A program made the translations under genes and the position numbers. Positions 1 through 64,000 of a stretch of 64,000 bases of DNA are shown here, one piece after another; the first letter of the stretch is position 1, and each line of letters begins with the position of its first letter. The notes beneath the pieces were generated by a model that was not told the origin of the DNA, made no database searches, and saw only the letters and a program-made list of their open reading frames with translations. Source of the stretch: Amphiscolops sp. MND2022 (Eukaryota); assembly GCA_964187785.1 (NCBI GenBank), contig OZ076409.1, positions 63,800,001 through 63,864,000 on the forward strand, given 5' to 3'.

Positions 1-637
1 AAAACATGAGAAAGTGGCAAAATCAAAGAAGCTGACAGGAATTTTCAAAAGATCAAATCCTCGGGAGCAATCCAACCGAAAAAGGAAAGCTCCCAACGTT
101 ATGGCATTGACGTGATAATGGCCATAGGAGAAGACAGAGAAAATTCCCGAAAAGGAAAGTGTTTATCAAGAGAACACACCTAAAATTCTCATTGCATTGA
201 AATTGGTAATTGAATAACTGAATACATTTGATAATTACAGTAGATTTACATTATTACCTGAAGTTATGAATGATAACCTTAACATTAACATTTGAAGCGC
301 AGTAATCAACAGTTAACACATTTATTATTAACCCTAATTTTATAGTACATTGATAATTGAATTACATTGGAAGTACCCGTACCGTGGTCATTTAAAACGG
401 GGAGTGTTATTGAGTGTAACTTTGCAAAACAGACATATTTGCTAACATGTTAGTAATACCTGTCAAAAGAACTATAGACCATTACATCTTCATTTGAAAC
501 GTTGCTGTTGCCTTTACATATGCATTACATATAAATGCATTACATATACATTTCAACATTTTACATATTCTTAATACTTCGAATCATTCTTAATACATTC
601 CTTAAACCATCAACAATTCATAATTCAACAAGACTAT

Positions 638-899
638 AACAACCGGGCGATGCTGAAGGGTCGCTCTTTCAGTTTTTTCGGCAATTTACGACTTTTTTTC
701 AGGTTTTTTCCCTTTAATTTCTTTGATGATTTGCGACAAAATAGATGAAAACTCTCAATACGCCCCCCTTGGTGGGCCAATTCTGTCCACTATTTGGGTT
801 TTTCGGGTGCTGTAAAAGAGAATACTTTGTCACTTTGAAGTCCTTTTGCTATTTTTGAGCCTTACATGTGGCGCCGACTTGGGCCGTTCCCGGCTTCTT
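638..899 (+). mobile_element. Helentron-like non-autonomous repeat (HINE family), partial
   Basis: Shared body (ttttttcggca..., gagcctt) and 3' end GGCGCCGACTTGGGCCGTTCCCGGC, as in the copies at 2201 and 36314. Confidence 0.55.
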
Positions 900-2200
900 T
901 ATTATCGTAATGGGGTCGAAAGGAAAGCTAATTTTCTATTCCAAAATGTAGACTTAAAAAAATCTGGCTAGAAATATTTATTGCTAAATCAAAAAGCAGT
1001 ATGAACAAATAACGCTGACTAAACTTGAAAAAACAGATGAACCAAAAAAGTCTTTGAGTTGACACAGGTGTTCATTAGCCTTCGACTGAATGACTTATGA
1101 TTTTGTGGAATTATCTGGGAGTTAAATGATGTATTTCAACTCACCATGGAGGATTTTGTAACCTCAGCAGTTGTGGGGCGATCAGTTCCATGATGGTAGA
1201 TCAGTAAGTTTTTTGAAAGTAGCTGTAAGAAGAGCCCATGTTACGGCTTTCATTTTTGTTTAGGCGCTAGTGCGTATCCTCATTCAAATTGGAGTTTGTT
1301 TCACTACCTCTGACCATACCAAAATCTTCAGACCTCGTTCTAGGTCCGAGTGTCGTACCCGTCTCACGACCGACATTGGCTCTCTCCTACGCATCTATAC
1401 ATGAAAAATATCCATCATACTATCTATTTGACCTGCCATGTTATGCTTGATTCCCCAGTTAGAGTTTTCAGGGATTCGATTATGATATCCGACTCCTGAG
1501 TACTTGTGTAATTTATGTTACTATTTCCCTAATTTCAATTTCTTACGACGAACTACTTCTAAAAGCTTGTAACGCCTCCTCCATATTTTGATCTAGTCCT
1601 TTTGACATATTGGTCAATATTTCCTATTTTTCTCAATTTGGTTAAGATGGCTATTAACAATCATTATGTTCATGTTTTGCCATGTCAAACATGGTATCAG
1701 GTTTCAAAGATCGTTGTGTTTTCCCCCAAGTGAGACTTGACATTCGTGTTATTTTCAAATAGTTTTTCGTTTTTGTAGCAACAAATTTTAGTCTTTTGCG
1801 TTTCTCGGTGCATGATTTTTGTCAGTACAAACTCAGTACAAAATAGCAAATGTGTCCAGGTCCCGAAATTTATACTTTAAATTTTATTTTGATTCGCAGT
1901 TTAATTTTTATCTGCTGAATGTAAACAAACACACATGGTTATGAAATTACAAACTAGCCCAAGCTGAAGAGACTTCCAAGGTCTAAGGCATGCCTGAACA
2001 AAAACCTCAAAGAGTACAAAAAAAGAAACAGTATGAGGTTCGCACAATTTTTTTTAATTGACGAAAAAGGATTTCATGAACAGAAGACACCTACAACTGG
2101 TATGTCTAAAAAACACATACAGGGCATGGTGCTTGTCTCGCTCCATCTTAGTCCTAATTATCGTTTTGTCACAGTGTCTCAATGCATATTCGTGCAAGTG

Positions 2201-2686
2201 TTTTTAGTCTGCGCTTTTATAAATAAAAGAGCCCGACTATTACAGTCACTCGGTTTTTTTTCTTTTTTTTTTATTTAAGACAGACTCGAAGCGACGAACG
2301 TTAACGTTCAACTAAAGGAAATTAAATACCAGGGAAACGCATGTAAATTATTCCAAAGGATCCCCCCTTTGGTTTTTTACTTTTTAAACAATACCTACAA
2401 GCACGGACGGGACTAAAGGGTCCCCCTTTCCATTTTTTCGGCACTGTGCGACTTTTTTTCGAAATTTTTTTAATTTCCCCAAAGGGTCCCCCTTTGAGTT
2501 TTTTGTTATTTTGCTACAGAATGCGTGTTTATAAATCAAAAAGGGTCCCCCTTTTACATTTTTCGGCACTGTGCGACATTTTCCGAAAGAATTTTTTTTT
2601 GAAAATTTCAAGTTTTTTCCAAAAAAAATGTTTTGCTCTTTTTGAGCCTTAGATATAGCGCCGACTTGAGACGTTCCCGTCTTGTT
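2201..2686 (+). mobile_element. Helentron-like non-autonomous repeat (HINE family)
   Basis: Begins TTTTTAGTCTGCGC and ends GCGCCGACT-TGAGACGTTCCCGTCTTGTT: subterminal inverted repeat plus 3' stem-loop in T-rich flanks. Internal aagggtccccc/cggcactgtgcgac subrepeats. Confidence 0.6.
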
Positions 2687-3257
2687 AATATTTTAGTTTT
2701 CTGTGATCTTTCCTGAAAAAAGGCTGTTAAAAAGTTCCATTGAATTCTGATGAAACGATTTCATTAGTTCAATCAGTTGAACAAGACAGTTCTGACCGTT
2801 TGAAATTTCGATGAAATGTCAAAAAATTTCTCTCTCCAAATGTTACTCTTTCAGCTCACGTTTTTCAAAAGCTTCGAGTAATGGAATAATAAAATTACTT
2901 CTTCATCACAAAAAGCAGAAAAGGCTTTTCAAATCAGTCAAGCTAACTAATATTCATCAGTCGAAGAAACAATCGCTAATTCAGCCAACTACGGACCTAT
3001 CACAAGTCCCGGACATGCACGATTGATTTGGATCTACGACGACCAGTTCTTTCAGCTATATCAAATAGTTTGCCCCCGACCTGAGGCTCAATTGATTTCT
3101 AGCTCTCTAACTCGGTTGCGTTGTGTCTATTCGTTTATTTTCTAATTCCGCCTCAGTTGTGAATATTCATCGCACGTGTTTCTGGTGATCTCATGTTAGC
3201 ATTCTATCACAATTGACATTAACATTACTGGATGACAGCACTTTAGGTTTATTTGTT

Positions 3258-4445
3258 TTTACATTCATGTTTATCTAGTCCTTTTATGGGATAGCAATCG
3301 CTTCTAAACATACTTCAACTAAACACTCCAACTAAAACTTTTTCATCTTTTTGTACGAAATCTACACTCTGAGATAATTTAGGTCGCCTAAGTTATTTCT
3401 AATGTCGAGAGAATCACCCAATTATGTTCAATTACATAGTTTTCATGTTTTCTACGTGTAAGGGATACTTTTCCAACATTTCAAGTTCGATGCATCGCGA
3501 ATCTGCTCGCCTGACCGAAATGCATAAAGTATCACTCAAAGACACTGAATTACATGTTTAAGATACGTTTTTTCACGTTATCACTGTCACCCCTGATGTG
3601 ACCTTCAGGTCCGCCCGTGACATTGAAGTTATTTGTCCTCAATTAAATTTGCTACATGCCAAGTTATATGGTTCTAGGGTCAATGGTTCCCGAATTACAT
3701 GACGTGCGTATGGTTTGCTTACTTAAAGCGGTTACCGCCCGCATGGGTTACAAATACGGTTTCATTCGCGTTAGTAATCGGCTACATCCGTTATTGCGGT
3801 TCGTTTGAGGTACTACAAGCCAAGGTCAAATTTCCTTTACCGGACGGGCCCTTTACATTCATGTTTATCTAGTCCTTTTATGGTATAGCGATCGCTTCTA
3901 AAAATACTTCAACTAAACACTCCAACTAAAACTTATTCATCTTTTTGTGCGAAATCTACACTCTGAGATAATTTAGGTCGCCTAAGTTATTTCTGATGTC
4001 GAGAGAGTCACCCAATTATGTTCAATTACATAGTTTTCATGTTTTCTACGTGTAAGGGATACTTTTCCATCATTTCAAGTTCGATGCATCGCGAATCTGC
4101 TCGCCTGACAGAAATGCATAAAGTATCACGCAAAGACACTGAATTACATGTTTAAGATACGTTTTTTCATGTCATCACTGTCACCCCTGATGTGACCTTC
4201 AGGTCCGCCCGTGACATTGAAGTTATTTGTCCTCAATGAAATTTGCTACATTCCAAGTTATATGGTTCTAGGGTCAATGGTTCCCGAATTACATGACGTG
4301 CGTATGGTTTGCTTACTTAAGGCGGTTACCGCCCGCATGGGTTACAGATACGGTTTCATTCGCGTTAGTAATCGGCTACATCCGTTATTGCGGTTCGTTT
4401 GAGGTACTACAAGCCAAGATCAAATTTCCTTTATCGGACGGGCCC
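3258..4445. repeat. Tandem duplication, 594-bp unit
   Basis: tttacattcatgtttatctagtcc starts at 3258 and 3852. Both units end cggacgggccc, with scattered substitutions. Confidence 0.9.
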
Positions 4446-5959
4446 GTTCGTCCGGTCCCGCGTGCTTTACACAATTATTACCCAACGCGTCATGGGCCGA
4501 TTTATGCATCTTTCATGTATATTACTTAGTGTTGGTAGGGGAACATTTTAGGCAAGTTTCATGATCCTCGGGTCACCTGGAAACGATATACATAATATTC
4601 GGGGTTTGTTATCTCAAACCCGGATTACATAACATAGGGTCAGTGCTCCTCCTACACGCGTCGTAGGGTTTCCGAAACATAAGCGAACGGCTTAATATTC
4701 TATGGGTTATCAATTCCATATCTTATCTGACTTATTCCGTGCTTGGTCGACGAGTTCATAGGGTCGTCCTACGTCACTTCCGGTGCTAATAGCCTAGGAT
4801 GGGGGACCCTGGCTTGATTTCGTTTTAATAAACAAGTAACATAACAGCTCAGGTATACGTGTGCCAAATGTCAGGTCTCTACAAATATTAGTCTTTGAGA
4901 AGTTCGAGTGAATCCAAATGGGGGGTGGGGGGTTTCGCCAGTGTTGCAAGTGTCATTCGGGAGAAAGTGTCTGATTGTCAAGCAAAAGATCAAATCAAAC
5001 GAATTTGTTTCTATAGTTCCGGAACACATTCGGATTCGAATTACGTTTCTTCATATTACCAAAAGGTACAATGGATTCTTGCCTCGAAGCAGATCTAAGA
5101 CTGTATTGTGCATCACGAGTTGTTAACAACCGTTTGAGATTATCATGAAGACGCTCGACTCTGACACAGCTAAAAAATGTGGGAAAATACTAAGTATATA
5201 TTTCAAATACTGTGAGAAGTTCATTCTCAACCATATAATCAGCTACAGATGCAAATTGGGACAGAAAAGAAAGTAAGCCAATAACTTTGTTTGAACCTTC
5301 AAACTTTCGTTTAGATGCGAATAAGTAGTATGCTTTACAAATGAAATTTAAATATTATCAATAACGCTTCGGGTCAGGGTCTATTTCTAGATTGAAGTGG
5401 CGGTCCAACAGGGGCACCCCTATAGGGTTAACGCCGTTTTACATATATGTAAAACAACGCCACGGCGTTAACTTTTTTACGTTGTTCGTAACAAAGACAC
5501 CATGACTTAAATCTAATACGAAATCATACTTATAAATCCAATCATTTCTTACTACTTTTAGCAACAAGTATGTCGTCTAACTGAATTTGCAACAATGTTT
5601 TTTTTCTAAACAATTACCCAAACAGCAAATAAATGAAAAATGTGGTTCACAAAACGAATCATCATTATTTGCAATTTTTGTCTTTTATCTGTTTACGGGA
5701 GTTCCCGAACTATTAACAACCTGCTGTGTGTTTTATGATCAGCAACACAGTGGTGAGACCAACAGGTCTCCTAAACTAACCCTTGGGTAATGGTATAATT
5801 ACCAATGTAATCATAATCGAAAATTCAACAAGCGGATTTTCTCTGAAGGTAATTTCACGATGAAATGTCGTTTCTGCTACTCATGAGTTCTTTCGAAATG
5901 TTGTCAGGCTTCCACTTTTTTGAAAGCATGACAGTTTCGAGGAATCTCTTTTATCTTCC

Positions 5960-7735
5960 TGTCATGCCAGCATGATGGAAATATAATCTACTAAATATCT
6001 GTAATGTAAATATTATGTCTTATGTATTTAGATATGGGCAATATGATGTCATATAATAAGATCCATGGTTGTGAGCAACCCTACGTTACTTGTACTTAAC
6101 CCCCTATTTTCCCCAGTGAGATTTGAGCTATTTATTTAATTAATACTGAGCATTCTAGTTCCGTTTGTCCGCAATTAGTGATTGTGCTAATAAGCAAATG
6201 AAGCTATTCTACATTTAATGGCTTGTCACGAGGAAAGAAAGTAGTTTCTCGGTCGAACTGGACCGCCATGACAAATAGACGAGAATGAACACTCGCTAGG
6301 GAATTCCCGCCTCAGAGGAAACTAGCGTGGCAAGCCTCCTCTCTTTGAAATACACGAAACGATGAAATAACGATGTTATTGGTGCTAGAACTCATAATTT
6401 GACTCAATCTAACAAATTTCATCCATATTACATCGCCTAACTGTGACCAGAACGCTAGAAAACGAGAGAATTGAAACACGATGTAAAAGCGATGAAACTA
6501 CTTGATTGAATACTTGTTACCATATGTTTCATCATTTGTACATTGCTCACGCCTCCAAAACCTGAAAACGGTGCTAAAATAGCTAACGATGGATAAACGA
6601 TGGAAATCTTTCATCGTTTTCTCATCTAGAGCTGAATCACGCTTCCAAGACCTGAAAACAGTGCTAAAATCAGGAACGATGGACAAACGATGGAAATCTT
6701 TCATCGTTTTCTCATCTGTAATCAAAATTCACCAATAACGATGGTAAAGCGATGTAACCAGTCCTGAACGATGCACAGTGCTCTCCCCACCACTCATTTC
6801 ATCGTTTTCACATCTAGTTGATCGTTTTAACACTAGAACAAAGCTCATTCATCATTCCTGCATCCACAGCCACATAAACAGAATCAACTAGTAGAAACGA
6901 TGCCAAAACGACAAAACTACTGAATCCCGTATGTCCAGTTAAATTAGCGCTATTGATTCATCGTTTTTACATCATACTTGTTTAAAGTTGATTTAACCGA
7001 CCCCCAGCTGGATTGTACCCCATTTTGATGTGATTTCGACACTTGCCGTGACTCAGACGATGCTTACTACAAGTTGCTAATTTGAATGCATTAAATATTC
7101 ATAGTAATTGGTTTAAAAAGATTCAGCGCGCAATTTCAGCTTGGTAGCCCTCCAGCGACATGCGATACAACCGGTCTAGTGACCAAGTGCTAATTAGCAC
7201 CTTGCTAACTAACCAATAAGAACGAAACGATGGTAAGAATTGAGTCTTACCATCGAACTGGTGGAAGGCTACCGGAGATACAACACAAGAATTACTAACG
7301 CTACATTGTACAAGTACTTATATTTACTTACCCTTTATACGTACCCTACTCGAGTTTACAACAATTTCAACTCTTATCCACGACAATCATCTCTTTCTCA
7401 TCGTATGAGTTCTAATTCCCAAATAACCTTGAGAAACGGGAAAACATTAACTGGCACTACTTCAGCAGAATCAACAGAACTTACTCACTCGGAGCAAATC
7501 GTTAACATGGAAAATGACAACGAAAATGTAGACGATCAAGCCCAATCAAGACAAAGTTCATCAGGTCCAGAGATAGATTCACAGAAGGCAAATGATGAAA
7601 GGTTTAGCCACCTACAATCAGAAATGTCTATGTTGAAAGCCATGATGGAAAAGTTGCTAGAACAAAACGAGGAGAGAAATAGACAAACGGATACCAATGC
7701 CGCAACGTCCTCGTTCGCGGTACGGTCGTCCAACA
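5960..7735 (+). mobile_element. Solo LTR (1776 bp) with 5-bp TSD CTTCC
   Basis: CTTCC|TGTCATG at 5955-5966 and TCCAACA|CTTCC at 7729-7740; TG..CA termini. Contains a gag-like N-terminal ORF at its 3' end. Confidence 0.7.
7405..7735 (+). pseudogene. gag-like N-terminal coding fragment inside the solo LTR
   Basis: MSSNSQITLRNGKTL...DERFSHLQSEMSMLKAMMEKLLEQNEE: LRxGK motif plus coiled coil. Similar to the minus-strand remnant at 62100-62790. Confidence 0.5.
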
Positions 7736-7828
7736 CTTCCAGAATCTCTTCAGGGTCTTTTTCAAATCTCTTCTGAATGGAGAGACATGTTGTGAGGGAT
7801 TGAATTGGCAATGGTGGCGCACCACTCA

Positions 7829-8301
7829 CAGGGACTCCGTAAAAATAATGGAATTTTATGGACGTAAAGCCATCAATAATTTCCCTAATCCTTCGCAAAA
7901 AATAAATTATTTCCCTAACTTTCTGAAAAAAATAAATAATGGAAATAATGGTAAATTTTTTAAAACAATTTGAAAAACAAAATTCAAATTACATTATGCA
8001 GGAAATCCATTCGGCAACCCAGAATTTTTTGTTATTGATGAGAGCAGTTCATCTTCCTGGTGCATTGGTGTGATAATGTGTCTTGAGTGTGTTTTTTGCT
8101 CGACAAATGAGAAATTTTGATCACGCGTTTTGTTTGCTTTCCACTTCTGTTGGCGCCAAAATTTTCTTAAATTGTTTCAGGTATGTGAAATAAATTATTT
8201 CCCTAAACTCTATCTGAAAATAAATAATTTTTATTTTCGTGATGAAAAATAAATAATTTATGGCCATTATTTCCATAAAAATTATTTTTTTGGAGTCCTT
8301 G
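7829..8301. mobile_element. hAT-type MITE
   Basis: TIR CAGGGACTCC..GGAGTCCTTG; perfect 8-bp TSD ACCACTCA (7821-7828, 8302-8309). Confidence 0.85.
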
Positions 8302-10877
8302 ACCACTCATAACTTAACCGATTATCGAAAGGCTGTATGTCATGTTAAATTTTTCTTTGATCATGCATCCAATATATTGGTTCCTTAAAGCTCTGTTCCA
8401 ATGAACAAATGGATGCACGAAGGTGCCTTGAATGTTGGGCAGGAGAATTTGAGATTGCGAAGATGCTTCCAAGACAGCGTTACCACTATTTTATCCTACT
8501 TTTGTTTCGAGCTCTGAGGGTTTAACGAAAATGTGTTCTTTCTGTTCATTTTTTGAGATCCGAGATTACTCTCAAAAAACTTGAGAATTTTTTAAATATG
8601 CTTCTTTCTGAGGCGATTAAGCAAGCTTATCTTTGAAATTTGCATTGATTCGTTTTCTCTTGAATGAGAGTTGTGATCAGTGGCCACCAAAAATGACTTT
8701 ACATTAAAGTAGATTTGAGAAAGAGAAAAAACCGGAGTTTTCGACGTGAACACTCTTGTATGTTGTTCGGGTTGTTTACTCACTCAGTTGGTTCGCAAAT
8801 CCTTGACGAAGGTAGTTAAAATAATTAAAAGTAATCTCAATATCGGTTGAAACCGACCAATAACCGGGATTCTTGGCTACTGTAGTGGCGTAGCCGATTT
8901 CTAAGCCTCATCTTACATAAAAGGCTTTCGAATATTTTCCACAAGGAGCTGCTGAGGAAAAGCTATGGGAAGACTATGCTCACTTACCTTGCAAAGTAGC
9001 CGTAGATACCCAACTGCTCCAACTTGAGTGGCCATGATAGACAAAAGTATAAAATGATATTAATTGTTTTGCTGAAGATGAATAAACCAGATTAGGTTCC
9101 AAACCTCTACGTCTGGCTGTTCTCTTATTGTATAGATGCAGCATTCACAGCTGTCTTCACTGATCGTTGGAAACCATGGAGCAGGATTAACATCCAAGGA
9201 ATAACGCTGAATTGTTGTCACGAATAACATCCTACACCAAGTTAAACTGTGAAAATGGCTTGAGCACGCGTGCAATTTACCCTGGAAATTCGAGAAAATT
9301 TAGCTTGAGAAATCTGAAAAACAATACAGCTTCAAATCAATTACGTAAAAGTTATTGTGATATGGTTTGCAGTTTTTAAGTAGAAATTGCTTTTCCGCTT
9401 CAGAAATTTACAATAAGTTTATCAAGTGTCTGTGAGAAGATCATCACAATCTTTAATTTTTTGTATGTCATGTTGATTTGTTCGAATGAAGCACAAACCT
9501 CCCCGAAAGGGGTTACTGCTGTAACAAAAGTGGCAAATATCAAGTCAAACGATATTGAACAACATATATATTTTGCGTATACATTGACCTCCGATGTATC
9601 AAGTTATGAGGGAGTTGTGAGGGATCAGTTATAAGGGAGTTCTATTTTCAGCTTATACAAAAGAACGCCATTACTACTAGTAATCTTGCGTAAAAACATG
9701 GGCGTCATGCAACAGACTAATATGGAAATATTTAGTTCATATAATGACTATATTTGAGGGTCTTGCCAATGTATGAAGTCAGTGTGATAGGTATATAGTT
9801 GGCTGGAGTTGTGCAATGATATTTTCCTGTTTTCTTGATGAACCCTCACTTCACCGTTTTTTCCAAAGCTAAGTTCCTTAGGTAAACATTTTATTGTATA
9901 GTTCCACTATTGCTTTGCGCATCCAAAAGCCGCTAGTCTTCAACGTGGATGGGTGAATATTGTCTGGGTCTGCTGATTTGACTGTCGTTTGAATTTGTGC
10001 AATAGCATCATCGACCTCGTTCATAGTTATTGCGTGATCCAGAGTTCCTTCGTGGTTCGCTTGATCTTTTATGCACGCTTCAATCTGCCGCTCATCATCT
10101 TTGAAGTTGTTGCCGAAGCTTTGATCCTTCATGTGATTAGCCCTCAGTTGATAGTAATCACACGCCAACGTTGCTCCCATTGCCAAATACAAAACGTTCA
10201 TAACTCCATCCGAAAGTTTCGCTCCAGTATGCCATACTATGTGCGCTATGATCTTGTTTAGGTACGTTTTCCAACACGCATTCGCAGGGGATAAGTTTCG
10301 TCTTCGCCCTTATTTTTTCGGCCTCTGCTGTTTCTCTCAGGTCTTCGTAAGAAGCTTCAAACTTCTGATCCACTTTTTTGACCTTTTTTGAGCCATCCAA
10401 TCCAGGTTTTTTCAGTCTTGACGCTCCTGTATATCTTTCATTTTATTGGCAACCATCTCGAACACAAACCAAACCGGATAGAGACCTCGATTTGGAGCTC
10501 CTGTAATCAGTTCTGTATCTGAATCAACAAACTAGTTCTTCAGTTTACGATAACTCTGATTGGAAATGCTTCGATCAATGATGCTCCAGCCCTCATCGAC
10601 ACAAACAAACGTTGGTTGTTCCTTATTTAGGACTTCAATTTGGCTCTGTGCACAGAATTCATTAACACTTGACCATGTTCGTTTTGAGAAAGATCATTCC
10701 AGATCTCGGGCCTCGTAATCATATCCCCCAGTATCACCACCTGTTGGATATTTTCGTTATTAGCATCTATTAGAGCTTGTTTTATTGTATCGCAGCCTTC
10801 TCGGGGTCCTGTGGGGTTATTTTGTGGTATGTAGTATGTTCCTTTTAACGTAGCCTTTTCCTCAATTTTAGCTGCTA

Positions 10878-12436
10878 CCCTAGTTGAAAGTGCTCGAAAG
10901 TTTTACATGCTTTTATAGGTTGCAAGGCTAATTTATTAGGTTTTTGGGAGCTGCTTAGAGAAGTTTTCATGCTCAATATTTTCATGCTGCGTCACTAATT
11001 TTTCAGGTATTTATCAAGATTTCTCTACAATTTGGCGGGTTTTCAGAGCAGCATCAAGAAAATCAAAACCAAATAACCCGCGAAATTTTGTAGGTTTTTG
11101 TGGGCAAAGCGTCTAATTTTGTAAGCACAGACGCTACAAAGAGACGTAAACAAATTGCCAGTGTGGCAAACAAATTCGTATTACTGGTATTTTTTTTGGG
11201 TGGGAATTTTTTTGCTTGCTTACTGTTGAAAAACGCAATATTTCTAACTTCTCAGGTTTGGAAGAAAGAAATCCATTTTTTAATGAAGTTTTATACGGTA
11301 TTTTTAGGGAACTACTTTGAGAGCGGAATATCGAAATCAGCTGTTTTCATTGGTTGAAATTTTCAAATTTTTTCAAACTTTTTTCGACCAGGAAATCTAA
11401 GAAAAAGTTTAAAATACTGAGAAAATCATTATTACAGTCTTTTTTGAGCATTTTCATTCAAATTGTTTGCAAATCATCAAATTGTTGTCACCTTTGATGA
11501 TGAAAATCATCGAAATTTTATTTTTGAAAATTTCGAATTGGAAAGAAAAAGTCAAAATTTTGAAGTTCCTGAGTTCATTTCCCATCGCCATTTTGAATTA
11601 CAGTCAACTCCGGGGAAACGGAAATCGGACTAAAGAAATTGAACTAATGGAATTAGGACTAACATGCTCAAAATTTCAGAAACGTTCATGTGAAATAGAA
11701 CTAATTTCGTATTTTCTCAAACAGGAATTAGAACTAATTTGTTACGGGAATTGGAACTAAAAACAGGAATTAGAACTACTTTGTTACGGGAATTGGGACT
11801 AAAAAAAGTGGGAATAAGACCTAAAATGCTTTCGAAATCGTTTGAGAACTTTGCTTTTGTCCTGTTTTGTAAAAAAAGAATTGTTTAAGAACCTGTTCTG
11901 TTTCAGAATCTCTCTCGTGGTGGTTTTCTGGCTTCGTCATCCATCGGTCTTTTCGGAGTGCTTCAAAAGTGGCCGCAGTTCTAGTTGATGTTTCAGACGG
12001 TTTTTCAGATCTCAAGCTACGAACGGATGAATTCACAAAAACTTTATTGGAAACTCGTGGTTTGTTTTGCGTTTGTTTGTCTGAATTAATTTATTTGGTT
12101 TCCTATTAATAGATTTTTTCCGTTGAAATGATTTTTGATAAAGTACAGTAGGTTTTCGAGATGAAGACAAAGCGTTTGAAAAAGTTTTCTACGACTTTTG
12201 GAGGTCTAGGGTCGCTCGGTGCCCTCGTTTTGCTGCTTCCTTTTTTTATGAGAAATTCTGTAAAATGCTTGGAAGTTTTTTCAAAGTGCATAGATATGCC
12301 TAAAGCATTTTAGAAAATGCTTGGAACTTTTACAAAATTTTTCCATGCAGGGTCCCTGAATTTTCCATGTTTTATAAAAAATTAGCCTGCATGCATGAAT
12401 GCAGCATGGAAAACTTGTCGGCAGATTCGACTAGGG
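10878..12436. mobile_element. Non-autonomous TIR element with TA flanks, nested in LINE ORF2
   Basis: TA|CCCTAGTTGAAAGTGC ... GCAGATTCGACTAGGG|TA, an imperfect TIR. Internal ggaattagaact tandem subrepeats at about 11630-11810. Confidence 0.65.
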
Positions 12437-13374
12437 TATCCAGACCCCGTCCATGTCTTCTCGATGATATTTCAAAAGTTGTCGGATTAAAGCATTACCT
12501 GATCGAAATCATGCATCCCCCTTTGCATTAATTGGGGTAGAACGACCTGTATCCTCTCAACTTACAATCCACGTGTTGTACAGACTTTATCTCGATAACA
12601 CAGCAACGTCAATTTCTATGTCCATGACATATTTTCCAAGTAATTCTTTACTGAGGGCAAAGAAAAAATTTATGTTTACAGTAAACATTCTGTCAGCCTA
12701 TTCAGTTTGATCACTTTATCTAGTATTGAAAGGAAATACTTCCCTGATCGTTTGTCGATTGAATCTTTCTATCATTTCGGCTGACTTCTTCAGAACCCGG
12801 CAATCCTTGTTTGGTGCATCGTGATTTTGGCCGCAGTTACAGCATTTCCAGTTACCTTCGAGTTCAGCACAGTCAGTGTTTTTATGTCATTCGCTCGAGC
12901 ATCTGCTACATCGACTTTGTTTGTTTGGACATAGAGTGGCTATAAGACCAAATTTAAAACATTTCTAACATTGAATGATTCTGGGTTTCGGCGGGTTCGG
13001 TTTTTCTGCTCCTAGCCACAGCGCTCCAATGAAAATGCCTCCGACCTCGATAGCTTTGAATTGCTCTTCTTCAATAACAACTGTTTGTAGAATTCTCATG
13101 GGGTTTGTGTCTTTGCTGGTAAATTTTTTGGCCGGGATACAAATTCGCAACATAGTTTTTTAATTGATCTTCTGGTATGCCAGAATGATGCATCTGATGT
13201 GTTAGCGGGGTATTTTTCAAGATAATTGTGTTGGTTTGTGGTTTCTTTGTATGACGGCATTGAGATCCACCAAACAGATCTGACTGCCACTTTGTCACAA
13301 TCTCTTTTGCTTTTGTTTTGTCCTCAACGTCTACGACTCTTTGCAAAGTAGAGGAAGCGAAAGTAGAGGGGGGT

Positions 13375-13810
13375 AGCGAAAGTAGAGGAAACGAACACCA
13401 AGGGGTTTTCACAGGCACCAAAGCCACTCAATCAGTTAAAAGACAGACGAAATAGAACCCTGAAGCATCAGTAGTCTATCATGGCATTAGAAACCCAGAG
13501 AAAATTAGCGACTCAGTTCAAATCAAAGCACAGATATCCAAATGTTTTAAACAAACGAAAATTAAATCTATCATGCACAGACCCAGTGGACATGTCCACT
13601 GGGTCTGTGCATGATAGATTTAATTTTCGTTTGTTTAAAACATTTGGATATCTGTGCTTTGATTTGAACTGAGTCGCTAATTTTCTCTGGGTTTCTAATG
13701 CCATGATAGACTACTGATGCTTCAGGGTTCTATTTCGTCTGTCTTTTAACTGATTGAGTGGCTTTGGTGCCTGTGAAAACCCCTTGGTGTTCGTTTCCTC
13801 TACTTTCGCT
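13375..13810. repeat. Perfect spacer-less palindrome, 436 bp
   Basis: Centre GGACA|TGTCC at 13592/13593. Identical 63-aa ORFs are called on both strands. Confidence 0.95.
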
Positions 13811-14362
13811 GCTACTTCTTGGATAATTGTCTGTATGTGGTCGATTCTTGGTCCGATTGTTAAAGTTATTCCTTGAAGATGTGTAACTAATTTGTTTAGG
13901 TCCACTTGTTCGAAGGCTTTCATGTTTTCAATCCGTTTTGCTGATGTCTCATGTAGCTGTTTTCTGTAGTTACTTGGTTCTTCGTGCCTTCTAAGATTCT
14001 GGAAACGATTCGCATCACATGTGCGTCACATGCCTTTCAGAACCAGCGGAGTGCTTCAACTTTTTTGATTGCATCATGGGTTTATAATTATTCCCAAACA
14101 TTTGATATGAAACCAGTCCACGCATGCTTGACAAGCTAGTCCCAGTTCGTTTTCGGCGGCTAATAGCTGGCATTGTTGGCAATTGTCGGATTCTCCTATC
14201 TCTGAATACGAAGAATCTGGAAGCTTGGTGATTATAACAAACAACTTGTTGTAATCGCTTCCCCACAAGGGTGTTACATTTGAAACAATAGAAATAAAGC
14301 GTGAACTTTGTGGCGATAATTGTTCGGTAACGTTATGAATAGGATTGAGCAGTCAAATACAC

Positions 14363-14833
14363 GGAGTCGTTCCATTATTCCGAAGCACCATTATTCCGAA
14401 AATAAATTTACGTTCCATTATTCCGAAAATAAATATTGAGTTCCAAAATTCCGAAAAGGTTTACACGCAGTAAATACTGCGCGTCATAGTCACGCGATAA
14501 AATTTCATTCAATGAACCAATCACATTCCAATAAAATGAATACAGCACAAGCGGTGAACTAATTACGATAATGTAATCAGCTATGCTCACATACCCCTAG
14601 TGCCCTAAATGCAGGAGCGAAGCAAAGCGGAGCGACGTGCCATATGGCCATGCCTCAATGTTGCTACTTGGCGAAGGGAGCGAAGCGACCGAGCCATACA
14701 ACAAATATGCTAACCTCTTCAAATAACTTTTCGGAATGATGGAACGGTAAATTTATTTTCGGAATAATGGAACGGTAAATTTATTTTCGGAATAATGGAA
14801 CTGTAAATTATTTTCGGAATAATGAATAGCAAT
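14363..14833. mobile_element. Mutator/Foldback-like MITE with subrepeat TIRs
   Basis: 9-bp TSD CAAATACAC (14354-14362, 14834-14842). Left arm has ccattattccgaa repeats, right arm has ttcggaataatgg repeats. Confidence 0.75.
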
Positions 14834-14927
14834 CAAATACACCAATGCAGTTTATTAGAGCATTCAACGTTCGAAAAACGCACGTTTCAGTTTTCGAACG
14901 TTTGAATCATTTAGGTCTCTTAATAGG

Positions 14928-15033
14928 ATTCCCAGTAGAAAACAAAATCGGAAACAGAACGGATCCATTAAGTTAGTAGCGCTACTAACTTAATGGATCC
15001 GTTCTGTTTCCGATTTTGTTTTCTACTGGGAAT
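14928..15033. repeat. Perfect spacer-less palindrome, 106 bp
   Basis: Centre GTAGC|GCTAC at 14980/14981. Confidence 0.95.
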
Positions 15034-15178
15034 TTTAGACAATATTCCTTTAGACGTTATTCCCGTCACACTTTTAGACGCTACTCTTTCGACGTTATTC
15101 GCGCGCGCGAATAACGTCGAAAGAGTAGCGTCTAAAAGTGTGACGGGAATAACGTCTAAAGGAATATTGTCTAAAATT
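15031..15178. repeat. Perfect spacer-less palindrome, 148 bp
   Basis: Centre TTCGCGC|GCGCGAA at 15104/15105. Abuts the previous palindrome with a 3-nt overlap. Confidence 0.95.
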
Positions 15179-15727
15179 TCGGTTTTACCATAGGGAATGA
15201 GAATGACTCGGGTTTAGACGTTATTCCAGTTTTGCATTTAGACGTTATTCGTTATAATATACACGTTCTTCCCGCTCCCCTTTGAGGTGAGTCCATTGTA
15301 ATAGGGAACTGATTACTTTCTGCTATAACCAAAGAATTGTTGATTTCAAATTTTAGCATTCGTGACATTCGTGAAAGCCCAGACGCTTGAAAAGTAAACG
15401 TTCTTTTTGTGAGTTTTCATCCCACTATGATCTAAGACACGCCTGCAGATACTTGAAAATTTATATATGAAAAATTCGAATGAGTTGAAACTGTTTGGCA
15501 CCGACGAGTCATCAGTTTAACATGGATGGTCATGATTTCTGAATTTTGATCAATTTGTCACCAATTGCTGGTTTTTTACAGCACTTTTTTTATTAAGTTT
15601 TGGTTAGTTTTGTATCCTGGTGCTAAGCGACTTTTTCACAGGTTTTTTAGAGAGTTTCTAAACTTTTAATAATTTATTTATTGAATACCCGGATACGAAG
15701 TTGTCACTTAATCACCTGTGAAACAAA

Positions 15728-16456
15728 ATGGGTCCTCAGGATGAACAGTACACTCCTAATCAACCCGTGACTGAAATCAACAAACATTCTCACTCACTCT
15801 CCGGAATGGCGGTTAATACAACAACTGTCAATAACTTGAATGAGCCATCCGTCGAAACTTTGCATCAAGTTGAGGAGTTGGCCCCACCGAAAGCTTTGTT
15901 GGAACCCGAATTTACTATTAACGGAGATAATGGAATTCCTCATCAGCAACAACAACCTGCTCACCAGCAACCGCAAATGATGCAAAAGCCGATTTTCGAT
16001 ATGCCTGAACAACAGAATATTCCGCAATTTCAACAGCTATTTCCTGCTGATTTCAATTTACCTGGCCTGTCAGCTGGCTTGAATAATGCCCCCACGATTG
16101 GAGGCCAACCACCCTACTGGTCAAATTCAGCTCCTCAACATTCAGCCCCCACTGAAGACTTCTTTGGCTATGGTCCGCCATCGGTGAATGGAAACTTTTC
16201 GTTCCCTCCCAATATTGCTCCACCTGCACAAGCATTGAATACAGTTTTGAATCAGAATTTCATGAATTTTCCTCATTTGGCACTGAATGCCCACAACCGC
16301 CGATCACCTGTATATAATCCAACTTTTCCTGGCCCTCGACACACTCCAAATTTGTATCCCTTGAAGAACTTTGGACAGCCCAATGGATGGACAAATAATT
16401 CACAGACTCCCTGGAATGCAATTACATCTTCACCTTGGAACCAATTACCGAAACGA
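15728..16456 (+). CDS. CPEB coding exon 1 (low-complexity Q/N/P-rich N-terminus)
   Basis: 243 codons from ATG 15728 to donor CGA|GTGAGT at 16457, phase 0. The start codon is inferred. Confidence 0.85.
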
Positions 16457-19400
16457 GTGAGTTAATTTTCAAGGGTACGTGCCATTTTTTCTATGTGAAA
16501 TTCTAATGATTTTGTTTTCCCAGGATGCAAGAAACGCTCCTTTTGATTCCATGAGATTCCCGCAATTGGAGAGCAGTCTGTTGGACATCATGAGATCTGA
16601 GCTACCAGATCAAATGCGTCAACGTAAGTTTTCATGCGTGGAATAGTCATTAGGATGTCGAAGTTGGTGAAAAAATATATACGTGTTTTTGCAGCTCGAC
16701 CTATGTCTAAAAGAAGAGGTTATGTTCTTGGCTGTATATGGGCCACTAACACTAAATAATGATTGTGCAATTGATCCGTAATGTTTTCTTGACGATATTT
16801 GGGACATACCCTAAATTGACTAATACTTATTGTTTCTTTCAACTCCGTAGAAATACAATTTCTTTGAGCTAGTTGCTTCTATTGAAATGGTTTAACTTTC
16901 AACTGGATTTGGTATCATAGGACGTAATCCTTTCTTCGCGCAAGTTGAAGACTTCGATGATCATGGACAAGGAACTGGGGGTGGTCATTTCAATCCCAAT
17001 GATCCGATGATGGCAACTAATTTGAGCAACTTGAATGCAGTTGCCCGGGCTAACCAATACCCGGAACGATTCTCAAGAAAGGTTTTCGTTGGTGGGCTTC
17101 CTCCAGACATTGACGAAGGTTAATAAATGAATAGAATCAGCTGATTTGGTCTTCTGACATTAACACTAACACCCAAAATGAATACTTTGCATTGCTGAAA
17201 ATTGCTTATTACAGAGGAGATTACTCAAACATTCAGACGATTTGGACCTTTGGTTGTGGACTGGCCTCACAAGGCGGAGAGCAAGAGTTATTTCCCCCCA
17301 AAGGGTATGCTTGTTACAAAAAAAGTTGCACAATCATCAGATTCATGACATTAAATTCTTTTTGTTAAAAAAACAGGATACGCCTTTTTGCTGTTCCAAG
17401 AAGAAGCCAGTGTCCAGGCATTGATTGACCAGTCGATGAAAGATGATGGAAAATTGTACATCTGCGTGTCATCTCCGACAATCAAAGACAAAGCTGTTAG
17501 ACTTTTACAAAGTGTCTTCATTTGTAAATGGAGAGCAACAAAGTTTGCATCATAATTTTTTCCAGGTTCAAATTCGACCTTGGAATCTTGCTGATAGTGA
17601 TTATGTCATGGACGGAGGCCAACCTTTGGACCCTAGAAAAACTATCTTCGTTGGCGGTGTACCCCGTCCACTCAAAGCTCGTAAGCACTTAGTTATTACT
17701 TAGTTTAACTCGTTTCAAATTCATAACTTGATTTTCCTTTGCAGAGGAATTGGCTCGCATCATGGACAGATTGTATGGGGGTGTTTGCTACGCTGGCATT
17801 GATACTGACCCTGAGTTGAAGTACCCCAAAGGTGCTGGACGAGTGGCCTTTTCGAACCAGCAAAGCTACATTGCCGCAATTAGCGCTCGTTTCGTCCAAC
17901 TGCAGCACGGAGACATTGACAAACGGGTTTGTATCTCCAGTTCTCAAACACTTTCTGAGAAGTTTTTTTAGCAATGCTGCTTACGATCATCATATTAAGT
18001 CATATTTGATTTCAATTGAAGCTTTTTGCCCATGGCGTTGTTTCACGATTTTGTTCTCTGGTTCGAGAGTAAAAATGAACATACAATGTATAAATGTTAG
18101 TTAAATGTGTAACAAAACATTTTTCTTAACTTAAATACTGCAAAAAGAAGGACCTGCTTTTGGCTATTTTCCTGAACCCACGAAAAGTTATCTGATTGTG
18201 GACGAAGGTTATATCTCTCAAGCAAAAACCCTATTTGAGGCTCTAGGAGTGAATGTAGTTTCGGCCCACCGTTACCTCGGCTCCTTCATAGGATCAAAAG
18301 AACAAAAATCTGACTACCTGAGAGCTAAAGCTGATGAATGGTCACAGAGTATTCAGAAAATAGCAGAAGCAGCTGAAAGTTACCCACATGAATCTTTGAG
18401 CGCGTTCACAAGATGTCTGTAGAATGAATGGGGATTCTTTTCTAGAGTTCTTCCTGACTGTCAAGATTGGCTATGGAAAGTGGAAGAGTCGATAACACAA
18501 AACTTCATACCAAAACTTCTTAATTGTGATATATCAGTAGATGAACGTAATTTATTTTCGCTCCCAGTCCGCAACGCTGGTCTTGGCATAAACAACCCAA
18601 TAATAGAAGCCCCATATTCCTTGGGAACATCGAAACTAGCAACATCCCACATTCAGAATGCGATTCGGGGAAATTGCACGTTTAATAAACTGAAACATGG
18701 CTTCACCGTCAGAGAGGCCAGAAAACTGCATAGTGAGACAGTTAAAGTCAGAAACACCAGCATCTTAAATCAAATACTCGAAACAAGCAGCGAAAGAAAA
18801 GTGAAGGCTCTGAAAAGGTCAGCCGAGAATAAAAACTGCCTGGTTAACCGCTAAAATTTCGTCAAAAGACCACTTTTCACTCTCAGCGCAAGAATTTCGT
18901 GACGCAGTCTGCTTGCGTTATTCGAAGCCAATAAGTATGCTTCCAGGAATTTGCGACGGTTGCAGAGGCGAATTCTCAATTCAGCATGCGCTGGCATGCA
19001 AAAAAGAGGGTCTTATCACATTACGCCATAATGAAATTCGGGATGCTGTTGGTGATCTAGCTTCACTTTACTGGAAGCACATCAGAAGGGAACCGATGAT
19101 ACGCGAAGGTGTTCCAAATAACCAAACAACTGCTCTGTATGCAGATCTTCTGATAAGAGGAGTGTGGAACCCACAAGAGTCAGCGGCGTTTGATGTACGT
19201 GTCACCGACACTGACGCTGAATCTTATTCGGAAAGAAGCACAGAATCTATACTGAGAAGTGCAGAACGAGAAGAAACAGAATTACAAAGATGCCTGTCAA
19301 CAACGTCTTATATCCTTTACCCCACTTGTCATATCAGTAGATGGTGTACTCGGTGCGGAATCAGTTTCTGAAACGTCTGGGCGAAGGACTCAGCTTAAAA

Positions 19401-22400
19401 TGGGAGCGAAAATACTCTCAAGTTATGTCTTGGATACGAGCCAGGATCTCATTCGCGACACTCAGGGCGACAAGCGTTTGTCTCCGTGCTACAAGAACAA
19501 AATGGAGATGGCTGGGAATTGATGATGGTGCATCCTTTGCACGAAAGAATTGATCTTTATTTTAGACAAGTTGTCTTACATAACAGATGCAAAATCATTG
19601 ATTGTGGATCCATTCCCGTCTTATGCGAATTTCTAGATTGTCACTGACTTTGACCCTAGTGCCATTTCATTCTTTGACATGTAAACTCTATGTTTCGTTA
19701 TTGTAGTGCACCTTTGTTTTTGTACTCAAGTCTTGAGCTTTGTCAATTAATAATTGATGATTTAAAAAAAATTCTTGACTTAACTGCCCATAAAAACAGG
19801 CACTTCCAACTCGATTGTGAATTGGGACTACTATCTAAATCCAAGCATTATGTTATAAATTCTGAGCATGCATTTCGTAGCGAAATCACGCGAAGCAATG
19901 CCTTAGAGTTCTTGCTTTTGTAGAAGTATTTCAGCTATGCAATGTAATAGCTACATGCAATGGTTATGCAATTTTTCGCTACACTTGTAAAGGTGCTCCT
20001 TGGCGCATCATTTTGTTCGACTATCAATCCACTTCAATCAAATGGTATTTGTTTGGACTGCAGTCAAAAGTCATGTCAAGGCTATCCCTTGAGATCTGGA
20101 AAAGAACAAGATGTTGTTCCGACGCTATCAGCTACATTAGAACAAGCCTTGAATGGCTTTAGTCGGCGCTCCGTTTGAGGCTCAAAAAGAACAAAAGTAC
20201 TTCAAATTGTAAAAGGTTCTCTTTTGAATAAATTCTCAATTTTACAGTGCCGAAAAATCCCAAAGAGGGGAACCAACCCTTGGGGCTTAAAAGAGCCTTT
20301 TTGTTTATTCTATGCTTCTTTTCCCGCCAAAAACCATAAAACCCAAGCGAGAACCCTTTTGTGAAATGAAAATTTTCCAAAAATTTACAGTTGTCGAAAA
20401 TACCCAAAGGGTGACAGTTTGAGCTTGAAAACGCCTTTTCCTATCCACAAATATCAAAAAACCAAAGGGGAACACTTTCGAAAAATTGATTTTTTTGGAA
20501 GGAAAGTATCGCACAGTTCCGAAAATAACCTATTAGGTTTATAAAAGAACTATTTAATCCGAATAAGTATGTGAAAATAGGAACTGGGACACCCTTCCAA
20601 CTAATTTGCCGATTTGTAAACTTTCGGATTTTGGCATTCGGCATTCGACCGGATTGGAAAAAAGACGACAATCGAAAAGTCACTAATAAAGTCGCATTAT
20701 ATTGCATGAAACGCCGACTAAAAACCAGCTTCGCTTCAATCCGAAGCTCTGTTGCGCCTCAGATGGTGCCGAAACACACATCGTTAGTATGGACAGCTAC
20801 CGTGATCGTGATTTACGACCAGGGTTGACTGTTTTAAAACAGGCCAATAAGAAACGTTTTAAAACATCAATAAAAACGTTATAAAACATTTTTGTTTTTA
20901 TATTTTTGTCCATTCGTTTAGGTGCCAATTATTGGGAACCATCTTGCAATGGAAATTAAATGTGATATGAAATTCATGCAGATAAAATACTCTGAAATAT
21001 ACTGAAATTCAGATAATACTCAAAAACGATTTCCTTTTTTTAGCGTGAAAAAGCTGGAAAACTGGCTTTTTTGTATCGCCAATACAACAAAAAATCTAAA
21101 ACATTTGTGTTGTGATTTGTTCAATTGAATTGAGCTCTTGAAACAAATTCGTTTTTTGCTCGACGGATAAATACAAAAAAAACATAAAAAACATGTTTTA
21201 TACTATAAAAAACTGTTTGATAAATATGATAAAAAAACTTTTTTCCCCACCCTGGTTACGACAAACCAATACTCATGTTTATCTTGAGCAGTCCTTTATG
21301 ATCATCTTTACCCGCAAGTTGGTGTTTCATTGTATAAAGTAATCCTCTATTTGCTGAAGTTTATTCCAATTTATTTTTATGAAACCGTTAATTACAGTGC
21401 AAGAAGGCTCTACATCTTGCAGTGTGATGAAACCACACCAAACCTCATTTTTATTATTTCTACGATAGCAGGAATATTATTGAAACCTCAAGATTTCCAC
21501 TTTTTTCAATAAAGTTTCTGTCGTGATACTGAAAAATTCAGATATCTTGCTCGGCAGTGAGTATAAGCGTGAGATTTAAATTTCTCAAGCTGCCGACTAT
21601 TCGTTTCTCGTGCGATGGAACGAGCGAGTGGTATTTATGCTTTCGTACGCCGAGTTATTGAGATGAAGCAAACGAGTGTTAATTATTCGTACGCCGAGTT
21701 CATGAAATGAAGCGAATGAGTGTTAATAATTCGTTCACCGAGAGCTCCGTTTGAGGCTCAAAAAGAACAAAAGTACTTCAAATTGTAAAAGGTTCTCTTT
21801 TGAATAAATTCTCAATTTTACAGTGCCGAAAAATCCCAAAGAGGGGAACCAACCCTTGGGGCTTAAAAGAGCCTTTTTGTTTATTCTATGCTTCTTTTCC
21901 CGCCAAAAACCATAAAACCCAAGCGAGAACCCTTTTGTGAAATGAAAATTTTCCAAAAATTTACAGTTGTCGAAAATACCCAAAGGGTGACAGTTTGAGC
22001 TTGAAAACGCCTTTTCCTATCCACAAATATCAAAAAACCAAAGGGGAACACTTTCGAAAAATTGATTTTTTTGGAAAGTATCGCACAGTTCCGAAAATAA
22101 CCTATTAGGTTTATAAAAGAACTATTTAATCCGAATAAGTATGTGAAAATAGGAACTGGGACACCCTTCCAACTAATTTGCCGATTTGTAAACTTTCGGA
22201 TTTTGGCATTCGGCATTCGACCGGATTGGAAAAAAGACAACAATCGAAAAGTCACTAATAAAGTCGCATTATATTGCATGAAACGCCGACTAAAAACCAG
22301 CTTCGCTTCAATCCGAAGCTCTGTTGCGCCTCAGATGGTGCCGAAACACACATCGTTAGTATGGACAGCTACCGTGATCGTGATTTACGACCAGGGTTGA

Positions 22401-24420
22401 CTGTTTTAAAACAGGCCAATAAGAAACGTTTTAAAACATCAATAAAAACGTTATAAAACATTTTTGTTTTTATATTTTTGTCCATTCGTTTAGGTGCCAA
22501 TTATTGGGAACCATCTTGCAATGGAAATTAAATGTGATATGAAATTCATGCAGATAAAATACTCTGAAATATACTGAAATTCAGATAATACTCAAAAACG
22601 ATTTCCTTTTTTTAGCGTGAAAAAGCTGGAAAACTGGCTTTTTTTGTATCGCCAATACAACAAAAAATCTAAAACATTTGTGTTGTGATTTGTTCAATTG
22701 AATTGAGCTCTTGAAACAAATTCGTTTTTTGCTCGACGGATAAATACAAAAAAAACATAAAAAACATGTTTTATACTATAAAAAACTGTTTGATAAATAT
22801 GATAAAAAAACTTTTTTCCCCACCCTGGTTACGACAAACCAATACTCATGTTTATCTTGAGCAGTCCTTTATGATCATCTTTACCCGCAAGTTGGTGTTT
22901 CATTGTATAAAGTAATCCTCTATTTGCTGAAGTTTATTCCAATTTATTAATATTTCTGCTTTAGCAGGAATGTTATTGTAACCTCAAAGTTGGTCCTTTT
23001 TTTTTCAGTCGTCAAATTTCGTCCTACTGAATAATTCAGATATTTTGTTCGGCAGTGAGTGTAAGCGTGGGAAAGCTGCCGACAACAATTCAATTCTAGT
23101 GCGATAGAACGAGCGAGTGGTAATTATCCATTCGTATGCTGACGTCATTGAGATGAAGCGAATGAGTGTTAATTATTCGTTCGTTGAGAGCTTCGCCTGC
23201 ATTCAAATGCGAATGCGAAACTTCGTCTACGCTTAGTTATATTTTCTTTAGTCCGAGAAGAATTAAAGGCGGTGTAAACTTGTACAGTGATTAATTGTGC
23301 TCTAAGTAATGATTAAACAGGAGTGTATTGGTATTCCAGATATGATTCTTTTATTAATGATTTTTTGTTTTAAAAAAAATAAAGATTAAAGCAGAAATAG
23401 TACTGAGCCCCGGAGGGGCCTATTTTTTTTATGAAACCGTTAATTACAGTGCAAGAAGGCTCTACATCTTGCAGTGTGATGAAACCACACCAAACCTCAT
23501 TTTTATTATTTCTACGATAGCAGGAATATTATTGAAACCTCAAGATTTCCACTTTTTTCAATAAAGTTTCTGTCGTGATACTGAAAAATTCAGATATCTT
23601 GTTCGGCAGTGAGTATAAGCGTGAGATTTAAATTTCTCAAGCTGCCGACTATTCGTTTCTCGTGCGATGGAACGAGCGAGTGGTATTTATGCTTTCGTAC
23701 GCCGAGTTATTGAGATGAAGCAAACGAGTGTTAATTATTCGTACGCCGAGTTCATGAAATGAAGCGAATGAGTGTTAATTATTCGTTCACCGAGAGCTTC
23801 GCCTGCATTCAAATGCGGAAGTGAAAATTCGTCTACGCTTAGTAGTTATATTTGCTTTAGTCCGAAGTTTAATGCCGATATAAACTGGTACAGTGATTAA
23901 TTTTGCGCTAAATAGTGATTAAACAGGAGTGTATTGGTATTCCAGATATGATTCTATCATTGAAAATGAAATTAAAGCAGAAATAATACTGAACCCCGGA
24001 GGGGGCTATTTTTAGAAGCTGACACCCTCATTAAATAATGCGCTATCACTGAATGATTACAAATTTAGTTTCGCTGCGCGAGATCCTTTATCTGATGAGA
24101 GATTCAACTGAGAGAAAAAAGCAGAAATGAAATAATCCTATCAGAAATGTCTAATCAATTGCTTTTTTTTGCAGGTTGAAGTAAAGCCATACGTATTGGA
24201 TGACCAGATGTGTGATGAGTGCCATGGAAACAGATGCAATGGAAAGTACGCGCCCTATTTCTGCGCCAACGTAATGTGTCTCCAGTACTACTGTGACCAG
24301 TGCTGGAATCTGATCCACTCACGCCAAGGGAGAGAGTACCACAAACCTTTGGTGAAAGAGGGCGGCGACAGGAATAGAGGATACCCTTCTAACACGCAGC
24401 CTCCCACCAGATGGGGTTAG
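15728..24420 (+). CDS. CPEB2 (orb2): Cytoplasmic polyadenylation element-binding protein, CPEB2/3/4 (Orb2) subfamily; 9 coding exons, about 600 aa
   Basis: Exons 15728-16456, 16524-16623, 16695-16718 (microexon), 16921-17118, 17215-17304, 17377-17495, 17566-17680, 17745-17926, 24175-24420. All introns are GT..AG with compatible phases; total 1803 nt. Motifs [98 protein letters not shown] and ZZ finger CDEC..C..CANVMCLQYYCDQCWNLIHS are diagnostic of CPEB2-4/Orb2. Confidence 0.96.
16524..16623 (+). CDS. CPEB coding exon 2
   Basis: Acceptor ttttcccag, donor C|GTAAGT. Encodes [33 protein letters not shown], with the conserved LESSLxDIMR motif. Confidence 0.9.
16695..16718 (+). CDS. CPEB 24-nt microexon (candidate alternative exon), encodes (P)RPMSKRR(G)
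   Basis: Acceptor gtttttgcag, donor AG|GTTATG, 24 nt, phase 1-1 and frame-preserving. Arg-rich, and lies between the DIMR exon and the RRM1-proximal exon. Confidence 0.72.
16921..17118 (+). CDS. CPEB coding exon 4 (start of RRM1)
   Basis: Acceptor catag at 16920. Encodes RNPFFAQVED...[18 protein letters not shown]. Donor G|GTTAAT. Confidence 0.9.
17215..17304 (+). CDS. CPEB coding exon 5 (RRM1)
   Basis: [30 protein letters not shown]; ttacag acceptor, GTATGC donor. Confidence 0.95.
17377..17495 (+). CDS. CPEB coding exon 6 (RRM1)
   Basis: GYAFLLFQEEASVQALIDQSMKDDGKLYICVSSPTIKDKA; aacag acceptor, GTTAGA donor. Confidence 0.95.
17566..17680 (+). CDS. CPEB coding exon 7 (RRM1/RRM2 linker)
   Basis: [38 protein letters not shown]; ttccag acceptor, GTAAGC donor. 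Confidence 0.95.
17745..17926 (+). CDS. CPEB coding exon 8 (RRM2)
   Basis: [60 protein letters not shown]; ttgcag acceptor, GTTTGT donor. Confidence 0.95.
18135..19771 (+). mobile_element. 5'-truncated CRE-like non-LTR retrotransposon (RT C-terminus, zinc knuckle, restriction-like endonuclease) in the last CPEB intron
   Basis: GPAFGYFPEPTKSYLIV, RYLGSFIG, LPVRNAGLGI, CDGC....SIQHALACKKEG..TLRHNEIRD, ADLLIRGVW..FDVRVTD. A8 tail at 19764-19771. TSD TTCTTAACTTAA/TTCTTGACTTAA (18123-18134, 19772-19783). Stops and frameshifts present. Confidence 0.85.
20820..21254. mobile_element. hAT-type MITE (copy 1)
   Basis: CAGGGT..ACCCTG termini; 8-bp TSD TTTACGAC/GTTACGAC. Confidence 0.7.
22392..22827. 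mobile_element. hAT-type MITE (copy 2, made by segmental duplication)
   Basis: Same termini, TSD and flanks as 20820-21254. Confidence 0.7.
24175..24420 (+). CDS. CPEB last coding exon (ZZ zinc finger)
   Basis: Poly-T gcag acceptor. VEVKPYVLDDQMCDECHGNRCNGKYAPYFCANVMCLQYYCDQCWNLIHSRQGREYHKPLVKEG...; stop TAG. Confidence 0.96.
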   Translation, partial: VEVKPYVLDDQMCDECHGNRCNGKYAPYFCANVMCLQYYCDQCWNLIHSRQGREYHKPLVKEGGDRNRGYPSNTQPPTRWG

Positions 24421-25124
24421 GGCCACCGGACAGGTGCCAGGACAGACGTTGGGTTTCATCGGGATGACGCTATCTATGCATGGCATTTGGAAGAAACCAG
24501 TGTCTCTAAACGTGGTTTTTGGAAAATCATTCAATGATGCTTAATGTAACCCATGTCTGTTGTATTCGCAAATTGAGGCTTTGGAGACCCCAGATGACAA
24601 ACGCTCCTAATCGCCGCCGAATTCAAAATGCATGAATTAATACCGTAGAAAAGTATACAAATGATAATCTAGCGTTTAGAAACTCTATATTGTTGTATTG
24701 CGCACGTTAAATTTTAGTTGAGTTGAATGAATGTCAAATTGCATGTTAGGACAATAGCTAATCTCATATTTTTTCACACTTCGTTCTTACCGTTCTCTTT
24801 GTGCAGTAAAAGTGAGCTGTATATATTTTTGTTGAATGTATACAAACTTCTGCATTTATTCTTTTAATTGCATCATTATTATTACAACTGTCGTGTTTCT
24901 TCTCTTCAATCTTTCCCTCCCCTGTTGGCGGCTTCGGCAGCTGTTTGTGTACTCGTGGGTTTTGTGGAGTGTACATGTTTTTATTAACCTGTTTACTCCG
25001 CTGCTGTGCTCCTCATTTATATATGAGAACATTCGATCGTTTGCTCTTCTGAGTTTTTGGTGTGTATGCGTATACAGTACGACCTCCTACCTATACTTCT
25101 ATCACTGTTGAATATTTCATTAAC

Positions 25125-25149
25125 TTTTATCCTAATAAATATTATTAAA
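25125..25149 (+). promoter_or_regulatory. Putative CPEB poly(A) signal with adjacent CPE
   Basis: TTTTAT at 25125-25130, AATAAA at 25134-25139 and ATTAAA at 25144-25149, at the end of a T-rich stretch about 0.7 kb after the stop. Confidence 0.5.
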
Positions 25150-28100
25150 TTATTTATCAATGCATGCTGGGGCTACCATAGTAGTGATATAATCAAACGG
25201 CGAACTATTCAAACTCGTGGCGAACCATTCACTGAATACTAAGTTCACTCAGTACGTATACATCTTTCTCCTCTCTATACGTCTTTTCCATCTCATTGCG
25301 ACCGACGTTAACCTACCCTTTGACCTGACATGACGCAACCAATTGACCAGTTGACATTACTCACTCGACCTGACCTGAATTCGAACTTTTCCGAGACCCA
25401 AGTATCAAACTAAAACAAATGCAATGATAACGAATATCACCAGCAAAAACCTCATCACAATTGTTTTAAGACCATGTTTTTTAAAGTACATTGATGCTAC
25501 CCTGCAAAGCAATGTTTTCCAAGACTAACCAGTTGTTAGTTTCCTCGCATTTATTCAGTAGTGATTACACTAGTGTACCCAAGACTAGATAAAATATAAG
25601 AATATCTCGTTCCGCAACATTCTCACTTGCACCAAAAAGGATTGCATACTTTGAAAACTGGCTGTGCAATTATCGAATGAAAATTGAGGAAACGGGCGAA
25701 CTTTTATAATATCAGTTTTTGTGTTTCTGTATTTCTGTAATGGACTCCGTGCAATTTTCATTACTTAGATTTCTATTTTGACAGAAAGCAACCAATCAAT
25801 TTGTTACACTGAGATCTGTTCATCAAATCGCGTCACTAGCACGTTAGGATTCTCGAAAAATTCTATTCATATCATGAGACTTACATGATTGAAATTTGAC
25901 CGATGAATGATTTTTATGTGCGAGTGATGCAAATTAAATTATTTGACCTGTGTGCCAGCTGAGCCTGCAAGCGCCAAGATGCCATGAAGTTTTCATACCA
26001 GAAGTTGTTCATAAGGCTATATTTTGGTTTTGTCTCAAATTTTCTACGGAAACAATTTGCTGTTTTATAAAACCATTCATCTTACATCACACGCTTGAGA
26101 AGTTTGTGCAGTTCCATTTCTACGCAATTTGTGCTATTTTCACAAATAAATTTGGAAAACAAGAAAAATTTGTCAACAGAGTTGTTTATTTTCATACTTT
26201 GTTGTTGGTAAAATGTTTTGGTCGTCCTGTCCTGTTGCAGCTCAGCTTTTTTGATCATTTTCGACTCGACACAAAGAGGGACGAAGACTGAAGGCGCGAC
26301 AACTCCTGGCCATTTTGACTACTACCTTTTTCATGGATAATGCAGATAACTCAACAAACAAACAAATCTCCTGCTCCAAACACCCAAATCGGTGCTCTTT
26401 TGTAAAAGAGTTTTCACTTCACACTTGAATAGTAGTTGTTGCATTCTTACTCAGGTAAAGTGTATATGACTCGTAAAAGCTATCCACCCCTCGCAGAAAC
26501 AACCTATTTTTTGATCCAATTTTGCCCAAAACATGATGGGAATCCTGCAAATGATGACGGTTTTTATGAGTCACCATAGAAGAAATAGAACTTTGAACTT
26601 CGCCGTTTTCATAATATTAGCTTATATATTTGTATATGAAGATTCTTTATGAGAAATCGAACCCTATTTATTCAATTTCAATGTCTAAATGCAGAGAATG
26701 TGACGAAACAACTGAATAGTATGTGCTGTCGTCGCCATTCTAACCTTCGTTAGTTGACTGTTTTGTCTCAAATTGGTCTGTGGATTCTTTCAAATGTTTG
26801 AAACACCTGAATTATTTCAAAGATTTATACAAACATTCATGATCAGGGTGAGCCGCCTTGTTCATGATGGGAATCTTTGCTTAAACAATTGAATGCCACG
26901 CATTTCAAACATTTATCACTCGTTTCTGTCGTGAGAATTGATCTTGATTCTTGTTTAGTTTATTCATTTATTCATAAAATGCGAAAATATCAATTTTGGT
27001 TAGTGTTTGTTCAGTGAAAAATTGTAGAGGGAATTCCAAGTAACGACCACTTCACCCGTGTATTAATGCTATATCACTAATAGTAGACGTGTTCTAACTT
27101 CATTTTTTTATTCATCGAAAATAGTTCAGTCTTGAGAGCCCAAGTCATAGTGCTTCAAATAGCTGATGCCGTTGAGGTCAGGACAATCAAATTGAACCTT
27201 GAGTACTCACATTATGTAGCTGGTCCGAAATCAAACCAATTTGATCTAGTTTAATGTTAGCATATACTTAGCAGAGTTTCATTTGTAAATGTTGATCAAT
27301 TACACAAACATCTCCGACCGAGTCTACTTCAAAAGGCAACAATTCTAACTAGTTTGGAGACAATGAGTACTACAGGTGGAAAGTAAATATTCACAGCAAA
27401 AGCATGCATTATTCAGTACAATTTGCGATCCTGACTTGTTTTGAAGCCTCTATAATGAGATGTTGGGTCCTTTTCATCTTGTCTTCGAAGTTATTTCAAA
27501 AAATAGCTGAAGTAAAAGCAACAGTTGGTCCAGCTGTAAAGGATGCAAAAATTAACTCAATGAATTTTTTGGAATAATTTGCCAAAAAGCTTAGCCCACA
27601 TTTCCATACAAGAAAAAAATTTTTCAGAATTTTCCGCGCAGGAAAGCTGTGTTTTCCCTGACAATAGCCAGTTTCCATTTTTATGCTCGAATTATTGAGA
27701 TTCTTTCACAAATGTCAACTGCCAGTAGAGTTGGTTCGTAGCGTAAGTCTGACCAGATATTTTTTTGGAAAACATGGCAAACCAAAATGACCTCTAGAAA
27801 TGACATCCAAATGCCCCGCCTATCCAAAAAGTGACACTTGGCATCTTTTATGGACTTTTGAAAAATTTCAATGATTTTAAAGAAAGTTCACATAGTTCCA
27901 CGATGTAACATTAAATTGTTCAACATGCTATTTAGCGAAGAAACCTGATGTTTCTTGTTCAAAAATGCTAAGACGCACCCTTAACGTTTTTAATTTTGTT
28001 AGGCAGTTTTTGTATAATTTCTGCTTGTTTCGTAATTGTAAGCATCTACCGGATTCAAAAACAAGAAATTCACTCAAGTAGAAAACGTTTCAAGAGAGAA

Positions 28101-30999
28101 ATTCAAAGTTATTATTGAACAAAATAAAACCATTTGAGGTCGGCGTCCACTTGAAGCTCAGAAAGGTTTTCAGAAAATTTTCAAACTTTCCGAGAGGCGA
28201 AAAACTTCCGATGGTCCAATTGCGGCCTCGACGGACGCTTTCTCAATGATTTCTCAAAGTATCAAGAATGCCCCAATCGATGAAAGCTTTCAAAATTTTG
28301 AGAAAGAAATAATGCAAAAAACAAATGAGCTCCTTTAGGCTTAAAAAAGTCCTTTTGGGGAACCCTTCAGTGAAAAAATTTACCAAAAAGTCGCTTTGTG
28401 TCGCAAAAACCTCTAGGATGAGATATCAAGGGGTCTGTGAATAAATATATTTAATTCAGGCATCGGACCGACGGACATCTGCTTAGACAGCGCGCATTCA
28501 AACTTCTTGCGGTCTGATCAATTGGTTGAAATGTAGATGTTACGCATGCATTTTATGGTTCAGCGAAAACCAAACTAGTCACTGTAAGGTCACTAACAGG
28601 AAACATGTTTGACGGAGAAAAGAAAAAATAAAAAGTGCAATTGCGAGCAGTCAGATCATTGTGACCAGCAAGTCTTTTCAACAAAACAGTTAGCAGCTTA
28701 GCATACTCTTGTTTAGAAAAGTAAGGAACTCGCTCAAAAAAGGATACGGTGAACTCAAAATTGTCTATTCTCGAACTTTCTGCAAGTTCGTAGTATATTA
28801 TCTCTGCTGGAGCCTCAAAAATATGTTGCTTGAATAGTTCGGGTTGGAACATTTCCCGCTTCTATGATCTCATGAAACTTTTACCGTCTCATAAAAGTTT
28901 ATCCGCATTCAGCCATTTTGTTCCATCCACCAAAACAAAAAACAGCTCGTACGAATTGTCTTGCTTGATCTTTAACCTATATTTCATAGATCGATAGCTA
29001 CTCGAGCAGTAAATTGCTGACTTCTAGCAAACATTAAAATGCAGTGGTTAGATTTTTGTTTTCTATGGATAAAGTTTCATTTGTGCTTTTTTGAACTTCC
29101 GTAAATAGCTGCTGGCTGATTAGGTTGGTATACTGGTGTTTTATTTTCGTTACAACGTTCATATTTTGCTTATTATGCGGAATCGCTTTCGAATGTGAAA
29201 AAGTATTTATAATGAAAAACTTTTTAGGCGTGAGCCTTAAGGGGCGAGTCGACATTCCTGAAAAAGTATCCCTTGCCCAGTAGGCGATTGACGATTAATA
29301 CCCTCCAAAGCGTCCAAAATGTTATGAAGATTGCATAAAACTAAAAAATTGAGTATGCATTTTCTGATCTTTTTGGGATTCTGAGGGTTTTTGAAAAATG
29401 AAGTATGGAGATTTGTATTCAAATGATGCTAACGAAGTAATTGCTTTGTCTTTGAACTCTGTGAATATTCATTTTCACTGAATAATTTGAAACTTGGTCA
29501 CAAACTGTGTAACACTGTCAAAATCAATTTGCTTGTTTCTTTATGGTTTTTTGAACAAGGCTAAAATGAAATTCAATGTTCAGCAAGAAAACTCATTCTA
29601 ATTTGCAAGTTGATCTTAGCCTATCCAACAGCCTAGCATCCGAACGAGCTTTTGTGAGCTTGGTCACAAATGAGTTTTTTGGTGTGTTTCTTCAATTTTC
29701 TTCAAACAGCCACATCGTTTTTTTTTCAGTAGAAAACAGCTACAATCTCATTTCTTTCTTCAGTATTAATCTAGAGCCGATAATAGTCATGGTGAAAGTT
29801 TCCGTACATGTGGTCACTAATGATGATGACGTCATTTTTTTCATTTTCTTAAGAATCGAAAAATCCTAGTTTTAGGCTGAGAATTGTATATATTTAAAAA
29901 ATCCTTTTCCACAACCATTTTCTGCCATAACTTCCATAGCTCCACTTTAATGCATATGATAGATTGGAGACCATTTGGCCTGGACGATAACGTGAGTTCC
30001 ACTGCGTGTGCCTGTATTGAAGGGTAATCTCAATTCTATCTTTGGATGATGTCTGACGACGGATCAAAAGATGATAGTTGACAAGAAATGTTTTAACTTT
30101 TACACATTTGGTTGGTTTTCTACCAAGACCATGTGGCAACTGATGTTCTGTATTTCCTGTCTTGATATATTTACGTTTGTCAACAACCGTTTGTTTTAAT
30201 TCAGTCAAAGTCAGTTCAAGAGTCTAGCTCTCTCACAACATGGGTTCGAATCGCGCAATAGACGTTTTTTATGCTTGCAAAGGTACAGGAAAGGCAGTGT
30301 CCTTTCTCTGAAGTTTTTCGCTTTTATGCAACTTTTTTTAAAATTGAAAAGAGTCCCTTCAATTTTTTAGCAGAAACGAAGCGCTTTTCGAACATAGAGG
30401 GTATCCTTATGGATTTTCGACACTTACAGAAAAAACTCTCGAAATCTTCAGTTCTTTGACAAACTGTCTGTTGTACAAACGGTTTTCTGAAATTTTGTTT
30501 TTTTTACAGGAAAACTTTTTTCGGAGTCCAAGTTGTGACCTCTTTGGTTATTTTTTGGACCTCTGGTACTGATAAGAGTTCTCTGAAAGATTATCAAAAA
30601 GACGATTTTTCGGCTAGAGGTTCGCTCTTTTGGTCTTTTTGTTGTTTGCATTCAATCAAACGCGTTATCTTGAGTCTAAAACGTCACATATTTTGGGTAA
30701 AATTGGAACTGTGAAGCTTTTTTCGAGGAAAAAATTTCGGAAAAAGACAATTTCCGGTTGTTTTGTGAAATGAACAGTTGAAGAAAAGTCTTTACTCTCA
30801 AAGGTCCCCCGGTAGAAATTGATAGTTTTCTCTTGCAACAGTATACGAACATATCACAGTGCCTCTTGTTTTTTTTTCAGTAGCTGATCCCATTATGCCA
30901 TTGTGCCTCTTGTTTTCTTCCACTGGCCGATCCCATTAATTCCCATTTGCTGTCCATGTACACTAGACGGAGCTCTACTTTATTATTCAGCTACAAACT

Positions 31000-31560
31000 T
31001 TTCAAATAAAGTCACACAGTGCTGAAAAATACCGTAGATCATTTCCACAATTATCCAGAAAACTTTCATCTGTTCCACAGGACCAAAAAACAATCAATGA
31101 GGTCACCGTTACGACTCCGAAAGATGTTTTCCTCTCAAAAAACTCCAAAAAAAACAAAATTCGGAAAACTTTTTCCTCAAAGTTTCTTGGAATCTGCGGT
31201 AAGTAGCATTGAACCAAAAAGTGTGTATGCATACAAAAATTGTTGTTGGAGCTGAAAATCAAAAGGGGGCACATCAATCGAAGAAGTTTTTGAAAAAAAG
31301 TTGCATAGTGCCGAAAGAATCCAAAATGGGTGACCTTTTCGTCTCCCTTCTACTTTTGCAAACATAAAAAATATTTGGTATAGTGCAAGACTCGAACCCA
31401 CGTTCTCTTGCTTCTCAGACCTCGACACACGGACAGGAAATCTGCGTTAACCACTAGGCCAAGTGGTGGCGAGAAGTGACTTAATTACTGAATGCTCATG
31501 AAAATCTGTCAGTTCGCTCGTCTTGAAAAAAAGACAAAAGTCAGTTATAGCGTGCTAGGC
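31000..31560 (-). mobile_element. HINE-family-like repeat with a tRNA-like Pol III A/B box segment
   Basis: On minus: TGGCCTAGTGGTT (31461-31449) and GGTTCGAGTC (31398-31389), followed by the family body ttcggcactatgcaactttttt. Boundaries approximate. Confidence 0.5.
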
Positions 31561-33170
31561 CAAATAGGAACGCTTTTATCCGAATATTCGCTTTCTCAGT
31601 AAAACTTACTTCTGATATAACGTCAAAATTCTGTTAGCGCGCAATAATTTTTAACACCTGCTTCCCCCTTAGTAAAACATAACGTCAAAATTCGGATATG
31701 GCGCGAATAATACTTTCAAACCTCCACTCCTCTTTAATGAAACGCTACTTACTTCGTATATAATGTCAAAAATTGGATAGGTGTGCTGGCCAGGCCAAAT
31801 GGTCTTTACCGTATATTTGCTTCATCTGTCCACTTTTACGGAGCATAGATGAAGTAACAATTCATTCTTCATCTATGCTCCGTAAAAATGGACGGATCAG
31901 AGCTACTGAAGAAAAAAAACTAATCACTGTTTTTCAACTAAAATGCATTCTAAAAATATACTTGTATTGTAGCCAATGTATTTTCCTTCTAAAATTATTA
32001 AAAAGCGTTTCTACTCTAAAGGGTTCCATGTTATACTTATACGGATTGGGATCCTGTTATATGATTCACCAAAACTTTCTCGATGATTGTCTCAGAACTT
32101 ATCTAAAAGGTTTGTTGTTTTTGAGCCTCAGATGACTTGGGCCGTTCTCAACTTGTTACTTGAAAAATTCCTAACTTTTCAGGACAGATACGTACACTCA
32201 CAATGTCTCCGCCCAGTCCCTTGAAAATTTGTTGTAAAGATTATCCAGATCGAAAAGTTTCCTAATACTTTGCCAGCGCATTGTTAGATTTACACTTAAG
32301 AAACAATATCATAGTTGATCAGTTAAATGATATATGTCCAAAGCAAGTTGGAACAACGTCCAAGATTATTTGTTGGAATTAAAGTCCAAAAGAGTCTTTC
32401 AAGCAATTAATCAGAAACGTTAAAACTTATTGAAAAATGTCTTGTATGACGGCCGGTCCTTTTATGTTGGCCTTTGCCAAAACCACCCACTAGACCGTAA
32501 TGGCACGTCGCTCCTCTTCGCTTCACTGCTGTGCTTAGGGCTTTATGATCACAATAGCCTTATTTGGACGACGTTATTTCTTGGCTGCAATTATTACAAA
32601 CAAACATGCAATCCGAAATGTCTGTTGTCTCCGTGAAACGAATCCTCCCTCTATTTAGGAATATACAGCAACTCCTTACATTTCCAGCGACAATTTGCTG
32701 ACGAGTTTTGAGAAGAAGAAAAAGTTTTAGTGTTTCAATTCGAAAGCTATGACTTTTGAAAGCTGTTGTTCAAACATGGGATGTTTCCAAAACGAAATTA
32801 ACATCAAGGTTTATTTCGGTTCAACTCATTTGCTGCACACTCGAAACAACATTGTGATGGATTATACTATACCAAGGTTAATTAGTCAACCAACCCAAAA
32901 ATCCTAAAATTTCAAACAAATGTATTTCTAGCTCTTGTACTCCTTTCAAATATTATTCCCAGAAAACTGATCAAACTTGAAACAAATTAAAAGTGAAAAT
33001 ATCCAGTCGTTGAATTTTTTTGGCATTTACGCAGCATTTGTCCCGTTGAAACCTTTAGTGTTGAATTAGGTACGTAGTTACAATTTACTTGTGCAAGGAA
33101 ATATATTAGGGATAACTTGTCCCAATAATGTGAAATATATAAGTGGCCTAATGCACTGTCCAAACACTCA

Positions 33171-36100
33171 TCAATCTTTGTACGTGCTACTTGAGTAAAG
33201 AGGCTCAGCAGACAAGTAGTCAAGTTTGTCGTAGAGTTTTCTTTTCTCATAGTTTTGGTAACATTTGTTGGCAACGAGGACAGTGGCTGCTGCGATACTC
33301 AGGCACACAAAAGTGACCAGAATTATTGCTCCGAAGTCGGACCCTGGTCTTTTGAGGGAGTCTTCTTGGGTACCACTGGAAGCCAGTTGGTCGGAGTTCA
33401 TGTCACTGTTCGCTTCTTCGTGATCAACAAAAGTGTCACTGTCATTATTCTCATCAGAAGGTTCTGCTGTTCTCAGCTGAAATGAATGTTTACTCGGTCA
33501 AAATCTCAAGTCAAAAGCTCTTACGCCGAGGTATCAGCAACGATCTCAATTGAAAATACTGGCTGAGTTTCACTCAAATTTGTCTGGTATACTCGTTTCC
33601 GTTGTAGATGTAAAAAAACTTTAGCTAGGTTAACGTAGTTGATGGTGTTTCGCTAGCTGGGGGGGATTAAGACGTTCAAACAGGCTGCGGTGGGTGTTTT
33701 TTTCGGTTTTAAAATGTCCCATATCTAGCTGTGAAGGTAGCCTGTTTGGCAGGCATTGTTTCATCTATCTTGGCCCCACTAATTACTTTTTTTGATGCAT
33801 GAGCGGAATGTCACTGAGTAGTTAAGACTTTTATTGATTATTTTGTTTTTCCATTATGAAGTATTCTTTTGTTCCGCCGGTTTTCAATATCGACTTTTCA
33901 AAATAACTTTGTTACTTCAGCTCTTGGTTTTGAATAAATCATCCAACTAGTTTTGTTCAGGACGCTTCTGAGGATCAATTATGCTGTCGCTGTTACCTCA
34001 AAAACGTCTGTTATTTTGAAAAATACTTGTCGCAGGCTGCCTTCTGCGAAATTTATTGGTCTTATTGGACCGTCGGTCCACCAGACTACAGCAATAAACT
34101 GATTGCCAATTTTAAAGGAATTTGAGACCGACAGTCAAACCGACTACAACAATCTACTGATTGACTATTTTAACGAATTTGCGACCGACACTCAAACAGA
34201 CTACCGCAATATAGTGATTGCCTTTTAAAACAAATTCGGGACTGACAGCCAATCGGACTACAGCAACATACAGAAAACACTCATTTTTTAGTCATATAGA
34301 TTAGTTTTATGGTTTTATAAAAATGTCCACATGTAGAAGAATGCTTCGTTTAGCTGTGTTGAATAACGACGCTGTAAATGTAGAAAATTTTAATAATATG
34401 CAGTGCTACTTGAACTAAAATGCGTTCAACTGGTACTTCGCTCTAGTATGGTTGACGCGTGGTCCAAATTCAATTATTGACCAATCACGGCGCTGCTAGT
34501 ACTACTGCTGTAGTCAAATGGACCCTCGGTCAACTTTGCTGTTTTAGTTCGCTGTTTGATGTCTCATTCACTAGATGTAAAGTGTAAAGTAAACAAATCA
34601 GGACTGTCAGTCTAAAGTAACAATGCGCGCCGCCTTTCACCCTTCTGTCGTTTCCAGAACTTTCCTTTGAAGTTCATATTGACGCTATTTTAAACCCTAT
34701 TCAGACATGAAGTAATAGTGAGGACATTTTAATGCTATTTTTAACACGATGACTATCAGAAAATTGAGTGTCATGGAAAATGCAGTATATATAGCTGATA
34801 CCCACTGACCAAAAGACCATAATCTTGAAGAAGTTGCTACAATTGAATGTTTCCATCCATTTTTACTGAAGTTCTGACGAGTTGTTATACTTATAGTTTT
34901 CAATAATGTAATCTTAAAAGAATACTGATTTCTTATAAATGCCCTAAACTATCAATCAGAAAGCAAATAGAATCGTTCTAGTTAACCAGACTTGAGGTCC
35001 GACTTATATGAAATACTTGGAATTTTTCAACAGACTAGTTATCAATATAACTCTACATGAAGACGTAAACCCAAATGGATATGAATTTAGATCTTTAACG
35101 AAATCAAATAGTCATCAGATCACAAAGTATTCATCAATATAACTCTACATGAAGACGTAAACCCAAATGGAAATGAATTTAGATCTTTAGCGAAATCAAA
35201 GAGAGAAACGAACCTATTGTCCAATTGATGACACAAAACAGATATTCTAACACAGAGGAATTTAGTTCAAATAATAAATCTATGGAAACAAAAAGGTACA
35301 AGGACGCTGGAAAATTTTATATACTCAAATTTTAAGTGAAATAAACACTGTATTTGAAGAACAAGACGGAACCGGCCCAAGTCGGCGCCATATCCAAGGC
35401 TCAAAAATAGCAAAAGGACTTCCAAGTGTCAGTTTACAGTACTGGAAAATCGAAAAACCAATAAATGGACCGAGCGGCGCGCCGGGGCCCGCTAGTGCGA
35501 GCCCTTGGCGCGCTAAAAGGGGCAATTCCGACATTGTCAACATTTTGTTGCAGTTGTCGAAAAAACAAATTTTCGAGAAAAAGTCTCACAATGCCGAAAA
35601 ACTGAATGGGAGGACCCTTTTGGATTTTCAAACACCCAATCTGTTGTAATAATTCAAAGAAATTTAAGGGGGCCTTTTGGGGAAAGTTTTTTTCAAAAAA
35701 AGGCTCGCAGTGCCAAAAAAATTGAAAGGGGACCCTTTCGTCCCGCCCGGTACGGTATGTTACCCGGGAAAACAGGAAAAATCTTTTTGGTTCAGTTCGC
35801 TAGGCCAAATGGTGCAATTTGGTGCAATAATCTTTTGTAGAACTTTTAAGAACTGTTTTGGTCAGTTCGTGTGGATTGAAAAAAAGAAGTGTGACTATAA
35901 TAGTCGCGTTTCATTTCGTGAAGCGCCACTTAAAAATCATTAAACAGACTCACGTTAGGTTGGGAGCGCTCAAAGAGGAATTCAGCGCAAAAGTGGACCT
36001 TCGGTTCGCGGGACTTCACTGGAACCCCGAAGTTGAGTTAAGCGCAAAAGTGGACCTTCGGTCAGACGGACTGCAACGAAACCCCGAAGCTTAGGGTAGC

Positions 36101-37560
36101 TGCAAAATGCGGAAATATCATTTCAAAATGAATCTAAACAATGTAAGAGCAAATACTATAGCAGAGAGACTCCCAAAATAGTGACTTGAGTTACGACAAA
36201 ACCGTTGAATAACTTTTGTATAGTTCACTGTTAACAATAATCCATTTTAAACAGAATACGTCGAAAATGTTACAAAAAACTTTCCTTGCTTTCAACTTCG
36301 ATTTGTCTTTCAATTTTTTAGTCGGCGCTTCATGAAGTGAAACGCGACTATTATAGTGACTTTTTTTCTATCCACACGAACTGACCAAAATAGTTCTTAA
36401 AAGTTCTACAAAATATTATGGTGTCAAATAGCACCATTTGGCCTAGCGAACTGGACCAAAATGGTTTTACCTGTTTTTCCGCGTAACATCATACCGGGCG
36501 AGACCAAAGAGTCCCCCCTTTCAATTTTTTTCGGCACTGCGAGACATTTTTTTTCGGTTTTCTTTCGAAATTTTTTTCCTCAAAGGGTCCCCCTGCATTT
36601 TTTTGATGTTTTGCGACAGAATGGATGTTGGAAAATCCCAAAGGGTTCCTCATTTCAGTTTTTTTCGGCATTGTGAGATTTTTTCCCGAAAATAAAAATT
36701 TTTTCTTGAATTTTTTCATGTTTTGCGACAGAATGGATGTTGAAAAAACTCAAAGGGTCCCCCCTTTCAGTTTTTCGGCATTGTGAGACGTTAGCGCGCC
36801 AGGGGCTCGCGCTAGCGAGCCCCGGCGCGCCACTCGGTCCAATTTTTTAGTAATTTTTTTCAACAAATAATTTTTCAACAAAAAATGAATTTCGAAAAAT
36901 TTTCGATTTTCGACTACTGTAAAAGAATACTTGACACTTGGAAGTCTTTTTGCTATTTTTGAGCCTTGGATATGGCGCCGACTTGGGCCGGTCCCGGCTT
37001 GTTAACATCTACATTGTCAAATACTCCCAAACTTAGAAGTGACTGTACTTTTTGTTGATTTTCAATTTTAGCGTTTTCAACTCAAATAGTATCAAATTTT
37101 TGCCATTATCGAATGTTTAAGGTTGAAGATAAATTGAACTAACAACTCAACAGCCCTGCTTGAATATGTGAACCCAAATTGATCTTCGGATTCGTCCGAA
37201 GAAAACTAATCTCAGAAAGGACGTTTTCGATACTAACAATGGGAATGGATTCTTCACTTTGAATATCTTCTTTAGTAGTCTCCTGGAAGTCCAAGATTAC
37301 TGGTTCAGTCGTTGTCATAGGTAACGATTCTTCATCAGGGAATCTTTTCAAAAATATTACGTAACTCTCTTCCTCCTGTAACAATCATTTTTCAATTAAT
37401 GTAAGAGGAGACATTGTTTTAAGTTACAAGAAAATGAATAGTAACTCACCTTGTCTGTATCAAGTAGATATTCTTGTCCACAGTACACGTCGTTGCAGTG
37501 CATCATGAAACAGTTTTCTGGGCGCTCCAGAGTTGGCAAATAGATGGCTGTGTTACAAGT
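33171..37560 (-). CDS. MANSC-domain single-pass membrane protein (MANSC1/C11orf24-like), 5' part not found
   Basis: Exon 37560-37450 (TCNTAIYLPTLERPENCFMMHCNDVYCGQ, MANSC-like Cys spacing, GTGAGT donor). Exon 37375-37238 (acidic/Thr-rich; GTTAGT donor inferred). Exon 33476-33171 (acidic stalk, TM helix GAIILVTFVCLSIAAATVLVA, tail KRKLYDKLDYL resembling the RKxYxxLDYL tail of MANSC1/C11orf24). Phases 0-0-0 are compatible. Confidence 0.68.
34068..34531. mobile_element. MITE-like element with ~29-bp imperfect TIRs and internal gactac(a/c)gcaat subrepeats
   Basis: GACCGTCGGTCCACCAGACTACAGCAATA versus TACTGCTGTAGTCAAATGGACCCTCGGTC. Confidence 0.55.
35041..35200. repeat. Short direct duplication, 92-bp period
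   Basis: atcaatataactctacatgaagacgtaaacccaaatgg at 35041 and 35133. Confidence 0.85.
35360..35936 (-). mobile_element. Helentron-like repeat (HINE family)
   Basis: Reverse-complement copy of 36314-37003, starting aacaagacggaaccggcccaagtcggcgcc. Confidence 0.65.
36314..37003 (+). mobile_element. Helentron-like repeat (HINE family)
   Basis: 5' TTTTTTAGTCGGCGC and 3' GCGCCGACT subterminal inverted repeats, followed by hairpin GCCGG-TC-CCGGC and TTGTT. Confidence 0.7.
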
Positions 37561-38654
37561 CTGAAATGGAAACAATCTGTAAAACTATGCAGTCATCGCC
37601 TCCGAATGACCGGAAAATAGGCTGCAAAGCTGAAAAGTTTCAGCCGACAACTCGCAATGTCCAGTGCGAAAAAGTGACTGTCGGAATATAAATTTGCATG
37701 TTTATAATAAGAACAAATGTGGTCTCGACCTAGTTTGGGAGCCCAAAATTCCAATTCCCACCACTCACAAGATGAATCTTTCTGTGGCTTCAATTTTTGA
37801 CCCCGAAAACGTTAAAATGATTCTACGTAAGCTGGAATTTAGTCAAAGATCTAAAATTTGTCTTTTTTTCAATCGCGAACGACTTTGTCATTTCGTCAAT
37901 TCTGCTCAAAGTACTTGATGAGATGAATGTTTCCGACGGAAATCAAGCGAGTATTGAATTTCCACCAATCAATTGATCGCTGGCTGATAGCTTCGACTAC
38001 TTTTAGAAGAGTGGATTCAAAACATCAAAATCAATCTACTAGAAGTATTTTTAGAAAGTAAACTAGAGATATCTAATCTTTTCCATGCAATTAACAAAGG
38101 TTTGGGTCCGGATACTTTCAGCCACCCACTTTTGCAACGTTTGGGCAACTTTTGAAAAACTCATTATTGGAACTAGGATTCGAAAAGGGATTAGGACAAG
38201 AGGTTTTGAGAAAAGTCACGGGTAGTCAACTGGTACTCAGGTATCGAAAAATCAGTATATTTTATTCTTGTTTCGTTCTAATGGGTAATTTATGTATCTT
38301 CTTTCTCGGTTTTTTGGTTATAATTCAAAAATCAATTCGAAAGGTGATTTCCATATTTTCCTGTCTACCAACATTCTCACAGATCTAACTGCACCTTTTG
38401 TAAATTTCATCAATCTTCCTTACTGATTCCATCATACAAAATAAGCATTCTAGCCACTTGCCATGAGACGATTAGGTAGACTGCTTAACTTGATTTTGTA
38501 GTCTACGTTGAATTTCTTGAGGTTGTTTTGCGTGAAGGCCGTTCCGTTATTCGTTGACATACTTGAAGATGCCATTTATTGTGCTTTTTTTTGTAAAATT
38601 TCATTTAGGGTTTTACCTAATTCCGCTTATTCCTGAGTTTTGTCACTTTATAAT

Positions 38655-40373
38655 TGTCGCAGGCTGCCGCCTGTGATGGCACAAGAAAGACAGCAACCGC
38701 AGATGGTCCGGAAATAGCGCCTGGGACCCTCCTCAATTATTGAAAAACAAAAATAATGATCATTCTTAGTCAGTCAATTGTGCTTATTGAGTTATTTTAG
38801 AAAAACGGTTGCTATCGTTATTTTATTAGTCTGTTAAGCGTTGATGATGATCAAGTTGATTGTAAAACTTTTACAAAATTGACAAACGTATGCTGAGATA
38901 AGCAAGCTAAGCGGCAAAAAGGAAACGTGTTGAATTGCGGAAACGTCGTTTCTCGGCAACGCTTCTTGCTGGTGACAATACAGCCAATCATAATGCAATG
39001 CTAATTTGAAGTGCTAATAATATAAGCCGATTACGGCCAAGTGGCTAAATAAAGCTGATAAGAGAAAGAACACCAGTCAAATGGCCGGTTCAATTACGTG
39101 GAATGTGCTACCCTATTATTAAAATTACATAGGCCATTCAAAACAGTATTCAAGTTGTTTTTTGTCTATTACAGTAAATAAGGACGGTCGAGTAATGATT
39201 TGTTATTCGGGGCTGCTATCTTTCATGTGCCGGTCCTTGGACCAAATATGATAAAAGCCATGTTCATTTTGGACAAAGCCCTTCTAAAACTGGGGTGATA
39301 TTAAAATCAGAACATGGAAATTAGTGCAATAATTAATCAGGTGTACATTTATTTCATTGCCTAAAATGTAGTTAGAAGTGTTGATACAAACTTCTAATAC
39401 GGTCAGTATATTGAAGGTATTGGAATTTGTTGACGTCCCTACTTAGCTGATGTATTTTTCTTTGAGCCTGATTAGGCTAAATTTCTAACGTGCTTTGATA
39501 GTGTTGACACCGCCGGTAATATGTAATTTTAATAACAGTTGCTCACCTTGGTCATGTGCTCTTTATAGAATTTGTTGTTTAAAATCATACGTATTTCTGT
39601 CTGATGAAACTCAATTGGAATGTTATTTTGTCTATACAGTAATAAATGTAAGAAAAAAGTGAATGTCACCCTCTCAGGAGTATATATACCCCAACTTCTC
39701 CTAAGAGAGACACAATTTGTTGAGTTCTACTACCATTCACACGGTTTCAAAATATCCAAACCTGATTTCCTAGTAAAATATCACAATCAGGATTTCTTGA
39801 TGCCTACTACTAGAAAACATAAGAAAGCTAAAAAAACCCAGGGGAACAGAAATGTTATCAGACATAGAAAATCTAGATTTTATGTTGGGAGGCAATCACC
39901 TAGAAAGGAAGGAAGTGAATTTAGTGAATTCCATTAGGAGACCTGATAGTCCAAATTTCATTGCAAGAAAATAATGAAGAGGACTGGTACCCTAATTCTA
40001 GGGATAATAGATCAAGTAATAGTGCCAATTGTGGCCATATTTCAGCTGGTACAGACTCTGTTGCTGAGTTTAACAGATTATCAGGCGAGCTCAATTAAAG
40101 GATCTCGAGAGAAATTGATGAAGTGGTGGACAGTGTCAGTGTTCAAATGCAAAGGGCTATTAATGATGCAATAAGCAATCAAGTTTTGCCCCAAACTCAG
40201 AACACCCTCCGAGTGGGTTTAGGACAGATGACACAGAAAGGATGGAACGTCTCGGTAGAGAAACCGGAACGGAACTCCGAAGATAATCCTAGTCAGAAAA
40301 TCAATGGTAGTTCTAGGAAAGGCGACTTTCCGTAATAGTCTCAATGACGAAAATGCTGATAGTACTCACGACA
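38655..40373 (+). repeat. 5' LTR (start inferred)
   Basis: TGTCG...CGACA inverted termini; its 3' ~1 kb is repeated at about 55130-56031. Confidence 0.55.
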
Positions 40374-43300
40374 TGGTGACAGGAGACAACGAATAGCCAG
40401 TTGTGGTTTCTGAGTTTCTCACGGGACAAGTGTCATCAACAACAGCTCTCAACCAATCTCACGTTGATCACAATCCATTGCTTGAGACAACAGACCCAGC
40501 ACAAGAAAGAGTCATACCAGTGGTCGTACAGGACACAAATAAGAGACTGGCAGACGTCTTGACAAATCTCCAGAATCGTCCAATAGCCCAACAGCTCACT
40601 ATCCACCCAGTCAATTCTAACACATTGACTTTCGATGGCAAAAGTGAGAAATTTGAGCTGTCCGAGGTTTAATTTCATACAATGATCAAGATGCAGCCAG
40701 AGATGTCTGAACAGATGAAAATCAATCACTTCCACTCACTTCTTAGGAAGGGGCCGTTACAAACGTTCAGAAACATCAGCACGGCAAACAGACAAACTCT
40801 TGATGACGTATTAGTTTAGTCACTTTCAGACAGAAATACGTCCAACCAGATTATCAAGCGACTGCGAAACATAAATGGCACCGCTTGGTATTTGATTCTA
40901 ACACGATGAAGCTACCAGACTTCCTCGAAGAATTGAACCAAGGGGCAAAAAAAGCGTTTGATGATCATGCTCAAAAAATGACTGACTGTCTCCTCTACGC
41001 AAAACTGCCACCGAAATTGAAAAGCTCAGTCAACATGGCCAGATTAGAAAACGGCTCTTACGATGAAATTGTGGCCCACCTCGAGAGAGAATTAGAGCTC
41101 AACGCGCTTGAAGAGTCTGACAACATACCAATGGCAACCATGACTTCCTCCACTTCCAAGCAGAAAAACTTTCTCTCCAATGGGCTATCATCCGATATTT
41201 TCTGCAATTACTGCAAAGAAAAAGACCACATGGTCAAGGACTGTGAGAAAACTTAAAAAGAAGAAAAAAGATGCCCAAAACGGCAAAAGTGACTCCGAAA
41301 AAGGCTTACCCTAAGTGTGGAATTTATGGCAAGAAGAATCACTCTGAACAAAGATGTTGGCTAGGCGCAGGCGCGCATCTCAAGCCTAAACGTATTAGGC
41401 CTGAAGACTCCTCGGATAACAATCCAGACTCGAAGGTACAAAAGCCGCAATATAACTCAACATCATCTAGTTCCCAGTCCACATTCGAAAAGGACGACTC
41501 AAAAAACTAACTTCGTCACAATACCAACACAACGATTTAGTATCAACCCGACGATATGTCAGAACTGACCTTCCAACAAAAGTATTCCACGAAAATCAAC
41601 AACAATTGTTGAGTATCCTTCTGTTGTCCGGCATCAACAGATCGAAAAAGCCACCATCATCACATAAAACAACACCCATTGGTACCAAAGACCACTTCCA
41701 GTTTGGGACCTTGATTAAACAACAACCTTTACCACCCGATTCAGGTCCATTCCCTTAATCGATGATTATAGCCCGACATACATCAATCCAGACTATGGCA
41801 GAGATCAGTACGGGGACACTGAAATCTATAACCAAGATTTGCAGCACGTTCTAGATGATAATGAACAAGACAATATGTCAGTCCACGAAAATCCACCGTT
41901 ATCTCATAATAAGAAAACTAGAGACACTCAAAGAAAACTGGCAAATTGATGATGGCACCACCCATCCAGAGTTCCCAAACCCTTTGGGGACCGAGAATAT
42001 CGAAACATTGAGCCGACGCTTCAGTCACTATTGGACGAAATACAATTCCAAAACGTCCTCATCACCAAAGTCGGTGAGCCTGACTGCATACCACTCTCTA
42101 CCATTATCAACCTCAAGTGTAAGAAACGCATGTTGTATTTCTCAATGGATTTTGGGAAAGTGACCATTGACGCCTAATTGCCTAATTGATACTGGGGCAC
42201 TGTTCAGTGCAATTCCTGATATCGACCTCCAGAAAATTCGTTTACTTTCTCCACAATCAGTTATGTAGGAAGGTCCGCCTCCGTAATTTCAAATTTTGGT
42301 CGCTAATAGACAATTAGAAATCCCAAAGCACTATTGATTTCAACTTTAAGGTTGTTGATAACGAGTTCCATGAAATCTTCATAGTAGTAGAGATTCTGAC
42401 AGGACTGATAATTGGACTATTGTTCCTTCGGAGAAACCATACAGTTCTGGAAATGAGGCAAGACATTCTAAACTTTCCATTCTTTTCGATGCAGCTCAAA
42501 ACAGCAGATCATCAATACTCCAATGTACTTGAGCCTATCTTGAATCCGACTGAATTAACCATGCTGCCCAACGAGAGAGTCCTAATCAGGACAAATTCCC
42601 TACTCTATCCTGAGAACGCAATCACCGGCATACGTCAACAAAGTGACCTTCTACATGAAGAATGGGACATTACCTTCTGCCCTACACTAGTCACATTGAC
42701 TGAAGGCAAAATTCAAATACCAGTGAATAATTTCACGGATCACCCCTATAAACTCAAAAAAGGGCTTCACACTGCTAACTTCTCAGTCATGACACCGGAA
42801 CAAATGAAGTATGTCAAACCGGTCGGTCCAGTGTCAACCTGGCAATAATTGCCAAATGACCAGGCGCAGGCAGCCCAGTATGTTTGCAGTCTCATCAAGA
42901 AAAACAAAAATCGTCAAAAATCTGAAAACTATTGGTTTCCTACTCCAGAAAATCTTGGAAAACTTGACGAACACACGCATATCCAAAAAGAATCCAGGCA
43001 TTGCAAGACCTGGAGACTCTTGACCCCACAAAGGACAAGAAATCCAGGGCGAAAGGCCTAGAAAACTTCGATTAGAAAGATTCCACTCGCGCGCCAGAGG
43101 AAATAAGGAGGATTGAAGACTTACTAGTGGAGTTCCATGATAATTTTGCAAGACACCGATTTGACATCGACATGAATAAATATTTCAAGGTGAAACTGAC
43201 ACCTAAGGACGACTCCCCAGCGTACAGTTAAAGTCTTCCAGCACCGATCAACTTGAAAGAAGACATTCTCGCTACACAAATATGGCATTATCACAACACT

Positions 43301-46300
43301 TCCGTTTTTCAAATATGCTTGTCCAATATTTGGGCAAAAAAAGCCAAATGGAAACTTCGACCACTGATTGAATTGCAAAAAAATCAACAACTTAATATCA
43401 GACGATTATATATATAATTAATAATCATCTTGTCAGCAGTCTAACCGATGCTGCCCAGCACATGACAGGGAAAAAATTTTTTTCAGAAACTGGACTGCTA
43501 TCAAGCATATCATTGCTTCCAGATTGCCGACCAGCGCTCAATAGAGATGCTGGCCTTCAATTTTGCTAGCCGCACGTTTGCATACAGACGTTTGGCACAA
43601 GGCCTTAGCAAAGCGCTTTCCGCATTCTCAAGATTTATGAGAGAATACCTTGATAAGGTTATCAAAGCGGACCAATGTGCTCAATATGTGGACGGCATCG
43701 GCATTGAGGCCAATGACGTTGACCACCTCATTGCCAACATGAGAGCAACTTTCAAATGCATCCAGGCAGCAGGCCTTAAGTTGACAATGCACAAAGGACA
43801 AAACAGAAAATGACTTCCTCGGACGAACCCTTACTTCTCAAGGCGTCAAACCCCAAAAGCAAAAAATTGTACAGAACTTCCTTTCCAAGTTCCTTTCCAA
43901 GAAGACCAAATTCCTGAAGTCGAAAAAGACTTTACAACGCTATTTGGGATTCTTGATTTGCTACCGAATTTCCCAAGACTGTCCGAACGCCTAGCCCCGT
44001 TCTACAAGATGCTCAAAAGCGACCGAAAGGTCCTAGTATCTAAAGAATTGGTTCAACAATTTGAGGAAAACAACAAAGCTCTAGACAAATGTTGCGACAT
44101 AGCTCTGCAGCAGCCTCTCCTTAACGAGCAGATTGCCCTAATGACAGATGCAAGTTTTGCCGCTGCAGGATATGCGGTACTCATAGAAGACGATCCTAAC
44201 AAGATTTTTTACCTCACTTCGCAAATCATATGCACCGGTCGCCTATGGTCCAAAAACTTTCACCCCAGCCCAAATCAAGTTTTCCATATATGCAAAAGAA
44301 TTTCTCGCAAGTTACTTCACATCCTAGTGTTTGGACACATTTTCTGGGGAGAGACAAATCCGGTCATAATATTGACTGACAACAAAGCCGTAACTCGACT
44401 TTTTCAAACAACAATTGTACCCCCAGCCTAGTGGAACGCTTGTGACTATGTCATCCAATTCAATTTTGTTATAGCCTACATCCCAGGAGCACAAAATACA
44501 GCAGCTGACTACTTAAACCCCCACAGCATTGGATCCTAGAGACAAACTAGTCATGAAGATCGGCGAGGATGTGCAAACTTTACCAATAGAAATCAATGTC
44601 AAATCAGCAGGAGTGGCACAGGAAGACCAAATTTTCTATACAAATGATTATGATGAAACCTGTAGAACAATATTGGGCGAGGAAGGAAACAATTCGAAGA
44701 AGTCCCGCCACTGCAGACATAGCCATGACAATTCAGACAGTCTCTACAAACTTGACAAAAACAGAAACCTGAAGTACAAACCCGATTGCGGAAAAAAACC
44801 AGATCATTATCGAGCAATCTAAAGATGCAGTAAAGTAGCAATTGAAAATAAAACTCCTTCACGATGAATATTCAGGAAACGTACTGCAACAAGATGCTCG
44901 ATATCGACACTACGGTAACAATTTGGAGCGATATGTAGTCAAGGAGGTAATCCTGATTAGGCAGTACTTCGATGAAACAGGGAACGTAAAATACATCCAG
45001 ATTCTTCTCCCGCAACACTTACTCCAGGAACTGCTTCAATCCCTATACAGGACAGCCCATAGGTACCCTGGCATATCGAAAATGTTACTGGAGATCAGAC
45101 AGAGGTGAAACTACTCTAGCATGACTAAACATGTTAAAAGGTGGTTAGAAGGGTATTTGCAATTCGCAAAGGACAAGCGAGTCCCTAATGCAACAATCAC
45201 ACCTGAACTACTCAATTTGCCGGAATCGGAGCTTGGACCCAAAGATACCATGCAAATCGACCCATTGTCGCACCTTCCCCCTAGTGGCGGATATGAAAAT
45301 GTGCTCACTGCGGTTGATGTTTCTTCACGCTATCTTTTCGCGTATCCTCTTACCGACGTACATCAACAATCAATGTAGCAAAAGTGATCAATGATATTAT
45401 GACCGAACATTCTGATTTACCGACATCACATATCACGGACAGTTGAACTGAATTCACCTCCACAATTATTGCGGAAACTGCACAAATTTCGGGTACTACA
45501 ATATAATATGCCTCCACCAAGCATCAGCAAACGATCGGAAAACTAGAGCGAACTCAAGCTTCACTCAAGACAAATCTCAAAATGGTATGTAGGGAATATC
45601 GCCGACAATGGCATAAACTTTTACCATTTGCGGTTCTGAATCACAATACCAGCTATCAAGCGAGTATTGGCTGTGAACCGACACGGGTATTCCATGGACG
45701 TATTCCATACAATTACTTGGATCACAAGCTACGGAATAACCCAAACGAGCAAAATTTGTCTACAACTGAAATTGCAGAAGAACGAAGTTCAAAATTCGAC
45801 AAAACTCCTCATTGGAGAAACGAAACAAAATTTTATGCAATCCTATCTTAAGTTTAAGGAGTATTTTGATCGCAAAGCGAGGGTGGCCCCACTCAAGGTG
45901 AACGATTAATGTTTTGTATTACAGCCGAAAGCTGATCACCAAGGGTTGAAAAACTTATTTAGGGTTTAGCGTTGGGTTGGACGAATTATAGTGCAAAAAA
46001 TGTTACCCAACGAAAACTCTATCGTACGCCGACTCAAAACAAACAAAACTCAATTTTTTTAAATCGTATTTGACTCAAAAAATTGTTCTCAAGCAACCAA
46101 TCGAAGATGGCTACCGAGAAGAATGATTACACCCGGTTGGGAAAATTATTACTCCGCAAGACGATCTGTATAGAATAACGTGTGAAACAAGTTTTGGTGA
46201 CCAGTTAGAAACGCGAGGCAACGTGCCTGCTCCGACTAACTTGCTGAATGTCAAACAACCGGTTATGCCGAACGACGAATCAAGTGACGCAAACGAGATT

Positions 46301-46684
46301 GAAGTTGATTACATAACACGAGACAGTCTGGATGACGTCAACGATCCGGCGCAAAGTCGTAGTAAAAGATTAATTGATGACGTTAACAAAAAAATGAAGC
46401 TTCTGAATACGTGAGAAATGAAAACTCGGATTGGCCGGATTCGGCCGTTCACCCCAAAAACCAGGTAAATCTTTCCCAGATCCGTCCAAAAGACGGGAAA
46501 AAGATGCAATAGTTACCGAAGTCAACTCTAATAAACAATAATGCACAAAATTCTCCAAATAGGGGGATGATATTGTCGTACCCGAAATATCACAAAACGA
46601 TGACAGAAATGTGATTCCTAGAGGAGGCAAATATAACCTCAGACCTAACCCAACTCAAACTACTCAGAAGTTTTCATATACTAG
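39800..46684 (+). pseudogene. Gypsy gag-pol pseudogene
   Basis: MPTTRKHKK start; FDGKSEKFEL; knuckles CNYCKEKDHMVKDC and CGIYGKKNHSEQRC; protease LIDTGA (~42185); RT YRRLAQGL, QYVDGIG (~43680); RNase H LMTDASFAAAGYAVL, ILTDNKA; integrase HRYPGISKML, LTAVDVSSRYLFAYP, GKLERT; end GGKYNLRPNP. Many frameshifts and stops. Confidence 0.93.
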
Positions 46685-49600
46685 AAAAGATTTAAATTCC
46701 GAACAGAAACGAGCATCATTTGTTTTCTTTTTCCTTTTTCTTTTTCTTAGTCCCACTGGAGAATAATTTATTGAATATTATAGGGACGTTCAGGCAAAGA
46801 CCCCTTTTGACAAATAAATACAAGGGCTGGTTGGAAAACAACAAGAAGAAAGTGCAAGTACAATCATGGCTATATAACAGAGAAATCAACAAAGTTTACA
46901 GTTTGAAGGTGTACCTATACACATATGTACACTTAAAAGTTAGAAGCGCCATGTGCGGATTCCCCAACAACGGAGGAAGAAGAAGATCGAGAAGCACTTT
47001 TTTCCATTCTCTTCCGTTTACTGTTGCTAGGAGGCTTCAAGGCAAACTCATCTATGGCATAATCCTCTTCTTCACTCCGGACACAGACCTCTTTGGACCT
47101 GCTAATACGGTGCGATAGAAGGACCGCAGTGACTTGAGATTTTAGATATTCCAAAATTAACAACATATGTCCATGGATCGCAAGTAGGGGAAAAGCTGTT
47201 CGACCAAATGAGGCAGAGGGGAGGGAGAACTTTTTTGAATTAGAATCATCACTACAAATTGTCACAGGACCAGCCATGTAGCTTGGGCAAGGCAAGATAA
47301 CGTCAGTGAACCTGCTCTGATGTCCAGTTGTTGTAATAATCCCCACTGTGTCGTCAGGATAGGTGGGACTAGGGGACGTGGAACTCAAACAACAAAACTT
47401 AAACAACTGTATAAGGTGATCGCGAGTCTGGAGGAGATCAAGTCCTAGTAGAAATTCAATCAAATCCTGAGAGGTGCTGGTCACGTCGAAATTTAGGGCC
47501 ATAACGTCCCGCAAGTGATCAAGCAGCTGGGTATACGGATCGCGGCATACGGACTCATTGGCTTCAGTAACCCTAGAACGGAGGCAGAAGGTACAATAAA
47601 GCAGGTCGTCAAGGTGACGAAGTGCCACTTCCATTGGTCTAATAATGACATAGCCATGACAATTCAGACAGTCTCTACAAACTTGACAAAAACAGAAACC
47701 TGAAGTACAAACCCGATTGCGGAAAAAAACCAGATCATTATCGAGCAATCTAAAGATGCAGTAAAGTAGCAATTGAAAATAAAACTCCTTCACGATGAAT
47801 ATTCAGGAAACGTACTGCAACAAGATGCTCGATATCGACACTACGGTAACAATTTGGAGCGATATGTAGTCAAGGAGGTAATCCTGATTAGGCAGTACTT
47901 CGATGAAACAGGGAACGTAAAATACATCCAGATTCTTCTCCCGCAACACTTACTCCAGGAACTGCTTCAATCCCTATACAGGACAGCCCATAGGTACCCT
48001 GGCATATCGAAAATGTTACTGGAGATCAGACAGAGGTGAAACTACTCTAGCATGACTAAACATGTTAAAAGGTGGTTAGAAGGGTATTTGCAATTCGCAA
48101 AGGACAAGCGAGTCCCTAATGCAACAATCACACCTGAACTACTCAATTTGCCGGAATCGGAGCTTGGACCCAAAGATACCATGCAAATCGACCCATTGTC
48201 GCACCTTCCCCCTAGTGGCGGATATGAAAATGTGCTCACTGCGGTTGATGTTTCTTCACGCTATCTTTTCGCGTATCCTCTTACCGACGTACATCAACAA
48301 TCAATGTAGCAAAAGTGATCAATGATATTTTGACCGAACATTCTGATTTACCGACATCACATATCACGGACAGTTGAACTGAATTCACCTCCACAATTAT
48401 TGCGGAAACTGCACAAATTTCGGGTACTACAATATAATATGCCTCCACCAAGCATCAGCAAACGATCGGAAAACTAGAGCGAACTCAAGCTTCACTCAAG
48501 ACAAATCTCAAAATGGTATGTAGGGAATATCGCCGACAATGGCATAAACTTTTACCATTTGCGGTTCTGAATCACAATACCAGCTATCAAGCGAGTATTG
48601 GCTGTGAACCGACACGGGTATTCCATGGACGTATTCCATACAATTACTTGGATCACAAGCTACGGAATAACCCAAACGAGCAAAATTTGTCTACAACTGA
48701 AATTGCAGAAGAACGAAGTTCAAAATTCGACAAAACTCCTCATTGGAGAAACGAAACAAAATTTTATGCAATCCTATCTTAAGTTTAGGGAGTATTTTGA
48801 TCGCAAAGCGAGGGTGGCCCCACTCAAGGTGAACGATTAATGTTTTGTATTACAGCCGAAAGCTGATCACCAAGGGTTGAAAAACTTATTTAGGGTTTAG
48901 CGTTGGGTTGGACGAATTATAGTGCAAAAAATGTTACCCAACGAAAACTCTATCGTACGCCGACTCAAAACAAACAAAACTCAATTTTTTTAAATCGTAT
49001 TTGACTCAAAAAATTGTTCTCAAGCAACCAATCGAAGATGGCTACCGAGAAGAATGATTACACCCGGTTGGGAAAATTATTACTCCGCAAGACGATCTGT
49101 ATAGAATAACGTGTGAAACAAGTTTTGGTGACCAGTTAGAAACGCGAGGCAACGTGCCTGCTCCGACTAACTTGCTGAATGTCAAACAACCGGTTATGCC
49201 GAACGACGAATCAAGTGACGCAAACGAGATTGAAGTTGATTACATAACACGAGACAGTCTGGATGACGTCAACGATCCGGCGCAAAGTCGTAGTAAAAGA
49301 TTAATTGATGACGTTAACAAAAAAATGAAGCTTCTGAATACGTGAGAAATGAAAACTCGGATTGGCCGGATTCGGCCGTTCACCCCAAAAACCAGGTAAA
49401 TCTTTCCCAGATCCGTCCAAAAGACGGGAAAAAGATGCAATAGTTACCGAAGTCAACTCTAATAAACAATAATGCACAAAATTCTCCAAATAGGGGGATG
49501 ATATTGTCGTACCCGAAATATCACAAAACGATGACAGAAATGTGATTCCTAGAGGAGGCAAATATAACCTCAGACCTAACCCAACTCAAACTACTCAGAA

Positions 49601-50576
49601 GTTTTCATATACTAGAAAAGATTTAAATTCCGAACAGAAACGAGCATCATTTGTTTTCTTTTTCCTTTTTCTTTTTCTTAGTCCCACTGGAGAATAATTT
49701 ATTGAATATTATAGGGACGTTCAGGCAAAGACCCCTTTTGACAAATAAATACAAGGGCTGGTTGGAAAACAACAAGAAGAAAGTGCAAGTACAATCATGG
49801 CTATATAACAGAGAAATCAACAAAGTTTACAGTTTGAAGGTGTACCTATACACATATGTACACTTAAAAGTTAGAAGCGCCATGTGCGGATTCCCCAACA
49901 ACGGAGGAAGAAGAAGATCGAGAAGCACTTTTTTCCATTCTCTTCCGTTTACTGTTGCTAGGAGGCTTCAAGGCAAACTCATCTATGGCATAATCCTCTT
50001 CTTCACTCCGGACACAGACCTCTTTGGACCTGCTAATACGGTGCGATAGAAGGACCGCAGTGACTTGAGATTTTAGATATTCCAAAATTAACAACATATG
50101 TCCATGGATCGCAAGTAGGGGAAAAGCTGTTCGACCAAATGAGGCAGAGGGGAGGGAGAACTTTTTTGAATTAGAATCATCACTACAAATTGTCACAGGA
50201 CCAGCCATGTAGCTTGGGCAAGGCAAGATAACGTCAGTGAACCTGCTCTGATGTCCAGTTGTTGTAATAATCCCCACTGTGTCGTCAGGATAGGTGGGAC
50301 TAGGGGACGTGGAACTCAAACAACAAAACTTAAACAACTGTATAAGGTGATCGCGAGTCTGGAGGAGATCAAGTCCTAGTAGAAATTCAATCAAATCCTG
50401 AGAGGTGCTGGTCACGTCGAAATTTAGGGCCATAACGTCCCGCAAGTGATCAAGCAGCTGGGTATACGGATCGCGGCATACGGACTCATTGGCTTCAGTA
50501 ACCCTAGAACGGAGGCAGAAGGTACAATAAAGCAGGTCGTCAAGGTGACGAAGTGCCACTTCCATTGGTCTAATAA
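44716..50576. repeat. Near-identical tandem duplication, 2930-bp unit
   Basis: 44716-47645 matches 47647-50576, with one extra T at the junction. Only isolated substitutions were seen (e.g. LKFKE vs LKFRE). Confidence 0.95.
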
Positions 50577-53500
50577 ACATAATGAAAGGGTCAAATGCAG
50601 CCAGTTCCCTGATGGTTTCCGCACTGAACCGGGTTTGGCGAATGATGCAGACCTCTATGATGAGGTATTGTATGTAATGGAGGGCGCTATCAACAAATTT
50701 TGTTTTAACGTTCGAATTTGTCTTTTGGATAGCTGCACGTTCCTGAAATGCAGTCCTTCAGCCTTGGCTTTGCTGGCAGCGGTTACCTTGTTGGGGAGTT
50801 TGAAACGTATGAGGAATTGCTCCGCGGACATGAAGGTTCTTTCACTGGTGTGGATTTTCAGAAGCATGAACCAGGCATTCTTCAATGGCGCAGTGTCTGG
50901 GGGGTAACAGCGAGAGCACAACTGGTAGAGGAACCGGCTCATTTCCCCACAAAGGAAAAGAAGAGGCATCTCCCTTGTATTGGAGGTTTACAGTAAAGCT
51001 GGGCACATCTGCAAATACAAAACTTTATCCAGAACAGACCAAGAGGCAGACTTCACGTGCCATCCTAGAAATTCCAACAGTCGTTGACGATCTTGTAGAA
51101 GAATTCTAGTTTCACGACAAAGAACTTGTCGCAATTCAGGGTCCATTCGAAGCTTTGCACTCGGAACAGTAAACCCCAAGTTTGAGATCTATAGATTGCT
51201 TTTAGGACCGATGAACGTCATGACACTTGTTCAATCCTTCCTGTCTGGATGCATGGATTGTTAGATAAAATGTCACGGATTTCCAGTCGGCAAAAAGTTC
51301 TCGACACAGGGAGGTTCAGAATGTCGAGCTTGCAGGATGAGATGGCCTGAACAGAAAACTACGCAAAACCTTTGTTGTTCCAGCTCTTACTTACCCCCTT
51401 TTTTCCCTTTCAGTACTAGTCCATAAGTATATGCTAGAGGATTTCCTTACCATTGAAACCTCAGGACTACGTAGTGCCCAATCTTCTCTGAGGGAGTTGC
51501 CCAAGGACACCATTAGCGCCTGCAGTACTGAGAAAAAGTCTAGATGCCCAGAAACGATGTAACTAGATATGTGCATGAGCCAAGAAAGGGATAGTTTCTC
51601 GAATCGGAAGCAACTCTGCACTCCTCGCGTGAAGAACACTGAGCTGTCAATGGTGCAAACTAAATCAGCACGGCATCCAGAAACAGGCTACAATCTCGGA
51701 TTGGGAGGACACACCGGAGAGGAGTTGGGACAGGGACCCTAGCTCTCCAGCCAGATCAAAGGGAGAGAACTTCGCAAATGAACACAAGACAGAGATCTCA
51801 TCCTTTTCAGAATTTAGCAGACATGTACCGATAGATTCCGTTGTCCTCGAACTCTACCGCAAAGTACTGTTGAGCTTTTATCTGCTCAGCGATGGCGCTC
51901 ATGGCACAGTTGAAGAAGTGTTGGAAAATGGCCTGGAAAGGACAACTGGAATTGCCAAAATTTGTCTAACTTGTGAAAGCTTTTCTTTTGAAACAATACC
52001 AACAGCTACACGTTTTCCCCCCAGTCAAAGTCGCAAATTGTTGCTTGGTGGTTAGTGAAGGAGCCCACTCGTGATCACAAGTTCATCAGGACTGAAAAAT
52101 TTTCGTTAGTCTTAATTAAATTCCCGATCAGGCATAGTTGTGCCCGTGTTCGGGATTCGGTAGTGACGATAGCAGTTGTTGTTCCCATAATGGAATCTTC
52201 ATTGAACGGGAAAATTTCCCAGACGTTTAACCAGGTCCACATGAATGAACTTGGGTAGTTCTTTAGCCAGCTCTATTTTGGCAAAGATTTTTCCATTACG
52301 CCCCCGGACACGATGCTGGGCTTTCCCGCTGACTGTGTCAATGCTCTTCAAAGGTTCGTATCGCAACCTTTGGTCACGTCTCAGGTGCTTCTCTGTGTGG
52401 TGGTTTCGAATAGTCTCTTATGCCCCTTTTGTTTTCTTTGGTAAAATTCTCTTTACACATATGGCACCACGCCATATGGGGATTGTGAATTGGATCCGCA
52501 GGGCCAGTTACGAACCACCGGGTACAGCCAAGTTTTGCAAAGAATTCTTCGCCCATAGGTACCCCTCTTTGAGATGGCCGTCTGGTCTTCTTCTGTCTCT
52601 TGGACATTGAGGGTCCTCGGCCCTTGGCAACTGTCGCTTCTTCTTCAAGTTGCAGAAGAGTGGTGTCTTGACTGCTAAACTCTGTAGCCTCTCCTTCTTT
52701 TGCCTCTCCTTCTTTTTACCATAAAATGAGGAGCTGTCCACATCTCCGGAACCTTCAGTCCCAACCTCGGTGGGTACATCGCTGTCTAACTCAGGGAAGC
52801 TTGAATCTCTATGGCCCCTTGGCGCAGGTGTTTGAGATCGGTCTCTAGAGTGGAACTGGGTTGTTCTAGATGGGGCAGTAGTGGGAGTCCCCTTAACAGC
52901 ATCAATGACCATCCCTTCCATGGTAGAGTACGACATTCTGATGGTCTCATCTGTCAGAACTCATACCAGGTTATACAATTCGGATTCTGTAAAGGCAACA
53001 GTGTGGTGCCCGAGGGAAAATCTAAAAGTATCCGTTTATTCAAAGTATCTTTTGAGAAGCGCCTTCTTTGGCCAGATAGATGAAGGAGGTTGTCTACTTC
53101 TGTGGTAATTATTCGGCCAGCAGTCCTTCCAGATCCACGTTGTTGGGCTCCAAATCCTGACTCATTACCCCCATCAGTTCTTGACTCCAAATCTACAGGA
53201 TTGCGGCCATAGAGTTCAGAGCAGTCTATTAGAAAGGTCTTTTTTGAACTTTACCCTTCACCCTGACTAGGAAGGAAACGTACATTGGGTTTTTCAACTG
53301 GTAGCGATGGGGCATCACATACGGAGGAGACGTTGTCTTCATCAGTCTGCATCGGAGCATGAACTGCACTTTCCAGGTTCAAACCAACTGTGGTTAGGAG
53401 TTTGGGTAGTTACGACTCTGTGTCTATAGCTACTTTAAGGGCAAACTTTAGGGCAGGCAGGTTGTCATCAGCATCTTCGTTACCGCCAGGCAAAATGGGA

Positions 53501-53862
53501 GTGCTGGATCCTCTGATTTCTAGGTTGCTGGCTACCTCAGTGGGATTCCCGAGTCCTTGGATTTCATCAGAACTCTCATCGACTGGCTGATGAACACTTG
53601 TTGAGACAGCTGCTTGGGTATGCTCCATTCTTTGTACGACGGCGTCGGCATAAGCTGTCACGGAATGCTCACTATCTTGGCTATATGGGGAGAAAGCGGA
53701 CAGAAGCTGGTGCTGGCCCTCATTGGCAGAAGTTTTTGTTTCAACGGGGTTGTCAATTCGGGACGTGGTTGGTAGAATAGTATTCTCGGCTGATTGATTC
53801 TCAAAACAAAACGGAATGAATTTTAGCGGTGTGCTTCCTAGAAAGAAATCCATTTTCCTCAT
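49864..53862 (-). pseudogene. Antisense, intron-containing zinc-finger / hAT-transposase-like pseudogene inside the Gypsy locus
   Basis: Long low-complexity N-terminus. WCHMCKENF..KTKGA.ETIRNHHTEKH finger at ~52470-52380, read across a frameshift and a stop. AEQIKAQQYFAVEFED segment. C-terminal DLIEFLL..LLQTRDHLIQLFKFCCL. Candidate GT..AG introns at 51999-51933 and 51394-51347. Confidence 0.55.
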
Positions 53863-55129
53863 TTGAAACCTCCTGGAAGTGCTTATTGTACTTAAAATGG
53901 AATGTCTTAGCACCTGTTTTGTGATGGAAACAGAAAGCGACAGTGAACAAATTTTAGTCCTGATCAAATTCAAAATGTTCAAAAGAAAACATGAAAGTCC
54001 AAAACAACCTGAATCCGGCATCCTTGTAGTGGTGAATGAATATCGGAGAGTTATCCAGTTGGAAAAAACCAAGCTAAGGGGAATGACCGGATTCGGTTGA
54101 AAAGATAAAGGGAAGATGCTGGATAAATCCAGAGATTATGGAGTCACCAACAAGAGTTGACGACAGGTGACGTAAATGCAACACCATTAAATAGGAATGC
54201 GATTAACAAAATTGCAAATATAAAGATTATAATTGGAATTGGAATGTAACAATTGATAATAGACGAAGTTGCAGTTCGTGGTTGAAGAAAATTACCAGAC
54301 TAATATTTCGTGGACATTTACAATTTTTGAAAAGTATATGGAGTCTGCCAGCGAAATGTACAAGTATATCCTCATTAATTACAAATTGGTAAGTTAGGGC
54401 CGGTTACGGCCATCTAACCGTGTTCCGTTTATCGTTTTGTTCCCTTTACCGTTGTTGCTTATTAGTTAGATTTTTCGTCATTTTGGAAAACTTCGAGTTC
54501 TATTTTGCCATTTAATTGTTCATTTTTCATTTTATCGATAAATGATTCTGATTGATCTGAGTCATTTCGAGAAAGTTATGCGACGCGTGTCGGTAATTGC
54601 CCTCAAGCGACCTGTTAATTACCCTCTTGAGTCAAAGTTATTTGACAATAAAACTCGATAGCTCCCTACACCCCACTTGAAGTAGGTGTTGATAGCGGAT
54701 ATTTAATTGATAATCAATGGAGGCCAACAATGGATGTATATTCCATTCCGAAAGTTTAGGCAAACTCAGAGCAATTTACTAAGCGGTAAATCGCCAAAAC
54801 AAAATTGTCGGGAAAAGGCCTGATTTGGCATGCTTCAGAAATTTCAGCAGCTTTATTCTGTCCAAAAATTTTTTCCAACGTAGTCGCTCATTGAAGTTTC
54901 AAAATATTCAAAGAAAAACATAATGCAAAGTTACAACTTGTCCAAACGACTCTCCGACGCGGATGACTTGGACTCCGATCTACCTGGTGAGTTCGTAATT
55001 TACATCTCAAGAGATCAGAGCGGAGAAGTGTCTGATGAGTGGGAATCCTACTGTTCAACGGACAATGAACAATTGATCAAGCGAATTGAGAGGGAAGATT
55101 GCGCAAGCCCCATTATGATTGTTTACGTG

Positions 55130-56031
55130 CTTAAGTATGTAGTTAGAAGTGTTGATACATTTTTCTAATACCGTTGTTTTTTTGAAAACTTTGGAATTTG
55201 TTGATGTCCCTACTTAGCTGATGTATTTTCTTTTAGGCCCGATTAGGCTAAATTCCTAACGTGTTTTGATAGTGTTCACTTCGCCGTTAGTATCTAGTGT
55301 TAATAACAGTTACTCAACTAGGTCATGTGCTCTCTATGGAACTTGTTTAAAATCATACGTAATTCTGTCTGATGAAACACAATCGGAATGTTGTTTTATC
55401 TACACAGTTATGTAAAAAATGTGAAGGTCACCCTCTCAGGAGTATATATATACCCCAACCTCTCCCGAAAGAAACACAATTTGTTCAGTCCTACTACCAT
55501 TCACACGCTTTGAAAAATCCAAACCTGATTTCGTAATGAAATATTACAATCAGCTAGAAAATGTAGGTGAACAGAAATGTTATTAGACATAAAAAATCTA
55601 GATATTACGTTGAGAGGCAATCACCTAGACTCCATTAGGAGACCTGATAGTCCAAGTAAAATTGCCAAATTTGGCCCTATCTCAGCTGGTACAAAGTCTA
55701 GTGCTGAGTTTGACAGATTATCAGGCGAGCTCAATTTAAGGATCCCTTAAATTCCCTGATTCCCTCGAGGGAAATGGATGAAGTGATGAACAGTGTCAGT
55801 GTTCAAATCCAAAGGGTTATTAATGATGCAAAAAGCAATCAAGTTTTTGCCCCAAAACCAAAACGCCCTCAGAGTCGGTTCAGGACAGATGACACAGAAA
55901 AGGTGAAACGCCTCGCCGAGAGACCGGAACGGAACTCCGAAGATACTCCTAGTCAGAAAATTAGGAGTAGTTAAAGGAGTGAAACTTTCCGTAATCGTCT
56001 CAATGACGAAAATCGGATGGTACTCACGACA
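55130..56031 (+). repeat. 3' LTR-like copy (alignable part)
   Basis: gtagttagaagtgttgataca...tactcacgaca is collinear with 39368-40373, with indels. It is not followed by TGG. Confidence 0.75.
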
Positions 56032-56581
56032 ATTATCTATTGCATTGTGTCACCAGATCGATTTGCCGTCAGGAATCCAGATGATGTTTCCGCTTAGTTC
56101 CTCAGTTTACTGTATGCTAAAAATGTTATTCATCAAGAACACGCTACTTTATCAGGTTTCTCGGTTGTTTCGTGACAGGTAAAAATTAATGTAAGCAGAT
56201 AATCTATGCTTGTAATCACTGTTTTTCAGATAATCTGTAATCAATTTGATGTTCACGAAGACGGGAAGTGCTCACTAGCGCTTTGGTTCCGAAGTGTATG
56301 TGCTGGGCGCAAGTTCTCTCGAGAAAGCTGTGAAATCGCTACACTACAAAGAAAACAAATAAGAAGAGCTTACAATTTGTGTGTTACAGCTATCCCAGGT
56401 TTGAGTTTCAATCCTTTTACGCGCAACCCTCTTGATTATTTAGGCAATTTTCGGGAGAACGGATTCCTGGCGAAACAACGTGACCTGGTGTTGTGCCATG
56501 ATTTATTTAATAACTCTGTGTCCGAATATTGGAAACATCGAACACCAACACTACCTATTGGAGAATTTGTCGCAAAACTGA

Positions 56582-56920
56582 TCAAGTCGGGAACCTCTCA
56601 AGTAGACGCAAAAAGTTAGGTTCAAATGAAATAAAAAAATTGAAGGGACACTTTCGGGACAAAAAAATTTAAGAAAAAGTTGCACTGTGCCGAAAAAAAT
56701 CAAAACCGGAGCCTATTAAGCGCGTCCGGTTTCGTAGGTTACGTTTAAAAGATAGAAAACCACAGGGGGCCCTTTAGAATAACTTAGATGCGTTTCCGTG
56801 CTATTCGTTTGGGTTCATTTAGTTAAACGTTAACGTTCGTCGCTCTGAGTCTATGTTTAGAAAAAACACGAGTGACTGTGATAGTCGGGCTCTTTTTTTG
56901 AAAAACGCCCTGACTAAAAA
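56582..56920 (-). mobile_element. Helentron-like repeat (HINE family)
   Basis: Reverse complement of the 5' part of 2201-2686 (gagcccgactat.acagtcactcg, gcgacgaacgttaacgtt); ends gactaaaaa. Confidence 0.65.
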
Positions 56921-57339
56921 TACCAGCAAAGAATCAAAGCAATTGTTTACTGCCGCAGATTTCGCGCTCCCTATAATTACAAACAGCTTAAGACCAGCCG
57001 CATTTCAGTGATCAGTGTCAGAAAAAGTTTGGTCTCAAAACGAAACGCAACAAAGCGACGACGAGCTGCAAATACGCTATTCTGCTATCCATCAACCACG
57101 ACATCTAGAGTTGAAGTCTCTAGACATAGTGCTCAGAAACGCATATAACCTACATGTTTTGACTAAAAGCACACATACGGTAAAGAACCGGCTGTCTCAG
57201 AAAAAGCAAAGATCAAAGCAGAATTCTAAGCAGGTTAGTTACCTTTTTGTGCTAGGTCAGTATGTCGGACATGATGTTGAGGTCAAAAAACCAGTTAAAA
57301 CTACAAAAGTACACTGAAGATTGTCAAGAGTACCTCTCA

Positions 57340-60300
57340 AGTTTCATCAACAACTGCTATGGCCAACACGAAGAGTGTTGACATGACAGATCTTGCGCAA
57401 ACTCTTCTTCCCATGCTGGGCCAAAGCATACAAGACGCAATAACAACCAATATCAATGATGAATTTAAAAAAGTCAATGAATGCAGCACAGCTAACCTGA
57501 ATAAAATCAATGATAAACTGAGCCTAATTGGTGACCGCCATGAACGAATTGAGTCAGAATTTGCAGCAACACACTTACGTTCTTGCATGCCGAGCAGAAT
57601 AACATCAGTGAAAAAGCGGTGACTTTCGAAAGAACTTTGAACGAGAAAAAAGAATGTGTATCGCACGTAAATTCCAAGATATTTCCTGCTCTGACATTTC
57701 ATTAGGTCACCGATAGAGTACCAGAAACAGACGGAGGGATGAACCAAGACCCCATAATTCGAAGTTTACCAGACGAACAGTGAGATACCAGGTTCTAGCA
57801 TCGAAAGAAAGACTCAAAAACTCGGACAATCTTTATAACGTAATCGTTCAGGAGCAGTTGACAAGAGCGAGAGCCAGAGCCCTAAACAAGTTGAAAGAAG
57901 AAAACTTCCGGGTTACAACTAACGAGTGCCGTCTGGAGCAAAACCAGAGGATTATAAAATTTTTGGCAGAATTGCTGTCCAATGAAAGCTTTTGAAAAAT
58001 AGCAATATAAGTCTGCAAATATCGAATTGAACCGAAGTTTTCCGTTCAGTGTAAACATTAAAAATCTTTTTGTTGAACGTAAGGGGTATAGTCAGCAAAA
58101 TTAATTTGATAGAAACCCAAAAAGTGGTCAGAGCAAACAATAATATTGGGCTCACAGAAACACTATCAGACGCTTTCGAGGCCAACAAATTTCCGGACCA
58201 CAATAAGTTTACAGGTTTGAATAAGTTGAACTTCTTGGCTATAAGGGTCTTGTTTTTTCGTTAGAAAATCGTTGAAACACGTGGAACGAAACGAATTCAG
58301 GTCTTTGGCTAAACATAAAAATTGACTACATTGACTATTCTATTGGACTGTATTATGTCCCCTGTGGAAGCTCGAGGCGCTGGAATGGTAATCATTCCAA
58401 GGATATTCAGGACGATATACTTGTATACAAAGGACGAAGTCGTACAGTTTTTACAATGGGAGACTTTAATGCACGTACTGGAAATTTGAAAGAACCAGAA
58501 AGTGAACCGAAACAAAATAAATATAATAAAGTTAACACAAACGAATAATTGTTTACTGATTTTTTAGAGCTACTGGAATCTTGATAGTAAATGGAAGAAT
58601 AGGTTCTTTTAGTGGCCGTTTTACATGCATAAAGCAAAACGGAAAACTTATTATCCACTATTTTCTTGCCGAATACACCGTATTCGACTCCATTTTTAGT
58701 TTTTTCGTCATTGACTTTCAACCCTGTCTTTCGGACGTGCAATGCCCATAGGTGGAACTATCGAATGGCGAAAGCGTGTGGAACGCTTCACACGTAGTGA
58801 AAAATGTTCGTGTAAAACGAGTAGGGAACGAGAATAAGAAAATCCTGCTTCACGATGAATTATGTTAAAGAGAATTATCCAAATATGATTCCGTAATTGA
58901 AAATGAAGGGAGTGCTTTATCGGCAGTCAATGAAAGTCTTGCAGTTAGGCGAACTGCTATGAGATACTTCTAAGACAGGAGGGTGTTTCCAAGTGCAAAG
59001 TTAGCAAACGTTTGAGTCACGCAATAGGTGGTTCGATGATGAATGTCAGATTCAACGTTCAATATACCGGAGCAAAACTAGGCCAAGCTGATAGGACGGG
59101 TGGTCTGCTGGAAAAAAACCTCCAAGGAGTTTAATTTTTTTGCAACAAAAAAGAATGTAGTGGGAAGCTGAAATGAAAATTTATCTGAAGACAAAATACA
59201 ACAATTCTAAGGAATACTGGTCTTTCTTCAAAAGTCTAGTGCGAACTGAAGTTAAAACACTCATCAAAAAATCAGTTTCCTTCGAACATTTCAAAAACCT
59301 GAACAATGCCTCGAATGCATTATAGTTGAACTCTGTTACAGGTGCTGACCCAACTAATAAAAATAATGATGACATAAAGAGAGTTTTTACAGAGCTGGAG
59401 GTGCAAAATTGTTTGAGGAAAATTAGGAACAGTAAATCAAGTGGTCTCGACAGTGTGTTCTCGGAGTTTCTCAAATACGTTCCCGGCTCACTGACGAAAT
59501 AGAAAACCCGCTCTTTCGACACAATTTTAGACACTGGCTAAGTGCCTGATGAATGGCAGTTTCTGTTTATCAGCCGATATACAAAAAGGGTGATAAATGT
59601 AACCCTAATAATTATACAGGTACATCTCTGGCTAGCTGCCTGTTTAAATTTTCATTGCAATACTGGCACAGCGAATCGAAGCGAACGCCGAAAAGCGAGA
59701 CGTTTTAGACAAAGAACAAGCTGAGTTTAGGGAAAATATGGGCTGTATCGATCAAGCTTTCATCCTATCGCCTTTGACCGCGTTGATCATGGATTGCTCT
59801 GGCAGGAACTAGAAAAACTCAAAATAAACAGAAGGGTGTTGTGATGGTACGGAATATCTTTGACTAAACAAAAGCCTATGTGAGGGTCAATGGCGAAATT
59901 ACGGAAATGTTTGACTGCTGTATAGGCATGGGACAAAGAGACTCGTTATTTTCCACTTCTGTTCATAATTTTTCTAAACAACTTCGACATTCTGCTGCAG
60001 AGTAGTTGCGAGGGAGTATCTTTGTACCCAAATGATGCACTCGATCCCTCGGTAGATAATGACCTGAAAGATTTTTCAAAACTGCATACCCTTTTATAAG
60101 CAGATGATACAGTTGTTTTGAGTGAATCAGAGTCCGACATGCAAAGGGCTCTGGATATAACTCATAAACACTGATTGAGAAATATTATGACTATCAACGC
60201 ATTCAAAACAAATTTGTGATCTGTTCTCGTGGCAAGATGAGAAACACGTCGACGTTTGTCGTGAATGGTAATGAATTGAACATGTGGACACTTTCTCCTT

Positions 60301-61750
60301 TGTAGGACTTATCTTTTAATACAAGAACACCTTCCAAAGTTCAATACAGAACAACGTAGATAAAGCCAAAGAAACTCTTTTCAAGCTAGACGTACTAGAC
60401 AGTAAAATTGAATTTGAATTAGAGACAAAACTGATTTTTTTTCGACACTTTGATACAATCTATACTGTTATATGGTTGCGAAATCTGGGGCCACGACAAA
60501 TTTGAACGAAATAAAATCTTTCGTCATAGTTTTCTACGGCGAATTCTTCGAGTCAGGAAACGCGCCTCAAAAGCATTGGTCTACGGAGAATTAGGCCGAA
60601 ATGAACTCAAACTCGATATATGGTGTTCCTATCCTTAAATGTGGTGTACCACTGGTTGATAAACATATTAGTGACATAGGTGATGCTTAATTCAACCGAT
60701 TCATCACGCGACAATGTAAAGCTCTAGCTCTCCATTATTGGTATTCAATGATGAAAACGACCTCAATCTGTGAATGTTATGTTACATATAAACACCGTCT
60801 GCACTAAGAGAAATTTCTCTGTCTGGTGAAAAGTAGGGATAGGATTAGTCTGGCACAATTTCGATGTGCACCATTAACACTACCTAGAATTATAGTGAAA
60901 CTTGATGTCCTCCAGCGCGATGACTGTCTTTACTGCAACGATGTGTGGAAAGCAGACGAATATCATCTGCTATCAGTATGCAGTTTTTTTACATGCACCC
61001 GAATCTGATTAAGTTAGACCAGCTGATGAACTCCGTGAATGTCCAACTCCTTAGAAACCTTTCAGTTTATTGCAGAACTATCTGCAACGCTAGTTTCGAT
61101 TGAACTAACTATATGAATACTTTCGTGTTGTTCTTTGAGTTTATTTTTGTGATTGTATTTTGTATGCCTGGGGGCAACACATTAGATGCACAGGCAAGCC
61201 TTATTTGCTCAAAGCGCAACATTGTGCTTTCAATATCTCGGATTCCACGACCATACCTTTAACCGTGCAAAATTGCAAATTACGTCATTTGTCCCGGATT
61301 CCACGGATTTCGTCGTAGATTCCAGTAACAAATGCTTAGCTGTACGCACTGTCGGTGTCCCGGATTCCACAAAAACGAAAGTTTTGCAAAATGAACCAAT
61401 TAGATTGCAGAAATCATAAATTTCCTGGATTCCACGACTTTATGCTTGACGCGATACGCGGAATCTGTTCTTTAATTAAATTCAAGTGGAAGACTGAACA
61501 AACATAATATTATGCACTACTTTCCGTATATTAATTCAAAATGACAAACACACCAATATCACGCAATATATTCGTATTTTTCGAAGTTTAGTACCAGTTC
61601 TGAACAATCTGCCAGATCATCACAATCATAACATCAAAGAGAAATTTTGTTCTGGATTCCACGACTTTTCTCAATTTTCGTGTCCCGGATTCCACGAAAA
61701 GCAGCAAAATAGCTTGCCTGTGCACTGTAATGCAAACAATAAATATTCTC
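57340..61750 (+). mobile_element. Decayed near-full-length APE-type LINE (CR1/L2-group-like)
   Basis: Coiled-coil ORF1 from 57359 with VIVQEQLTRAR. ORF2: LLNVRG, GLTETL, GDFNARTG, KSSGLDSV, PDEW, NPNNY, AFDRVDH, xADDTV, LLYGCEIWG, C-terminal CLYC....DEYHLLSVC. AATAAA at 61738. Heavily frameshifted. Confidence 0.88.
61191..61720. mobile_element. MITE nested in the LINE 3' UTR
   Basis: TGCA|CAGGCAAGC ... GCTTGCCTG|TGCA; multiple internal ggattccac motifs. Confidence 0.7.
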
Positions 61751-62099
61751 TCCCCTCCTCTGTGATGGGATCTATTGTACGACCAATTTTCTACTGTTTG
61801 TAAGGGCGAATTTCCTCATTTTCGTTATGCAATTCATTGCGTATACTTTCCTGTGTAGAAAATTGCCTTCCACTAAATGTAATATTACCCACAAGATAAT
61901 AAAAAAAGTAATAATTGGCGATTAAATTGTGGACGAATTTCAGCCTTTAATATTTGAGACGAATTGTCGTCTTTTCAAAATGGGACGTATTGTCGCTCGG
62001 GACGAATTGTCGCTTTACTAAAGGCCCTGTATGTTCCACCGGATTTCGGCTTGAGAATTTTGTGAAGGTCATGTTCTTTCCGGATTGATAACGTCTAAG

Positions 62100-62790
62100 T
62101 CTGATAAGCAAACTGTCCATCTTGCTCTGTATTGCTTGTGATGTCCTCTGTTCTGCATGAATGGAGGCAAGAATTAATAATCGATTTTTAGTGTAGCTTT
62201 TACCATCCAGGTGAAAGCAGAATTTTTAAATCCCAATGGTTTTTCCAATTGTGCATTTGCGATTTGATGTGTGGAGAACTTTTGATGATGTTTTCCTCCT
62301 CCATCCAATCCATTTCGATTCACTGTTTATCTTGCATTCTTTTCGATTGCATTTCTTTTCCGCATATGACTCTCTAGTATTCCATCATCTTTACGGAAAT
62401 GATGTTTTCTGGGTCGTTGCTTCATCGATTGATATTTTTGAGACTGCTCATCATATATCGTTCATGAAATTTTGTTCCGTTCCCCAAAAATTCCGGGTCT
62501 CTTTGTGGGCTGCTTTGAAGAACTCTGCTCGCAGGTGTTCTGGTCTGTCTTGTTAGATCTTTCCATCTTTGCGAGGATCAGACTCTTCAGATCACTTATC
62601 TCTGACTGGAGGACTGAGAACTTTCGTTGTTATGTGTCCTTAATCTTAGTAATTTGAGTTGTTACGTCGATTTCCACAGAGACTTCATCAGTAGCAGCAT
62701 TAGTGTCTGACATTATAACGTTTCCTTCAGTTGATCTATCAATTTCTGAACCAAGTTTTTTCCCTTCCTGAGTTTTCTATCTTGCTTTAC
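62100..62790 (-). pseudogene. gag-like remnant of another LTR element
   Basis: RKLRKGKKLGSE...FSVLQSEISDLKSLILAKME resembles the 7405 fragment (LRNGK...FSHLQSEMSMLKAMME). Stops present. Confidence 0.4.
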
Positions 62791-64000
62791 TCTCATGTAA
62801 GGAAGAAATGATGGAGTTGGTAAATGGCTTGAGTTAGAGTTAATTCGATAAAGAAGTTTTGCATTTGTGTTTTGTTAGTCCGTTTTCTGTCTAATATAAC
62901 TTTACTCCCATGTAAAACCAATCGCTCAAGATATCCTTAGCACATTAGTTTATGCTGAGTTTTACAGTACAGATATGAAACTATTATCAAAAGCACTTTG
63001 AGTCAGTTGTTTGTAAGTGACGATAAAAAGGCGAGGAATTGTTGCACAATTTGGTACAAATCCATACTTCATAGTTCGAGCAACTTGGGTTGGAAGAGTT
63101 GTAAACGATGCAAAGGCGATGATATAAAGGTTCAAAAGGTAAATAAAGAACAGAGGTCAGGCGATGGGAATCAGTTGAAAACGTCAAGTGATACCGAGAT
63201 AATATAAAAATGAGTTGCGATTTCAAAGGTAGGTTTGGCAACGTTTTGTTAAGTGGTCACAATGGTAAAACAAGTCTTGATGATTATTCAGTGATGGCTG
63301 CGTCTCCTTTGGCGAATCTTGCTTGTCATAATCGGATGGTACGACGCAATCCTTATCATCCTGACTCCATTTGTCTAATTCTGGGTTGGTGGTAATTGCT
63401 AGTCACGTGATGGTCGGTGGTGTGAATTGCGGCTGAATGGTGAAACTGATGTAATATCTATATATCTGATTAACTTTATGTGAGTCATCAGTATATATGG
63501 CTTTGCGAATTACCAGTGGCATCAAGGCATTTTCTGTAACATGATGTAAAAACAAAGAAACTTTTACATGAGTTACATAAGGTTCCAAAAAACATCTAAT
63601 AGTCATGGTCATATAAACAATTTTCCTCACTGATGGGTTCACGATGGATTGTGAGAATCTGAGGCGTGGTGATTCATGTATTGATGCAAAACAGCACATT
63701 TACTCGCCTTCAACTTAATGAATTACACCAGATTATTTTTGCCTGTGCTTTTCAGGACAAATCGAGGTTGGTTTAAACCATCGATGAATTTGAGATAGCG
63801 TTCCCTTTCTGCTCAAACAAGTGGTAGTAACAACGGGTGCTCAAAAACGAGGGACACTTTTTGCTCGAAAAGTATGATTTCTCAGGTGAAAACATGGAAA
63901 AAACTGAAGAGAACCCTTTGGCCAAAGTGAATTCTTTTGAATGGTGCCCTACCCGAAAAAAAAAGCTAAAGAGAAGCCCTTCGGTCCCACATAGTTTCGA

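Follow-up and report, generated by a model that had tools for sequence, protein, structure and literature searches.

A 24-nt segment in the CPEB gene of Amphiscolops sp. MND2022 is likely, judged by its sequence, the orthologue of the B-region exon of vertebrate CPEB2-4, which in CPEB4 is the microexon me4. The segment occupies positions 16695..16718 on the + strand of the window, by which we denote the whole 64,000-nt stretch analysed. We assign a probability of about three in four to the reading that this exon-shaped stretch is an inherited me4 orthologue whose inclusion in neurons is likely brought about by an Srrm234 protein bearing eMIC. A known microexon family is now placed in acoels, the most remote of the bilaterian lineages sampled, where it is latent in RefSeq models and was not found described. 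According to earlier descriptions, neural microexon programmes differ almost entirely in their wiring from phylum to phylum, and the CPEB exon would, if the reading is true, be a further ancestral case, one carrying a biophysical mechanism known from mammals as well as a disease link, since mis-splicing of the CPEB brain microexon is linked to autism in humans.

The host gene and anatomy of the segment

By sequence, the host gene, of a family tied to memory and to the control of RNA, is an acoel CPEB2-4/Orb2 with two RRMs and a CEBP_ZZ domain behind a disordered N-terminus. On the + strand, coding exon 1 (15728..16456) encodes the Q/N/P-rich disordered N-terminus and exon 2 (16524..16623) carries the conserved LESSLLDIMR motif and ends in phase 1. 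The exon 3' of the microexon (16921..17118) reads (G)RNPFF...ERFSRKVFVGGLPPDIDE and contains the start of RRM1, the RRM exons follow at 17215-17304, 17377-17495, 17566-17680 and 17745-17926, and the final coding exon (24175..24420), preceded by a 6.2-kb intron, encodes the CEBP_ZZ domain and the stop. P0001, the protein that a close relative's RNA contig encodes, equals the predicted skip form at 582 of 592 residues and has Pfam matches to RRM_7, RRM_1 and CEBP_ZZ. The top protein matches are CPEB2/3/4 and Orb2, the nearest named proteins being those of the acoels Symsagittifera roscoffensis and Convolutriloba macropyga. A 22-row tree, built without a CPEB1 outgroup, placed the window protein, the relative and both named acoels in one group with 100/100 support. 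The RRM2 exon was matched once in the 1.07-Gb genome (three candidates scored).

The last base of exon 2, 16623, is the first of a codon, and position 16921 opens the next exon. In the 297-nt interval between them, 16695-16718 is the sole open AG-24nt-GT segment, with TTTTTGCAG directly 5' and GTTATG directly 3'. It delimits an upstream intron of 71 nt (16624..16694; GTAAGT donor, TTTTTGCAG acceptor, AG-free zone of 29 nt) and a downstream intron of 202 nt (16719..16920; GTTATG donor), the latter exceeding all other short introns of the gene (seven in total, the rest 64-96 nt). At 297 nt, the locus is compact enough for a whole-locus minigene. In a nine-exon model the inclusion form reads QMRQ-P-RPMSKRR-G-RNPFF and has 600 aa, the skip form reads QMRQ-R-RNPFF and has 592 aa, and both are open through to the common stop at 24420. 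The original prediction of a 24-nt, AG/GT-bounded, phase 1-1 segment encoding (P)RPMSKRR(G), with frame-neutral skipping, is thus borne out by sequence and exon model.

We asked how readily such a segment arises by chance, using 20000 dinucleotide shuffles of the 297-nt interval as the null. An open AG-24nt-GT segment was present in 5553 shuffles (28%), and one ending in G in 1300, hence the anatomy alone is weak evidence. The peptide was scored against 12 non-acoel cassette peptides, of which one (Dreissena) had been extracted one residue out of register. RPMSKRR ranked first among the 237 AG-24nt-GT candidates of both window strands, with 13.4 against 9.9 for the runner-up, and its similarity was reached by 2/20000 shuffles. 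At the level of sequence, the peptide, unlike the bare anatomy, constitutes strong evidence for microexon identity.

Splice forms in acoels

The RNA data were assembled contigs from two runs of one seawater sample, representing a relative that is about 92% identical (word share 0.05). The relative's contigs, one of which begins at 15569, upstream of coding exon 1, span the CPEB gene and bear out the other intron joints. The skip junction 16623-16921, whose presence had been proposed as a check, was found in them, with one skip contig per run in alignments at 85% and 80%. Inclusion of the microexon was not seen in the contigs of this one sample; since assembled contigs lose rare variants, the lack of an inclusion contig is not evidence of absence.

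The relative's contigs thus hold the skip form only, and both splice forms are annotated in the two other acoels. The S. roscoffensis isoforms X1/X2 (XP_063724715/6) differ by 8 aa, H-RQSYRRR-G versus R, and those of C. macropyga (XP_075262757/8) by 8 aa, Q-RPMNRRK-G versus R. These RefSeq models, which are database models and not read-level data, match the window in site, in the 8-aa difference and in the R-to-x...G junction change. Conservation in related species, which the original prediction had named as a check, is found at annotation level. Its expectation that gene predictors would easily miss the exon fails for these two species, whose RefSeq models include it. We found no paper that describes the S. 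roscoffensis/C. macropyga isoform difference as a microexon, and a search of the acoel and microexon literature gave no title about a CPEB exon.

The segment might instead be a relic or a product of chance that this species does not splice any more, a reading that would fit the skip-only RNA, the non-consensus donor and the frequency of open AG-24-GT segments among the shuffles. We nevertheless consider it highly improbable: the splice sites and the frame are intact, GTT donors are in use elsewhere in the CPEB gene, and RPMSKRR and the inclusion peptide of C. macropyga agree at 4/7 internal residues, with K/R swaps at two more. The internal R-P-M-S of the window exon is absent from the C. macropyga exon.

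The cassette in other animals

We compared 26 isoform pairs, hand-picked for visible length differences. An 8-aa difference at this site was found in 20/26 pairs from 17 species, a fraction that is not a prevalence because of how the pairs were picked; the remaining six differ elsewhere. Besides the acoels, the cassette pairs included lophotrochozoans (Lingula, with ARPYGRRR, Lineus, two Octopus, the chiton Liolophura and Dreissena), chelicerates (Tachypleus, Argiope, Larinioides and Centruroides), hemichordates (Ptychodera and Glandiceps) and vertebrates (Gouania CPEB2, Mobula CPEB3 and Carassius CPEB4). In Tubulanus, all of the forms displayed contain the motif. The junction changes H/R, Q/R, S/R and T/S have only the first base in common, which by the genetic code leaves phase 1 as the one fit. 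At the DNA level, an AG|24 nt|GT exon in phase 1-1, encoding R[NS][FY]GRRR, ending in G and lying 5' of the exon that opens RRM1, was found in two of 80 metagenome loci (L098 and L096), 17 of the 80 being left out of the scan for lack of the RRM1 anchor motif; as the flank was just 3 kb, the misses carry little weight. L098 is vertebrate CPEB4-like, judged by its next exon. The exon phase proposed for comparison with CPEB2-4 orthologues therefore agrees, both in the isoform junctions and in the L098 DNA. Deep conservation, suggested originally from the likeness to the vertebrate exon, proved wider than proposed, extending over acoels, lophotrochozoans, chelicerates, hemichordates and vertebrates.

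The peptide motif was present in 11 of 18 chelicerate proteins. The regular expression, which also overlooks the divergent Dreissena cassette, found it in 0/40 insect, 0/3 barnacle, 0/19 gastropod and 0/5 bivalve proteins, an absence at annotation level. The insect forms inspected mostly have a different, longer segment (~22 aa) at the site. From these sequences the exon seems to be decaying within molluscs, while chiton and octopus retain it. Dreissena (P0362/P0296) keeps an 8-aa cassette at the site with a peptide that is not basic-rich. Optional additional exons occur just 5' of the microexon in chelicerates and nemerteans (P0351/P0352, P0334/P0246) and in none of the acoels; these extra exons and the ~22-aa insect segment echo the vertebrate C-region/exon 3. 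The motif was not found in four metagenome loci that look non-bilaterian (L035, L103, L074 and L055), where skip transcripts could not reveal the exon. In L035 (1500-1600) and L103, a CPEB2-like gene, possibly cnidarian, has, roughly where the microexon would lie, a short separate exon of ~15 aa that includes a KK pair.

Since the exon is found in protostomes and deuterostomes, it dates to their ancestor under either published placement of Xenacoelomorpha. It is very probable that the last bilaterian ancestor already had the exon and that insects, and probably other groups, have since lost or replaced it. Independent gain by acoels of a 24-nt basic microexon in the same ancestral phase-1 intron is the alternative regarding origin. 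Repeated gains of neural exons at equivalent positions have been reported to be common (bioRxiv 10.64898/2026.09.05.749416), the xenacoelomorphs sampled are three acoels of a single lineage, and among the basic versions the acoel peptides diverge most: they score just 12.8-13.6 against the non-acoel set and lack the [YF]GR core. Yet length, phase, the Arg of the first full codon, the terminal basic run and the closing Gly are the same as in protostomes and deuterostomes, and the shuffle result, at the 2/20000 level, also counts against convergence. Moreover, because the exon was already ancestral to protostomes and deuterostomes, convergence would require loss and regain, and we regard it as distinctly improbable.

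We found no paper on CPEB, microexons and bilaterians together, and earlier microexon literature and its supplements may mention the exon. Four positional microexon matches between fly and mouse are given in the accessible part of PMC8797185, none of them in CPEB. All 14 'orb2' entries of that source stand in Mmus rows of its GO table (13 rows displayed), which indicates mouse targets mapped to fly names, and a fly orb2 eMIC exon was accordingly rejected. Two neural exons, in APBB and MADD, have been inferred to be ancestral to bilaterians (bioRxiv 10.64898/2026.09.05.749416), and 'cpeb' has 0 occurrences in the main text of that preprint as accessible. The CPEB exon could not qualify there, as an insect exon was required and the peptide is found in no insect protein of our set. 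The APBB1/2/3 (6 nt) and MADD (9 nt) microexons resemble the CPEB exon in being short, in frame and common to bilaterian phyla; they differ from it in the criterion of an insect exon and in that the neural specificity of the CPEB exon outside vertebrates is inferred. The accessible portions of PMC10284499, PMC9465852, PMC8011179, PMC10735318 and PMC12871342 yielded no statement on invertebrate conservation of the exon. A conserved Cpeb element described in PMC10735318 was considered and ruled out as this exon, being located in the 3' UTR.

Putative regulator and cis code

In mammals, inclusion of me4 is limited to neurons and depends on SRRM4 (PMC11711090). The 24-nt exons of mouse Cpeb2 and Cpeb4 are listed as eMIC-dependent in the supplement of PMC8797185, and zebrafish cpeb2 and cpeb4 have 24-nt neural microexons (PMC12626424); the supplement rows for both animals confirm the vertebrate exon length from which the original prediction had argued. 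By analogy with mouse Cpeb2/Cpeb4, it is reasonably probable that the acoel exon is skipped in most cells and included in neurons, and an eMIC-bearing Srrm234 protein would be the likely driver of this inclusion.

A profile search of the genome gave a cwf21 match at C3:89374587 and two matches to PF15230 (SRRM_C), a profile that we take to cover the eMIC domain; the two share the strand of cwf21 and lie downstream of it at distances of 68 and 135 kb. The two matches scored 27.1 and 23.8 bits at a cut-off of 27 bits, and a rescan of the 27.1-bit match gave 25 bits. Both end at a donor, and ~290 nt further on a short exon continues in frame. Between cwf21 and the first PF15230 copy there is one RS-rich frame. 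From sequence, these loci are read as one gene, a putative Srrm234 whose tail would be eMIC-like. Two nearly identical copies of the eMIC-like pair of exons lie 67 kb apart (G000:C3:89442224-89442700 and 89509417-89509860; L002, L003, L013, L019); either the 3' end of Srrm234 has been duplicated in tandem, or the duplication arose in the assembly. Substitutions in the SP.FL.RRRIT motif set the second copy apart.

The eMIC cis code comprises UGC near the 3' splice site, a long AG-exclusion zone and a long pyrimidine tract (PMC8797185). At the acoel microexon, the only UGC within 25 nt of the 3' splice site is inside the TGCAG acceptor, a pentamer that ends 3/8 acceptors of the gene. The AG-free zone measures 29 nt versus 20-72 nt for the gene's other introns, and the U tract is short. 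The donor GTTATG, singled out originally as weak, turned out to be no special feature, as GTT opens 4/8 donors of the CPEB gene. Donor and UGC were both dropped as marks of regulation because they do not discriminate, and the local cis code is not diagnostic of eMIC.

This bears on the view that the orthologous cassette is real and that its regulation in acoels is other than neuronal and eMIC-dependent, for instance by germline, muscle or stage, or as unregulated partial inclusion. The lack of a distinctive UGC or long AG-free zone would agree with it, as would the report that fly and mammalian eMIC programmes have been rewired almost completely relative to each other (PMC8797185). However, the vertebrate orthologues are neural and eMIC-dependent, aside from the zebrafish cpeb4 exon, which is also fully included in the endocrine pancreas (PMC12626424). 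Furthermore, the eMIC-like locus in the genome speaks against regulation without eMIC, and skipping in a contig at the level of the whole animal is compatible with inclusion in a minority cell type. We judge regulation of another kind to be unlikely and retain neuronal, eMIC-driven inclusion as the preferred reading.

Predicted function of the insert

The acoel exon and the vertebrate CPEB4 me4/CPEB2-CPEB3 B-region exon share 24 nt, 8 aa, frame preservation and phase 1-1, the position between the LE.SL.DIMR exon and the RRM1-opening exon, and a first Arg, a final basic run and a closing Gly. They differ in that the acoel peptide is RPMSKRR and the vertebrate one R[ST][YF]GRRR, the YG core not being kept in the acoel; in the net basic gain, +3 versus +4 in vertebrates; and in the acoel flanking introns, of only 71 and 202 nt.

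Two vertebrate mechanisms have been described for the exon. In CPEB4, the arginines of me4 bind the His cluster, so that condensates stay reversible (PMC11711090), and in CPEB3 the serines that directly follow the exon become a target of PKA/CaMKII through its inclusion (PMC4767366). The His cluster of vertebrate CPEB4 is missing from the acoel N-terminus: the window form has a maximum of 3 His per 24 aa and the named acoels one of 2, compared with 9 and 7 in two CPEB4 proteins and 2-4 in the other invertebrates, CPEB2 and CPEB3 sampled. Likewise, the residues after the exon are G-R-N in all three acoels, an Asn standing where the vertebrate CPEB3 Ser is the PKA/CaMKII target (PMC4767366); Ser is found in vertebrates, Lingula, Octopus, chelicerates and hemichordates. 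As both features are absent, the vertebrate mechanisms are not directly transferable to acoels. The suggested link to CPEB4 condensate behaviour holds in part, in that the basic insert is kept, and fails for the His cluster and the downstream Ser.

We propose that inclusion would replace one Arg by P-RPMSKRR-G, so that the disordered region gains a net three basic residues at its end. The insert would adjoin the aromatic/acidic patch PFF..EDFDD, ~50 residues ahead of RRM1, and could alter how the protein self-associates or how stable its condensates are, by way of Arg-aromatic/acidic or RNA contacts, acting independently of the CPEB4 His cluster and the CPEB3 phospho-serines. That the basic insert is kept when His cluster and Ser are absent favours such a basic-patch mechanism, and we give an even chance to inclusion-dependent basic-patch retuning of this translational regulator without His cluster or phospho-serines. 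Acoels may hence serve as a natural experiment on the first role of the exon. In its broadest form, the proposal is that the autism-linked CPEB4 microexon may be a founding target of the programme of neural microexons in bilaterians, present across the range spanned by acoels and humans as an alternatively spliced, eMIC-driven exon and hidden from catalogues by its loss in insects, and that its original job may have been a basic-patch switch predating the His-cluster and phospho-switches; here the balance of probabilities is level.

Other features of the window

A search of 14000-27000 against Rfam gave no match, and no MARCHF5-like frame was evident 5' of CPEB among frames of >=90 aa in window 1-15500, where short exons would escape. 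The 6.2-kb last CPEB intron (17927-24174) contains broken frames at 18135-19371 that look by eye like retroelement remnants, two of which had no Pfam match, and a near-exact repeat of ~0.6 kb (frames 20159-20828 and 21735-22400). On the - strand, a frame at 33171-33497 resembles the final exon of a single-pass membrane protein with Tyr-based tail motifs; Pfam gave no match to it. Further downstream, 40400-50800 is a degenerate LTR-retrotransposon-like region with RVT_1 at 43466-43810 and a direct duplication of 2.9 kb, seen as identical frames at 45507 and 48438.
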